In this document: positions 1 to 64,000 of the stretch, piece by piece
Position numbering within the stretch: position 1 is the stretch's first letter
How the letters are laid out: the number at the start of each line of letters is the position of its first letter
Origin: Stramenopiles sp. TOSAG23-3
Taxonomy: Eukaryota
NCBI GenBank assembly: GCA_900128585.1
Contig: LT642150.1
Coordinates: forward strand, 1-64,000
Direction: 5' to 3'
DNA length: 64,000 nt
Position numbers and translations under genes: made by a program
The notes under the pieces: generated by a model
Databases searched by the model: none
Told to the model about the DNA's origin: nothing
What the model saw: only the letters and a program-made list of their open reading frames with translations

Positions 1-867
1 GGTCTTTGTGCGGTCGTGCAGCGGGTCTTGTTCTGATAGATATCTTTGTACCAACTTTACCCCGTTGCTAATAGGTTCTTCGCCGGTCAACTCAGCCTTT
101 GCTCTCTTTGATAATTCATAAAAGAAAACGACCACATGCGATGGACCGTTGTCTCTTTTCTTTCCCCAGATCGGGTTTTCCGCTGGGAAATTTGGAAAGA
201 CCATGCTAACTATTAACCTATTTGGGACCCCACAAGTGGATGGGGATTCTGGAACAGTGCCAGGATAAAACATATCTCCAGGGAAGGGCATACCTTCTTC
301 AGCTTCAAATATTTCTACCCCCACGGGTTCATACATCGAATATGCCGATTTCACTTTCATACCATCTACTATGTAGCCCCCGCCTCTGACATTAAAAATC
401 GTAGAGGCGTCCAACGGCGCCCACGCGTGGTTTAAGGTTTCGTTTGATTCCCAGGCATCGCTCTGCACCTTGCGCATACCACACATGTCCCCCACGACAG
501 GCTTATTCTCGGTATTTTGTGATGGATTCGGAATTCGATTGCTATGCGAGCTTGCCGACTTTTTTTTGTCCCCTTCCAAGTGAACCGAATCGTCTCCTTT
601 ACGGCGCGCAACAGCAATTTCAGAGACTTCCTGGCGGAATCTTGGAATAAACAAATCAACAAATTCCGAAGTGGAGCGAAGGCCAGAAGATCTGCCTATC
701 TCACCAAGACATTTCCTGACAATTTTTTCACTCACTTCATTGTTAGGAAAACCAATGGTATCCAAATACACGAGGAGCACACTAGGTGGAATAGTCTTGT
801 CCGCGTAAAGATTGTCCTGGCTATTGACCCATTGCTCGAAACCTGCTGCGGCTGCGAATTCGGCCAT
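1..867 (-). CDS. EDR2 C-terminal (DUF1336) domain protein, 3' end runs off the window
   Basis: Hand translation from the ATG at 867 stays open for 289 codons to position 1 (MAEFAAAAGFEQW...). It contains FNVRGGGYIVDGMKVKS..MYEPVGVEIFE and MVFPNFPAENPIWGKKRDNGPSHVVVFFYELS, which match the FxVRGxxYxxDxxKxxS pattern of DUF1336. The ORF track misses it because there is no stop in the window. Confidence 0.8.
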   Translation of the reverse strand, partial: MAEFAAAAGFEQWVNSQDNLYADKTIPPSVLLVYLDTIGFPNNEVSEKIVRKCLGEIGRSSGLRSTSEFVDLFIPRFRQEVSEIAVARRKGDDSVHLEGDKKKSASSHSNRIPNPSQNTENKPVVGDMCGMRKVQSDAWESNETLNHAWAPLDASTIFNVRGGGYIVDGMKVKSAYSMYEPVGVEIFEAEEGMPFPGDMFYPGTVPESPSTCGVPNRLIVSMVFPNFPAENPIWGKKRDNGPSHVVVFFYELSKRAKAELTGEEPISNGVKLVQRYLSEQDPLHDRTKT

Positions 868-1618
868 TGGAAACTGTGTTAAGAAATAAGATCCAACAGG
901 CGTGCAACCGGATGCCAAATACGTAAGCTGTCGTATGAATTTTTTCCCTGTCTTTTCGTATTCATCTCGCTCAGCAAATATGATTTCTTATACATTCAAT
1001 ATTGCTTGGGGACGTATCTCGATAAAAAACCGTGTATTAATATTTTATAGAAGATGATGATGATAGATAATAAAAATAGAAGAAGAAGACTTGTTGAAGC
1101 AGCAGAAGAAAGAAGAAGAATAACAGTGAGAGTTGTAATATTGTGTCTTCCGGTAGTACCTGTACCTGTACGGGTACGGTACCTGTACCACAACAGAGCA
1201 GAGAAAGCACAAAAATAGAAGAAGGAAGAAGAAGAAGTAAAAAAAAAAAAAAATTTATAATATAATACGCACCGGTACGAACATCAAAACATGCTGAATG
1301 AATGTACAGGATTACTACTACAAAAAAAAATTCAAAAAGATTATAAAAATAACAAGGAAGCAGCATTAATACTATCTCAAATACTATTGTGTGTGCTGTG
1401 AGCGAATAATAATCCAAAAGTGTTGTTTGTTGGATGAATGTGCGGGGGCAAAGAAGAAAAAAGTTGCCACGATTTATTACATAGTGGATAAAGCCAACTT
1501 ATGACTTATTTAAAGTTTGTTTTAAGTTCATTTAGGGTTCCAAGCTTTCTGCTGTAAACGAAACAAGTCACTTTGGGAGCCATAAAGCACAACATTGAAT
1601 AAGATCAATCAAGTAAAA

Positions 1619-2188
1619 ATGAACACTATCCCAAGTGTAATAATCCTCTTCGTCGCTTTGTCTTCTATGGGCAGGCAAGTCCTGGCTCAAAGCGACCCCA
1701 AACATGTTTGTGACGAAGGCAATTGCCGTTATGCCAACTCTACTGGTCGCACAATTTTTGCAGCTTGCCCTGGGGGGGGCTGTTCCTATGGGTCTTGCGA
1801 AGGAGGTTTCTGCCGGTATGGGTACTGTGGCGGTTCAAATCCTTGCACTTACTCTAGTTGTGCTGGTGGTGGATGCCACTATGAGAATTGTTTGTCCGGA
1901 AAATGTTCTTATGATACTTGCCAAGGCGGGGTATGCCGTTACGGAAATTGCACAGGCGCTTGTGTCTACCATTCATGCGTAGGTGGTCTCTGTAAATATG
2001 GATGGTGTGCAAACGGCGAGTGCAACTATTACTTCAAAGATGAGCAAGACGCAGGATGTGCAGGCGGGTTATGTCGCTACGAAAATTGCGCTGGTATTGG
2101 TAAATGCCTCTACGGCCCTTGCAACGGGGGATTGTGTCACTATGGGACTTGCGAGGCTGATAATTGCCAGTATCGTCAAAAGGCTTAA
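1619..2188 (+). CDS. Secreted Cys/Gly/Tyr-rich decapeptide-repeat protein (189 aa)
   Basis: First ATG at 1619 gives a signal peptide (MNTIPSVIILFVALSSMGRQVLA), followed by 14 C-x(3-5)-C-x-Y repeats with 28 Cys. The ORF is GC-richer than its AT-rich flanks. Confidence 0.85.
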   Translation: MNTIPSVIILFVALSSMGRQVLAQSDPKHVCDEGNCRYANSTGRTIFAACPGGGCSYGSCEGGFCRYGYCGGSNPCTYSSCAGGGCHYENCLSGKCSYDTCQGGVCRYGNCTGACVYHSCVGGLCKYGWCANGECNYYFKDEQDAGCAGGLCRYENCAGIGKCLYGPCNGGLCHYGTCEADNCQYRQKA

Positions 2189-2405
2189 GTTGGCTATGCT
2201 TAACAAAGTACGATGGAAAAAAGGTTACCATAAAACTGTGGCACTTTTGAACTCCTCATTCTCTTCTCTAATAATGAAAAGATTTTTTTATATATTGCAT
2301 ATTGGGAAATGGCCTATATAATAAATATAAGAATACATAATAAAATAATAAGTATAATTTTGAAGAAATTAAATACCGTACTGAACTGTAATGGAAAAAA
2401 AATAC

Positions 2406-2472
2406 TTCTTGACCGCTCTTCCTATAGACTACGTACACTTCCTAGGCGTAGTCTAGGAAGTGCGGTCAAGAA
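2406..2472. repeat. Imperfect inverted repeat/hairpin (~26-bp stem)
   Basis: Left arm TTCTTGACCGCTCTTCCTATAGACTACG versus right arm CGTAGTCTAGGAAGTGCGGTCAAGAA, with one mismatch and a 2-nt bulge. Confidence 0.85.
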
Positions 2473-2772
2473 CTGTAGTAGATGATTTTACCGTTTAATA
2501 AATACCCTGTTGTGATGGTACTATTACGGTACGGTACGGTAAACGGTACCAACTAATTAATATTTATCATTAAAAAATAAATGATGAGAAGTTTTTTGGC
2601 CAACACCATCTTCAATGGCCTTTCCGCATTAATGATGACAACATATAGAAATCCAAGAATTTTTATATAAATACCAGCCCATTTGCAAATAGCCGAGAGT
2701 GAAACAAGGAATAGAAAGGGGTGCAAGTAGAATAAATAGGAACTAATTAGGCGCATTTTTGAAGGGTTTCGC

Positions 2773-4878
2773 ATGGAGAAAAAGCCGGCGCTGTACGCGA
2801 ACGAGCATGACGATATTTGGTGCGCTGCACGACGTGGCGATAGTCGCGCCGTGTTGAAGTTTCTGCAGCGTGGAGCTGATGCGAACATAGAGGACGAGTG
2901 TGGTAATGCGCCACTATATTATGGTGTTTTATACGGTCATATTGAGGTAGCAAAAAAGCTGATCGATTTTGGTGCGAATATACACGATATTGATAAAATT
3001 AGCGAGGAGTTATATGACCAGCTGCGTTCCTACAAGCTCGGCAGGCCCATAACCGTAGACAAGGGGGCAGCTGCTGGTCCGGCGGGCAGTGAAAGTGGCG
3101 AGGCATACGATAGGTCAGAAATAGCCCAACCTTTTGATTTGACACCAATTAGACTAAAACGCAGGAAAAGAACGAAACCAACGGCGTCCGAAGCTCTAAT
3201 AGAAGCGAGGAAGAACATGATCCTTACGAGAGGGGAGGAGTGGACAAAAAAATTAGAGCAAGTTGCAGCCAATAGAGAAAGCCAAAAGGAGAGAAGAAAA
3301 TGGCTTTCGCAAGTAAATAGGGCATTCTGGTTGCAGCAGCGTGAGAAGCATGAGCGTAAATGGATGGCAAAGCGTAAGATGGTAGATGCACAAGTTAGAT
3401 TTACTGATGAGCAACGAAAAGAATTGAGGAAATGGTTCGAAAGTTTAGATGCCGATGGCTCCGGAGAAATATCCTTCGTGGAGCTTGCTGGACCACTGCT
3501 TTCCACCGGGATTGCCACCACTCAACGAGAAGTACAAGATATAATAGATCGTCACAAATCTGATGTCACGGGAGGTATAGATTTCGAATCGTTTATGGCA
3601 CTTCTGAAGCCGGCGAAAAAAATAAACATAAAAAAGTTATATGAACGGTTAGACAAAAACCCTTTGCTCGATGTCGAAAAATTAGTCCGTGAAGCCGAGG
3701 AGGAGAAAAAGAATTCAGCCGCCAGAGCAGCATTTGAAAACTTAAAGGATCAGCTGACATCGGCGGAGGCAGAGAATCCGATGGATATCGACTCATTGAT
3801 ATCATTTACTAGAAGGGAAAAAATTATGAAGCAGTTGAAGACGTCCATCATTCGTAAGTACGAGTCTATGGAGCAACCAAGTGATAGTTTAGCAACAGAG
3901 CCCACTGTTTCCCCGAAAAGATTGTCGCCGCCAAACGGTCTGGGCAACAGTTCAGACCCACTGCCCTCGTCTTCCCCCCAAAGCACAGAAAAGACGGGGC
4001 AATCAAAGGCGTCCGAAGATTTTCAGCGAAAACTGATGCAGAGAAAAATTGCCCGAGATCGGCTACGGCGTCTGGACAATCTATCATGTCTCCAAAGAGT
4101 TGTAAGGGGAAGCATGGAAAGTGGGACAAGGGTGTCCTATTATGATGGGGAATTGCCCCCCGAAAATAACGATAAAGTGCGAACTTACGAGGACTTTGAT
4201 CGGCTACTTCCCACGTTAAGACCGCCAGCACAACTGCGTGCCCTGCAAAACCATCGGCAGTGGGACTTCTGGTTAGCACGTGCCAAAGGTGGAACTATTG
4301 AATATGATTCAGAAGATGAAGAGGAAGAAAATTTTGTGGAAGAGGTGGCCAATCAGTCTAATTCATTTACGAGGGGCCGCTCCGTGATTAGCGAAGATAC
4401 AGAGGGAATACTAAAGACCCCAGTGAAAACAAGGAGAAACACAAATAGTACAGCACTCGCCCAGACTTATAGTCGAAGCCCGGCTGCAGTGGAAAACGCG
4501 CTTTCACCGCACCAGGTAAATATTGAAAGGAGGTTTTCCAAGTTTTTAAAGCCGACACGAGCAGATATAATTAGGAGAAATAAGCATAAGGTGCGCCGGC
4601 AGTACTTGAAGAAGAAAAAAGTCCACCTTCCTGCACTGGGTGAATCGAAATCTGCTCCGAAATTAAAAGCAAATACGACGTATTATCAACAAAGGCAAAC
4701 ATCTTCTGGCAAAAGAAGACGATCGAATAAGAACAATAAAGTTGGATCATCTGCTAGCTTGACAACTTTAAGCACAAAACAGCCAATGTTTGCCGTTACA
4801 GTTGGCAATGGGCTTGTGAACGCGAAGATTGTGGATTTAAATTTATCCACAGGATTTCCGGCGAAGGAAAGAGGATAA
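2773..4878 (+). CDS. Ankyrin-repeat + EF-hand protein with basic low-complexity tail
   Basis: N-terminal ankyrin motifs (AARRGD..LQRGADAN; GNAPLYYGVLYGH), a canonical EF-hand DADGSGEISFVEL plus a degenerate second hand, and coiled-coil segments. Confidence 0.85.
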   Translation: MEKKPALYANEHDDIWCAARRGDSRAVLKFLQRGADANIEDECGNAPLYYGVLYGHIEVAKKLIDFGANIHDIDKISEELYDQLRSYKLGRPITVDKGAAAGPAGSESGEAYDRSEIAQPFDLTPIRLKRRKRTKPTASEALIEARKNMILTRGEEWTKKLEQVAANRESQKERRKWLSQVNRAFWLQQREKHERKWMAKRKMVDAQVRFTDEQRKELRKWFESLDADGSGEISFVELAGPLLSTGIATTQREVQDIIDRHKSDVTGGIDFESFMALLKPAKKINIKKLYERLDKNPLLDVEKLVREAEEEKKNSAARAAFENLKDQLTSAEAENPMDIDSLISFTRREKIMKQLKTSIIRKYESMEQPSDSLATEPTVSPKRLSPPNGLGNSSDPLPSSSPQSTEKTGQSKASEDFQRKLMQRKIARDRLRRLDNLSCLQRVVRGSMESGTRVSYYDGELPPENNDKVRTYEDFDRLLPTLRPPAQLRALQNHRQWDFWLARAKGGTIEYDSEDEEEENFVEEVANQSNSFTRGRSVISEDTEGILKTPVKTRRNTNSTALAQTYSRSPAAVENALSPHQVNIERRFSKFLKPTRADIIRRNKHKVRRQYLKKKKVHLPALGESKSAPKLKANTTYYQQRQTSSGKRRRSNKNNKVGSSASLTTLSTKQPMFAVTVGNGLVNAKIVDLNLSTGFPAKERG

Positions 4879-5121
4879 TTTTATAATTAACGCGCACACT
4901 AAAGTGTGACAGTAAATTAAGAGAATACGAATTTACAAAGTAAGAACACAGCAAAATTGTGTTCTTTTAACGTGCGAAGTAGTATGATATGTTGTTATCA
5001 TAATTAAAAACAAAATAATGGAACTTTTTCTTGGTGTGATTAAAATTCTTATGATACACACTTCCTTTTCTGTACACGATTAAGTTAAGAGTTCGCAATA
5101 GTTTTAGGAGAGGCGTGAGTC

Positions 5122-8100
5122 TTACTGAAACAAGCTGACAAGGCCTGGGTTTGACAAAGTATCGTTTGTAGCTTTTGCCTTTTTCTTGTCAAATGGTTCA
5201 GTTGACGTAGCAAGGTTTTGGATACTAAATTTTGTTGCGACCAGGATACTTTCTTTTGTGTCTCCCGTTTGACCCATTTTTAAAGCACAATCCTGCAAAA
5301 AACTTTGCACAATGCCTCTTTTCTCTCTTTCGCTTTGTTTTGAATTGAGAAGCTTACTATCAAATTCTTTGATTTCAGATTCCGATACACCGGGAATTAG
5401 CGAAACGATTCGTCGGGCTTCGTTCGAGGAACCGTGCACACCCATACCACTGTTCCCCCCACCTTCGTGTACTGGTATCCACCCAAATGACATCCTGCAA
5501 TACATACTATTAATCAACGCTATCAAAAAGTTCTGGTGGATTTTCCCGTGGTCTTTGTTAGTGAGAAGAACTTGCAGGGCTGAGGCCAAAAGGTGACTAA
5601 GCATTCCATGGTTCTCCACGTGTTTAGTTAAAAATGGCAATATTCGCTCTGCCAGTAGCAACGTGGAACGCAGGCACTTGGTATCGGGCCATAAAAATGC
5701 CGAAGACAACGCATAAATAACCTGCTCTTTCATGCGAGCATCTGCAACCAACAGCTCTCCCAATTTTGTCAAATATGCCGGTGATGGCGCTCCCACTTGT
5801 TTGACAATTTTGCCATTTCTTTTCACTAGTGGTTTTTGTGGAAACAGGGCTCGCAGCAGCGTGAGGTATTCTCGGCTTACCTCTCGAATTAGTCGCTCGT
5901 CTACCATCAGTTTGACATCTGGGTCCATACCCATCGGAAAATGCCAGGGAACGCGTTGCGCCGGGTCAATGTACCACGATTCCCATGTTTTATTGAGCAT
6001 TCCTGTTAAGTGCTGCATAAATGGGTGTAGTAGAGGAAACAGTAGAGTAGGCACCAAGGGCAAAGGGCAAGTCAAAGAAAACGGATTCAAGAAAAGAGAC
6101 ATAAACATTTTCAAATGGCGGTGCTCCATAGAGTTCAAGCCCACAAAAATATTTTGTAGCATGAGCGAGTGAAGATTTTGAATGTCAAAAATCCCACCAA
6201 AACCATTCATGAAGCCGAGAGGATTTTGCAGGTAACTTATTTTCCCGTTCTGCATCGAAGCCGAATGTATTGCAGCAATCTTAATCAAGTCGTAGCATTC
6301 TCTGCGTAGATGAGTCATCAGTGAGGCGAGGTCTGCACCATTCTCTTCGGAGTTCGACACTCCTGTTGCTAACGCCACTTCCGATTGGTGAACACCAGGG
6401 ATGTTCAGAAAATGGTCTTCAAAGCCCATGGCAACGCGCACTTCTAGCGGTGAAATACGTTGCAACCAGCACATGTCGGATTTTTCTAATGGTTCCCGGA
6501 TCGGTGGTTCCCATATTTGGTGCAGGGTCTTTACCAAGGCGAAAATATTTGGTAATATTAGACTCCAGTTGTGGATAAATGGGTGTATCTTTGGGGCACC
6601 GTTTTGCTGCGGGGATCGGGCAGCTTTGGCGTGGCTTCGTTTGCCTACACACGAAAAAATCTGAAGGCATGAATATATTTTCCACCGCGTATCAGCGGAT
6701 GAACTTCGCAACATCGCGATGAAAGCTTGGGGAGATGACACCAAGCTCGTAGACGCATCCATTGTCCAGTCACGAAGTGGCGCCTCCATCATGTTATCCA
6801 AAAAACTCTTTTGCTCTTCAAATACAGAGATAGAATTGCTGACTATAACCATCATTTCATACAACAGGGCCTTTTCAGAGTCCATGATCTGGCTCGTGTT
6901 GATAAGTTCCAACACCCTATTTATGATATTCGGAAAATTTGGCAACATCTTCGCAGGAACCCTCATCGCAATCTTTATCAACGCCACCATGGCCTTCCGT
7001 CTGGCACTTTTCGTATCGTTGTGCAGGTCTCCAAGACCGGTTTTTCTTTGTAATTCAAGAGGGGTTTGAAATATGGTACTAGAGAAAAGCTTTTCGAGAA
7101 CAAACCCCAGTGACTGATCGTGATTCTTGAAGTACCCACCCTTGGAAAAGGTCGAGAGTCCAATCATTTGGCGACCTAGTAGCAGTGGGTCATCTGTTTT
7201 GTAATTCACCAGCATTTCTAAAATTTTGTGCAGCCCAGTTGAAACACCACCACCGTTGCTTAAACCATTTGCGGCCGTCATTTTTGCATTAAACGCCCCC
7301 AAAATTTTCTCCAAACAAATCGTAGCACCTTCTAATTGTATATACGCTGTGCTGAAAATCGTGCCATATGGGGTTCCCTCGCGGAGAGCGTTGGTACTCC
7401 TGGGAAAACTTTGCAGCACCTCTGCCATTCGCTGACGTATGTATTCGACCACTATTGTGGGGTATGCACCCGCGAGCGCTTTTATTGCCGATGTAATGCG
7501 GCTTCGGCAAACCCCTAAGCTTTTCAAAAATTCATCGTTGTCGTCAAAATCGAAAATGCCATACTGCGACACTGGCGTTTCGATAGGGTCTTCCGGGGAC
7601 CCATGGCGAAGGACTTTTTGGCCATACAATGAAATTAACCATGGAATGCGGTCCGCGACACATTTTGCTGTTATAAAACCATTCAGTCGCTCTAAAATAT
7701 AATACCAAGTACCAAGCATCCGCTCAGTAATCTTATAGCTAGGGTGTTGAAACATCCTGGAAGAAATTTCAACACACAAGACAACTACAGGGTCACTTGG
7801 TTGGAAACACTGCAAATGTATTTCGCCAATACAGCAAATTAGCTTAGCGATTTGTTGTTGAAATTTGTAGAGGTCTTCGTCGACTGGAAACTGGGCGTCC
7901 AGGGGCAGTGCAGCGCACGTTCGCATCACTAACATCACCGCCTCGCTTGCCGTAATCTTTGACGCATCTGTAAACGCTTTCCTGTTGCATAGTCCTGTCA
8001 TTGCTTTCGCAGATGCCATTCGTATCGGATGCGATGAGTCCTTTATGAGCACGGAAAAAACCTCCAACAAATTGCAGCCCGGCTCAAAGCAAGAGTCAAT

Positions 8101-8796
8101 CTGCATCCATTCGACAAACACACCGAGGCACTCCAGCGCACAAACTATCAGGATTTCTGCCTTTTTCGCGCTTCTATCAGAGTTAAATATTGAATACTGC
8201 TGATTCAAAACAATGTACAAAGATTTTATTATCACAGGAAGGTGTTTATTTATACCCTGCAGTACCTGATTCCGTCTTTTTGTCGGCATACAGGTGTTAA
8301 ACTCAGAGCTGCACGCGTCTTGGGCCAGTAAATGCAGCGCCCTGATTCCAACATACGCCTCCGTGTAATTAGTATTTATCAAGCCCAAAATGTCGTTGCA
8401 AAACGACGGCCACAACTGAGGCCATTCTCTTTTGGCCAATTCCGCCAGTAAACTAGAAATCGTTTCCCGGATCACTTTCGGACCTACCAAAATATCATTA
8501 AGGTGGCTTGAGGCAAATGAAAATATCTTCCGTTTCAATAAGTCTTTTCTATTTTGCTGCCACGTATTCCACTGCGACTTTAGGGCATCGTTAATGGAAT
8601 GCAAACAAAAATGCCGCAGTTCTACGTCTTCGCACGAAGATTTTTCGAAGAACACCACGGCTGCGTCAGCACCGCTCGGGGAGCTCTTAAAACTCTCCAA
8701 GTACTGCCCAGCCCGAGCGCGATCTTCATGCGAAGTGCTCGCCGCGTGGACAGCACGCAACGCCTGAAGTATTGTTTGCCTCTGTTGTTCAGCCAT
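5122..8796 (-). CDS. XPO5: Exportin-5-like karyopherin
   Basis: 1224 aa all-helical. Importin-beta N-terminal region (RARAGQYLESFK...LRHFCL) and Xpo1 motif AELAKREWPQLWP; overall length and C-terminal features fit exportin-5/Msn5/HASTY. Confidence 0.8.
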   Translation of the reverse strand: MAEQQRQTILQALRAVHAASTSHEDRARAGQYLESFKSSPSGADAAVVFFEKSSCEDVELRHFCLHSINDALKSQWNTWQQNRKDLLKRKIFSFASSHLNDILVGPKVIRETISSLLAELAKREWPQLWPSFCNDILGLINTNYTEAYVGIRALHLLAQDACSSEFNTCMPTKRRNQVLQGINKHLPVIIKSLYIVLNQQYSIFNSDRSAKKAEILIVCALECLGVFVEWMQIDSCFEPGCNLLEVFSVLIKDSSHPIRMASAKAMTGLCNRKAFTDASKITASEAVMLVMRTCAALPLDAQFPVDEDLYKFQQQIAKLICCIGEIHLQCFQPSDPVVVLCVEISSRMFQHPSYKITERMLGTWYYILERLNGFITAKCVADRIPWLISLYGQKVLRHGSPEDPIETPVSQYGIFDFDDNDEFLKSLGVCRSRITSAIKALAGAYPTIVVEYIRQRMAEVLQSFPRSTNALREGTPYGTIFSTAYIQLEGATICLEKILGAFNAKMTAANGLSNGGGVSTGLHKILEMLVNYKTDDPLLLGRQMIGLSTFSKGGYFKNHDQSLGFVLEKLFSSTIFQTPLELQRKTGLGDLHNDTKSARRKAMVALIKIAMRVPAKMLPNFPNIINRVLELINTSQIMDSEKALLYEMMVIVSNSISVFEEQKSFLDNMMEAPLRDWTMDASTSLVSSPQAFIAMLRSSSADTRWKIYSCLQIFSCVGKRSHAKAARSPQQNGAPKIHPFIHNWSLILPNIFALVKTLHQIWEPPIREPLEKSDMCWLQRISPLEVRVAMGFEDHFLNIPGVHQSEVALATGVSNSEENGADLASLMTHLRRECYDLIKIAAIHSASMQNGKISYLQNPLGFMNGFGGIFDIQNLHSLMLQNIFVGLNSMEHRHLKMFMSLFLNPFSLTCPLPLVPTLLFPLLHPFMQHLTGMLNKTWESWYIDPAQRVPWHFPMGMDPDVKLMVDERLIREVSREYLTLLRALFPQKPLVKRNGKIVKQVGAPSPAYLTKLGELLVADARMKEQVIYALSSAFLWPDTKCLRSTLLLAERILPFLTKHVENHGMLSHLLASALQVLLTNKDHGKIHQNFLIALINSMYCRMSFGWIPVHEGGGNSGMGVHGSSNEARRIVSLIPGVSESEIKEFDSKLLNSKQSEREKRGIVQSFLQDCALKMGQTGDTKESILVATKFSIQNLATSTEPFDKKKAKATNDTLSNPGLVSLFQ

Positions 8797-9291
8797 TTGA
8801 CATTTAATTTTTGCTGAATTATGAGACTAACATCACTGCGAATTCGGTAACTTTTAGTAAATATTTAGAACGTGGTTGGAAATATTCATCGTTACATGAT
8901 GTATACTTTCAATATAACTTCTTAGTGTATTCTAAAAATTGATTGTTTTCATAATAACAACAACATAATTGTTTTGATTTGAGATCAACAACAAAACAAC
9001 AAGACAGCACACCACACACCACACACCCCGTGGATGGTGGTCGTGACACGACGACGACCGTGTGTACGGTGGTGTTTGGTGGTGATTATAAATCAACACC
9101 ACACATCACCCATCACAGTTGTAAGGTGGATAAGTTTATAATTAGGGTTAATTTCATTCCGCGTTGTCTACGAGGAGTTATTAGTAGGAACCAAGGTAGA
9201 GGTAAAATTATAGGATGATTCAACAATATGTACTATTACATTTTTCGATTAAAATTTTTAAAGTTTAAAAGGCACAATTTTTACTGTGCTG

Positions 9292-10749
9292 TTATGGGAT
9301 TTTAGGATCATTCCATTTCCCATGAAGTGTCCAGTCAGTCGGTTTCTTCTTCTTCTTTCCCGCTTTTCGTTTTAGTTTTCTCCCTCGCCTTTCTATCTTT
9401 TTCGCCAAAGGGTTTACTGGTTTGCTCCCCTTTTTACCAGGCCTGACCTCTGATTCTTTTTTCTGAAACGGGTTGTAACTAGGTGCATGGCGTTGTGCCA
9501 TAAACTCCTTCAAGTTTTCTTTTTTTGGATTGGAGTGCCCCTGGAATCGTTTGCTACTTATTCCAAAGCCCCTCGGGGACATATTTCCGTTACCACGACG
9601 GGTCCGTGATGCAGTCGATGGCCGCGTAGGCCTGTTGTTAGAAATGGACATTCCATCCTTTGTGCTTTCCTTTGAAGAGCCCTTCGCATTCAGCCGTGAG
9701 GCAGCAGACGAGGGTCTCACCCTTCTTCTGTTGGGCGGTCTCGCGTTTCCTTCTTTACAGTCTCCCGCGTCGCCAGTTTCTGCCCACAGACCTGGGCGCT
9801 GGATTGCACTAGTACCAAATCCACAGCTGCGCATATCACGAGGGGAAACAAAGCGAAACTTTTTGTTGTTGAGTTTTGGAAAAGGGACGATAGTTTCTGT
9901 CATCGGCAGTTGGAACATTTGGGAACAAAAGGGGCATAATTTAACTTGGCTGTAAAGCTTCGTCCAGTTGTTCTTTAGAACCCTCGGCATTTGTACTTTG
10001 AAGGGGAAATCTTCTCGCTTTTTCCATATGGCACGAAGAGTCACACTACCGCATAAATTTTCGGGTGTAAACCGTCGCTCACAAAGAGCACAGTCCACGT
10101 CCATAACTCTTTTGCTCGTCCCTGCGACCTCTGCGTCCGCTTCTGCGCTCTCTGCCACATTTTCACCAGTGTTGTGCAGGTTGTTCTGCTTCTTCCGACT
10201 GACACCCCTATCTTTTCTTCGATACTGCGTGTTTGTGTACGTTTCCACATAACGAACGTGCTGGTGGTTCCCAAAGTTCTTCCACATTTTCACACCAAAC
10301 TTTTCCGTAAGTTTCTGAAGAAGCTTTTTCCGCTTATATTCCTTGTCCTGCTCATGTACGTTTTTTCTCTTCTCTTCCATCATTTCTTCCATCATCAGCT
10401 CCCTCCCCAGCCTAATGACTAGTTGCTTCGGCTCGCCATCGGTGGATAGATTTCTATCTTCCAACTCTTCAATTATAGCTCGCAATTCTGCTTTCTTGAT
10501 CACCCTGGGCTTTGCGACAGCCGTAAACTCACCCCCTTTGATTAGGGCAGCGTCAGCAGAGGACATACTCTGATATTTTCTTGGTGCTCGGCACTGCTGG
10601 CAGCCTAGTCTAGGTTTCGTTGCGCAATATTTTGACCCGTGCAGCCCAACAAATTCAACGCTGCCACTGCCGTTAAAAATATCGTCGTTCCTTGTTCTGG
10701 GGTCTAAGAGCATAGAATGCAAAACTCCGGTGGCGAAAAAGATGACCAT
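9292..10749 (-). CDS. Uncharacterised protein with SAP-like motif and CxxC...CxxC zinc finger; alternative start at 10566
   Basis: KKAELRAIIEELEDRNLSTDGEPKQLVIRL is SAP-like, followed by CALC...LCPFC and a Lys/Arg-rich tail. The start codon is uncertain (10749 or 10566). Confidence 0.7.
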   Translation of the reverse strand: MVIFFATGVLHSMLLDPRTRNDDIFNGSGSVEFVGLHGSKYCATKPRLGCQQCRAPRKYQSMSSADAALIKGGEFTAVAKPRVIKKAELRAIIEELEDRNLSTDGEPKQLVIRLGRELMMEEMMEEKRKNVHEQDKEYKRKKLLQKLTEKFGVKMWKNFGNHQHVRYVETYTNTQYRRKDRGVSRKKQNNLHNTGENVAESAEADAEVAGTSKRVMDVDCALCERRFTPENLCGSVTLRAIWKKREDFPFKVQMPRVLKNNWTKLYSQVKLCPFCSQMFQLPMTETIVPFPKLNNKKFRFVSPRDMRSCGFGTSAIQRPGLWAETGDAGDCKEGNARPPNRRRVRPSSAASRLNAKGSSKESTKDGMSISNNRPTRPSTASRTRRGNGNMSPRGFGISSKRFQGHSNPKKENLKEFMAQRHAPSYNPFQKKESEVRPGKKGSKPVNPLAKKIERRGRKLKRKAGKKKKKPTDWTLHGKWNDPKIP

Positions 10750-11649
10750 TCTGTACGATATATTATTATTATTTTTTTCTTTCTTTCATTTTATTTATAT
10801 AAAAAAAAAATGTGTAGTGTATTATTATTATTATTATTGTTTGTTATGATCATCATCATACCTATATAATACCTATTATACCTACATACAGTGTTTAGTA
10901 AAAGACGAGGTAGGAGGAGTGTCAAAATCATCGTCGCGAAGAATGGATTTGTATTAATTATAGTACTAATTAATATTGTATTTATTTTGGTTAAATGAAT
11001 AGGATTAGCATATTAGCATTAGCACTTTGCAGTAGTAAAACTCGATATATTATAATACAGAAATGACTGCTATTGTAGATTATGCACAATCCTACTAGGT
11101 TAGGTGTGAAACAGTTAAAACGGACTTCGGAAAATTCTTGTATAAATTCTGTAAAAATTTAACAGCTACATAACAAAGACGAATATCATCTCTACGTCAA
11201 GTGCATTGTTCACCTTCAAATAACTAACTAACTCTCAACATACAACACAGTAATAATGTAACTAATATGTCCAATAAAATACCAAAAAACCTGTCCGAAC
11301 GAAAAAAAGAAATGTAACAGTATAATCTAAAAAATTATAAAAAAACAATCAATCGAAACTACTACTGTAACAGAAGAGCTACTGTAGAAGACTAACAGAA
11401 GAGAAAACAAAACAAAACCAGCTCAGAGCAAAAAGCTGCAGAGCGAAGAGAAGAAAGAAGAAAGCGTTTTTAAAATCAGATGCTAGGCTATTTCGATGTT
11501 TTAATTTCCAAAATTTTGAACTTGCTATAATCATCCACTATTAGCCTTATATTATATTTATTGGTATTTTTTAATAAATAATAATAGTCGATGAAGTTAC
11601 TAAGTATTAATACAGTAGAATTAATAGTATGGTAAGTCCGTTAATAATA

Positions 11650-11770
11650 TTCTCTCCTCTCCTCTTCTTTTATTCTTTCTTCTTCTTTCTTCTTCTTTTT
11701 TTCCCTTTCTTCTTCTTTCTTTCTTCTTCTTCTTTTTTTCCCTTTCTTCTTCTTCTTCTTCTTCTTCTTT
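11650..11770. repeat. (TTC)n-rich polypyrimidine tract
   Basis: About 120 nt of almost exclusively T/C with TTC periodicity, upstream of the ankyrin gene. Confidence 0.85.
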
Positions 11771-12005
11771 TCATCTCGACAATAACAAATTTTATTATAA
11801 TGCTTCTACTACTACTATACTTTGTATAATATATTACTATTTCTTTGGAAGAAGCGGTCAGTGTTGGAAACAAGAAAATTGGATGAACGCGTCGGGAACA
11901 AACTTCTAAAGAAAAAGGTCTACACTTTATAAGGAAAATTGCTTGGCGATCGAGTTAATATACACACATAAATTCCTCGGAACCGACAAAAGAAAAAGAC
12001 GAATC

Positions 12006-12764
12006 ATGGATGAGTCAAGTGTTGTGTTGCCGTACCCAAATATGGTTACAGACTTCCTCAAACTTTGCCAGCTTGGTAATCTAAAAAATCTTAAAAATAT
12101 TGTTTATCCTGTTGAACCGTTGGGCGACGAAGAAGACGAAGAGGAAGAAGAGGTCCTTGATGCAGAAAAAGAGCCCGCTATTGATGTAAACATGTTAGAT
12201 GAAAAACAGATGCCAGGTATTTGTTTAGCTGCTCGTTCCGGACACGCCAAGGTAGTAGATTTCCTGATTGAGGCACACTGCGATATAGAAATGGCCGCTC
12301 CGGGAGGATTGCGGGCTATTCATCACTCTTGCAACAGCATACAAGAGGCTTGCCTGAGATCACTGGTTAACGCGGGAGCCGAAGTCAACTCAAAGGATGA
12401 CAATGGAAATACGCCGCTCTTCTGGGCAGCTTCACGCGGCGTGCTTGCGAACGCCCAAATACTCTTGCAAGCGAACGGAGACAAGACCGCCGTAAACAAT
12501 AATGGGGATACTCTTTTGCACCGCAGTGCAGCAAATGGCCACGTTATGATGTGTAAATTCTGGGTAAACAAATGCGAATTAGACGTAAATGCCCAAAATT
12601 CCATTGGTGACACCCCGTTGCATCTAGCAGTGAAGGCAGGCTTAGTTCAGATCGTCAATATTCTACTGGAGACTAATGCCGACAAATCGATAAAAAATAA
12701 GGAAGGGATGATCGCTGCTGAGTACGGAAGCATGCACGTAAACATTATGAAAGCCCTTGCTTAA
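12006..12764 (+). CDS. Ankyrin-repeat protein
   Basis: First ATG at 12006; about 5 ankyrin repeats (GNTPLFWAA, GDTLLHRSA, GDTPLHLAV) and an acidic insert near the N-terminus. Confidence 0.9.
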   Translation: MDESSVVLPYPNMVTDFLKLCQLGNLKNLKNIVYPVEPLGDEEDEEEEEVLDAEKEPAIDVNMLDEKQMPGICLAARSGHAKVVDFLIEAHCDIEMAAPGGLRAIHHSCNSIQEACLRSLVNAGAEVNSKDDNGNTPLFWAASRGVLANAQILLQANGDKTAVNNNGDTLLHRSAANGHVMMCKFWVNKCELDVNAQNSIGDTPLHLAVKAGLVQIVNILLETNADKSIKNKEGMIAAEYGSMHVNIMKALA

Positions 12765-13399
12765 GCTTTGAGCTTGCTTACAGAAAATTAGAAATTTGCA
12801 GAAGTATTGTTCGAGTAGACGCAGTAGAAAAGCAATTAAAGTCTTAAGTTTTTATTGTATAAGAGCCTTTATTTTGTTTTTATGAACAACATCTACCTGC
12901 GTGGTCGTGTGTGTGTGTGTGTTTTAATGTTTGTTGCTCTTGTTATCCTAATGTGCGTTTTTAAAAACTTCATCAATATTATGTACTATACAAATTGTAT
13001 CTAAATAATATTCCAGATCATCGACGGACGCAGGAGGTGCTGTGCGATTAAAATATCTGGTGTGTTGTCCTCGTATTATGATCAACCAAGTTCTTGATAG
13101 CAGGGGTGGGATATTATACTACCCATTACAATACAAGTAAGAAATGCCCCACCACTTCCCCACCACCGGACGACACGCACGTTTATTATACTGTTCACTA
13201 TTATTTTGTACACGGCGGTACGAAACAAATACTTTATACCTTCAATCAAAAGTAAGTATTATTCCATTAGTTTCATGTGTGAATTGATACCCAAAAGAGA
13301 GGCAGAAAAGAATTACAGCCGCCAACGAACACACACGCACGAGGAGAAAGCAAAGGTATTATCAAACCCCGTATCAAATAACCAGAAACAACACAAACG

Positions 13400-14356
13400 A
13401 TGGCATCCCTTGCAGCCGGCGACGCCGACAAACTTGGTAAGTTGTCCGACAAGAAGTATAAGCAACAAGCAGTTTGGTTTTTAAACGCGTTTTGGGACGA
13501 ATACTTCACTGACGATGAGAAGAGAGAAAAGGTGTACGACTACTGTACAAAGATGATCAAACTCGATTCCAGAGGTGATGAAGGAAACGAGTTGGATGAG
13601 TTTAAAGCACATCAATTTCTGGAGAAAACAGAGGGTGCCCTGACGGTCGCAGCAATGCGCAAAGCGTTGAAAGATATTGACATTGACTTCAACAAAAAAG
13701 TCTCTTTGACAGAATTCTTGATCTACTGCTACAAGGCAGACGTACACGCGCTAGTATGTGCCCCTCAGACATCGGACAAGGAAGCGGCCGCAGCGCTTTC
13801 AGCAGCCCAAGAAGAAGTCGACAAGGCTATGAGCCAGGCGACCGTGGCAAAAACTGCCGCTGACGCTGCCGCGAAGGCCCACAACGAGGCCACGAAAGCA
13901 GAAGAGGTCGCCAAGGAAGCGCTTGCGGACTTAGAGGCTCAACAAAAGGCCTTCGACGACAAAGTTGCACTGCTGACAACGACCGGTGAAAACATGGAAC
14001 TTGGTATTGTGAAAAGAAACAGGGCCAAACAAGAACTGGCTATGTTGAAAGCCAAGGATCCGTTGCCGTTGGATCGGGCTAAAATCAACCAAGGAGCCGC
14101 TGTTCGTAAAGTAAAAAAAGCAAGAAAGAAGGCGGAGAAGACTGCAGCAGCGTCGAAGGAAGAGTACGCAAAGGCGAATGAAGCATTCAAAAAGGCGGAA
14201 ACTGACTTGGCAGTGATCGCAAAGCAAACCAAAGGCGCAGGCCAGGGTACTCTGTGGTTTATGCAGCGCGAATTGGCCGAAGCCAAGAAGTACATGACCC
14301 CGAAGCAGTTGAAGAAGAGCGACGAAGAACTCATGAAAAAAATGGGTGGCTTTTAA
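13400..14356 (+). CDS. Calcium-regulated actin-bundling protein homologue (Dictyostelium 34-kDa/AbpB type)
   Basis: YKQQAVWFLNAFW, ELDEFKAHQFLE, EF-hand DIDFNKKVSLTEF, an Ala/Lys-rich coiled coil and C-terminal GTLWFMQRELAEAKKY are all typical of this family. Confidence 0.75.
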   Translation: MASLAAGDADKLGKLSDKKYKQQAVWFLNAFWDEYFTDDEKREKVYDYCTKMIKLDSRGDEGNELDEFKAHQFLEKTEGALTVAAMRKALKDIDIDFNKKVSLTEFLIYCYKADVHALVCAPQTSDKEAAAALSAAQEEVDKAMSQATVAKTAADAAAKAHNEATKAEEVAKEALADLEAQQKAFDDKVALLTTTGENMELGIVKRNRAKQELAMLKAKDPLPLDRAKINQGAAVRKVKKARKKAEKTAAASKEEYAKANEAFKKAETDLAVIAKQTKGAGQGTLWFMQRELAEAKKYMTPKQLKKSDEELMKKMGGF

Positions 14357-15404
14357 ATCTGTTCGGCAATGAAGCATTTGTGATAAGTCAGCGCATTGCA
14401 TATTATATGGATCCATTTCCACCAATCGCAGGTATCTTAAAGACGCTTGAACCCCCCCCTATCAATCAATGCATAGTGCGGTTGTTTATATATACATCCG
14501 TTTTAATTTATCTCTTCCTTATTTTTTAATTGAAATTGTAAGTGTTGTGTTGTAAATTAACAAGAATTCTAAAGATAACATAAATCTGAATCGATTACTT
14601 ATGTTACTCTATCTATCTATATCTATCTACTATAGTATATTATTATATTAATAATATTCTTCTTCATTTAAAAAAAAATTCTTCTTCTTCTTTGTTGTTG
14701 GTTGTGTTTTGTTGTTTGTTGCTTTTCACATTATTTAGACGACTAATAGTCTAATAGACACTATAAGTATTATTTTATTATTTAGGGGGCTGTATTCAGA
14801 TTTTTGTGTTGGATCCATTTTCTAGTGGTCTAGCTATCGACCACCATTATATTGTTACAGCATCCACTTAATTTCATATTTTATAATAAAAAATAATAGA
14901 CTAATAATGGAAAATATATTTTATTATTACTGTATTGTATCTTTATTATAATAAAAATAATATATAATAAAAATAATATTTTTTTTCTTTCACCTCCTCG
15001 TACCTCTCCTCCTCTTTCTCTCTCTCTCTTCCCTTTTTTTTTTTTCGAGGGTCGTCGTTTCGTTTGTTGTTTGTTGTTTTTGTTGTTTTTCGATTTTTTT
15101 TTACAGCTGGTGTGGAGGAGTGTGGGTGGAGGAGGACTGAATTTTAATTTTTGGTTGCTTCAATTTTATTATTATTCGTACCTAGTCGTCGTGTCGTAAT
15201 AAACGTATGAAATATATATTTTTTATCATCTTTCATATTAATATTATACTATCTATAGTCCTATAAACCAATAAAAGGATATTTGTGACAGCACAAGATT
15301 ATTTATGAACTCGTGAGTTGAAAATTGTTGCTCTTTGCAACAGGGCGTAGCAATATAATATACCAGCAAAGTTCGAATATAAACCGGCAAAAGTATCGCT
15401 ATAA

Positions 15405-16289
15405 ATGAAACGAGGGGCTTCTTTGGGTTGGGCATTTCTCGCAATAGCATCTTTGGTGTGCGTTGTAAATCCATTGGCATCGGCGGCTGAGAGCAGCACG
15501 GCCAAAGATAAAATCGTGTTGGGCCCGAATGCGAAGCTAGTGAATGAATTTATTCAGGCGGTAGGCAACGATGCTGAAGCGGCGAAGTTATTTTTGAAAA
15601 ATAACAAAGATTTTTTGAAAGATGGAGAAGGTAGCACTGCTTTAGTGGAGTCTGCAAAACGTGGGCACGGAAGGGTCGTTGAAGTACTGCTATCCAAGGG
15701 TGCGAACATACAGGGCAGCGACAGCAAAGGGAGAACTGCTGTACACTTTGCCGCGCTTTGCTCCAAGCAGCACCATGTTCGACATGGAATATGCCCAGAG
15801 GAAGTTGGATACAAGGGCGAAGAGTACGATTCCCACCACGACACCATGGAGCGTTTGGTACGATTTGAAGGGTCTCCTATGGACGCGGTAGATGATGAAG
15901 GTCGAACGGCGCTAATGTATGCGGCAATGCAAGGGCATAGTGATATTGTAGATGTCTTGCTGGAAAATGGTGCCGATCCTACGATCTCGGATAAGTCTGG
16001 CTGGTCTGCAATATTTTATTGTGCCCTGTACAACCGAGAAAAAATATTGGAAAAGTTGCTAAAAGACGGTAGGACGGACATCAATTCCAAAGATCTTATG
16101 GGGTACGTTCCGCTTGTGACGGCCAGTGAACAGGGCTGGAAGCAGTCCGTCCTTATCCTTCTTTCATTTGGTGCCAACCCCCTTATCAAGTGCCGCAACG
16201 GCAAGTTGCCCAGTGAACACGCACGTGGTTTTGGGCACACCGAAATCGCAGAAATTCTGCAAGAATATGAAAGGAGAAGTGAGCTCTAG
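15405..16289 (+). CDS. Signal-peptide ankyrin-repeat protein with KDEL-like C-terminus (RSEL)
   Basis: Hydrophobic N-terminus ending ASA-A, ankyrin repeats (GRTALMYAAMQGH etc.), ends ERRSEL*. Confidence 0.85.
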   Translation: MKRGASLGWAFLAIASLVCVVNPLASAAESSTAKDKIVLGPNAKLVNEFIQAVGNDAEAAKLFLKNNKDFLKDGEGSTALVESAKRGHGRVVEVLLSKGANIQGSDSKGRTAVHFAALCSKQHHVRHGICPEEVGYKGEEYDSHHDTMERLVRFEGSPMDAVDDEGRTALMYAAMQGHSDIVDVLLENGADPTISDKSGWSAIFYCALYNREKILEKLLKDGRTDINSKDLMGYVPLVTASEQGWKQSVLILLSFGANPLIKCRNGKLPSEHARGFGHTEIAEILQEYERRSEL

Positions 16290-16494
16290 AGCGGGATTGC
16301 GCACCGCAAAACACAGTGCTCACTTGAACGTAAATTGCACACGTAGTGTGGCGTGTGACACACGTCAAGGCAGTTATCTAAGCAAAATTTAAATTCCGTA
16401 CGTACGAATTATTTGTATGGATTCTTATACTAGACGCGAACAGATGGTAGCCTTTCCCTTTTTATTTTATACTTGTAGCCGTGAAGTGTGCGTT

Positions 16495-18192
16495 TTAATC
16501 CCCGCTCTTCTTCCCGCCACCAACGTCAACATGCAGCACATCTAGCTGAAGTATATCGGATTCACAACCTAGCAGTTGTCCAACACTCGGGCTAGTCCGC
16601 CCCAAATCGCCGTGCACAAATTCCTTCACGTAGGTCCCCGACGATGTCACCAGCGTAAGCATAAAAGACCGCTGATTCAACCACTTCGTCTTCATCTCAT
16701 GGATAATTTTTGGACGTTCCATAACCGTTCTACGGTGCAACACCCGTAAAGGGGTATTTTGCAATATCTGCATATCAGTTTTTGAGTCCAGTTTCTGCCG
16801 CAGTAGAACGGGCGTGATCGGTTGGGATGTGTAACAGACACAGCAGTAGGTTTTCTTTTTCTCTTCGGTATCTACCTCTAAAGTCTCCTTGTCCCCATTT
16901 CTATTCCAATACAAAAGCTTGGATTCTACGTCGCTGGTGTTTTCATTGGAAGCGCGTTCTAAGCCGGGAATTTTAGGTTCCATACGAACGGGGCACTTCT
17001 TGGGGCTGCACAACTCGATTGCGTAAGGCCGACCGGCTCCCAGCATCCTGACATCGATATCTTCTCTTCCCGAGGAATGGAATTTGTACGTTTCGCAACC
17101 ATAAGATTCTGATATGCTATCGCACAAGAGCTCTTGAACCGAAGATTTTCCGACCCGCTGCCCTGAAATGAACCAAGGTGACTGAGGTAGGCCCCGCAAA
17201 AATTTTAAATAGTGCCCGTGCAAAAATATGGGAGGGCGGGATATCTGTACTGTCAAACAAGCGCTGGGTTTCCACGCAGGTGTAAGCGAATAGTGGGTTC
17301 TCATCAGCTGGCTTTGGGCAGAAAACACTGTGTTCTTCCGCCTGCATGTCTTCAAAAATGCATCAATAGACCTTTGCAAATCGATGCTTGACGATGCCAT
17401 CTTCCTTTTGCTTTTGAAGCCAAGCCTTTGCCTCTTCGCCGACGGTTGTTCTTGATCAGCTGCATCTGTATTATCCTCAACACCATTTTCAACTCGGCGA
17501 GTCACAACAGTGATATCGTTTTGAAACTTCTGGCTCATTGCCTCGTTGCCATCGAACGCAAACGAAACCTGAATGTGCAGCTGTGAAAATTTCGCTATAC
17601 TCGAATCATCGTCATTTTGAGTTTGTGCCCCCTGCCCCATCTCCAATACCTTCTCACACGCCCGAATTCCTGTTGAGCGCATAATCTCCCGTGCAATCGA
17701 TTTTACGGACGGGAAAAAGTCAAAATTACCCCCTGGCAGCGTCTCTGAAGGGGTGCTGCTGTGATACCACTGCCAAAACGTGAAGGTTCTCGCCACTACG
17801 TACGGGGGTAGTCCGATATTCAGTGAAATGTGGTCCATGTACCATTCGTACCCAGAGTTGTCTATCGAGTCCGCAACTTTTGAAGCTGAAGAAAAGATTT
17901 CACTGGTCTCCAAAATTCCCAAGCACAACGCGCACATCTCTTCCTTTTCCTCATCTTTTTTCCCTCCAAACAAACGCTGAACAACACCTAAAGGAAGTTC
18001 CCGTTCCTTTATTTGAGAACGAATGCTCTCCAGTAACAACTCATCGCTATCTAGCAAGTACACACCCGAATCCGATGGCAACAAAAGGCAGCAACGACAG
18101 AAACACCTTGGGCAAATGTACGGAAACTCACCCGACTCTGATATCACCTCGTTTAGGGCACGTTCGTTTACGCTGGGAGAGCTGGAAGACAT
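16495..18192 (-). CDS. PUS10: tRNA pseudouridine(54/55) synthase Pus10
   Basis: CPRC...CALC zinc site, YLKFLRGLPQSPW, catalytic HSSGREDIDVRMLG, QNTPLRVLHRR and GTYVKEFVHGDLGRT. Confidence 0.95.
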   Translation of the reverse strand: MSSSSPSVNERALNEVISESGEFPYICPRCFCRCCLLLPSDSGVYLLDSDELLLESIRSQIKERELPLGVVQRLFGGKKDEEKEEMCALCLGILETSEIFSSASKVADSIDNSGYEWYMDHISLNIGLPPYVVARTFTFWQWYHSSTPSETLPGGNFDFFPSVKSIAREIMRSTGIRACEKVLEMGQGAQTQNDDDSSIAKFSQLHIQVSFAFDGNEAMSQKFQNDITVVTRRVENGVEDNTDAADQEQPSAKRQRLGFKSKRKMASSSIDLQRSIDAFLKTCRRKNTVFSAQSQLMRTHYSLTPAWKPSACLTVQISRPPIFLHGHYLKFLRGLPQSPWFISGQRVGKSSVQELLCDSISESYGCETYKFHSSGREDIDVRMLGAGRPYAIELCSPKKCPVRMEPKIPGLERASNENTSDVESKLLYWNRNGDKETLEVDTEEKKKTYCCVCYTSQPITPVLLRQKLDSKTDMQILQNTPLRVLHRRTVMERPKIIHEMKTKWLNQRSFMLTLVTSSGTYVKEFVHGDLGRTSPSVGQLLGCESDILQLDVLHVDVGGGKKSGD

Positions 18193-19162
18193 GACGATAC
18201 TTCTACAACAACTCTTATACGAAGAGTAAATAACGCCAAATATGCCTTCTATTTATTATTCTATTTAAATATTCCCATGCCTATGTATTGGAAAAAGATC
18301 AATACATGCGATTACATATTATAAAACAAAAACAACAAAACAAAAAATTGTTATTGATTGTGTATTTTTTAATAAAATATCATAAAATAATATATATAAT
18401 AAAAAAAAAAATAATATTTTATTCATCATCACATTTTAAAATACTAATACTACAGTATGTAATACAGTAATAATAAAAAAAAAATAAAAAAATAATAAGA
18501 ATAAAAAAAATGGTTGGTCGGACCGAGCAAGAAGAAGAAGAAAGAAGCGCAGCGGATAAAAATTGAGGAGGAGGAGAGGGGAGAGGAGGAGGGAGGAGAG
18601 GAAGAATGTCGATCGACGGCAAATAGAAGAATCTTAAAAAATTTATTTATACTACGAGTACACACCATCTCATGAATGAATATTAATTTAAAATAATATA
18701 TTTATATTAGACTAAGTAGTATAATATGTTGTAGAACGACTATTATTATTTTATTATTCGTCTTCTATTATAATACGTAGTCTAATAATAATAATATTGA
18801 TGATGATGATTTTGATATTTTTATTTGTGTTGTTTTTTTGTTTGATATTTTTTATTTTATTATTACTGTATTATTATTATTATTAGCTATTCTAGACCAG
18901 TGTCCCGTCGTCGTCGTCGGTCTTCTAATGTAAGTAATAATTAACAATTAATACGGTTTCACATACGGTTTCACATGTATATATACACACATATATATTG
19001 TTATTTGAAAGGTTTATTGAAGATAGAAGTAAAGGTTTGATTTTGGAAATTTCCGTCTACATTCGCTCCATTCTTTTAAGAAGAGTTGAATGAAAGGATT
19101 GCGAATCTTTGGTTGGAGGGAAACAGTTTGGAACCACCGTAACGAATACACCCGGGGAGACA

Positions 19163-21094
19163 ATGAGCGCGTTCACGGGTTCGTTTTCTTTGCGTGAAAA
19201 GCAAAAGCAAGCCGTATCGCGGCTGCTCAATTTAAACAAGAGCAGTGCGGGCAGATCAGACAGTGGTTCTGCTAGGCAGTTTAACTACAATTGGAAGGTT
19301 TTGATATACGACGAGCACTGCTCCGACATTTTAAGCCCCCTTTTGAACGTGCAAGAGCTGAGGGAATTGGGGGTAACGCTTCACATGCAAATTAGTTCCT
19401 CGAGGGAAAATATTGAAGACGTGCCTGCGATTTATTTCGTCCGGCCGACCCAAGCAAGCATTGACTATCTATCCGAAGACCTTGCAAAGCAGCTTTATGA
19501 CAGCTACCATTTGAATTTTTCGTGCCCCATGGACCGCAAACTGCTGGAACTCTTGGCCACTAAGTACGCAGACAGCTGCGGGAACACAACCGCCAACCTA
19601 CGCCTCTACGACCAGTTCTTAGACTTTGTGTCCGTCGAGGAAGACTTTTTTAGCTTGAATTTGCAAAATTCTTTTCAGCAGTTCTTTGCCCAAAACGCAA
19701 ACGAGCAGGTGATCGGCCAGGCGGTCGCACGGGTCGTCGACGGTCTGTTTGCAGCGTTAGTTACTTTGGGGGTGATCCCGACAATTCAGTGTCCGGCAGG
19801 CGGGGCTGCGGAGATGGTTTGTCAGCAGCTGAGCAATAAGATATACCGGACACTGTCGAATTCAAAATCTAGCCATTTGTTTTCTGGGGACAAGGACCCG
19901 GGCAGCTCCTCGGCGACCCCGAAGCGTCCCGTGTTGGTCCTTTTCGACCGCAACATCGACATTGTCCAGGCGTTGCACCACACAAGCACCTACCAGGCCT
20001 TGACGGATGACCTGTTTGAGACGAAGCTGAACCGTGTCAAGATCGTGGATTCTGAGACAGGGGCAGTTTCGAACGTGTCCCTCGATGGGAGGATTGACAA
20101 ATTCTGGGATGTGCAGTGCGGGGAGCTGTTCCCGAATGTTGTTGAAGCGGCAGAGCAGGAAAGGAAGCGGTTGATTGGATTAGAGCAGGAAATTAAACGA
20201 AAGGCCCAAGACAGCCAGAGCGACATGGGGGGAACCAGCAACCTCCACGACGCCGTGTCTAACCTGGAAAAGTACGAAGAGGACAAGAAGAGGATAAACT
20301 CCCATTACAAAGTATTAGAGGCTATAATGGAGAAAGTTGCCGACCGGAATATTCCAAGCTTTTTCGAGACAGAGCAACAGATTGCCATGTCGGACACTAT
20401 CCAAACCGATGCAATCGTCAAGATGCTGTCCGCGGAAGGAAAAGGGAGCGTCTCCGACAAACTTCGGCTTTTCATCATCTGGTACCTGTGCACCGATGAC
20501 ATTGCGGACGGGGACTTCGCAAACGCCAAATACACCTTGCAACGCAGTTTTGAGGGCGGAAACGCTGCAGGAAATAGTTTGCAAGGACTCTCCATGAATA
20601 ATATCTGCGAAGCAATCGCCCGGATGAAGTTAGTGTGCAAACCTTACGAAAAGTCGGCTTCGAAGTTGTCCAATGATACCCAACAAGACTCGCAGTTGGC
20701 TTCCGCAGCCGCGTGGGCAACTTCGATGTTGAAAGAAGGGACCAAATTGGTAAAAAAGTGGATACCCCGCAGCAACGTGGATACCAAAATTACAAGAATT
20801 TGCAGCGAAATCATGAAAAACACCGGAGACAACACTGCTTTGGGGAAAGAAGGAATCAAAGACATGGTGCACTTCGACCCAATGATGAAAGCCAGCAAAT
20901 TAGCCAGGAACCCGTTGAACAGCGAAAATGAAGTGGAAGACCTTCTTGTGTTTCTCATTGGCGGAGCAACGTACACAGAGTACCATAATCTTAAGGCGCA
21001 CGCCCGAAACATGTCGCCCCCAAGAAATGTTATTTTTGGAAGCACAGAAATAGTGAACGGGGAGCGCTTCTTGAAGCAAGTGAATTCTTCATAG
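19163..21094 (+). CDS. SLY1: Sec1/Munc18 family protein Sly1
   Basis: WKVLIYD, LRELGVTLH, DVPAIYFV, RPVLVLFDRNID..LHHTSTYQAL and VFLIGGATYTEY; first ATG at 19163. Confidence 0.93.
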   Translation: MSAFTGSFSLREKQKQAVSRLLNLNKSSAGRSDSGSARQFNYNWKVLIYDEHCSDILSPLLNVQELRELGVTLHMQISSSRENIEDVPAIYFVRPTQASIDYLSEDLAKQLYDSYHLNFSCPMDRKLLELLATKYADSCGNTTANLRLYDQFLDFVSVEEDFFSLNLQNSFQQFFAQNANEQVIGQAVARVVDGLFAALVTLGVIPTIQCPAGGAAEMVCQQLSNKIYRTLSNSKSSHLFSGDKDPGSSSATPKRPVLVLFDRNIDIVQALHHTSTYQALTDDLFETKLNRVKIVDSETGAVSNVSLDGRIDKFWDVQCGELFPNVVEAAEQERKRLIGLEQEIKRKAQDSQSDMGGTSNLHDAVSNLEKYEEDKKRINSHYKVLEAIMEKVADRNIPSFFETEQQIAMSDTIQTDAIVKMLSAEGKGSVSDKLRLFIIWYLCTDDIADGDFANAKYTLQRSFEGGNAAGNSLQGLSMNNICEAIARMKLVCKPYEKSASKLSNDTQQDSQLASAAAWATSMLKEGTKLVKKWIPRSNVDTKITRICSEIMKNTGDNTALGKEGIKDMVHFDPMMKASKLARNPLNSENEVEDLLVFLIGGATYTEYHNLKAHARNMSPPRNVIFGSTEIVNGERFLKQVNSS

Positions 21095-21369
21095 CAAACG
21101 GAGTCCTCGGCAGATTATTCCATGGTGGTGGATGTTTAAAAAAAAAATCAATCTCTTGCTTCTTGAAGAAATCCTCCTCCCTCGCTCCTCAATAATAAAA
21201 AATTAAACAACATACTAGACTATATAGTATACATACATATTTATGCCTTAATTAATGATTAAATGCAATAGAATAATAAATGTATAAATAAATAGTAAAC
21301 TAGTAAATGTGAAGTCAAATAAATATGAACAGGAGGAAACAGGATGCAACATTAACAAATAATTACATC

Positions 21370-21442
21370 ATTGGCAATCATAGCAAGCTCCTTAATTTAC
21401 GATTGGGCGGGAAAAGTTTTGAATACATAAACACACCATTGG
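21370..21442 (+). promoter_or_regulatory. Putative cell-cycle promoter module (3x ATTGG, E2F-like GGCGGGAAAA, TTTGAA) upstream of dUTPase
   Basis: ATTGG at 21370, 21402 and 21438; GGCGGGAAAA at 21406-21415; TTTGAA at 21418-21423. Function is inferred from animal and plant consensus motifs. Confidence 0.45.
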
Positions 21443-21834
21443 AAATTCTGAATTCAACACAAAAAAAATGATGAATACGGCGAGAAATTTTTTTTGATGC
21501 TGCCCGCGCGCGGCGCTGCTCTGTTGTATGTTGTGTGGTATAGTGTTGATAATAATTATTGTTTTTTATTATTTTTTTTTCTATCTTCTTTTTATCCTCC
21601 TTCTTTTTTTAGGTAGGCTGTGCTTTTATTTGTGGTAACCAACCAGGAAAGAAGTGACTAATGTAGTAGTTGTTTTGTTAAGTAATTATAAAAAGGAACA
21701 GGCACACTTTAAATCTTCCGAACAATTTAACAAAAACCGAGAAGTTTTAAGTAAGAAATACACACTTTACCTGCATATATTTAATTCCCAAGATTCGTCG
21801 CAACACGTTACTGAGATTACCTGTACGTCGTGCT

Positions 21835-22308
21835 ATGTCTGCCATTAGCTCCCCGAAAGAGGTGTTGAAAATTAAGCGGCTTTCAGAAAATGCCATCATT
21901 CCAACGCGCGGAAGCCCTTTGTCTGCGGGGTATGATTTGTGCGCAGCAGTACCAACTGTTGTTCCTGCGCGAGGAAAGGCTCTTGTGAAAACAGATTTGG
22001 CCATGATTGTACCAAGCACGTGCTATGGGCGAATAGCCCCGCGGTCTGGCTTGGCTTGGAAAAAGCACATTGACATTGGAGCTGGTGTAATTGACGCTGA
22101 CTACCGTGGCCCAGTTGGCGTGGTCATGTTCAACCACGGTGATTCGGACCTAGAGGTGAAACACGGGGATCGAATTGCGCAGCTTGTTTTGGAAAAAATA
22201 TCGTATGCGGACATTGTTGAAGTTGCTGATCTAGATGAGACAGAACGAGGAGCCGGCGGCTTTGGTTCCACTGGGGTAGAAACCCAAAAAAAACCACGCA
22301 TCGAGTAA
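21835..22308 (+). CDS. DUT: Trimeric dUTPase
   Basis: All five motifs present: [31 protein letters not shown] and [11 protein letters not shown]-terminal KKPR is NLS-like. Confidence 0.97.
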
Positions 22309-22510
22309 ATCAACTCTTCTACTTTTAGCGTTTTTGCATTGCCATTCCGGGAGTGTAGTCTTACTGATATACTAGCTATTTTAACGTTTTAACATATGTT
22401 TATTGCATTCTTTGCAATGGAGTGTAATGAAGAACATTTAATGTTCCGCACTCCTTACTATGCTTTTTGATTTTTGTCTTTTTTAAAATTTAAATTAAAT
22501 TTTATAAAAA

Positions 22511-24361
22511 TCAAAATATGAAGGCATGTTTTCCGCTATACCGTTGAGCGAATTCTCCACGCGACTTCATGGCCTCTAGATTGGATTCGAGGGTTTCAGC
22601 GTTATGGTTCAAGGTAGACTTATGCCTGTCTTGTACAGCAACCCCCAGCCCTTCTTTAAAGAACGCCAAGGCGACCGCCCTGTTGTCTTTTTGCAGCGCA
22701 CAGACACCCAAATTATTGTATAATATTGGGTCCACCCCGTATTTGTTCATTGCAGACTCATACATCCCGCACGCTTCCATAAGCTTTCCTCGCATGATTC
22801 TGAACTTAGCGAAATGCATTTCAGCTTTGAGCCCCACCGTTGGTGAATGCCACTCGATCCTGTCAAAATATACAGACGCTTCGTTCGTTCGTCCATGCTT
22901 CACGTAGTACTCAACAAGTTGATCCATAGAGCGCCAGTCCGTTGGATCAAGCTGTATCGTATGCTTCCACACGTAAACGTCGCTTCGCCATGTTAGAATT
23001 TGCCGGTAGGTAAAGAATGTGGAACACAAAAGCCAGAAAACGGCCGAGAATAAAGACAACGACCTCTTATTCCCCAACCACCCTTTCTTCAGTAGAGCAC
23101 GTTCCAACTCTTCATCTTCATAATCGCCATCCGTCTGCGGAACGTCGTCACTCGGAGTGACCGACTGGTACACAGCGCCAAGTAAGGCGCTAACCCCAAG
23201 CATTGGAAAATACATGTAGCGGTCTCCACCCATGGCGATCATACCGTGTTGAATGATTCCTACGGTCGGCAGCATGGTGAAAACAAAATATGCCCAAAAC
23301 GCAGCGAAACCCGACTTTTCCCTCCAAAAAGTCACTGCTACTATTGTTCCTGTGCAGAATAGCATAATGCCCAACAGAGCTTCGTTGGGAGGGTTGGTTA
23401 CGTCCAATTTCCATTCTTGAACCTGGTAGTGGGCCTGCAACTGGGCCGGCCAGATTGCCTTCCCAACAAAAATCCCAAATGTACAGAAAGCTTTCATTAT
23501 TCTTTGTGGCGTGTCCAACTTTTGCGTGTCGAGCATGGGGTTCGTGCCCTCGGCGTTGGCAGAAAGGGTTGCAAACAATGCACCAAAAACCGCGACGGCG
23601 TAAAGTACTCGCTTTGCACAGTACTTTACAAGCCTCTGAAATAAGTCTTTCAACTCTCCATCGTTCACGTTCTCAGTAGCAGCGAAATCAATGGCAAGGA
23701 CTGCTATGGGGAAAGTCAAAGCGACGCCTTTCGACAACACTGCAAGCACATAGCATGCGACCGAAAGGAGAAGCCATTTGTGGTCTACTTCATTCACGCT
23801 CACCTCTTCTGATGACTCACTGGGTGCACCTAAGTCGCTGCATTTGTACGCCAGTAGAGAAGCCAAGGCGAAGAAACAAGATAGACCATACGGATTGGCA
23901 CTCGGCCACCCAATAACCTCCACGTTTAATGGGTGCAGTGCAAAGAATAGAGAGCCGATAAGGGGTCCGTCTGTTGAAAATGACCCGCCGTGCCCTTCAT
24001 CTGTCAAGCGAAATTTAACAAAAGCCCACCGCAACACAAAGTACAACAGGACTGAATTTAGAAGGTGCAGACAAAATGTGCAGACACGATTTGCGTGCGA
24101 GTCGAGCCCAAAACAAGCAAAAATAATTGCTTTCATATACCACCCAAGCGGTTCCCAGACGTTGATTCGAACAGCATATGCCATCTCGACAATGTTGTCC
24201 CAATCCAATTTTCGAAACAAATCATTTTCCAAAAAGTTACTATCATCATCCCATGTTTGTATAAACGCCCACTCCGAGGAGGGAACCGTGTACAGAGGCG
24301 AATATGCAATGGCAGTGCACAAAACTATGGCCGAGAGTGAGACCACCAAAGGCTTCTGCAT
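22511..24361 (-). CDS. TMTC-like (GT-C fold) multi-pass membrane protein with short TPR tail
   Basis: WDDDSNFLEN luminal motif, LFFALHPLNVEVIGW, GDRYMYFP, TWRSD...W, then TPR helices (YNNLGVCA). Confidence 0.8.
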   Translation of the reverse strand: MQKPLVVSLSAIVLCTAIAYSPLYTVPSSEWAFIQTWDDDSNFLENDLFRKLDWDNIVEMAYAVRINVWEPLGWYMKAIIFACFGLDSHANRVCTFCLHLLNSVLLYFVLRWAFVKFRLTDEGHGGSFSTDGPLIGSLFFALHPLNVEVIGWPSANPYGLSCFFALASLLAYKCSDLGAPSESSEEVSVNEVDHKWLLLSVACYVLAVLSKGVALTFPIAVLAIDFAATENVNDGELKDLFQRLVKYCAKRVLYAVAVFGALFATLSANAEGTNPMLDTQKLDTPQRIMKAFCTFGIFVGKAIWPAQLQAHYQVQEWKLDVTNPPNEALLGIMLFCTGTIVAVTFWREKSGFAAFWAYFVFTMLPTVGIIQHGMIAMGGDRYMYFPMLGVSALLGAVYQSVTPSDDVPQTDGDYEDEELERALLKKGWLGNKRSLSLFSAVFWLLCSTFFTYRQILTWRSDVYVWKHTIQLDPTDWRSMDQLVEYYVKHGRTNEASVYFDRIEWHSPTVGLKAEMHFAKFRIMRGKLMEACGMYESAMNKYGVDPILYNNLGVCALQKDNRAVALAFFKEGLGVAVQDRHKSTLNHNAETLESNLEAMKSRGEFAQRYSGKHAFIF

Positions 24362-25213
24362 GGTTGTGATAACGTTTCAAGCAAAAATAGCAGAGAACGG
24401 TGCAAACGTTAATATCGATGGTAAAAGTCTTTTCTTCCTGAATTTCTACATTCATTATTTCTTTTTGATGCACCGACATTTTTCTAAAACTATTTATATA
24501 TAGACGACTATGTATATATTGTACATAAAATTTCACAGACACCAGATTTAGAAGTTGGTGGTGGTGTAGGTGTATGCGCGGTCGTCGGTCGTCGGCGGTG
24601 GGGAAGAAGAAGGAATAATAATAAGGAGGAAAGAGAGAAGAGAGACACCCCCCCCCCATCAATTTTTTAAAGATTCTTTCTCTAATTTTCCACTGTGCTA
24701 CCTGTATTAATAATACCTCCTTGGTATTACTATACTAAAATAATAATAAAAAATACAATTTATTAGACCGACTAATAATTATTATTGGTAAAAAAAATTG
24801 ATAATAAAATATGATTATTATTATTATTTATTTATTTATGAAATATAAGAGTAAGTACGAAGAATCGATTGGATTCGTTATACAAAAAGCAGCAAGGACA
24901 TCAAACAATGACCGTTATTCAAGTAAAACACAAATATCAAATACATATTAATACTGTGTGGTGCATATATGTTATTATTATGAAAAAGAATATAATAATT
25001 ATAAAAAATTATTATTATTATGATGAATGACATTATTGTACTCGTATAAATCAAAACATTAAAATAGGAAACTAAATCGTTCATTTTGGTTAGTGTGAAA
25101 CAGGTCTTTGGAACGTGGATTGCTCTATTTTTTTTTTGCCGAATGAGCATTCGACGAAATTGGGAGGATAGAAATTACTTGTAGTGCCTCACCCAATTGG
25201 ACTGCACACAATA

Positions 25214-27511
25214 ATGTCCTTTTTCGATGGGGTTACTCCATCGACTTTATTAGCTGGTGGGAGTTCACTGCATGTCCCTGCACATGAAAAGCGGCAGAGA
25301 GTATCATGGTTTACATCAGGTAAGCAGAAAGAGGCCGTGCTTCGCCGAGGAAAGGTTGCGATGCCCCCACGCCGGCCTGCGACGACGTACAACGGAAGGT
25401 CGAGGGGTAACACCTGGGGAAGGCAAAACCAGCAGAATACCAATCGACCTCAGACACAAGGCCAGCGGTCATTTTCGCAGTATTTAAGCAAAAAGTCAAT
25501 TATTGCAAAGAAAAGATCCAGCGGTCCAGCCTCCAGATTAGGGAATGAGAAACCGACCAACGTGCGGGTTATTCATACCAAAAGGGCACAGCGCGTCCAA
25601 GAAGCGATCGTTGCTTCTGGGGGATATAGATCGTCGCCACTCTCATTATTTGTGAAGTTAAAAGAAAAACTTCACTCCCGTGGTGTGACCAAGGACAAAA
25701 GCGTTGCAGCATGCGTAGAAATCCTAGAGAAAATGGCAGAAGACAAGTCCCAGGCAATAAGCGAGATGATGGAGGAAATGCTCCCACTTATTGCGAATGC
25801 CATTTATGCAGATAGTGTGACACGGAGCGTGCCGTTTTACAATCTGACGAAACAACTGGAAAGCGAAAATAAAGAAATGAAAATCCGAGAAGCCAAATTT
25901 GACACAAAGTTAGAGATGCATAGAAAGGCTCGAGAAGAACTGATGAAGCAAGTGAGGTCGTTAGAAATTGGGGTAGATTTATACCAGCAGAAGTTAGAAA
26001 AGGAGAAAACCGCAAATAAAAAAGCAGCAAAGATAAACAGAGTGCAACGTAAAAAGATGAATCATGCCACAGAGCAGAATCTGAGTCTCTTGGGTATGGT
26101 AACAAGCTCTGAATCGGAAAGACAAGATGCTGAAAAAGAGCATCGCACTAAAATTATGAAGTTGAACGACGATCTTGTGGCTTCGCAGGAAAATTGTAGC
26201 GCTTTGTCTTCTGCCTTGCGGGTATTGCAGATGGAACTCGAAAAATTAAAGAATCCGAAAGACGATCAGTCCGAAATTAGTCGTTTGAGCAAGGAGTTGC
26301 AAGAAGTCAAAAATACCTTGAAAATGCAGCGTGGACAATATTTACAATTGGTCGACAACAAAGCGTCCAAACCTCGTGGGGATGACGAGTTTTATGCTCA
26401 TTTGGTTGGAAGTGTGAGCCCCTTGTTACCCCCCGAGCACATGTGGACCGGAAAAGTGAGAACACGATTGCTTACCCCAAACGAATTAAGCGCGTTCATA
26501 AACCAAGCATGGACAGAATATGTAGATAATTTTGGTGCTGGGTTAGACGTGTGGAAATTTGATTCACTCCCAAACGCAGGTAATGACGAGCCAAGCGCAG
26601 ATATGTTCAACGTTTTGGACCATTCTAATAGTTTTAGCACTTGGTTGCCGGGCCATTTGCTACGTTCAGAGTCTGAATGGCTGCATCACCAATTGATATG
26701 GGGAAAAATTAACCTTCATCCAAAGAAAGAGAAACAAATGCTGAAAGAGGTTTTACCGCAAGTGTTTATTTCAAATGTCAAAGAATCCTGTATCAAATGG
26801 CAGGGTAAGAGCACTAAATTCACAATATTTCACGGTATTTTGTCAAGGAGTGTTCATGAGGGCTGCTACGCCGACCAGCTTGACATGGTTAGTGCTCTAC
26901 GGAAAGGATTGGTGCAGCTCGATACGGAGAACTCCGGAATTTTGGCGTACAGCCAGATTGACGATTTCTTACGGTCATTTCTTCCACGAACAGTGGAGCA
27001 TGAGTTTGACTTTATTGATACTTATGGGAGAAGCTCAGGGTTTTATAAATCGAAAATCGCATATGGCAACTTGTTTGAGGGCCACGACAAAAATGGCCTT
27101 CTCCGAGAACTGCTGTCTTTGCACGTGGCAAGTAGCATGGACTTCAAGGAAAAGCTTCAGTGCACAGTAAGATCATATAAGGGTATCGACAATTGCGTCG
27201 ATGCAAATGATATTCGTACGGCGATCATAGAAGTGGATCCTCTCCGACCAAAAAATTCCGTTGACAATTGGGTGGGTTTATTTTTACAGCACTCCGAATA
27301 CGCAACGAAGATGAGAAAATCCTCCAAGCACAGAAGCAAGAGGAAGTCTGTGTCTGTTGAAGACGAAATGGAAACTTTAAAAGCGAAAGCTGCAGCGTTT
27401 GCTGCAGCCAGAGATAAATACAAGCGCGTCCCAACCGATGATATCGTCGACGCATTGAACTACTTTTTCGTGCGGGAATTTGGCTGGTGGAGGAACGAAG
27501 CGGAAAAATAG
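25214..27511 (+). CDS. Coiled-coil protein, TSNAXIP1-like
   Basis: Long coiled coil, then HMWTGKVRTRLLTPNELSAFINQAW, an EF-like LDTENSG segment and AIIEVDPLRP, resembling the TSNAXIP1 C-terminal region. The ORF is certain; the family assignment is tentative. Confidence 0.55.
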   Translation: MSFFDGVTPSTLLAGGSSLHVPAHEKRQRVSWFTSGKQKEAVLRRGKVAMPPRRPATTYNGRSRGNTWGRQNQQNTNRPQTQGQRSFSQYLSKKSIIAKKRSSGPASRLGNEKPTNVRVIHTKRAQRVQEAIVASGGYRSSPLSLFVKLKEKLHSRGVTKDKSVAACVEILEKMAEDKSQAISEMMEEMLPLIANAIYADSVTRSVPFYNLTKQLESENKEMKIREAKFDTKLEMHRKAREELMKQVRSLEIGVDLYQQKLEKEKTANKKAAKINRVQRKKMNHATEQNLSLLGMVTSSESERQDAEKEHRTKIMKLNDDLVASQENCSALSSALRVLQMELEKLKNPKDDQSEISRLSKELQEVKNTLKMQRGQYLQLVDNKASKPRGDDEFYAHLVGSVSPLLPPEHMWTGKVRTRLLTPNELSAFINQAWTEYVDNFGAGLDVWKFDSLPNAGNDEPSADMFNVLDHSNSFSTWLPGHLLRSESEWLHHQLIWGKINLHPKKEKQMLKEVLPQVFISNVKESCIKWQGKSTKFTIFHGILSRSVHEGCYADQLDMVSALRKGLVQLDTENSGILAYSQIDDFLRSFLPRTVEHEFDFIDTYGRSSGFYKSKIAYGNLFEGHDKNGLLRELLSLHVASSMDFKEKLQCTVRSYKGIDNCVDANDIRTAIIEVDPLRPKNSVDNWVGLFLQHSEYATKMRKSSKHRSKRKSVSVEDEMETLKAKAAAFAAARDKYKRVPTDDIVDALNYFFVREFGWWRNEAEK

Positions 27512-27576
27512 GAAATCAAGTCAACACCAGCCATTTTGTTGTTTTTAATTTACCTAGACCACTATTTTGTTTTTAA

Positions 27577-27820
27577 TAAACAAAATATATATGAATAGTA
27601 TGTATGTTTTAAGACTCTCATTTTAAATCAATTACTAATTCAAATCCAACCCTAATCCTAAATATAATTTTTTCATATTCAGGAACAAACGTATGATATC
27701 ATATATGATACAAATTATATAGTATGTTGAGTCTTAAAACAAAAAACAAATTATATATAGTCTTAAACCATACTATATAATTTGTTTTTTCATATGATAC
27801 TATATATATTAATTTGTTTT
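27577..27820. repeat. Dispersed AT-rich repeat, copy A, with several inverted head fragments
   Basis: 27607-27660 is 45/54 identical and ungapped to 50377-50430. Head fragments CAAATTATATAGTATG and GAGTCTTAAAAC occur in both orientations to about 27820. Confidence 0.8.
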
Positions 27821-27966
27821 CAAAACGTTTTCAAAGATCGGTTAAAAATGAAAAAGTTGCAAATTAATTCAGGTGCTTAGTAGAGCACGTAGGTACTTGT
27901 AAGAACTACTTGGTAAGAACTCTGTAGAAATAAGAAAGTAGCACTCGCGCATGGTCATAACGCATG

Positions 27967-28764
27967 CTACACGTGGGAAACGTTAGTGCCCCCTTTCCCC
28001 CAAGCAAGCTTGACTTTTTGAGGATACAGTGCGTTTTCCTCCACGCTCTCACCATCGCTACTATCGCCGCTGTCCTCGCTCTTCTCCTCCGAGCTTGTAG
28101 TTACAATGGATTCACCTTCGCTGCTTTCTTCATCAGTTACGGGTTCGCCTGCTGATAGCCCTAACCTCAACTCACGATCAAGAGTATACACGATCTTTTC
28201 TTCTCCCTCTATTTCAAAACCCTTCACACTGGCATCGGCAGCATCTGCCAGCAGTTCATAAGTGCTTGAACCGAACGACACTTTGCACAACCTTCGGCAG
28301 TCTTTTCGACTGAAAGTCGAAAAAGCGCCCCAGAAGACACAGGCGGCAGACAATGGTATCATTCCCATAAACGGCTCTATTGTGAAGAAAAGAAATGTCC
28401 AAGCCGCGTACGTATGCCCGATTGCGAGCCAGAATATCGGTATATATTTGCACCTCAGCGATGCCTTGGCCTTTCCTTTGGTGCCTCTTTTAATGTAATT
28501 GCAGGACCACAACGCTGGTGGGGGCCATTTGATAACGATCAAATGTATTGCCCCAGCGTGGAAATAAAACAAGATGACTGTAATCACGGATGAAAATATA
28601 CTGACTAAAGAAATGTCCCCGTACGACCTATGCCATCTTTCGTACGGGAAGTAAGGGTTGTTCATGCGAGTTACAATAACGCAGGTAAAACACCCCAGCA
28701 GCATCCCACCAAACAACGAAATCGCCGGAAGTAGTAAGCGGCACACTTTATACGGGCGGCACAT
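27967..28764 (-). CDS. Uncharacterised membrane protein (~4 TM) with acidic C-terminal region
   Basis: First ATG at 28764; four hydrophobic segments and a Ser/Glu-rich tail; no family recognised. Confidence 0.7.
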   Translation of the reverse strand: MCRPYKVCRLLLPAISLFGGMLLGCFTCVIVTRMNNPYFPYERWHRSYGDISLVSIFSSVITVILFYFHAGAIHLIVIKWPPPALWSCNYIKRGTKGKAKASLRCKYIPIFWLAIGHTYAAWTFLFFTIEPFMGMIPLSAACVFWGAFSTFSRKDCRRLCKVSFGSSTYELLADAADASVKGFEIEGEEKIVYTLDRELRLGLSAGEPVTDEESSEGESIVTTSSEEKSEDSGDSSDGESVEENALYPQKVKLAWGKGGTNVSHV

Positions 28765-28799
28765 GGCTACTGGTCTCTGTTGTTCAGACAATTGTGCTT

Positions 28800-28853
28800 A
28801 TGTATCACTTGGTACAACTACAGCAAATGTATCACTTGGTACAACTACAGCAA
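28800..28853. repeat. Perfect 27-bp tandem duplication
   Basis: ATGTATCACTTGGTACAACTACAGCAA twice (28800-28826 and 28827-28853). Confidence 0.95.
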
Positions 28854-29961
28854 TGCGTTGTTTTAAATTGGCGCAGAAGTCAAAGCGAACAGTTTTAAAA
28901 ATAATTCAATCGTTTAAATCGTACGAAATTGGGATGTATACTTTTCTTTTTCATGAATGTGTTGAACCGTATATTTTATATTCTCAAAATCAGTTTGAAA
29001 AATTCGTTGGAGGCCATCTCATCATCATTCTTCATTTTTTTAATTATAATATATCTCTCATCACATCATCATTTCACACACAGTCACACAGTCGTTCAGA
29101 GACTTTTTTTGATTGATTTTAACTATACCAATACATAGGTCGAGTTTACTATTACTATACGATAATATTTGATAGATAGTATTAACTACGTAAAATACCA
29201 TTTTAAAGTATACGCTCCTCGTACAAAAGCTTGTGTTGTTAATTTTACTATACAAATAACATGTATCAATAAAAATACTTTCCTAGATAATCAATAAAGT
29301 AATCGACTCTTCGCTCTCATTTTTTATAATTGATGCTGTGTATATATACGATTCGCTTCACCCCTTTGAAGTGTACAACCAACACCGTTGTTCTAATGAA
29401 CGTTTGATGCTGTGTGGTGTGAATTGACTTGAAAAGAGGAATGAAAAGTCTAAATAATATGCAATTAGCATTGAAAACAAATTTGCAAAAATGGAGAAAG
29501 AAATGAAAAGATGCGAAACCAAAAAGCAGCAGCAGCAGCAGCAGCATCAGCGAGAAGTAAAAAATAATAATTAAAAAAAAAAAAAGAAAGGGGAATAATA
29601 ATTCTAATAATAATAAAACAACAATAACAACAATAAGAACAGGGAAACAACATTGAGAAAAGAAAAGTGACAACAACAAAAAACAAATGTTAATTTATTA
29701 TATCTTATTATTATTATTGTATACCACCACCAACATAAGGAGGGAGTAATTATTAAATGTATCATCATCTCATGACTATTCTAATGCCGAAGAAGTTCAA
29801 TCTGTTTTAGACTGGTTTGGTATGTGTTGTTTTAAAAGCATTTAATGTCAATACTTGAATTTGGGAAAGTTTAAGCAAAATAGTATAACTTTTATATCTT
29901 GCATGAAGCACGATTTTTTACAACCACGGAAGTATTGAACGATCGTCACTTACTTGAAAGT

Positions 29962-32900
29962 ATGAACAAAGAAGCGACTGTACGGGAGCTTGCCTCGCCG
30001 TCGGACGATGCTCCTTTGGTCGACGAGATTACTGAAGTCCAGATGAAGGAGATAAAAGAAGCCTCGAAACGTTTGTCATTCAGCTCAGTTCCCAAAGATG
30101 ATCAAAATGAAACCAAGAATCGCAAGCTCAAGGCGGCTCAAAAAAAGAATGATAGCCTGGTAGACGTGTATCTCCGCTTACGCCCAAAAATTGACGGATC
30201 TGCTGGAGTGGAGACTCTGACCCCCTCTACAAGCAGGGAAGTTATTGCACGGGCGCCACAAGGCGGTCATGCGTACCAAATGGGAGAAAGGGAGACCAAG
30301 TTTACCTTTTCGCACGTTTTCCAAACAAAAACGCTTCAAACTGATATATACGACCGCGTTTCTCGGCCTCTAGTCAAAAGCGTTCTGATGGGAAAACAGG
30401 CGTTATTGTTCGCCTACGGTATGACCAACGCGGGGAAAACGTACACGATTCAGGGCACGAAATCCAATCCGGGGGTTTTGCCTCGTGCTCTAGGAGAGAT
30501 TTTTAAGGCTATTGAGGATGTGGGCCCCGAAGATGAAAGTGTAGGGACGAAAGTAACCGTGTCGTATTTAGAAATTTACAACGAAAAGATATACGATTTA
30601 CTTGCCCCTCCTCCAAAGAACAGCTGGGAAACTAGGAAGCCATTGTCGTTAAAGGAAATACGTGGGCGAGTAGTAGTTCAAGGCCTGCGAAAAAAAATCG
30701 TTTCCGAGACAAGCGAAGCGTTGAGCACAGCAGAGGAAGGCCTGCAAAATAGGGCCGTTGCCGAAACAGTATTGAACTCCGATTCCAGTCGAAGCCATAG
30801 CATTTTTACGATTTACATTCACGGATTAAAGGGTTCCAGCAAAAGGCCAGGAAGGTATTCGATAGTGGACTTGGCGGGTTCCGAGCGTAGCGATCGCACA
30901 AAGGCGACAGGCAGTCGTGCTCGTGAAGCCAACAAGATCAACTCATCCCTGATGCATTTGATACACTGTATTCGACAAATGCGATGGAACCAGACTCACT
31001 CCAATTCCCAGCGCATTGTTCCCTTTCGCGAGACGCGGTTAACCCGGTTATTTCAAGAGTCTTTCGTCGGCAGTAGGGCCGGAAAGATTGCAATGGTAGT
31101 CAATGCGAGTACCGAAGCTGGTGATTTCGACGAAACGCTTCATGTTCTAAAAAACGCGTCTCTCGCACGGTCGGTGTGCATAACAAAAAAGTCAAAAGTA
31201 AATTCATGGAGAAGTATGGCAAGCATGCAAAAGTATGGGCTCGATGGGCGTAGGCGCAAACGCGCCGCTGAAAAGTCGACAGAAGATCTCCAGGCAGATT
31301 CGAACAAGTTGCGAAAACGAAGCAATGACAAAGTAGTAGTCAACAATAATGGTAAGGGGGCCTCAAAAGCGGCTGCACCCCCTGCGCCATCCGTGGCAAT
31401 ACCCCTTCCAGCGATCCCGGATGAAGATCAGATAAACGCCCTCGCAGAAAAGGATACAAAAATTTCAGAACTCAACGCTGAGGTTTCGTCCCTTCGAGAT
31501 GAAATAGCTGCAGTGGAAACAGAGCTCCGCTGGGAAATTGCCCAAGAATTTGAGGTACGATTCAACAAAGCCCAAGAAGATTTTTCTGAGCGACACGAGA
31601 GAATGGTCAAAAGTATGGAAGAAAAGTACAAACGGAAGTTGTCTCTCGCTAGAATGAGTGACATTGGAAATGGCAGAGACTCAGGGGCTGGATACGATGA
31701 AGATGAAATAGAGTGCATGGATGATCAAATTGCCGAGTGTGAGGAGGAAATGACGCGCATGCGGGAACAGCACGCATCGGATATTTCAAAGTTGAAAGAG
31801 GCTCACGAAGTTGTCTTGCAGGAGTCTCGTAGAAAGATCGACCAAATGGAAAATTCCTTAACATCGACAAAGACTTCAATGGCTGATTCAGGAATGCTGA
31901 AGACAAAACTACAACTTGCAATGCAGGATGTCCTACACAAAGACAAGGAACTAAAGAGTGCAAAAACGGAAATCCAAAGTCTCGAGAGCACAATAAAGAG
32001 GCTGCACGAAGCGGTGAAAGTCTCGAGCTCTGAAGCGGAAGAAGAAATTAAATCTATTGTCTTGGAGAAAGAAAATGTTATCCAATCGCAAAAAGGAAAG
32101 ATCGACGCATTGGAAAACCAGGTTAAATTTTCCACAGAGCATCAGCAGAAGATGCTGGACGAGGAAAAGAAGAAAAACGCGCAGTTAGCATCGCAATTAT
32201 CCCAGTTCCAGGCGAAAGCGTCTGAAATGCAAAAAGTGCTGGAGGCTGCACGTAATGAGGTTGAGTCGTCGTCAAAGCTTGCTCAAGATAAGCACGAGAA
32301 AGAAATGGAATCTCTCATGGAAGAGATAGAAACAACAACAGGAGAAAAAGAAGCATTTGAAAACAAATACCAGGTGTGCTGCATGGAGTTAAAAGCGGCT
32401 AGAGAAGAGGTAGAGGAGTTGCAGTCCTCCCAAAAGATGGCGGTCGATGAATTGAGCAAGCAATTAACGGTTGCCAAGAACAGCAAGCTTGAAATTGAAG
32501 CCAATCACAATTCTCATTTAAATAGTGAAACGCGTTCGCTTCAAAACGAGCTCGAAATACAGCGACAAAGCGTCAAAGCCCTACAAAGCCAACTTTTGGA
32601 GGAGAATGAAAACTTTATAGATACCACCAAAGAAAAGGACACGGAGATTGCAAACTACGAGACAAAATTGAAAGAAAGCCAGGACATGAACGTTGCCCTA
32701 GAAGCGGAATTGCGAGCTAGCCAGGATAAAAACAACCATCTTACCGATCGAATGAAAGAGTTGACGGAGCTGAGAGCATTTAATGACAAACACAAGAAGC
32801 ACGATAGTGAAAATGACAAAGCAACCCCTGTTCCAAAAAAGACCCCGAGGCGGAGGAAAAAACTAAGCGATATTAACCCCGATTCGAATATCTTGCAAAC

Positions 32901-33123
32901 TGGCGATAATGAGACGCATAAGAGGGAGACCCCTGCCAAGAGTTCGTCTAAAAAACCAAAATCAAACGCCAAACAGTTTGCGCGTACAGTAAAAGGTTCA
33001 TTCCGTGGTTTTAAATCGCTTTTAAGCAGATCTGCAACGAAAGCTTCGCCAAGTCAGCCGGAGGCTCCCATCGCCCGCCGTACTAGGTCCAGCCGAAGAG
33101 GATCCGTGGTTGATCGTTTGTAA
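29962..33123 (+). CDS. Kinesin-6 family motor (KIF20/KIF23/MKLP-like)
   Basis: VYLRLRP, P-loop LLFAYGMTNAGKTYT (kinesin-6 type), NSDSSRSHSIF, VDLAGSER and VPFRETRLTRLFQ, followed by a long coiled coil; first ATG at 29962. Confidence 0.88.
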   Translation: MNKEATVRELASPSDDAPLVDEITEVQMKEIKEASKRLSFSSVPKDDQNETKNRKLKAAQKKNDSLVDVYLRLRPKIDGSAGVETLTPSTSREVIARAPQGGHAYQMGERETKFTFSHVFQTKTLQTDIYDRVSRPLVKSVLMGKQALLFAYGMTNAGKTYTIQGTKSNPGVLPRALGEIFKAIEDVGPEDESVGTKVTVSYLEIYNEKIYDLLAPPPKNSWETRKPLSLKEIRGRVVVQGLRKKIVSETSEALSTAEEGLQNRAVAETVLNSDSSRSHSIFTIYIHGLKGSSKRPGRYSIVDLAGSERSDRTKATGSRAREANKINSSLMHLIHCIRQMRWNQTHSNSQRIVPFRETRLTRLFQESFVGSRAGKIAMVVNASTEAGDFDETLHVLKNASLARSVCITKKSKVNSWRSMASMQKYGLDGRRRKRAAEKSTEDLQADSNKLRKRSNDKVVVNNNGKGASKAAAPPAPSVAIPLPAIPDEDQINALAEKDTKISELNAEVSSLRDEIAAVETELRWEIAQEFEVRFNKAQEDFSERHERMVKSMEEKYKRKLSLARMSDIGNGRDSGAGYDEDEIECMDDQIAECEEEMTRMREQHASDISKLKEAHEVVLQESRRKIDQMENSLTSTKTSMADSGMLKTKLQLAMQDVLHKDKELKSAKTEIQSLESTIKRLHEAVKVSSSEAEEEIKSIVLEKENVIQSQKGKIDALENQVKFSTEHQQKMLDEEKKKNAQLASQLSQFQAKASEMQKVLEAARNEVESSSKLAQDKHEKEMESLMEEIETTTGEKEAFENKYQVCCMELKAAREEVEELQSSQKMAVDELSKQLTVAKNSKLEIEANHNSHLNSETRSLQNELEIQRQSVKALQSQLLEENENFIDTTKEKDTEIANYETKLKESQDMNVALEAELRASQDKNNHLTDRMKELTELRAFNDKHKKHDSENDKATPVPKKTPRRRKKLSDINPDSNILQTGDNETHKRETPAKSSSKKPKSNAKQFARTVKGSFRGFKSLLSRSATKASPSQPEAPIARRTRSSRRGSVVDRL

Positions 33124-33332
33124 TTATAACTCGGGTACGTCCGCGGATTTTTTGTTCACAGAGTACTTACAAGTATGACTCGGTACTAGGTACTCATGTA
33201 TTAAACAAGAAAATTGGCTGTTATTTAGGTATATTTAAAATTTATGTCCAGTAAAGTTTTACTTCCTTCATGTGATTAACATCACCAAGGTAGCTGGGAT
33301 TCGTTGCCCCAGGCAATTACCGAGCATTAAAG

Positions 33333-34295
33333 TTATGCCTTAACATCTGCTTTACCAACAGCGTGGTGGTAGCACCGAAGGAGATTTCTTTCCAACATTG
33401 CAACTGTGACTTTCCCGACGAGCGGCACGTATCTTACGCCTGGGATTTTCAGCACGGCCTCTTTGTCAATATTCTTGAACGAGGAGACGTTAATGACTAC
33501 TGTATTAGGCTGAATCCACTCGTTGGGAATTCGGTACGATTTCGTGGGCACCCCTGTGACAATAATCTGCGAAGCTCTGCAGGCTTCCTCCGTGGTGGCT
33601 TGAGAAAGTTTCTTCGCGGTTTTTGTTACGAGAAACGTCGAATCGATATCAATGGAGTACACATCTGCGCCATCGTTTGCAAACATTGCTGCCAACGGAC
33701 GACCAACGATTTCACTTCTATTTATCACAGTAACTGTCTTACCAGATAATGAATTTCCATTATCGCGATAAATGCCCAGGTATTCCACTATTTTGACCAC
33801 CGCCAAAGGGGTACAGGGCAAAATTGATTTTCGGGTATTGTGCGGTGGGTCCATGAAGCGAATGTTGCGGTACAGGTTTGAACGGTGCGGAAAGCACAAG
33901 CCCTCGATGTCCTTTTCAGGGATTATGCAATCTCTTAAATAATCATCCATACTAGTCCCGTAGAACGATTTCTCATTCCCAAACACAGGATAGTAAATCA
34001 TCACTCCGTGAACGGTCGGGTCCTCGTTGGCTTTGTAAATTTTTGACTCAAGCTCCATCCTGTCGACGCAACGTAGAACGAAGTTTATACCGTCTTTTTC
34101 GCATGCACTCTTTGTCCACCGGGCATACGCTTTTGCAGCAGGATCGTCGTTAGCTAAAAAACCAACTAAGGTAGGCAAAGTTGACGAAGTTAAGTTCTTG
34201 ATACTTCCTTTAATGCTTTCCCGATAGCTGGATGAAATCTTTTGGGCGCTGACGAGCCCACCCGGGGCCTTGGCTTTAGCTGCAATATTTGCCAT
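33333..34295 (-). CDS. MTD1: NAD-dependent methylenetetrahydrofolate dehydrogenase (monofunctional, yeast Mtd1 type)
   Basis: DPAAKAYARWT, GVMIYYPVF, KDIEGL, ILPCTPLAVVK and INRSEIVGRPLAAMFANDGA are Mtd1-type rather than FolD-type motifs. Confidence 0.92.
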   Translation of the reverse strand: MANIAAKAKAPGGLVSAQKISSSYRESIKGSIKNLTSSTLPTLVGFLANDDPAAKAYARWTKSACEKDGINFVLRCVDRMELESKIYKANEDPTVHGVMIYYPVFGNEKSFYGTSMDDYLRDCIIPEKDIEGLCFPHRSNLYRNIRFMDPPHNTRKSILPCTPLAVVKIVEYLGIYRDNGNSLSGKTVTVINRSEIVGRPLAAMFANDGADVYSIDIDSTFLVTKTAKKLSQATTEEACRASQIIVTGVPTKSYRIPNEWIQPNTVVINVSSFKNIDKEAVLKIPGVRYVPLVGKVTVAMLERNLLRCYHHAVGKADVKA

Positions 34296-34584
34296 TCTTA
34301 AACTCTGTGAGTGTATTGTTCGGAAACAACTATGGATAATGCTGGTAGCAATTTATTCTTATGGGCATTGAATGAGATTCGATTATGTTTTACATCATCA
34401 TGAAAATGTATATATATATTAATGCTACAACAGAAATATTCTGTTTCTATCAAATCTTTTTTGTGTGGTATTCAGTCAAATATATGGTGGTGGTGGTGGG
34501 GGTGGTGTGGTGTTTTTTTCTTGTTGTTTCCTCCTGTTGTGTTATGTGTTAGTAGTTATTGGCTATTTTAAATTGAAGGAAAGA

Positions 34585-34623
34585 GAAGAAGAAGAAGAAG
34601 AAGAAGAAGAAGAAGAAGAAGAA
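34585..34623. repeat. (GAA)13 microsatellite
   Basis: Direct read; lies in the divergent MTD1/cereblon spacer. Confidence 0.9.
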
Positions 34624-35003
34624 AAAAAAGAAAGCGGGTGGGTGGTGTCATTGATGGATTGATTGGCAAGAAGAAGAAATATATTTAAAAAATATATAAT
34701 TAAATAAATAATGCTGTGTTAATGTATTTACAATTTTACTATTAAATACCAAGCAGGTGGATGGAACTCTTCTTAAATAAAGAAAAAAAAAAGAAGATGA
34801 CGACGCGGTGAGCGGTGACCCCCCCCTCCTCCTCGTTGTTTAAAAGTGTTTGTATTTTTTTATTTTTACGCGACGGTAGCACGCGGGTATCTAATAATAG
34901 AAGCAACACCCAATATACGAGTTGGTAGTGTTTTTTCTTCTCTCTCTAGCAAGCAGCACCATTTTTGCAGAAGAAACGGTATATAACAGAGCGCACAGGT
35001 TCT

Positions 35004-36224
35004 ATGGCGTCTTTTGCGGGGCATGGAACCACTGCACCTGCCTCAAGCCACACGTATCTTAATTTTGAAAGTGACCAGAACCCTTTTGGTGGTCGGCAAT
35101 TCCTCAACGTTGGTACAAACGAACACGTCTATTTGACCATCCTAACTGTTGATCTAGTGCTGTTTCCGAACGCCATACTTCCCTTACTGACTCGGGGTGA
35201 AGCAGAGAAGCAAATAATAGAGGAGATCATTGGGACGAAACCACTCGATCTATTACGCCCTGGACGTTTTGAACGGGACCTCTCCTTGGAGCACCGAAAA
35301 GGTTTTTTTGGGGTGTGCTTGAGAACAGGTAGCGGGGTAGCAAAGGTTGGTACTTTGGCAGAAATTTATAGGCATGGACGTTTTGAACAAATTGACTTGG
35401 TGGACGACGACGATGAGGTCCAGGGAGGTTCTGATGGCACCGTAGATGTAAATATAGTTGCGAAAGGTCGAAAAAGGTTCGAAATTGTAAAACTGTCTGG
35501 CGTCTTAACTTCGCGAATGATGGTTGCAATAATAAGACTATTGCCCGATGGCGAAAATACGAAACTGCCAAAGGAACACCCGCACTCTGCAGTCCCAAGA
35601 TTTGTTTGGAAAATGCATGACTGCAGTGATTTGCTCCAAAAAATAATTGTAAATATGTGCAAAAATGGGCTCCAGACATTGGCCGAGAAAATGCCTCATG
35701 GTACACCGTGTACTAAATCCTTCTGGTTGGCCATCAATCTTCCTTTGAGTGTGCCGTTGAAGTACGAAATGCTTACATTGAAGTCAACATTTCACCGTCT
35801 GAATTTTGTACACAAATATCTCGAATCGATGTCAATAGAAACGTTTGCTTGCAAGTATTGCCGTTCGCCCTTCTGCCGCCCTTCTGATGTATTCAGCATG
35901 TCGGACGAAGGTGTAACCGCAGCGTATGTAAACCCCCAAGGATACGTACACCAAATAATGACTTTAAAAACCGTGAATATGGACGCTATCTCTACAAGTG
36001 GTGAAGCGGTAACAGAGCACAGTTGGTTTCCTGGATTTGCTTGGACAATTATAAATTGCATCGTATGTGGGAACCATTTCGGGTGGATGTTTACTGCAGT
36101 CGACGACTCGTGCCATCCCTCGAAATTCTTTGGAATTCGAAAAGACGCTGTTATCGTTTGGAATAACTTACCTGTCGTCGACCGAGCAATGCCCGTGCTC
36201 GCCGCACCCGTGCCCACAGGTTGA
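35004..36224 (+). CDS. CRBN: Cereblon (LON-N + CULT domains)
   Basis: N-terminal HTYL, LON-N domain (VLFPNAILPL...), CxxC...YVNPQGYVH...HSWFPGFAWTIINCIVCGNHFGWMF. Confidence 0.95.
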   Translation: MASFAGHGTTAPASSHTYLNFESDQNPFGGRQFLNVGTNEHVYLTILTVDLVLFPNAILPLLTRGEAEKQIIEEIIGTKPLDLLRPGRFERDLSLEHRKGFFGVCLRTGSGVAKVGTLAEIYRHGRFEQIDLVDDDDEVQGGSDGTVDVNIVAKGRKRFEIVKLSGVLTSRMMVAIIRLLPDGENTKLPKEHPHSAVPRFVWKMHDCSDLLQKIIVNMCKNGLQTLAEKMPHGTPCTKSFWLAINLPLSVPLKYEMLTLKSTFHRLNFVHKYLESMSIETFACKYCRSPFCRPSDVFSMSDEGVTAAYVNPQGYVHQIMTLKTVNMDAISTSGEAVTEHSWFPGFAWTIINCIVCGNHFGWMFTAVDDSCHPSKFFGIRKDAVIVWNNLPVVDRAMPVLAAPVPTG

Positions 36225-36814
36225 GAGACAAAGAAGAAGAGGAGCCCCCCCTCGACCCTCGATCTGAATGAATGATGATTATAATTATTATGTCATACTT
36301 AGGATTAGCAACGGTAATGTAGAAGTACAATAAACCATATACTAATAAATTACTCCTAGTAATCGAGCTCCTTGTCATTTCGCGCGTGATTAAAAAATTT
36401 TCAAGAAATTGTTTAACATTCATAGAGCATTAGTTTGGTAATTGATTCATTTTCATATTTCTTGCTGTGCCCTGTGTATATATTATATGAAAAACTATAT
36501 ATTTTTTTGTTGGTGATATATTACGACCACCCTACTACTTCTTCACTCCTGATTCTCCACGAAGAATAAAACCTACACGCGAATGAAAGCATTTATCCAT
36601 TTGTGTTCGGTTTCTATATGTATATTAAATTCAACCCACTTTAATTTCGAAGAGAAAAATTAATGCAAGCAGAGGAATACCAAATCTTTCTCGCGTCGTA
36701 ATATTTCCAGGCACCGACGAAAATTCCTACATATAGCTAGTCCCAACACAAGCCTTTCAAACCCAGCAGCATTATCTCCACTGCGTCATAGTTTCGCATC
36801 AGCCAAACAAAATT

Positions 36815-39800
36815 ATGTCTTCTTTAGACAAATTATCGATACAAGGGATACGTTCGTTCTCGCCGTACAAGAACCAAACGATTGAATTTTACAAACCATT
36901 GACGTTCATAGTTGGCCCTAATGGTTGCGGGAAAACGACCACAATTGAGTGTTTAAAGTATGCAACTACTGGAGTGCTTCCCCCAGGGTCCGACCAAGGG
37001 AAAAACTTCGTGCACGATCCGACAATAGCGGGTGAGGACCATGTTAGCGGAGTAGTAAAGCTGAAATTCTTTGATAAGACTGGGGATCGCCCGATGAAGG
37101 TTACCCGCGTGATGAAACTAAGAAAGAAAAAAACCAAACTAGAGTTCAAGACAATGGACAGCACGATCGAGCTTATCGATGACCAGGGCAGACTGAAAAG
37201 TTTGAACCACAAGGTGCAAGACACTAATACAATGATACCTGAGTTCCTCGCGTGCTCGAAAGCTGTTTTGGACAATGTTATTTTTACGCACCAAGAAGAG
37301 TCCAATTGGCCGCTTGGAGACAAGGCAGAGCTGAAACGCCGTTTTGATCAAATTTTTGAATCTACTAGGTACACAAAAGCGCTGGACGATCTTCTAAAGC
37401 AAAAGAAAGCGAACAAGAAAAAAGCCGACGAGGCACGGAACAACCTGAATTTAATCAACAAAGATCTTGAGCAGTACAGGAAAGAGAAGGCAAACTTGGA
37501 AAAGGTGCAGCTACGCTTAGATGAACTGCTAGAGGGGCGTGCCCAGCTGCAATCAAAGTTAAACGCCGCAGAGGAGGAGTGTACCCAGTTGAATACTGTC
37601 ATAAGGGAAGCAGGTGGTATCAAGCAGACCGTCCAAAACCTGAGGGTGCGACTCGAGTCAAACCAGGAAGAGGCAAAGCGCGTCGAGGATTCCATCGAAA
37701 CTCTATTCACAGAATCTTTGGAAGAGTTGACGGCCATGGCCCAACGAATTGCTGATAAAGAGGAACATGGAAAGCATCAAATCGATTCATTGCGAGACCA
37801 AAAGGGGCGCTGTGAAAAGGATATGACGAAGGTCCAGGTTGAAAAAGAGAAAATAATAACTAGTCTCGCGAAATTGAACCATGAGCATGCGGAAGCGACA
37901 AAGTTTCGAAAGGTGCACTTCGAGAATATGTCTCGTATATGTCGAAAGTACACAATTGGAGGCAGCCCCGCAAGCGAGGAGGAAGTCAACGCGGCATCGT
38001 CCAAGCGTGTATTACGCTCGTTTCACAATATTCAAATGGAATTGAAAAGGAAATTTGAAAGTTGTACCGCAGACGTAGAAAAAGCAAGGAAGGAATTCAA
38101 CTCCGCGGAGTCGAAACTGAAGTTGGAGGAACAGTCCAGTAGTCGCCAGATTGCTGACCGGCAGCAACGGAAGGAAAAGATTACGTCGCAGATTCAGAAA
38201 GAACGGGACAAATTGGCGAGCATGGGAAACAATCAATCAAGGATGGCGGCAAGGAAAGCTAAAAACGAAAAAGATATCGCCCGTTCAATGGCTTCACTGC
38301 AAAACCAAGAAAATGGGTCCGAAGAAGACGGTGCCAAGGCAAAGGTAAACGACTTGGACACTGAGAAGCACAATTTGCGGTCTGAAATACAAGTTTTGCG
38401 GCAAGAATGCGAAGAGTACGAACGCTCATCTTCCTTAATTGCAAATATTGAGAGGAAGAAAGAGATTTGGGATAACGAGAAGGCCAAGCTGTCTGCCCTG
38501 GAAAAGGAGTTACTGCCAGATCTGCGCGACCTTTGCGACGATACCAGCGCAGACGTTACTTTGTTGGCGGATCGAGTACAATCTATTGTGAAGCGAAAGC
38601 AGACTGCCCAGCAAGAGAGTGCTGAGCAATTAGTAAATTGCAAAGGTGACCGCCGGGCAACAGAGATGACTGTCAATGCGTTGATAAAATCGCATGGCAA
38701 AGACGAAAGTGCATTGCGAAAGCGAAGGGGTGATCTTGAAAATAAGATTTTGCCTATCATGCGCAGGCACAGTCAGGGTGACGTAGGCGACATTACCAAG
38801 GGTCCCGAAACGTTGTCTCTGTTGAGGGAGAAATTGGCCGAAGTGAATTCAAAACATCATATGAACGATGCGATGGCGAAAATAGCGCAAATGGCAATAA
38901 CCCATAGCAAACAAGACCACGAATGCTTACTTTGCAGACGCAAGTTCGGCGATCGTGGTGCTGTTAATGATTTTATCGAAAGTATGAACTCCCAAATGAA
39001 CCAAAATGCTAACGCCGGAGACGCCGTTTCAAAAGCCGAGACCCTCAAAAAGGACATACAGTCTCTGGAACAGCATTTGTCGGATTATAAGAATGTGTGG
39101 CAAAAGGAAAATGCTCGGGTGGAAGAGCAGGCAAACACGTTGGAAGAGGCTAGGGTAAACCTGGAAACCTTAAGCGAAAAGGTCGTCAGCATCGAAAAAC
39201 AAAATCTGAACAATGTCGAGGCTTTGGACGAGGCAAGGAAAGTTCTGGCAGTTACAGAGAAGTATCTGAGCCAGGCCGAGTTATGCAAAGTATCCGCGGA
39301 AAAGTACGAGGATTTGAGGTTCAATCTGAGCGGCGGCGTAAACTTTTCAGACAACAAAAAGAATTTGGAAAGTATCAGGAAAGACAAAACGGAAAAAGAG
39401 AACGAGCTGGATGATCTCGAAGCAAAAATCGCCAACGAACGGCGAAAGCTTGAAAAGCTGCAGGAAGAAAGGCGAACCGCCGAGAAGGCCCACCAGGCCC
39501 TCCTCGAAGAACGGCACCGCATCGAAAAAGACATGCATGCTTCCAAAGAAATTGAAGACAAAATAGCACGTATGATTGCCGAAAAAAAGTCAATTGACAA
39601 CGAGATCGATTCGTTACGTAATTCGTTAAAACCAGAACGAGAAAGGCTTGAGCAGCAGATTACCATGAAGACCTCTGTGTTGAAGGGTTCCGAACGTGCG
39701 CTGGAAGAAGCCAAATCCGAATTTTCAAAGTGCGAAAAAGATTTGAATGGGTTTGAAACTTCGCATCAAAATTTAGCTAAGTTTCAGTCCCGTGATTTAG

Positions 39801-40846
39801 AGGCACAAGTTGATTCCGAGAAGGAAAGGTTAGGGCAGAGAGAACAGCAGTTGCTTGGTCTTAAACAGCAGTTCGAAAACTTGTCGCAACAAATCGAGCA
39901 TTTGATGAGCCAGAGTGACGGGAGCAAAATGAACAACTTTAAGAATAACATTCGTCTTCGTCAAATCGAAGAGGAAATCAAAGATTTGTCTGCTTCAATT
40001 GCTGCAAAAGAGAGCAGGCTGGAAAAGTTAGATGCACGGCGGTGCCAACAACGCTACGGTGAGCTGGATTCCGAGATGTACAAGTTGAACACCCAGCTCG
40101 CGAACGAACAGGGCACCGAGACAGTCCTCCAAAAGCAGAAGGAAGACTTAGAGCTTATCTTGAGGGACCAGAAGTACAGAAAAATTGAAGATCGACACTC
40201 GGAAATTGTTATTGAGCACCAGACGCTGTTGATGACAGTTTCTGATTTGGACAAGTACTACAAAGCGCTTGATAGCGCTTTACACCAGTACCACAGCACA
40301 AAAATAGCCGAAATTAACAGCATAATCAAAGAGTTGTGGCAATTGACGTATCGTGGTGGCGATATCGACACGATCGAAATTAGATCCGATGCAAACGAGA
40401 AGAAAGGCGGCAGGGGAGGAAGGAGCTACAATTATAGGGTTGTCATGAAAAAAGGCGCCTCGTCGGGGACTAAAGCACTAGACATGCGGGGCCACTGCAG
40501 TGCTGGCCAAAAAGTGCTGGCTTGCTTAATTGTTCGCCTTGCACTTGCGGAAACGTTTTCTGGCGATTGCGGAATATTTTGTCTGGATGAACCTACGACT
40601 AACCTCGATGAAGCGAACAAGAAAGGTTTTGCGGAAGCGTTGCAACAAATTTTGGAAGCCAGGGCAAAGCAGTCTAATTTCCAGCTGGTTGTAATAACTC
40701 ACGACGAGGAGTTCATGGAGAATCTGTCCAGCCAGCAGTCTCTGGGGGGAGGGTTGCCCCGCCATTTCTTTAAAATCAACCGCGAAGAGGACCAAAACAA
40801 CCCAGGGCAATACTACAGTGTTGCGAAACGGCACAGTTACGTGTAA
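36815..40846 (+). CDS. RAD50: DNA repair protein RAD50
   Basis: GIRSF, Walker A GPNGCGKTT, zinc hook CLLC, signature MRGHCSAGQK, Walker B LDEPTTNLD and VITHD. Confidence 0.97.
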   Translation: MSSLDKLSIQGIRSFSPYKNQTIEFYKPLTFIVGPNGCGKTTTIECLKYATTGVLPPGSDQGKNFVHDPTIAGEDHVSGVVKLKFFDKTGDRPMKVTRVMKLRKKKTKLEFKTMDSTIELIDDQGRLKSLNHKVQDTNTMIPEFLACSKAVLDNVIFTHQEESNWPLGDKAELKRRFDQIFESTRYTKALDDLLKQKKANKKKADEARNNLNLINKDLEQYRKEKANLEKVQLRLDELLEGRAQLQSKLNAAEEECTQLNTVIREAGGIKQTVQNLRVRLESNQEEAKRVEDSIETLFTESLEELTAMAQRIADKEEHGKHQIDSLRDQKGRCEKDMTKVQVEKEKIITSLAKLNHEHAEATKFRKVHFENMSRICRKYTIGGSPASEEEVNAASSKRVLRSFHNIQMELKRKFESCTADVEKARKEFNSAESKLKLEEQSSSRQIADRQQRKEKITSQIQKERDKLASMGNNQSRMAARKAKNEKDIARSMASLQNQENGSEEDGAKAKVNDLDTEKHNLRSEIQVLRQECEEYERSSSLIANIERKKEIWDNEKAKLSALEKELLPDLRDLCDDTSADVTLLADRVQSIVKRKQTAQQESAEQLVNCKGDRRATEMTVNALIKSHGKDESALRKRRGDLENKILPIMRRHSQGDVGDITKGPETLSLLREKLAEVNSKHHMNDAMAKIAQMAITHSKQDHECLLCRRKFGDRGAVNDFIESMNSQMNQNANAGDAVSKAETLKKDIQSLEQHLSDYKNVWQKENARVEEQANTLEEARVNLETLSEKVVSIEKQNLNNVEALDEARKVLAVTEKYLSQAELCKVSAEKYEDLRFNLSGGVNFSDNKKNLESIRKDKTEKENELDDLEAKIANERRKLEKLQEERRTAEKAHQALLEERHRIEKDMHASKEIEDKIARMIAEKKSIDNEIDSLRNSLKPERERLEQQITMKTSVLKGSERALEEAKSEFSKCEKDLNGFETSHQNLAKFQSRDLEAQVDSEKERLGQREQQLLGLKQQFENLSQQIEHLMSQSDGSKMNNFKNNIRLRQIEEEIKDLSASIAAKESRLEKLDARRCQQRYGELDSEMYKLNTQLANEQGTETVLQKQKEDLELILRDQKYRKIEDRHSEIVIEHQTLLMTVSDLDKYYKALDSALHQYHSTKIAEINSIIKELWQLTYRGGDIDTIEIRSDANEKKGGRGGRSYNYRVVMKKGASSGTKALDMRGHCSAGQKVLACLIVRLALAETFSGDCGIFCLDEPTTNLDEANKKGFAEALQQILEARAKQSNFQLVVITHDEEFMENLSSQQSLGGGLPRHFFKINREEDQNNPGQYYSVAKRHSYV

Positions 40847-41008
40847 CGCCCTTTATAAATTTCCTCGCAGGGTCTGTAATTAGTTAACGTACCATTTGAA
40901 AAAAAACAAATTCCATTTGATACTTACTCTTATGATATATTATATTATATCTTATTCTTATTTCTTACGAATATATTAAGAGTTCTTAACAAGAATTCTT
41001 CTTTAGTT

Positions 41009-41623
41009 TTACAAATGTACAAAATAGTCGCTGCTCTTAGCTTTCGCATACTCTTCTCGATCCAAGAGCTCCTTTGAAAGCTTGATGTCTTGATTAATAG
41101 CCGATATCAAGTCCTCCATTGAGGTAAAGTCTAGCTCTGGACGGAGGTATCCGCACAGCACGACCCGTATGTAGTAGTCGTAAAAGTCTTGATGAAACTC
41201 GTGCATAACATACGGCTCAATTGTTTTCGTTTTGTTTTTAAAATATGGGTTCCACCCGATGCTGACGACTGTTTTGAACACTTTGCCCTCAAAATTCTCT
41301 TCTTCCTCCAAATCGTCGTCTGCAACGGGCACTTTTTTTCGCCATATTTGTGTCCACCCAAAATATATACCGGCATCGAGTTTTTCGACCACTTTAATTT
41401 GCTCCGGATTATCTGGGTTTTCCAGTGGTATATTTGCCGTTGGAATTCCTAGCAGCTTACTGCCTCTCTGGAACCCTTTCGACACTATGCCTCCCAGGCA
41501 AATATCACTGGGAAGCGACTGCAACCCCTCATAGCCCGCGGGTGGCGTAAAGGAGCTGCTTGCGACTTCACTATCACCAGTATCGGTCCCGTCTGCTACT
41601 ACAGGTTTGGTTTCTTCCGCCAT
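41009..41623 (-). CDS. RFK: Riboflavin kinase
   Basis: GFQRGSKLLGIPTAN, SIGWNPYF, EPY, YLRPELDF; first ATG at 41623. Confidence 0.95.
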   Translation of the reverse strand: MAEETKPVVADGTDTGDSEVASSSFTPPAGYEGLQSLPSDICLGGIVSKGFQRGSKLLGIPTANIPLENPDNPEQIKVVEKLDAGIYFGWTQIWRKKVPVADDDLEEEENFEGKVFKTVVSIGWNPYFKNKTKTIEPYVMHEFHQDFYDYYIRVVLCGYLRPELDFTSMEDLISAINQDIKLSKELLDREEYAKAKSSDYFVHL

Positions 41624-42402
41624 TAGAATGTACTTATAGAACAGATTGAAAACACGCAAGTCACTTTTTTTTCACGTAAATAGTATTGTTCAGCATAAAA
41701 GGAATTTGCATTTCCATTACCAGTTTGGAAAAGTAGTTACCTTCGACGACTATACATTGTGTCGAATCGTGGATAATCTGTTGTTTAATAATATAATTCG
41801 ATCCGTGATATTATATAATCTATTTTATTGTATACTACTTTTTTTCATAATAAATGTAAAAAATGGGAATTATTTGCAGTACTACAGACAATTAGGTAGT
41901 AGGGTGATTTTTAACAAATAATAATACAAGAAATAGCATAGTCTAATAAAAGTGTTTTTTTTTTATTTCACAAAATTTTTATGTGGATGATGATGCATCA
42001 ATTCGATAATATGAGAGTCGGTCGTGTCCACCACAAAAGAAAAAAAATCAAAAAAAGAAGAAGACGCAGCACGCACAGCAGAAAAGGAATTATTAATATT
42101 CTAGTCTAAGAAAAAGAGAAAATATTATATAAGAATTTGAAAGGGGAACACACAACAAACAACAACAGGGACTGAAGATGAGATAATTTTACGAGGCAAT
42201 ACGTTCGGTATTCATCCTCAACATATTATTTCTACTCTATCTGTATTACTCTGAAGACCCATGTGTGTTACCCCTGTACCTGTCCTTAATATTTTGTACC
42301 CCCGCCCCCGCTTATCTCGTACTCTTCCACTCCTTTCTCCAAAACTAAAAGAACAAATAATATATAAATTAAAACATTTTTCAAAATACAAGAGTGTACA
42401 CC

Positions 42403-44124
42403 TCATTCCAGCCCAGGTTTTGCATCGTCCAAGAAATCAAAGTCACTCTCAATCGTTTCATCGCACTGCAACATTTTGTTTTTTTCTGCAATAATGTCCC
42501 CAGCACTGCTTTTGTTGATGATTGATATGGTCTCGCGATCAACCAGAACGCAGGCGCAAGCAGCTTTTTGTGGGTTGACTCCGTGATCTTTGCTCGTACT
42601 GAACACAGTCAAGCACCTAGCATGTTTACATATTTTTACTCCCCGCTCACTAGCTTCATGGGCTCGAATGACCAGTTTCAGATTGGTCTCGCGTAAAAAT
42701 GAGTCTATTGCATTGTACCCGTAAACAACGCTAAACTCGCCTCGCCGCCCGGTCATAAACTCTTTGGCCGTTGCCATCAGCTCTTTCTCCTGCTCATCGG
42801 TGGCAGGATCTGCCCACAACAGATTGAATGCCATCCGTTGATGGTACTTCGTTAAGTCTTTCTGCGGCAGCTGCGCACAATGAAGATTTCCTGGCGTTGA
42901 CGCCGCCGCCGACGTAACGCCAGGCTCTACGCTGTCGACAGAACCTTCAAAACTGGTTTCTGGCAAAAACGGGATTGCCCCCGCCTCCTCGGACAGGGTT
43001 TCATCGTCGGATTCGTCGTAAAATGTTGAACTTGCTAAATCGTCTTCCTCAGAATCGTAATTGTAGTTCCCTGGAGACTGCACCAGAATTGGACAGGGAA
43101 TTGTATTGATTTGGTCCAGGCGATTCCCAGGAAGGTGTTCCCCCTCACTAGGAGGGATGCCGCCGTGGACGCAAAAGATCCCATCGTCGATTACAGCTGC
43201 GAAAGGCAAATGCTGAAACGTTCTATTAATTTCGAGGCAAAGCCTTGTCCCCTGCTGACGGCCGAACCTTTTCCAGCATTGAGCGAGAAAGGAGCGCCCT
43301 CTATACTGCTCGTGCCACGTGTTTATTTCCACCGTTTCGTGGTTGCCGCGAAGCATGAACAGTTTGTTTGGGTGTCGAATTTTTCTGGCAAACAAATACG
43401 CTACAACTTCGATGCCCCCGTAACCTCGGTCTACGTAATCTCCCATAAACAGCGCCTTATTTCCCGATAGGTGCATGCCAAGTGGCCAAAGTTTCGTCCC
43501 AAAGAATCGCAGGTCGTCCATATTTCCATGGATGTCGCCTAAGACATAGCATGGGGACGACAGCTTCAAAACTCGCGACTCCTTCTGCAGCAGCAAGCTC
43601 GTCTGGCGACAGATAGTGACAAAATTATCAACGAAATCAGTCGCGTTCAAAAACTCGCAACGCCACTGTTTGGTGTTTTGGGTCTCAGAAATTATTTTTT
43701 CTACTAGATGAGTGGTGGAAGGTGACATTGGACGCAATCGAATGGACTCGTCGCGATTCGCTTCAGCCTGCTTGTCAAGCTCTTCTACGGTGTTTATTGA
43801 TGCGAGCCGCTTCAAACTCCAGGTTTTTACCCCCTCGATTTCGTCGTTCAAAGTAAACACCGAGCTCACGATCCGTTTGTTCTTTTTTGGCAACGTCTCT
43901 CGCAATTTTTCTTTCAACTTATCGACTTCCGCACGAAGCCTGTGGTTCTCTTGGATGATTTTTGGGTATATTATTTGTTCATCGTCTTCACTAGTTTTCC
44001 TCTTCTTATTCTGGACGTTTAAGAGACTGTTTGACAACAGCAACTCCGACCTGCTCAGCTGTGCCCCTGATTCTTGAGGGGCGCTGGTAGATTTCTCAAT
44101 ATCTGCGGAAGCAATTGAAGCCAT
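42403..44124 (-). CDS. PPP-family Ser/Thr phosphatase, divergent
   Basis: GDIHG, GDYVDRG, RGNHE, HGG, LLWADP and RAHE. It has an N-terminal coiled coil and an acidic insert, and TVFSTSKDH replaces SAxNY. Confidence 0.9.
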   Translation of the reverse strand: MASIASADIEKSTSAPQESGAQLSRSELLLSNSLLNVQNKKRKTSEDDEQIIYPKIIQENHRLRAEVDKLKEKLRETLPKKNKRIVSSVFTLNDEIEGVKTWSLKRLASINTVEELDKQAEANRDESIRLRPMSPSTTHLVEKIISETQNTKQWRCEFLNATDFVDNFVTICRQTSLLLQKESRVLKLSSPCYVLGDIHGNMDDLRFFGTKLWPLGMHLSGNKALFMGDYVDRGYGGIEVVAYLFARKIRHPNKLFMLRGNHETVEINTWHEQYRGRSFLAQCWKRFGRQQGTRLCLEINRTFQHLPFAAVIDDGIFCVHGGIPPSEGEHLPGNRLDQINTIPCPILVQSPGNYNYDSEEDDLASSTFYDESDDETLSEEAGAIPFLPETSFEGSVDSVEPGVTSAAASTPGNLHCAQLPQKDLTKYHQRMAFNLLWADPATDEQEKELMATAKEFMTGRRGEFSVVYGYNAIDSFLRETNLKLVIRAHEASERGVKICKHARCLTVFSTSKDHGVNPQKAACACVLVDRETISIINKSSAGDIIAEKNKMLQCDETIESDFDFLDDAKPGLE

Positions 44125-44711
44125 TGCGCAAATAATTTGCGCGAAACTTTGTAAGGTAGGTCGGGGTTATTTGCATTTATCTTCCTTTCCCTTGATACCA
44201 TATATACTTACGTTTTCCAACAGTATCGTTTATAAAAGACAAATGCTGTACATACATCTGAAACCAACTAATCTGTACCTTCCCCCCCCCCCTTTTTTTT
44301 TTATTATATATTATTTTTTTAGAGTAATAGAAGTCATTTTAATCGGACAGTGTGGAGGGAAAAAAAAAAACTCAAATGTCATTTTTCTTCCTTTTTTTGT
44401 TATTTTGCCTGCTATTTACCTTGTGCAACTTTGTGTTTTACGTACTTGTAAATCTATCTACACTACTAATATATCAAAGTGTTCCCCGTAAAAACGTCAC
44501 TTTCGTTAATATTTTAAGAGATAATACAAGTACACATTACCTATATAACGGGTTTCTCACGTTTTTTTGTAAAAATTGTTGATTTTTTACATGAACCATT
44601 ATTTACGTTATATAGGCATTCATCAAAAGACGAGTTTAATAGACGACTATAATAAGTACAACTAACGAAAGCTTGTAATTTAAGAGAAGCAAACCAACTC
44701 TAAAACGCACA

Positions 44712-45737
44712 TCACATAGTTTTAACTCCTGGCAACACACACAGCATTTCGTACAAAAGATTGGATGCTGTTAAGGCTGTTGTTCCAGTCATATCATAAG
44801 GCGGTGAAACTTCAACTAAATCACAGCCGACGATATTTAACCCGCGCAAACCACGGATCGCCTCGAAAGCTTGAAAAACGGTCAATCCACCGCATTCCAG
44901 TGTTCCGGTACCAGGAGCAAAAGATGGATCAAGGCTGTCAATGTCAAAACTTAGGTAAATGGGTCTGTTCCCCATGGTCTTCCTTACTTTCCCCATTAAA
45001 TTTACTAGGCTTTTGTGCCAAATTTCTTCTGCAGTTACTACATTAAAGCCCTGGTCACGGCACCAGTCGAAATCTTCCGCCGCGTACCCAGTACCACGCA
45101 ACCCAATCTGATAAACACGATCACAGTCTAACAAGCCCTCTTCCACGGCCCTTCGAAATGGGGTTCCATGAGCAATCTTTTCTCCAAACATTTCGTCGTT
45201 AACATCAGCGTGCGCATCAATATGAACGAGGCCTACCGGCCCATGCTGCTGCGCCATTGCACGCAATATTGGCAAGACGATCGTGTGATCCCCACCTATA
45301 GTAAGAGGTATTACGCTCTTCGAAACAATATTTTCAGTGTAAAAATTCGATATTATGTCCACGCTTTTCTTCAGATCAAACGTATTTATAGGCACATCTC
45401 CAATATCGCCCACTTGGAGTGAGTCAAATGGCGCTGCACGGGTGGCCATATTGTACGGTCGCATCATTACGGATTCTGCCCTCACCTGCCGAGGACCAAA
45501 GCGACACCCGGGGCGCAACGAGGTTCCGATATCCATAGGGACGCCAACAAAGCAAGCATCTAGGTCATTTACGCCAGATAACGGGACTGCTGGAAGTCTC
45601 ATAAACGTCCCCAGCGCTTCTGCTGTACTACCGGCACGTGGCATCGCATTTCCTGACAACGGCGCATTAAATGTCGAGAAAGACACCCTCCCAGCGCAAG
45701 AGTTGAGGCTGAAGCGGCAAACGCGCGAGCACAACAT
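44712..45737 (-). CDS. AGMAT: Ureohydrolase of the AGMAT/guanidinobutyrase (GbuA) clade, probably mitochondrial
   Basis: PLSGNAMPR..FMRLP, GGDHT, DAHAD, HGTPFRRA and SFDIDSLDP; Arg/Ser-rich transit-like N-terminus from ATG 45737. Confidence 0.9.
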   Translation of the reverse strand: MLCSRVCRFSLNSCAGRVSFSTFNAPLSGNAMPRAGSTAEALGTFMRLPAVPLSGVNDLDACFVGVPMDIGTSLRPGCRFGPRQVRAESVMMRPYNMATRAAPFDSLQVGDIGDVPINTFDLKKSVDIISNFYTENIVSKSVIPLTIGGDHTIVLPILRAMAQQHGPVGLVHIDAHADVNDEMFGEKIAHGTPFRRAVEEGLLDCDRVYQIGLRGTGYAAEDFDWCRDQGFNVVTAEEIWHKSLVNLMGKVRKTMGNRPIYLSFDIDSLDPSFAPGTGTLECGGLTVFQAFEAIRGLRGLNIVGCDLVEVSPPYDMTGTTALTASNLLYEMLCVLPGVKTM

Positions 45738-46365
45738 CGCTACTGACGAGTTTTCTAGTTGACTGCACACAGCGGGCTGATACTCGGGCAAGTATATCAA
45801 ATTTTGATTTTCTTATCCTATCCTTCCGTAAGCGAATCCTTTGTTCGATCTTCAGTTCTTAAGTGGGGTACGTGCATACATACCTATACATGTAAGTCAC
45901 GACGGGCACCCCTCCGTAAAATGCCAGCTCTGAAGGGGGCTTCTCCTCTATTAAAAATCACACTGAATGGTGGTGCTGAAAAAACACTGCTGAACACTGA
46001 GCGAGAGAGTCAGTCCGCTCCTCCTCCTCCTCCATCAATATTATTATTATTATTTAGAACGACTATCATCATTCCGGTGATGATGATGATGATGATATAT
46101 CCCCATTAATATTATTATATTATTGACATTATCCTTCCTTTTTTTTCTTCTTCTGTTTTCTTCTTTCTCTTCTATCTTCTTCTTCTTCATTTCTTTTCAA
46201 CCGAGCCACCAAAAATATTAGAATACGAGTTAATAATATAGACTTCGAGCTGCTCCCACACCACGCCATCACATTTAAAAGTTGATGTCGGTCGTTGAAA
46301 GGTCTTCTTTATCTTTCTACATATTCACAACTTCGTTCTATAATTGTTCTTATTCTGCCGACAAA

Positions 46366-47973
46366 ATGTGGGGCGCTCTTGTTATCTTGTGTGTGGGTTT
46401 GGCCGTACACGTCCGCGGGGAAATCGCCGGGTCGCGTGTTTGTGAAATTAAACAAGTGCGTGCCGACGTCGTTATTGTTGGTGCTGGGTATGCTGGGCTT
46501 TCTGCTGCCAGGAAGTTAGTTGCAAATAATATGTCCGTAGTGGTTCTGGAAGCGTCCAACGCTACGGGTGGGCGCACAAAAAACTATTGCCTTAAGAGTC
46601 ACTGCCCAGACGTGGAGTCCGACTATGTTGTGGAACTCGGGGGGCAGTGGATAGGGAACAGTACCGTTCAACCACATAGCTGGGAATTAATTGTAGAAGA
46701 TTTGGGTTTTGAAGTCTTTTCTGGCAGCTACACGCCCCCCAATGCGTCAAAAGTAACAGCTATGTCAACCCTTTACGCTACCACAGGCGTGCACAAATTT
46801 ACAACGCTGGAGGACGCTTTTCATAAACTTCCAAAGAATGTTCAAGCCGAGTTGAAGAGGGCGTGGGACGAGCTGGATTCGTACGCGGCTACAATCGATT
46901 TGGAACACCCCTATTTGAATGAGAATGCCCGGGCATGGGATTCAAAAACGTTTACGTCTTGGATAAACGAGACGGTGCAGTTACAAGAGAGCCGAACGGT
47001 GCTAAACGTTCTTTGTACAACCATGATAGCTCAGAGTCCGGACGTGGTATCCTTCTTGCACATTGTATTTTACATCAGGGCTGCCGATGGGATGAAAAAT
47101 CTTGTGGTGAACGAACAGCAGTACCGTGTGAGAGGGGGAACGCAAGCCCCCACATTTCAAATGGCGAAAGAATTGGGAAGCGATCGTGTGCTCCTCAGCA
47201 CCCCCGTTCGCCGTATAGCGCTGGGCAACAGTGATACAGACGTGGAAACCGACTGCGGTGAAGGCGCCCTGCCCATTACGGTGAGCGCCGACGATGGGGA
47301 CAGTGGAAATCGGGCGGTAGAAGTAAGGGCCCGGTATGCTATTGTAACCGGTGCCCCGCCTACCACCGGGAAAGGTATCGTATTTTGGCCGCCGTTGCCA
47401 TTTGAAAAGGATCAACTCTTTCAGCGAATGCCGATGGGAAATTCGGTAAAGGCGCAGCTCATATACCCCCACCCATTCTGGAGAAAGAAGGGCCACACTG
47501 GAACAATTTTGGCGTCGACGCCCCCCTTTGGCAAAAATGATTACTTGCTATCAAATTGCTTCGATAACACACCGTATGCCGGGTCTCCAGGAGTCTTGCT
47601 GTGTTTTGTCGAAGGTGAAACAAGCACCCAGATGATGAGACTCACGCACGAGGAGCGCGTCAAATTCATTGCCAACTGGCTTTCCAAAACGCTTGGAGAC
47701 GAGGCGAAAAACTCGTCATTAATTTTGAATTTGCTTGATTTCAACTGGGCAGCCCAGCCTTACATCGGCGGAGCATACACATCGTATTTGCCACCAGGGG
47801 CATGGACGTCGGTAGGGCACACTCTACGCGAACCTGTACAAAACATGTTATATTGGGCAGGGGCAGAGTATGCAAAAGACGGGTTTGGCTACATAAACGG
47901 TGCCATCCAGAGCGCTGGGGCCGTTGTTCAGGATATTCTGGCGTCAGTGAAAGAGGGCCGCTCACGATGTTAG
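46366..47973 (+). CDS. Flavin monoamine oxidase family protein with signal peptide
   Basis: MWGALVILCVGLAVHVRG signal, VVIVGAGYAGLSAA FAD motif, GGRT, ELGGQWIG, GGAY and GYINGA. Confidence 0.9.
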   Translation: MWGALVILCVGLAVHVRGEIAGSRVCEIKQVRADVVIVGAGYAGLSAARKLVANNMSVVVLEASNATGGRTKNYCLKSHCPDVESDYVVELGGQWIGNSTVQPHSWELIVEDLGFEVFSGSYTPPNASKVTAMSTLYATTGVHKFTTLEDAFHKLPKNVQAELKRAWDELDSYAATIDLEHPYLNENARAWDSKTFTSWINETVQLQESRTVLNVLCTTMIAQSPDVVSFLHIVFYIRAADGMKNLVVNEQQYRVRGGTQAPTFQMAKELGSDRVLLSTPVRRIALGNSDTDVETDCGEGALPITVSADDGDSGNRAVEVRARYAIVTGAPPTTGKGIVFWPPLPFEKDQLFQRMPMGNSVKAQLIYPHPFWRKKGHTGTILASTPPFGKNDYLLSNCFDNTPYAGSPGVLLCFVEGETSTQMMRLTHEERVKFIANWLSKTLGDEAKNSSLILNLLDFNWAAQPYIGGAYTSYLPPGAWTSVGHTLREPVQNMLYWAGAEYAKDGFGYINGAIQSAGAVVQDILASVKEGRSRC

Positions 47974-48024
47974 AGCAGGCGGGGATTCGGATGGAGACGA
48001 GAGTGTTTGGATGAGATAAACACA

Positions 48025-48069
48025 CATATGATAAGAAAAACAAATTATATATCTAGTTAGGATTAGGGT
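48025..48069. repeat. Dispersed AT-rich repeat, copy B (rearranged fragment)
   Basis: CATATG..AAAAACAAATTATATA head, followed by TTAGGATTAGGGT, the reverse complement of the copy A tail ACCCTAATCCTAA. Confidence 0.6.
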
Positions 48070-48401
48070 ATGAGGACGCTAAATTTAATTACTTAAATAA
48101 CACAGCCAATTTTCTTGTTTATATGATATAAGATATTTTTGTTTTTTTACTTTTTTTTACCGTACACTGTACGAGGTACGGTTCTCCGTACTTTTAGCTA
48201 ACGATGGCCCCGGAAATCATCAAAATGTTTCGGGGAGAAAACCGACAACGCAGAAGCGGGGTCTTTTTCGTTTGGAACGTCTTTAAAAGCGGCCGGTATT
48301 CCTCTACATTATGTGTGTGATAAAAAAAAAAGCTTTAGGTGTGTGTGATAAATATTGTCCATTTCAAAATGTTTCTTGGCAAAATCTTTCCAAGCGGACC
48401 T

Positions 48402-49049
48402 TCACCACTTGAACATTTGGCCATCTACAGGCAGGTGAGCACTGTCCGCGATATGTTTACATGTGGTTGATAGAGTATGTGTAGTCGGCGTCCCGTTGCA
48501 ACCTTTGCTGTTCTCATCATATGCCGCATATTCCACGTAATTATTTTCAAGGCAAACGAATTTTGTGTTTGCACTCGTGCAATCGTCTTGGCCGAGGATC
48601 ATTGGCACCACGTTGTCAGAGCAATCGGACGTCGTATGCGGTTCGTAAATCACCACCTTGTGGTTTGTGGGCCCAACGGTGTACCTTGTTGACCGATCGC
48701 CTTGGGTTATGCATTCAGCACCATTGTGCAACATTGTCGTAACAGTTTCTTGCTCGCACGCGTCGTCTGGATACAGCTCCATTTTTATGCTTGTCCCTTG
48801 AACAATATACTTTTGGTTGCTTTCACATGTATCAACCTTTGCGTACGTCGGGGTACTGACATCGCCAGTGCAATCGCTAGTTTCGAACCTTTCAATTTTG
48901 ATATGAGAATCCCACGACTCACAGTGTGCCCTGGCGTACAAAAGGTCGGGGGAAGTGATTGCTGCTGGATCACTTGAAGCTGTGCTTTCAGTGGTTTGTA
49001 CCATGGTACAGAGTATCAACAGAATAACGGAAACGGCTTTGGCCCGCAT
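48402..49049 (-). CDS. Secreted Cys-patterned protein with internal duplication
   Basis: Signal peptide MRAKAVSVILLILCTMVQTTES; repeated (F/Y)xxxxC-x-G...C units (ETSDCTG, PDDAC, TTSDCSD, SKGCNG). Confidence 0.8.
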   Translation of the reverse strand: MRAKAVSVILLILCTMVQTTESTASSDPAAITSPDLLYARAHCESWDSHIKIERFETSDCTGDVSTPTYAKVDTCESNQKYIVQGTSIKMELYPDDACEQETVTTMLHNGAECITQGDRSTRYTVGPTNHKVVIYEPHTTSDCSDNVVPMILGQDDCTSANTKFVCLENNYVEYAAYDENSKGCNGTPTTHTLSTTCKHIADSAHLPVDGQMFKW

Positions 49050-49823
49050 CCTGAACCAGTAGAAAATAATTAAATTTATTTAGAGGAGCTTGTGTACGAT
49101 CAATGTACAAAATTAAAAGAACGCCCTAACCCCTAAACGTTTTGTGTTTTTGTTTCCTTTATTTTATCTGTCACATAATGGAAACGTTTCTCCTCTCGAC
49201 GTGTATTATAATAATGACATTCAAGTATTTTTTTCTTCTTATTTTTTTATTTTGTTTATTTTTATCATATAAAGCTATAAGTACTACCAATAATAATTCT
49301 TCTCTCGCTCCTCAGTCGCCGCCGCCACCATATTAAATAATATTTACTGGAATAAATTATGCTGTGTATGTACTACGTAGTCGTCTAATTACTTATTACT
49401 ATATAATATTATTTTAAAATTATATAAATAAATATCATAATGGAATATGTAACGAATCCATCAAAAATATAATTAAAACGAACGAGTAATATTCGGAACG
49501 TAATAGCATCAACAACAAAAACAAAAGAAAGAACAACATCATCACATCGATCACATATTTTTAATAATTTAATTTTTATTTTAATAATCATAATTTTTCT
49601 TCTTCTCTCCTCTTCTTCGTTCTTTCTTATGTTTTATCATCATCGTGAATGAGTAATAACAATTATACATTAGAGATAAGGATCAAGGTTCTTTTAATTT
49701 TCCATAAATGCGCAGAAATTTTGCCCACGGTGCTTTCTTCGTGTGTTTGGTTTCAGGCAGCAAATGTTGATAAATATATAGGAGCGCTAGTCGAAACCAA
49801 GAAAATAAGCCTGCAGGAGGGGT

Positions 49824-50354
49824 ATGGGGGGCAAATCTACAAAGCACTCCAATGTCCTCATGCTGGGGCTTAGTAACTCTGGGAAGACGACGCTTCTTTA
49901 CAGAATGAAATTGAATGATGTTGGGGCTCAGTTTAGCGAAACGCAGGGGTTCAATTACGAATTGGTTCCTGTACAAAATCTTAGATTGCACGTTTGGGAT
50001 TTGGCGGGAAAGGAGGAGTTAAAACCATTCTGGAAGCTTTACTACGACAGCATGAGGGTCTCCGTTTTTGTATTCGTCGTTCGCCTAGAGGATCGAGACA
50101 AAGTCGCAGAGGCGGCAAAAACATACCGTTTCCTTTCTAATGAAGACACCATGCGACAATCTTACAAATTGCTAGTTTGCAATTATGACACTAACCAGTA
50201 CATCCCCGATGGAAGGGTGTACCCTTCCCCAGAAGAGATTTCCAGTTTGTTTAAATGCCCTGTTGACGGGAAACACGAGAAAATAATCTTTTTGAATGCA
50301 TTCAAGGGAAATGGTTTTGATAGTTTGTACGAGGCGATCGACCATTACTATTAA
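49824..50354 (+). CDS. ARF-like small GTPase with degenerate G3/G4 motifs
   Basis: MG start (myristoylation), GLSNSGKTT, ETQGFN, WDLAGK, W..YY, CNYD and NAFKGNG. Confidence 0.88.
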   Translation: MGGKSTKHSNVLMLGLSNSGKTTLLYRMKLNDVGAQFSETQGFNYELVPVQNLRLHVWDLAGKEELKPFWKLYYDSMRVSVFVFVVRLEDRDKVAEAAKTYRFLSNEDTMRQSYKLLVCNYDTNQYIPDGRVYPSPEEISSLFKCPVDGKHEKIIFLNAFKGNGFDSLYEAIDHYY

Positions 50355-50430
50355 AAAAACAAATTATATAGTATATTTTTAAGACTCTCATTTTATACCA
50401 ATTGCGATTTCAGTTTCAACCCTAAACCTA
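50355..50430 (+). repeat. Dispersed AT-rich repeat, copy C
   Basis: AAAAAACAAATTATATAGTAT-ATTTTTAAGACTCTCATTTTA...CAACCCTAAACCTA, starting directly at the ARL stop codon. Confidence 0.8.
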
Positions 50431-50675
50431 GGCTTGATATTTTAATTTGATTTTTTTAATCCCTGAGGAACAATTTAATATTCCAATGAACAATTGCAAG
50501 GGTGATAGTATTTCTTTTCTTGTGTTAAAAGGTGATTATCATACTATTCATATTAAATTTGTGAGTGGGTAATTCATATAACTTCGGTAAAATTAAACAT
50601 GAAAAGTTTTACACGCTCTAACCCCAACCGGCAAAACACCTGCAACTGCGCTGATACCCCCCATTCTAAGAGTTT

Positions 50676-52649
50676 TTAAACATGCGCTGAATTGGCATTA
50701 TTATTTTTGTCCGCTTCGTCCGCAATCAATGCCGACTCTTCGGGTACCTCTGGCACACCGGAATACCCGCTGTGCGGTATTTCTAGCGAACTGTGCTTCA
50801 TCCCATAAAAAAAGTAAATAAAAAATCCAATCAAACTCCAAATGCACATCCGGTAAAATGCACTAACTGGTAAACTCATTATCAAGTGCATATTAAATGT
50901 GATTCCGATGCAGGGAAACCATGGCACGAAAGGGCACTGGAAAGAACAGATGCACTCCGCCTGTTCACATTGAGAAAGTTTGTACACTACGGCAAACGAT
51001 GCAATTCCAAACAGTGCAACCGCGTAAGACTTAGACTTACTCTGCGTATTGGATACCCATACAAGGTTCATGAAAAATGACAGAACGAAAAAACTTACAA
51101 TCAAAAGGGCCTCGCTGCCTAGCTTTTTGCCGCCTTCGGAAATTATTCGCGTACTATCCGCATTCGCGATACCACCAGAATCAGTAGGGAAAGGGCATGA
51201 GTCCCCCTTTTCCCCAGCTTCTTTCACACCCATGTCACCTCGAACCGCGGGGTCCGCCGCTAAGTCTTCTTGTTTTGTTTCGGCCATTTGGCTTGAGACA
51301 ACTTCAAATCGCAAAATTAACACGCTAAGACATACGACTGTGAAGGCCATCAAAGTGCCAATGGAGATCATGTCTGTTAACGTGTCGATATCAAAAAATA
51401 CTGCCATGGTTGCAGCTCCGATTCCAGTGACTATAGTTCCGAACACAGGTACTCGAGAAACTTTCGACAATGTCGAAAAACTTTCAAAGAGCAATCCGTC
51501 CTTTGACATTCTGTAGAAAATTCTAGGTTGCCCGAATAAAGAGCATAAAGTCGTGGCCGTCAGAGTGGTCGTAGAGCCAAAAGCAACGATAGAGCTCGCC
51601 CAGTGCATATTGACGGTCATAAAGGCATGAGACAATGGCGCGTCGACGTTTAAATCTAGGTAATTCACCATGCCGGTAACAACCAACCCGACGGCAATGT
51701 ACAAAACGGTAACAATCGCCAGTGTGGCAACTATACCTCGAGGTAGGTCCCGCTGCGGGTTCTTCATCTCTTCTGAAAGGGTGCAAACACAGTCGAATCC
51801 AATAAATGAAAAAAATACAAAGCCGGCGCCAGAAAACACCCCACGCATTCCATATGGCATAAACGGTTCCCAGTTTGCCGTCTGAACTTTGGTACTCCCC
51901 GCCAGCACAATAAATCCAACGATTGCCATGTTTAGGATGGTAATTACTACGTTCATTTTTGACGATTCCTTTACTCCAGTGAGCAAAACCACTGAACAGG
52001 CAGCAATGATAAGCCCTGCCAGTGGCGAGGCACTAGTCAACATTGGAGGATACCCTAACACAATATCATACGTCCACAACGGTGGCCGGATGCCTATTGA
52101 CAGCAAAAACTGAACGAAATAGTTGCTCCATCCCCGCGCAATAGCGGCGGCACTTATGCCATATTCCAGTGTTAAATTCCATCCAATGAACCACGCAATC
52201 CCTTCCCCGACACTCGCATAAGCGTAACTGTAAGCACTGCCACTCACCGGTACCCGTGCGGCAAATTCAGCGTAGCAGAAAGCACTAAATAAGCAGGCCA
52301 ACGCAGCCACCGTAAAGGACAGAGAGACTGCCGGACCGGCAAAATCTCGAGCCGCCTTTCCAGTGACAACAAAGAGCCCTGCCCCAACAGTCGAACCTAT
52401 CCCGTAAGCTATCACGTCCGTTAGAGACAAGGTTCGATTCAAACCATTACCCGAAGAATCCTCTTCCTTTTGTTCTTTCAACATCATGGCAATAGGTTTT
52501 ACACGAAAGCAACGGCTTGTAGAGCAGGCATGGAATAAATACTGCACCACAGTATTCCGCTTATTACTACCCATCGTCTCCACGCTTCTATTGTCGTTAA
52601 GTACGTGGGCGTTGTTGAGCCTTTTCCTTGGTCCAAATGAACCATACAT
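50676..52649 (-). CDS. Cationic amino acid transporter (APC/SLC7 CAT family)
   Basis: GIGSTVGAGLF, CYAEFAARVPVSGSAYSY, FFSFIGFD, EEMKNPQRDLP, SIGTLMAF and C-terminal FQCPFVPWFP; 14-TM layout. The exact start Met is uncertain. Confidence 0.93.
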   Translation of the reverse strand: MYGSFGPRKRLNNAHVLNDNRSVETMGSNKRNTVVQYLFHACSTSRCFRVKPIAMMLKEQKEEDSSGNGLNRTLSLTDVIAYGIGSTVGAGLFVVTGKAARDFAGPAVSLSFTVAALACLFSAFCYAEFAARVPVSGSAYSYAYASVGEGIAWFIGWNLTLEYGISAAAIARGWSNYFVQFLLSIGIRPPLWTYDIVLGYPPMLTSASPLAGLIIAACSVVLLTGVKESSKMNVVITILNMAIVGFIVLAGSTKVQTANWEPFMPYGMRGVFSGAGFVFFSFIGFDCVCTLSEEMKNPQRDLPRGIVATLAIVTVLYIAVGLVVTGMVNYLDLNVDAPLSHAFMTVNMHWASSIVAFGSTTTLTATTLCSLFGQPRIFYRMSKDGLLFESFSTLSKVSRVPVFGTIVTGIGAATMAVFFDIDTLTDMISIGTLMAFTVVCLSVLILRFEVVSSQMAETKQEDLAADPAVRGDMGVKEAGEKGDSCPFPTDSGGIANADSTRIISEGGKKLGSEALLIVSFFVLSFFMNLVWVSNTQSKSKSYAVALFGIASFAVVYKLSQCEQAECICSFQCPFVPWFPCIGITFNMHLIMSLPVSAFYRMCIWSLIGFFIYFFYGMKHSSLEIPHSGYSGVPEVPEESALIADEADKNNNANSAHV

Positions 52650-53163
52650 CCTGTCCGTGAGCAACTAACGCCTTCGATTGGCAATTACGATTATTGTTGT
52701 TGGAAATTCTGTGTAGCAACACAGATAAACAGGCAAATAGTAGACACGAACCGTTCGTTGATTGCTACTATTAGTAGAGGAGAAGAAAAAAGTCATGCGT
52801 AAAATAAATAAATCGATTTTAATAATAATTTTTTTTTTTGGTTGAGTGGTATTGTTGGTTGTTGGTATAATCCACAATAGTTACAACAACCAGTTACGGT
52901 ATAATAGATAATATTATACCAGTTATAATAAAATATAATACAACCACCACCAACAACAACAAAGAAGGGTGGAATGCATCTAATAGATCCTCGTAGACTA
53001 AACACAACAATTCTTCTTTTTTCTTCTTTTTTTCTGCTGCGTCGTCCGAGAAGAACGTGTTCTGCTGACAGGGGACGACAGCATCAGCAAACATCAACAA
53101 GAAAAAATGTTGTTTGTTACAAAATTGTATTACGCATTTTGGGATTTTTATTAATATTATTGA

Positions 53164-54705
53164 TTAATACCTCATGGTCTGCAGAAGCAGTGCATCTTCG
53201 TCGTCTCCATCGTCTCGCAGGAGCTGATCAAACTCATCGATAGTACTAGCTTCTTCCGTTAGACGCGGCAAAATGACCGTGAGTATTCGACGGCGAGTCA
53301 TGAACAGACGCAGTGCACTGAACGTCCACAGTGACGCCCATAAAAACGGTGAGTAGTGAAACTCATAAAAGGCAGCCCCTACGCACAAAATAAAGGGTAT
53401 GCTGGACACAATGGTTGCGTTCAGAAGAAATCGAAAATCCAAAGATGCAAAAAGCAGGGACTCGTACACTTTCAAAACAATCGTCGTGGTTTCTGTGGCA
53501 AGAAACAAGATCATGCCCAACCAGCTGGTCATGCCCGCGGCATCGGCCAACTCTTCCCCGAGCATGTACGGTGCCAACAGGATGGAGATCACTGATGCAA
53601 GCAGTCCCATAAAGAAACCAGCCGTGGGAAGCTTTTCTGCCAAGGTTTGAAAGTCATATGGATTATAAACACGGTAAATTTCATTCAAATACTTACATGC
53701 GACGACAATGATAGAGCACCCTAGTGCGCGTCCACACACACCAGGTATGTTGCGGAGTCGGCGGATCACTTCAAAAGCAGAATTAACGGTCCACTTCCAT
53801 TTCTCGCTGTCGGCATCAAATATTAAAGTGACTGTAGCATCAATGAAAAGTAAGATGCAGGCTCGAAGGCCCATGACCAAAGAGTCCTCCCACATTTCGG
53901 ATCTCACCTCATTGTAAAGGTGGTCGTCTCCGCGACACCAAAAAAAGCAAAAACGGCAAGGCGGGGAACAGTTTTCCTTGTCTTGGGAGGTTATCTCGGC
54001 GAGGGCGGCCTTCAGTCTGTGGGAGCGAAGGGCCCGCTTGTACATGTAATACGCAGCGACGCTTGCGATTAGATCGGACACGGCGACCCCAAGCAAGCCG
54101 ATTTTAAAGACATATAAAGACAACAGCACCCCAGCCACCCACAATACTGACTGGATTGAGAACACCCATAATATCAGATCAACCCGGTGAATGCCAAGGA
54201 AGACGGGGAATGCGCACGCGACGACTACGACGCGGAAGGGCAAGGCAAAAAATCTAATCAACAAGTGGACCCACAGACACATGTACGGAGAGTCGGCATC
54301 GCAGAATCGTTTATGCTTGAGAGGCGAAAATAATTCCTTGGGCACGACCTCCATATGACCCGCAAACTGCAACAATACGACCGCCGCTGCGGCAATTATT
54401 GACCCGTAGAAACTGATCACATGAGCAATGCGAATTCTTGTAGCAACGACCTTCTTCTGCCCAATAGCCTCGTCGCTGGCGATTCTTGACGCGATAGGCT
54501 CTAACATCATCACTGCAAAAAAATTAATGATATGCCGTAGCACAAAATCCGCATAGTCAAATTCATACAACCCAAAGTCTTTCAATTCATCCTCTAAACA
54601 AACCCGCACAATGTGGTCAGCAACGTGTTTTAACAGGCCAATAAAGAGCATAAAAATCAAAAACTTCACCAGCCTCTCGCCCATCCCCCCAAACGCAGAT
54701 TTCAT
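53164..54705 (-). CDS. Divergent MATE-like multi-pass transporter
   Basis: About 12 hydrophobic segments in two halves. LLIRFFALPF...VFLG...GLLGVAVSDLIAS resembles the MATE YLxIRxxxxP...G...GxxGAAxAT pattern. Confidence 0.65.
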   Translation of the reverse strand: MKSAFGGMGERLVKFLIFMLFIGLLKHVADHIVRVCLEDELKDFGLYEFDYADFVLRHIINFFAVMMLEPIASRIASDEAIGQKKVVATRIRIAHVISFYGSIIAAAAVVLLQFAGHMEVVPKELFSPLKHKRFCDADSPYMCLWVHLLIRFFALPFRVVVVACAFPVFLGIHRVDLILWVFSIQSVLWVAGVLLSLYVFKIGLLGVAVSDLIASVAAYYMYKRALRSHRLKAALAEITSQDKENCSPPCRFCFFWCRGDDHLYNEVRSEMWEDSLVMGLRACILLFIDATVTLIFDADSEKWKWTVNSAFEVIRRLRNIPGVCGRALGCSIIVVACKYLNEIYRVYNPYDFQTLAEKLPTAGFFMGLLASVISILLAPYMLGEELADAAGMTSWLGMILFLATETTTIVLKVYESLLFASLDFRFLLNATIVSSIPFILCVGAAFYEFHYSPFLWASLWTFSALRLFMTRRRILTVILPRLTEEASTIDEFDQLLRDDGDDEDALLLQTMRY

Positions 54706-55719
54706 GGCGTCTGACGAACTCCACAACCTCTCTCTTCGCGAGTGCCTGGTACTCGGGGTATAACTCTAGACCTAATGTGAAAAACCTGTAAAGATCAGAT
54801 GCATATGTTTCTCTTGTTTTCTTTGATTATTTACTATGCCCAATATATATAAATATTAATGCATTTAGAGTAAAATATAATATTAAAAAGAATGTTTGAA
54901 TTTTGAATTGGTGATAATAATAATAAATTCATATTATTATTATTATTATTATCATCACACCTCTACTTATTATTTATTAATAATCAGCTTATTCAACAAG
55001 TGTTGCTGTGTTTTGTTGTAAACGAAGGAGAGAGAGAGGTGGAGGAGATGAGATTGATGAAGGAAGGAGGAGGAGTGACAAAAAAATAAAGGTTGTTTTT
55101 TTAAAAAGGCTTTAAATGTACATTGGATTTATTATAGAATATTGTATTAATAATGATGAGATAGTCGTCTTCTATCGTAGTCTCGATTCTATTATTATTT
55201 TAATAGTGTCTTCTACTGTACTATTAATATTAATACGTACGACGCATCAATTATTTCATTATTTTATATTTATCAATTTTATTAATAATTTGAAAAAATA
55301 CATCAATTGTTCTTCTAATAATAATGTAATATTATAATACCTTGGTAATAGGGAAGACAATATTAAATAACAACATCACAGAGCATTAAATACCATTTAT
55401 ATTAATAGCTAATATACGTACCGTACCGTACCGTACAGGTGCAGGAACAACCCGAACCGAAAATAAGGTGATAGAGTAGTCAAGACAACACGTCTATTAT
55501 ACTACTAATTTAAAAAAAAACATCAAAACATTTTTTTATTAAATTCTTCTATAAAATCTAATATTTTGTGTTCTTTACACATATTGATTACTGAAAAATA
55601 TATTTAATCAAATTAGTAATACGAAAGCATGAAAATGTAGAATCCAAGAGCCAGGCCCATTAAGGAAGGGAACGAACAAGATTCATCCTATTCCACTTCT
55701 GGGGACACTGCGGTTTCGT

Positions 55720-56973
55720 CTAGCACTTCCATATTCTGCACGTGTTATCTTTGGATCCGGTAATGATCGTGTCTCCCTCGTAATTAAATGCACAACTAAA
55801 AATTTCATCGGTGTGGCCCTCGAGCACTTGCAAACAATCGCCAGACTCCACTTCCCATATTCGTGCAGACTTGTCACTACTGGCGGTCAATATTTTCGTG
55901 CCTTGGGGGTTGAAACAAACTTTCGAGATTTCACCCTCGTGGCCAATCAGAATTGCTTGGCAGGCCCCTGTCTGGGTGTTGTAAACCCGAGACGTCCCGT
56001 CGGCCGAGGCGGTCACAAGTTTGCTGCCCGTGGCGTTGAACCCAACGTCCAAGATTTCATCGTTGTGGCCCCTCAGGGTCTGCATGCACTCGCCAGTTTT
56101 GACGTTCCATATTTTGCAGGTACGATCGATCGAACCGCTAATTGCAAACGAACTACTGTAATTAAATTGGGTGCTCGAAATTTCACCGTGGTGGCCACTT
56201 AAGGTGTGGATACACTTTCCTGTCCCGACATCCCACAATTTGATCGTGTGGTCGAACGAGCCGGTGATGACTTGCGTTCCATCTGTGTTAAAATTCAGAC
56301 TCACGATCTCGGCTGTGTGCCCTAAAAGGGTGTGCACCTCCTTTCCAGAGTTCACATCCCACAACTTGGCGGTATTGTCCATAGATCCGGTAGCAACCAG
56401 GCTTCCTTGCGGGTTGAACGCGAGGCAGACGATTTCCGTCGCGTGGCCGCGGTAGGTGTGGTAAAGAGTGCCTGTCTCCGCGCTCCATAGCTTGCACGTT
56501 TTGTCGAACGACCCGGTGATAATTTTGTCCCCGTACGGGTTGTTAAATGCGATCGCATACACTACATTTTTATGCCCTTCTAATGCCAGAAGCTCTTCGC
56601 CTGACACGGTGTCCCACACTTTGCAAGTACGGTCGTAACTCCCGGTGATAAACTTGTCGCCAGACTTGTTGAAGGCGCAGTTCGTCAAAGGCAGTATGTG
56701 CGCTCTCAAAATTTTGAAAAGGTAAAAGTCTTGCGTCTCGTTCGCTTCCAACTTTTCGATTAATTTGTAAATCAGCCTTCGCAGCTGGGGCTTGCGGGTA
56801 GGCTTGATAAGCGGTTGCTCAAAAACAATCTGGTTCACTAAGACTTCTACATCAGTTTCTGCGGTCAGGTGCAACAAAGGTATCTCTTTTGTCCCTTGAG
56901 TCCCATCTCGCAGGGCATATTCAAGAATAATGCCCGGTGGGTAATAACGTATTAAGAAACGTTTTAGTTTCAT
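55720..56973 (-). CDS. DAW1: Dynein assembly factor with WD repeats 1 (ODA16/WDR69)
   Basis: Diagnostic [20 protein letters not shown]-terminus, [14 protein letters not shown] and 8 WD40 repeats. Confidence 0.97.
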
Positions 56974-57781
56974 CTTGTGTGCAAACGGGTTCGGTGGAAG
57001 GTCTTGCTACACAATTCACGTTCGAAGCTTTCCTGCTTACTTGGTTGTGCTTCTTTTTCCAATCTTCTGGTCATCCATTGCGTTTGAAGCATATGTATTG
57101 AATAGAGATGAAACTCTCTCACTTTCTTTTGATCTTCTATTAATTATTATTATTATTATTAATTCACCACCCACCACCACCACACCACATCATTTATTTT
57201 TATTTATTTTATTATAATTATTTCGCGCGCGGCGGGGACAGCAACAATGAACAACGAACAACAAAATTCAATGCTCCTCCCTCACACCAACACTCCTCCT
57301 CCTCCTCTAAGAAATTCCTTTTGTATTAAGGGTAAGTATATAATTTAGACACTGTATAATTTTTATTATAGTGTATTAAAGTTATAATTTAAAGTACAAT
57401 GTACAATTGACATTGAATATAATTTAAATATTCCTTACTTGATAAGGTATATATATATATGTCTATTTGGCAGAAAGAAAGAAAAAATCAAAAGAGAAAA
57501 AAAAGATATGTTTAAATTATGCTGTGTTCCTATATTAAAATATGTATTATATGGTGATATATAGGAAAAGTTTCCGAGATACAGTATCATAGTATAGGTC
57601 TCTGCGTAATCGTATTTTTTAGAGAGGACTTTGTAATTTATTATTAACTAACTATACGTAAGGAATGGTTGAATTTTGAATAGATAGACACAGCAGTTCT
57701 TTGTATTTGTAAATACATTAAATAGCATCCAGATTTTGATACATTTTAAATTCAAAATCCCTTGATGATGACAACATTCCT

Positions 57782-57783
57782 TT

Positions 57784-57839
<56 letters not shown>

Positions 57840-57841
57840 TC
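57782..57841. repeat. (TTTC)15 microsatellite
   Basis: Direct read. Confidence 0.92.
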
Positions 57842-58528
57842 CTCCGTCCTCGATTCAAAATCAAAATATAATAAAATTCGTATTATTTTTCTTCTATTAT
57901 TTTTTGTCTATTTTATACTGTTGTAATGTAATACTGTAGTGCTATTTATTGCATTCCGCTGTTGAATTCTTTTGATTCCATTTATAGTACTATTAATTAC
58001 ATTGTGCTTGCTTTTGATCATTTATTTTGTATGTACATATATAATTAAATAAGCCTATATACTGTATTACTGTATATTATTATACAAAATATTTTTATGC
58101 TTTTCAAAACATGATGATGATTATGATGGATTAGCAGATCCCTATTACATTGCTATTATATTATAAATAATGCGAAGTATAGTATACTTGATATCTAATT
58201 TCTATATAATCTATATAGGTATATATACTTTGGCGCACTTTCTTCTTTCTTGTTGTTGTACAATGTTTGTTCCTTTTTTTTTCTCCTCCTCCGTCCTCCT
58301 CCTCCTGGTCCGGTCGGTCGGTCCGGTCCGTCCAGTGGTGAGAGGGCGAATTTGTCCAGGTTGTCTTTTTTTACGAATCGATTTAATAACCCTAACTTTT
58401 ATCTACATCGTAGTTTACTTCATTTGAACGAATAGAAGAGCGAAAAGGTAGGACAGTCGAACTTCAGATTTTTCCCAAGGTCAGCACAACGCAGTTTGAA
58501 TAAAGAAAACAGACCTTTAGAATTACAA

Positions 58529-60481
58529 ATGTCTTCCATCGCAGCACCCGTCTCTACCCCGAGGGGGTCGTTCCGCAGTGCAAAGCGCGCTATGCGTCGT
58601 ATAGACGGAGAAACCTATATTGTTACGTTGCGGCATGAAGAGGATAGCCCGAACGTCTCGTTGGACGTGTACTCTAGTGGTGACTCAAGAACTGTGACAA
58701 TTGAAAATAAGAAAGCGTTAGATGAAACCACGAACGATATGATAAGCAGGGCGGTGGACGAGGTCCACATGACGCGCTTGCTGGCTTTGAAAGCGAAAAC
58801 GCAGGCGGAGCTGGCCGAAGCCGTTGCCCTTTATAGAGAATGGGAAAACAACAAACTCCCGCCCTCGCTCGAGGCGGCGATCAAATTGGCGCCCACACAT
58901 ATCCACATGCGCATAGATTTAGCCCGCGCGAGGTTCAAGCTAGAGCAGTACCACATATGTATTAGCCAGTGCAAGCGAGTGGTGGCAGCAGCGCGCTTGC
59001 CGTCCGCGAAACTTTTTGGTTCCAGGCAGAGCGAAACGGTGGCAACTGTGGTATCGAATGCCTACGAGCTAATGGGGGATGCCCTGCAGCACATGGGTCC
59101 TTCAAAGGCTGCCCGGGCGATGAATGTTTATCTGCTCGCGCTGCGAGAAAACCCTTCCAATCCCACGGCAAGGCCAAAATTAGAGCTTCTCCATGCAAAG
59201 TTAAGTGCTGGGGCAAAAGCACCCGAAGGCAAAACCAACGAAGGGCCGGGAGGGAAAGTTGAAGAGCAGCAGGTCGGCGAATCAACGAAATCGGACGGCA
59301 GGGCACACACCCGCGAAATTGAAGACTTGCTGTCGCACCACGACCTCGTAGACAATTCTCACAACTTTAAGTTCCAATGCACGATGTGCGGCGAGTGCTG
59401 CCGGCAAGCGGACAATATCCTGTTGACGCCAATAGATGTCTGGCTGATGGCACGGTCCAGCGGCCTCGGGAATGTGCATGGGATTCACACGACAATTCAA
59501 TTGCGAAAGAAATTCAAAAAAGCCTTTCACTGGACGTCTAAGGACGGCTTGCCAGTGTGCTATTTGCGCCCGTTAAAGGCGAAGGACGGCCGGTGTCACT
59601 TTTCTTTTCCCTTGTACAGGAAGAACGGGAAGCTACTGAGCTATTCTGAGTCTACCAAATTGAAACTAGACGTAGAGGAAGAGTACGTTCCGGTATCCCC
59701 AGACGAATACAACATTACCGAGGAAGAGGAGAAAGCTGCCATGGATAGTTTAAATCTAAGCGACTCAGACGATGATGGCGAGGCTGGAGACGAAGAGGAA
59801 GATGAAGATGCGTCCAGCGACGACGATGGGGGGCGCCAGCCATCCGATTTGAGTGGCCACAGAAGAAGAAAGCGGGGGATGCGGCCGAAAGGAGAAGGTC
59901 AGGCCGATGCGGTGTGGAATAGTTACGGCCGCCATGCGCTAGGGTGCATGTTGGGTATGGAGAACATGCCTCACATGTGTTCGGGCTACCCTGTGGCCCA
60001 GGAGTTGTCTTGGGCGGACTTTTGGCACGTGCGTGACCCTAATACGGTTGGGGCTGCAAAACACGCAGACGGCGAAAAGATAGTCATCGTTCGCACAGAC
60101 GCCTGCGAAGGTTTCTTTACTGACGAACAGCTGAAGACGCAACCGTTTGAGTCCGTTGACCCTACCCCTGGGCCTATTAAAGAGAGGCCGATAAAGGAGT
60201 TCATAGACGACAATGGGTTGAAGGAGCGTTGGAACCACGTCGACTCGTTTATGGCATTGGTACAAGAGGTAACGGACTCAAAAATTATCCCATCTTTTAA
60301 GAACGATGCAAAGAGACGGCTGCAGTTCCAGAAAGAACTTGCAGACATATGGTATAATGCTGATCGATTGGCTGGCAACCCGTCTGCCGGTCTCGAAGGC
60401 AACTGGCGAACGGTCGAAAGGGCGGTGGCTAGTGCCACCCGAACGTTGATTTCCGAGTTCAAGTCAGAAATGAAGAAGTAA
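58529..60481 (+). CDS. TPR + YkgJ/CxxCxxCC cysteine-cluster domain protein
   Basis: TPR-like helices in the N-terminal third, then FKFQCTMCGECCRQADNILLTPIDV...LPVCYL...CHF [acidic insert] CMLG...PHMCSGYPV...CEG; first ATG at 58529. Confidence 0.85.
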   Translation: MSSIAAPVSTPRGSFRSAKRAMRRIDGETYIVTLRHEEDSPNVSLDVYSSGDSRTVTIENKKALDETTNDMISRAVDEVHMTRLLALKAKTQAELAEAVALYREWENNKLPPSLEAAIKLAPTHIHMRIDLARARFKLEQYHICISQCKRVVAAARLPSAKLFGSRQSETVATVVSNAYELMGDALQHMGPSKAARAMNVYLLALRENPSNPTARPKLELLHAKLSAGAKAPEGKTNEGPGGKVEEQQVGESTKSDGRAHTREIEDLLSHHDLVDNSHNFKFQCTMCGECCRQADNILLTPIDVWLMARSSGLGNVHGIHTTIQLRKKFKKAFHWTSKDGLPVCYLRPLKAKDGRCHFSFPLYRKNGKLLSYSESTKLKLDVEEEYVPVSPDEYNITEEEEKAAMDSLNLSDSDDDGEAGDEEEDEDASSDDDGGRQPSDLSGHRRRKRGMRPKGEGQADAVWNSYGRHALGCMLGMENMPHMCSGYPVAQELSWADFWHVRDPNTVGAAKHADGEKIVIVRTDACEGFFTDEQLKTQPFESVDPTPGPIKERPIKEFIDDNGLKERWNHVDSFMALVQEVTDSKIIPSFKNDAKRRLQFQKELADIWYNADRLAGNPSAGLEGNWRTVERAVASATRTLISEFKSEMKK

Positions 60482-60578
60482 GTTTAGAGGTGTCAGCGTT
60501 TAAAAATTAAAAGTGAGACTTACGAAAGTTATTTGTTTTATACTACATTGCGAGAGTATCATTTTTATTCTATTCTCT

Positions 60579-61595
60579 CTATAGCTTGGACGCAGAGTTC
60601 TCTGCGATGGAAAATGCATGGCCCGAACTCACTGCAAGGTGCCAGCGACTGTCTGGATCGACCTTTTTGTGGCTGCCGTCGTTCGAAGTATGCGGGACAC
60701 GGTGGACTATTCCATCTTTTGACAAAGCTTCCAGGACCAGGTACATGTTTCCCATTGCTGGGAAGACGAGATTCTCCGGCAAACCCTGGTAAATTTGGCG
60801 CGTTAACGATTCCAGACTCCAGTATGTTTCCCCGTCTTTGGGGGGCGTTTCAAGGACTGCAACCGCCCCCCGTATGCGCTGTCGGCGATGAGATATATAC
60901 TCTATTATTTTGGACGTTCCTTCCTCTACAACTGGACCATGGCCAGGGTACAACTTCTCCGGGTTGAAGGATTTCATCCTCTGCAAAGAATTCATGTATG
61001 CATGCAGGTTCCTGAACACTGATGTGCCAGTACCCAGCACGTTGTCGGCGGTGAACATGGAGTTTTCCTCTTCTAACACCAAACATATATGGTCATTCGC
61101 GTGACCTGGAGTAAACAAAACCTTTAAAGTTGCCCCTGCAGTTGTGAGGATTTCGCCGTCTACGACAGGGGTAAATTTGTCCTTCGGCCACATTTCATAC
61201 GGGGTAATGGTCCCTTCGCCCCCAAACGATGCCTCCAATTCTTCTGGCATATACTTTAAAACAGGAATATTGCTCCCGTGGTCCTCCAATACGCTGCTCA
61301 CACCACCTAAATGGTCGTGGTGCCAGTGCGATACAACTATTTGACTAATGGACGTACATCCGGCTTGCCTCATGCCCTCCTTAAGAGTCGTGAGGTAGTC
61401 TCGCTTCCCCTCGCCTGTATCAATAAGAATGCGACTTGATCCTGTCCCTACCAGATATGTATTTGTCCCTTGCAGCGAATAACTTCCTGGGTTTGACCCC
61501 AAAAACCGCCATACTCGAGCAGAGAGCTGGGTTATAAGTGGAAGTTTCCCCAGAAGTTGTTTCCCCCCTTTCAAATGTGAAGCCAGAGACGACAT
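60579..61595 (-). CDS. LACTB2: LACTB2-like metallo-beta-lactamase-fold protein
   Basis: LGSNPGSYSLQGTNTYLVG, ILIDTGEG, SHWHHDHLGG, TPGHANDH, YPGHGP and a C-terminal winged-helix-like region. Confidence 0.9.
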   Translation of the reverse strand: MSSLASHLKGGKQLLGKLPLITQLSARVWRFLGSNPGSYSLQGTNTYLVGTGSSRILIDTGEGKRDYLTTLKEGMRQAGCTSISQIVVSHWHHDHLGGVSSVLEDHGSNIPVLKYMPEELEASFGGEGTITPYEMWPKDKFTPVVDGEILTTAGATLKVLFTPGHANDHICLVLEEENSMFTADNVLGTGTSVFRNLHAYMNSLQRMKSFNPEKLYPGHGPVVEEGTSKIIEYISHRRQRIRGAVAVLETPPKDGETYWSLESLTRQIYQGLPENLVFPAMGNMYLVLEALSKDGIVHRVPHTSNDGSHKKVDPDSRWHLAVSSGHAFSIAENSASKL

Positions 61596-62088
61596 GAGAG
61601 TCGTGCGGTTCAATTTTCCACCCGCCGCTGTGATAAATGGCTCTGAAAATTCTCTTGGCGCCTACGTGTGGTTCAAAAATATACCGCGGGGTGGGGATTC
61701 CCATCCGATGAAAAAGCGTATGATATTTTTTCGATGATAATTATACATTGGTATATACACACAGTTTGGTGCTCTAATGTGAATGGGGGCGCCTGGTGAG
61801 GGGTAGACGGAGGAGGAGGAGGGAGAAAGAGAGATGTTGGATGGGGGTGGAGGCAGCAGGAGCAGACAGCAGGTGAAAAGAAGAGAGAAGAAGAGAAAAG
61901 GTGGGGGGATGGTGTCGTGGCACGTAAAAAAATAAAATACGGAAGCAATACGATATGAAAATTTCGTTGAACTTCTTTCATACTTAAACAGTTGAGGGAA
62001 AAAAATAATTCTTTCACTAATTGATAACAAACCAAGGGGTTTCAAGCCAATTTATCGCATTATCGGTCTATTTTGCAGTTGGTAACAC

Positions 62089-63324
62089 TTAAATCAACCA
62101 AATGCACACGACCGTCGTATTGTCTTGGGATCCTCGGCGCATTGCCTCCTCGACTAAGTATTGACCCATTCGCTCCCTTCGTCGTTCCATTCCGGCGCGA
62201 ATTCCCACTCTTGGCTCTGAGTCATTCCCCGGGTCTTTCAGGGCGTCGTACGCATTCACGGCAGAGTTACCGTCGTGCCCAACGCCCACCATTACGTTCT
62301 TGCAGAAATCAACAGCTTCTTGACTACTCATAACGTCCCATAAACCGTCGGATGCCACAATAATGAACTGGTCCTCTGTTGGCGAACGTTCAACTTTCTT
62401 GATGTCAGGTTCCGCCGTAACGAATGGAGCTTCCGCATGATCGCCCATAGACCGGGACAGAGCTAAATTCCCATTCACGCGCCAGGCCCCCATGGTTGGA
62501 ACAGGGGCCCCGTCGTCGTCCCGCCACCCGTACCATGATACCACACCACCTAAATCTTCAATGCGCTTCCTTTCCTCGGGATCATTCGGTTTATGGTCGT
62601 CTGTTAAGTCTATCGCCTCGCCGTTGCGGCACAATACGGCTCTCGAATCGCCCACGTTAATAGCCCACATATACTTGTCCACCAGCATAATGGCTACTGC
62701 GGTTGATCCTACGTGCTGCCAATCGGTCATTTCAATAATTTCTTTTTGTACACGATGAAATGCCGCTACCAACGCACTGCCAATATCTTTTCCGAACGAC
62801 TTAATGCCAAGGAATGAGCCCTGTGACTCTATTTCGTCCTCCACTACTTGGTACAAACGTTTTCGTAAATATTCGGAGACGGCGCCCCCACCGTGGCCAT
62901 CGTACACTGCAAAAAAGGAGCCATCGTCGGAAATAAAGTACTCATCCTCCATGTACTGTCTCGGCCCTTTCGTCAAAAAGCAGGATGCCCCTGAGCACTG
63001 TCTCCAACTTTTTAGTTTGACTTCTTGTCGACCCGAGTTGTGTCGGACGCCCTTCCTTATCCCAAGTTCAACGAAACTTACCTCTGCCTCAGAATCGTCT
63101 GAACCTGAGCACTCTAAATGAGCAGCGGCAACACCACTCGTAAGCATCAACACACCCAACCCCGACGCGAAACGACCGTTCTGCAAAATTGACCATGCAC
63201 CAGCCTGGTCCCCGTGGCATCGACGGTGAAAAAAATGTCGCCGCTGGAGTTGAATACCCACAACGTTTCGAACCGAACGCGGCTGGCAAACGGAACACCG
63301 CCTCAAAAGTTGGTTGAGGAACAT
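62089..63324 (-). CDS. PP2C/PPM protein phosphatase, probably mitochondrial
   Basis: RQYMED, VYDGHGG, GSTA, NVGDSRAV, DHKP, LALSRSMGD, ASDGLWD and GSQDNTT; Arg-rich transit-like N-terminus from ATG 63324. Confidence 0.93.
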   Translation of the reverse strand: MFLNQLLRRCSVCQPRSVRNVVGIQLQRRHFFHRRCHGDQAGAWSILQNGRFASGLGVLMLTSGVAAAHLECSGSDDSEAEVSFVELGIRKGVRHNSGRQEVKLKSWRQCSGASCFLTKGPRQYMEDEYFISDDGSFFAVYDGHGGGAVSEYLRKRLYQVVEDEIESQGSFLGIKSFGKDIGSALVAAFHRVQKEIIEMTDWQHVGSTAVAIMLVDKYMWAINVGDSRAVLCRNGEAIDLTDDHKPNDPEERKRIEDLGGVVSWYGWRDDDGAPVPTMGAWRVNGNLALSRSMGDHAEAPFVTAEPDIKKVERSPTEDQFIIVASDGLWDVMSSQEAVDFCKNVMVGVGHDGNSAVNAYDALKDPGNDSEPRVGIRAGMERRRERMGQYLVEEAMRRGSQDNTTVVCIWLI

Positions 63325-63862
63325 GCTGGCCTCCAACTACTTTGTCGAATGCTGTATCTGCCTGTGATTGTTGAAGAAACTGATTAGTGGCCTGTAAAGT
63401 TAAAAAACGGGGCAATTGATTGCATGTTAAGCAGTTTTGATCACTAATTGAACGTTTAGTATTTTAATGGACATTCATATTCATCATCATTATAATAATA
63501 ATAAATTATTATTATGTTGTAGCGGATAATATTATTAATCAGATTCAGTGATGGGGGATGGTGGATGGTGTGTGGTGGTTTGTTATTATTATTACATTAT
63601 TATTACATTGTATTACATTGTATTATTATATCTTTTCTCAGGACTCAGGACTCACTCGGGTATAAAATATAAAATATAAAGTACAAGCAAAAACAGAGGC
63701 GAGTCAAATATTAAATATACACAACAGTAAGTATAAGTATACCAGGGTATTTGTTTAAAACAATAATAATAAGTTCTACTATACGGAATCAGTACAACTA
63801 AATATATATACACAGGCAGGAAATCATATTTTATGTATTAATATTATTATTGTTACATACAG

Positions 63863-63933
63863 TAGAAGATACACAGAGTAAACTTGACATCTTACAGTAT
63901 TATAGAAGATACACAGAGTAAACTTGACATCTT
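63863..63933. repeat. Two identical 31-bp direct repeats, 40-bp period
   Basis: TAGAAGATACACAGAGTAAACTTGACATCTT at 63863-63893 and 63903-63933, separated by 9 nt. Confidence 0.95.
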
Positions 63934-64000
63934 CAACAAAAAATAATTAGAGTAAAAAAAAAAAAATAGAAAATATAAAAAAAATCATCATCGTCGCCTC

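Follow-up and report, generated by a model that had tools for sequence, protein, structure and literature searches.

A small protein of fourteen tandem C-x(3-5)-C-x-Y units with a predicted secretion signal, and its unnamed family

The plus strand of the window, the 64-kb stretch of DNA that was analysed, carries at 1619-2188 a gene for a small protein (P0001) in which 14 units of the form C-x(3-5)-C-x-Y follow one another. The family of P0001 is very small and has no name; some of its proteins are predicted to be membrane-anchored. Taken with all its parts, the reading we prefer has about an even chance of being right: a real single-exon gene would encode a small secreted ribbon or rod, which lacks a core, is held by nearest-neighbour disulfides and has a role in the cell coat or matrix.

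The coding sequence is complete and consists of a single exon. It starts at the first ATG of the open frame and has 189 codons followed by a TAA stop, which translate into 189 residues (28 Cys, 16 Tyr and 33 Gly). The source eukaryote is intron-poor. The putative signal peptide takes up residues 1-23 (1619-1687, plus strand); it was placed by hydropathy, and cleavage after VLA (V-L-A/Q) was assigned by eye. The hydrophobic stretch covers residues 7-17 (VIILFVALSSM), hydrophobic 15-mers begin at residues 1-8, and the alignment-based AlphaFold2 model, which is of low confidence, has a helix at residues 8-14. A hydrophobic N-terminus of the kind that the earlier note had taken for a signal peptide is thus present. 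The mature part would comprise about 166 residues, 46% of which are Gly, Cys or Tyr. The mature protein is 17% Cys, with an even number of these residues (28); the hydrophobic residues are 5 Leu, 4 Val, 2 Ile, 3 Phe and 1 Trp.

When the repeats were recounted, Tyr was positioned two residues after the second Cys in 14/14 units, and the number of 14 repeats with 28 Cys given in the earlier note held. Out of 27 Cys-to-Cys spacings 22 are 5, and the remainder are 4, 6, 6, 12 and 14. The earlier description of the units as CxGGxCxY decapeptides was too strict: all 14 match C-x(3-5)-C-x-Y, but the strict CxGGxC is found in 7/14 (units 2, 3, 5, 7, 9, 11 and 13) and the exact length of 10 residues in only 8/14. 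The loop is longer by one residue in units 4 and 12 and shorter by one in unit 8. Nine residues are inserted after the Tyr of unit 1 and seven after that of unit 10, and unit 14 has two extra residues at its end. A super-period of 20 residues, also claimed before, was confirmed: the residue preceding Tyr is R, H or K in 7/7 odd units and in 0/7 even units, CxGGxC is present in 6/6 of the odd units 3-13, and the changes of loop length are confined to even units.

Along the plus strand, unit 1 (CDEGNCRY) and an 11-residue linker occupy positions 1709-1765. The linker contains an N-x-T sequon (N40-S-T), and both its length and the NST are kept in the relative P0002. In units 2-10, which extend to Tyr137 (1766-2029), strict CxGGxC units alternate with variable-loop units. 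After unit 10 there is an acidic insertion, YFKDEQDAG (residues 138-146, positions 2030-2056), matched in P0003 by one of equal length and similar sequence; it may be a hinge that divides the array into 10 + 4 units. Units 11-14 together with the C-terminal tail RQKA (2057-2185) end without a hydrophobic anchor, and P0003 ends at the equal point.

Chance does not account for the 14-unit pattern. When the mature sequence was shuffled 100,000 times, the highest counts were 10 for C-x4-C spacings (22 observed), 9 for C-x-Y (14 observed) and 4 for CxGGxC (7 observed), and 0/100,000 shuffles attained any of the observed values. Tandem Repeats Finder detected no tandem repeat in the gene at the DNA level, the mean nucleotide identity of the eight regular units is 57%, and the codons for Cys, Tyr and Gly are mixed. 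By these observations, the repeats are old at the level of DNA.

A word-indexed homology search with P0001 alone gave 0/324 candidates at E<=0.01, so an exhaustive search of representatives was needed to reveal relatives. We compared the single sequence of P0001 with 1.84 billion representatives (phmmer, E<=1e-3) and obtained 11 matches, 7 of which bear C-x(3-5)-C-x-Y units. A profile search added P0013, which brings the relatives to eight in total and the family to P0001-P0005, P0007, P0010, P0012 and P0013. The family was found to have a hydrophobic N-terminal signal and at least three tandem C-x(3-5)-C-x-[YF] units, arranged so that strict CxGGxC units and variable ones alternate; besides P0001, the alternation was seen in P0003, P0004, P0005, P0007 and P0010. 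In eight proteins we counted 28 units of the CxGGxC type (Tyr in 26, Phe in 2) and 25 others, one of which is a false match within a membrane segment. Loop length changes by one residue in 8 further units among the relatives, and the basic residue before the Tyr of odd units is not conserved among them. The fragments P0002 and P0003, which come from a relative, are 57-61% identical to P0001 and have the start and stop regions in common with it. Between P0001 and P0002/P0003, Cys and the Cys+2 Tyr are identical at 23/23 positions and other residues at 44/78. By hydropathy and by eye, hydrophobic C-terminal tails were recognised in P0005, P0010 and P0013, while in P0007 about 95 more residues come after a hydrophobic segment. 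The putative membrane segment in these four relatives would place the array outside the cell.

As the earlier note had supposed, the protein is not a member of any named family. At E<=10, P0001 matched 0 Pfam families and 0 PDB sequences, the ESM Atlas had no usable match for it, and the eight relatives matched 0 Pfam families at E<=0.1. EGF-like, VSP-like and other named Cys-rich domains gave no Pfam match at E<=10, and the CxxC of VSPs is absent. There was no paralogue in the 64-kb window, where the best tblastn E after the self-match was 0.76. The scan of bacterial and archaeal genomes used P0001 alone and detects close relatives only. Among 27 pattern matches in such genomes the sole confirmed one, L001 from a Herbinix MAG, is antisense within a 517-aa ORF and was rejected as spurious.

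The gene at 1619-2188 is real. We conclude this from the coding-type GC step (49.3% in the coding sequence, 33% in each flank), the start and stop common to the relatives and the invariance of Cys and Tyr amid divergence. That the segment is not a gene at all, but an open frame that arose by chance or a repeat in decay, is extremely improbable. Such a view could point to the first word-indexed search, which had no match, and to the fact that the gene was read from the sequence alone; the GC step, the conservation of Cys and Tyr where other positions diverge, the insertions which the relatives have in common in addition to start and stop, and a repeat pattern far outside the shuffle range all contradict it. 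The first AATAAA past the stop codon, at 2320-2325 on the plus strand (offset 132 counted from 2189), is a candidate polyadenylation signal.

In the structure we favour, the module C-x(3-5)-C-x-Y-x-x would be arranged in pairs of 20 residues, a strict CxGGxC unit and then a variable-loop unit. The two Cys of each unit would pair with each other (C1-C6) and close it, so that the protein would have 14 disulfides, all between nearest neighbours, and no free thiol. We infer this pairing since the arrays open with a first Cys and close with C-x-Y, the long insertions are positioned only after Tyr, and variation in loop length is confined to the stretch enclosed by a unit's Cys pair. Other regular disulfide pairings are possible. 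The Gly-Gly loop would make a tight beta-turn and the x-Y-x-x connectors short strands. Because there are almost no aliphatic residues, a hydrophobic core cannot be buried, and the shape would therefore probably be a stiff disulfide-braced beta-ribbon or a flattened coil, with the 14 regularly spaced Tyr on or near the surface.

Antibodies provide a precedent for such a loop. In the crystal structures of AR3C, F10 and 8f9 the Cys pair of CxGGxC forms an intra-loop disulfide at the tip of a beta-hairpin, and the Gly-Gly of the antibody CDR3 is the hairpin tip (according to the available text of PMC6542541 and PMC9177688). The hexapeptide pattern of the heavy-chain CDR3 hairpin of AR3C, HEPC3, F10 and 8f9 is identical to the one that occurs 7 times here. 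The antibodies carry a single loop on an immunoglobulin scaffold, whereas P0001 has a tandem array, and the likeness is a precedent for the motif and not homology. The same structures bear on the role of the cysteines. With 17% Cys in the mature part, P0001 could also be a thiol-based metal binder, similar to metallothionein, or a redox buffer in which the Cys are reduced. We regard this as highly improbable, since the hydrophobic N-terminal signal and the predicted membrane anchors of the relatives point to the oxidising secretory pathway, Cys is present in an even number and, with spacings never below 4, forms no CxC or CxxC clusters, and the CxGGxC hexapeptide is a disulfide loop in the solved structures as far as these two papers were available (PMC6542541, PMC9177688).

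AlphaFold2 reached a mean pLDDT of 42.3 with the single sequence and of 45.2 with an eight-row alignment, in which residues 58-137 were without an aligned relative. Both of these low-confidence models contain a few short hairpins and no solenoid. In the first, 3/3 hairpins turn at positions 3-4 of the C-x4-C loop (G62-G63, N132-G133 and A180-D181), and in the second, likewise of low confidence, 2/3 hairpins do so. Foldseek with the second model gave 0/186 matches at E<=0.001, a result that is meaningless because the input model is of low confidence.

The earlier note had compared the protein with the midge (Chironomidae) antifreeze protein (AFP), whose repeat motif it gives as xxCxGxYCxG. The unit here is C-x-G-G-x-C-x-Y-x-x instead. 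Its Tyr stands at Cys+2 in 14/14 units, whereas the Tyr of the midge motif directly precedes the second Cys. Since the midge motif as given there has Gly at Cys+2 in both half-turns, any coil formed by P0001 would not copy the midge geometry. The midge-type Cys spacing of 5+5 in 10-residue tandem repeats is found in P0001, judged by the 22/27 spacings of 5 and the 8/14 units of exactly 10 residues. The earlier note's account of the disulfides and stacked Tyr of the midge protein agrees with the available text of PMC9418140 and PMC4838330, which gives seven stacked Tyr in a row as the ice-binding site (PMC9418140) and eight disulfides within 8.2 kDa (PMC4838330). As far as the midge protein is described in the available parts of these two sources and of PMC13080227, the two proteins have secretion (predicted for P0001) in common, together with a tandem repeat of about 10 residues that contains two Cys five apart and a single Tyr, turns made with Gly, and the near lack of a hydrophobic core. 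They differ in the number of units, 14 here against about 8, and in the 20-residue super-period, the variable loops and the relatives with predicted membrane anchors on the side of P0001. The midge fold is itself a model.

The 5+5 Cys spacing, the one Tyr per about 10 residues and the near lack of hydrophobic core residues would suit a solenoid like that of the midge AFP, with about 10 residues per coil, one internal disulfide in each and a Tyr ladder that binds ice, mineral or a polysaccharide lattice; a stacked row of Tyr can indeed bind ice (PMC9418140, in the part available). We consider this solenoid unlikely. The conserved 20-residue alternation, with loop changes of +/-1 in every second unit, is unexpected for a uniform 10-residue coil, and since the super-period is common to the relatives it favours a 20-residue structural unit over a plain 10-residue coil. 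Further points against the solenoid are the Tyr at a Gly position of the midge motif, the lack of a solenoid in either low-confidence AlphaFold2 run, and the predicted membrane anchors of the relatives, which suit a surface coat better than a freely diffusing antifreeze.

A bolder proposal takes the C-x-G-G-x-C-x-Y array as a new minimal architecture, a core-less ribbon or solenoid stapled by disulfides, whose rows of Tyr bind ice, silica, calcite or crystalline polysaccharide at a protist surface. Its probability is, in our view, rather low. If it were true, there would be one disulfide per loop of five to seven residues and one or two straight Tyr rows at beta-sheet spacing, and the design principle of the midge AFP would have been invented independently. 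Ice binding by P0001 is pure speculation. The antifreeze protein of Tenebrio molitor, a 12-residue beta-helix, is similar in its short-coil repeat and has an internal disulfide per coil (PMC13080227, in the part available); it differs by its 12-residue period and by a Thr-x-Thr face in place of Tyr, and the PDB search at E<=10 had returned 0 sequences. We also considered ChloroIBP, a cysteine-rich algal ice-binding protein, which in the text available is modelled as a pertactin-like solenoid of three sides, one of them bearing 15 Cys, and rejected it as not comparable.

The Rfr fold, known from pentapeptide-repeat proteins, has four pentapeptides per coil. Built in this way, P0001 would be a four-sided beta-helix of 20 residues per coil, with Cys pointing inward at i-2 of every pentapeptide and the central inward position taken by Tyr on faces 2 and 4 and by Gly on faces 1 and 3, so that Tyr would be buried instead of displayed. 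The two have in common a five-residue periodicity, a small inward residue at each fifth position and a higher period of 20 residues, seen in P0001 as a Cys every 5 residues and the super-period. The only PDB sequence match of the family profile was HalA (9nyi_A), which has a C-x-[F/L/Y]-x-x pentapeptide run, but its E of 0.089 is not significant, and the Pfam Pentapeptide families had no match at E<=10. The five-residue register is interrupted, as units 4, 8 and 12 shift it by +1, -1 and +1. A loop length off by one in 3/14 units, and in 8 units of the relatives, should not be tolerated by a strict five-residue face. Unlike the Rfr proteins, P0001 is Cys-rich and probably secreted and has Gly at half of the would-be core positions. 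In a secreted protein one would expect the 28 Cys in the oxidised state, and it is not obvious that the Rfr geometry permits this. We judge this fold very unlikely for P0001.

Small size, secretion, a high Cys content, the lack of known domains and a narrow family are general hallmarks of effectors, toxins, antimicrobials and inhibitors. P0001 has all of them, with its disulfide-forming Cys and narrowly distributed family, and might act on other cells as an effector, a toxin, an array of antimicrobial peptides or a protease inhibitor. This seems quite improbable to us, since relatives are predicted to be membrane-anchored, paralogues have not expanded within the window, and a regular 14-fold repetition in which only Cys, Gly and Tyr are conserved is more scaffold-like than a binding site. 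The degree of divergence is in line with this: the nearest relative is 57-61% identical, which is near the value of 58% for exportin-5, encoded in the neighbourhood, and these values, although the organisms of the two relatives may differ, give no sign of unusually fast evolution.

For the disulfide-braced ribbon that we prefer, a structural or adhesive role is most likely, more so than an enzymatic or signalling one. In the relatives, the equivalent array on a C-terminal membrane segment would be displayed outside the cell. P0001 is without an anchor and would be released or retained in the coat. It could be a component of the cell coat, wall or matrix, possibly one that is cross-linkable through Tyr.

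Dicty_CTDC repeats build matrix and spore-coat proteins of Dictyostelium. This Pfam family (PF00526, 'Dictyostelium (slime mold) repeat', 24 residues) is similar to the array of P0001 in that both have short, extracellular, Cys-rich tandem repeats with about 4 Cys per 20-24 residues. Its C-x-D-x-x-x-C-T-x-D half is absent here, however, and Tyr is not conserved there. P0001 had weak phmmer matches to two bacterial Dicty_CTDC proteins, P0008 (E 4e-5) and P0011 (E 2e-4), which may reflect Cys-rich composition. P0011 contains C-x-G-G-x-C-x-Y strings, and hhalign of the family alignment with it covered 17 columns only, at a probability of 76.7%. PF00526 itself (gathering score 27 bits) had no match in P0001 at E<=10 or in the eight relatives at E<=0.1. 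The literature search for frustulins and Tyr-rich diatom surface proteins as likenesses gave no usable result; cysteine is not mentioned in the portion of text searched for Amphora AC3362.

What emerges is an unnamed extracellular family, and its eukaryotic lineage is so thinly sampled that even the neighbouring exportin-5 reaches at most 58% identity to any relative among 5.8 billion sequences. If the model of nearest-neighbour disulfides is true, the module of the family, with 10 residues, one disulfide and no hydrophobic core, would be among the smallest self-standing repeat modules known and a useful scaffold for design. Nature would then offer, beside the midge AFP, a second repeat architecture made of Cys, Gly and Tyr only. 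If the protein is ordinary coat material, the value is modest and consists of one more orphan secreted Cys-rich family, for which the motif is now clearly defined and relatives are known.

We found no tRNA genes and no Rfam matches in the window, and the oomycete start-site motif was not enriched (3 matches against 3.68 expected) and so does not help to place the lineage. The neighbourhood of the gene consists of housekeeping genes and gives no clue to function. The only hint of lineage is the Atlas cluster of one neighbouring gene, which is dominated by diatoms.

The open reading frame at 1619-2188 on the forward strand encodes P0001, the target protein, as 189 uninterrupted residues followed by a TAA stop, and its frame opens at 1586 with no ATG before that at 1619. 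The hydrophobic N-terminus was taken as a signal peptide. P0001 contains 28 Cys, 16 Tyr and 33 Gly, and consecutive cysteines are spaced exactly five residues apart in 22 of 27 cases. They form 14 units of the type C-x(3-5)-C-x-Y, in all of which, as the earlier note had stated, Tyr follows the second Cys by two residues (14/14). Its description of 14 CxGGxCxY decapeptides was loosely worded but right in substance, since the Cys/Tyr units number 14 while strict CxGGxC is found only in seven (units 2, 3, 5, 7, 9, 11 and 13 from the N-terminus) and an exact ten-residue length in only eight. The 20-residue super-period was present exactly as described. The residue before Tyr is R, H or K in 7/7 odd and 0/7 even units, every odd unit from 3 to 13 is CxGGxC, and the one-residue loop changes (+1, -1, +1) affect units 4, 8 and 12, all of them even. 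Units 1 and 10 carry longer insertions past their Tyr. When the mature sequence was shuffled 100,000 times, C-x4-C spacings, C-x-Y and CxGGxC reached maxima of 10, 9 and 4, compared with 22, 14 and 7 observed, and no shuffle reached any of the observed counts.

The GC content is 49.3% in the P0001 coding sequence, 45-52% in neighbouring genes and 33% in both flanks. Tandem Repeats Finder detected no DNA tandem repeat at the locus, the mean nucleotide identity of the eight regular units is only 57%, and the codons are mixed (TGC 16/TGT 12, TAT 9/TAC 7, all four Gly codons 7-9 times each). Therefore, the periodicity is kept at the protein level and does not reflect a recent DNA expansion. Two fragmentary relatives, P0002 (57% identity) and P0003 (61%), align with the first 68 and the last 59 residues of P0001, respectively. 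They share its start and stop points and retain its NST sequon and its two long insertions. They are identical to it at 23/23 Cys and Cys+2 Tyr positions versus 44/78 other positions. From these results we conclude that the gene is real and evolves under purifying selection; that there is no gene at all is barely conceivable.

A word-indexed homology search with P0001 alone gave no relative. An exhaustive phmmer search over 1.84 billion representatives matched 11 proteins at E<=1e-3, seven of which carry P0001-type units (P0002, P0003, P0004, P0005, P0007, P0010 and P0012). Four matches lack such units and were rejected: P0006 has a VWC domain, P0008 and P0011 are bacterial, with Dicty_CTDC repeats and a T9SS sorting tail, and P0009 has no Pfam match above the curated cut-off. 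A profile search, in which 3 of 5,821 candidates passed, added P0013. The family is unnamed and consists of nine sequences including P0001; none of the eight relatives matched Pfam at E<=0.1. Strict CxGGxC units also alternate with variable-loop units of 3-5 residues in P0003, P0004, P0005, P0010 and P0007, and the alternation is a trait of the family. The relatives do not keep the basic residue before Tyr, which is no such trait. In P0004, five good units are followed by an Arg-rich, low-complexity tail (residues ~95-180), which resembles the product of a wrong reading frame or of misassembly more than a real domain.

P0001 itself matched no Pfam family at E<=10, in agreement with the earlier note, which had recognised no named family. 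It also matched no PDB sequence at E<=10 and gave no usable match in the Atlas. The sole match in a bacterial and archaeal genome scan was spurious, antisense to a 517-aa ORF. The family profile matched a single PDB chain, 9nyi_A (E=0.089), aligned at a run of C-x-F/L/Y-x-x pentapeptides; a pentapeptide-like, four-sided Rfr-type beta-helix of 20 residues per coil with buried Tyr is nevertheless quite improbable for P0001. P0008 and P0011 have between 5 and 15 Dicty_CTDC repeats each, and P0011 holds C-x-G-G-x-C-x-Y strings inside repeats of 23-24 residues. Therefore, the local motif is found again in a repeat family that is either unrelated or only very distantly related. Alignment of our family with P0011 by hhalign covered 17 columns with 76.7% probability, and we read the resemblance to Dicty_CTDC as one of motif and not of membership. 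In open-access full text, the motif strings occurred only in antibody papers, and nothing similar was found among 10-residue Cys-rich solenoids or Cys/Tyr/Gly-rich diatom wall proteins. We rate P0001 as one of the secreted, disulfide-braced short-repeat proteins, in a family without a name.

The earlier note had proposed a disulfide-braced solenoid of about ten residues per turn with a Tyr ladder, and structure prediction as its check. AlphaFold2 returned low-confidence models, with a mean pLDDT of 42.3 when given P0001 alone and 45.2 when given eight sequences (residues 58-137 uncovered by the alignment), and a solenoid appeared in neither. Foldseek with the second gave 0/186 matches at E<=0.001. 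The fold was therefore argued from sequence logic. Gly, Cys and Tyr make up 46% of the mature protein, while Leu, Val, Ile, Phe and Trp together amount to 15 residues; with so few a conventional core is impossible, and disulfides must hold the protein together. Arrays open with the first Cys and close with C-x-Y; changes in loop length are confined to the stretch between a unit's two Cys, and long insertions to sites following the Tyr. Such an arrangement agrees with C1-C6 disulfides inside each unit, which would number 14 in P0001 with no Cys left over; a thiol metal binder is very improbable. With offset pairing, by contrast, neither the first nor the last Cys would have a partner, and the 11- and 13-residue linkers would have to be spanned. 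Two-residue hairpin turns favour Gly-Gly and Asn-Gly, and cross-strand disulfides favour the residue pair flanking such a turn. In antibody CDR-H3 crystal structures, the two Cys of CxGGxC form an intra-loop disulfide at a beta-hairpin tip (PMC6542541, PMC9177688). Of the six hairpins in the two low-confidence models, five have their turn at positions 3-4 of a C-x4-C-type loop. The 20-residue unit, in which a tight GG turn precedes a length-tolerant one, suits the needs of an antiparallel meander or of a flattened coil of 20 residues.

Two reports describe the midge antifreeze protein (AFP) as having a row of seven stacked Tyr, in which a central Tyr-to-Asp change abolishes activity (PMC9418140), and eight disulfides in 8.2 kDa (PMC4838330). 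The similarity of design claimed previously holds for composition and the 5+5 Cys spacing. It does not extend to the motif register, a defining feature: Tyr lies at Cys+2 in P0001, where the midge motif xxCxGxYCxG, as given in the earlier note, has Gly. P0001 also adds the 20-residue alternation, for which a uniform 10-residue coil would have no need. A midge-type solenoid binding ice or another lattice is thus unlikely, and the register does not place P0001 in the midge AFP family. P0001 may resemble the midge protein in how it works, lacking a core and relying on disulfides as braces.

P0005, P0010 and P0013 have hydrophobic, Cys-containing C-terminal tails, and in P0007 some 95 residues come after a hydrophobic segment; therefore, the repeat array is an ectodomain. 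These putative membrane segments indicate an extracellular array, anchored in some relatives. P0001 and P0003 have no membrane anchor and both end shortly past the last C-x-Y. The N-x-T sequon of P0001 is conserved in its closest relative. Many Tyr-rich extracellular materials are cross-linked through Tyr. We consider the chances about even that P0001 serves at the surface or in the matrix as a stiff component, braced by disulfides, studded with Tyr and maybe cross-linkable through it. A secreted effector, toxin or inhibitor seems rather improbable.

The window is gene-dense, and its long uninterrupted ORFs encode ordinary eukaryotic proteins, among them exportin-5, Pus10, Sec1, kinesin, arginase, PP2C, ankyrin proteins and an SMC/Rad50-like ATPase. 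We found no P0001 paralogue within the window and no functionally suggestive neighbour among the ORFs scanned against Pfam. The exportin-5 homologue (5122-8796, minus strand, 1224 aa) had only two relatives among 5.8 billion sequences, with 58% and 49% identity; sampling of the source lineage is very thin. The 616-aa ORF at 22511-24361 (minus strand) had no Pfam match at 1e-5, and its grouping with TPR / TMTC_DUF1736 clusters in an Atlas feature search points to an O-mannosyltransferase-like protein. The sole eukaryotic Atlas cluster listed for it is commonest in Bacillariophyta (diatoms), a weak hint of lineage. An oomycete start-site motif showed no enrichment. Five long ORFs of 265-765 aa without a Pfam family at E<=1e-5 may be lineage-specific proteins (9292-10749, 27967-28764 and 53164-54705 on the minus strand; 25214-27511 and 58529-60481 on the plus strand). 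Three ankyrin-repeat proteins lie within 14 kb on the plus strand (2773-4878, 12006-12764 and 15405-16289), and the first (701 aa) apparently contains an EF-hand-like stretch, read by eye. Upstream of P0001, low-complexity sequence with A/T-rich and purine-rich runs and spurious ORFs on both strands (1037-1417) probably represents promoter or spacer. A near-perfect palindrome lies 3' of the gene, in spacer DNA of 33% GC (2406-2472; 19-nt arms, 95% complementary, 29 nt between), with no second copy in the window and no Rfam match across it. The palindrome could be a hairpin-forming element or the remnant of a small mobile element.
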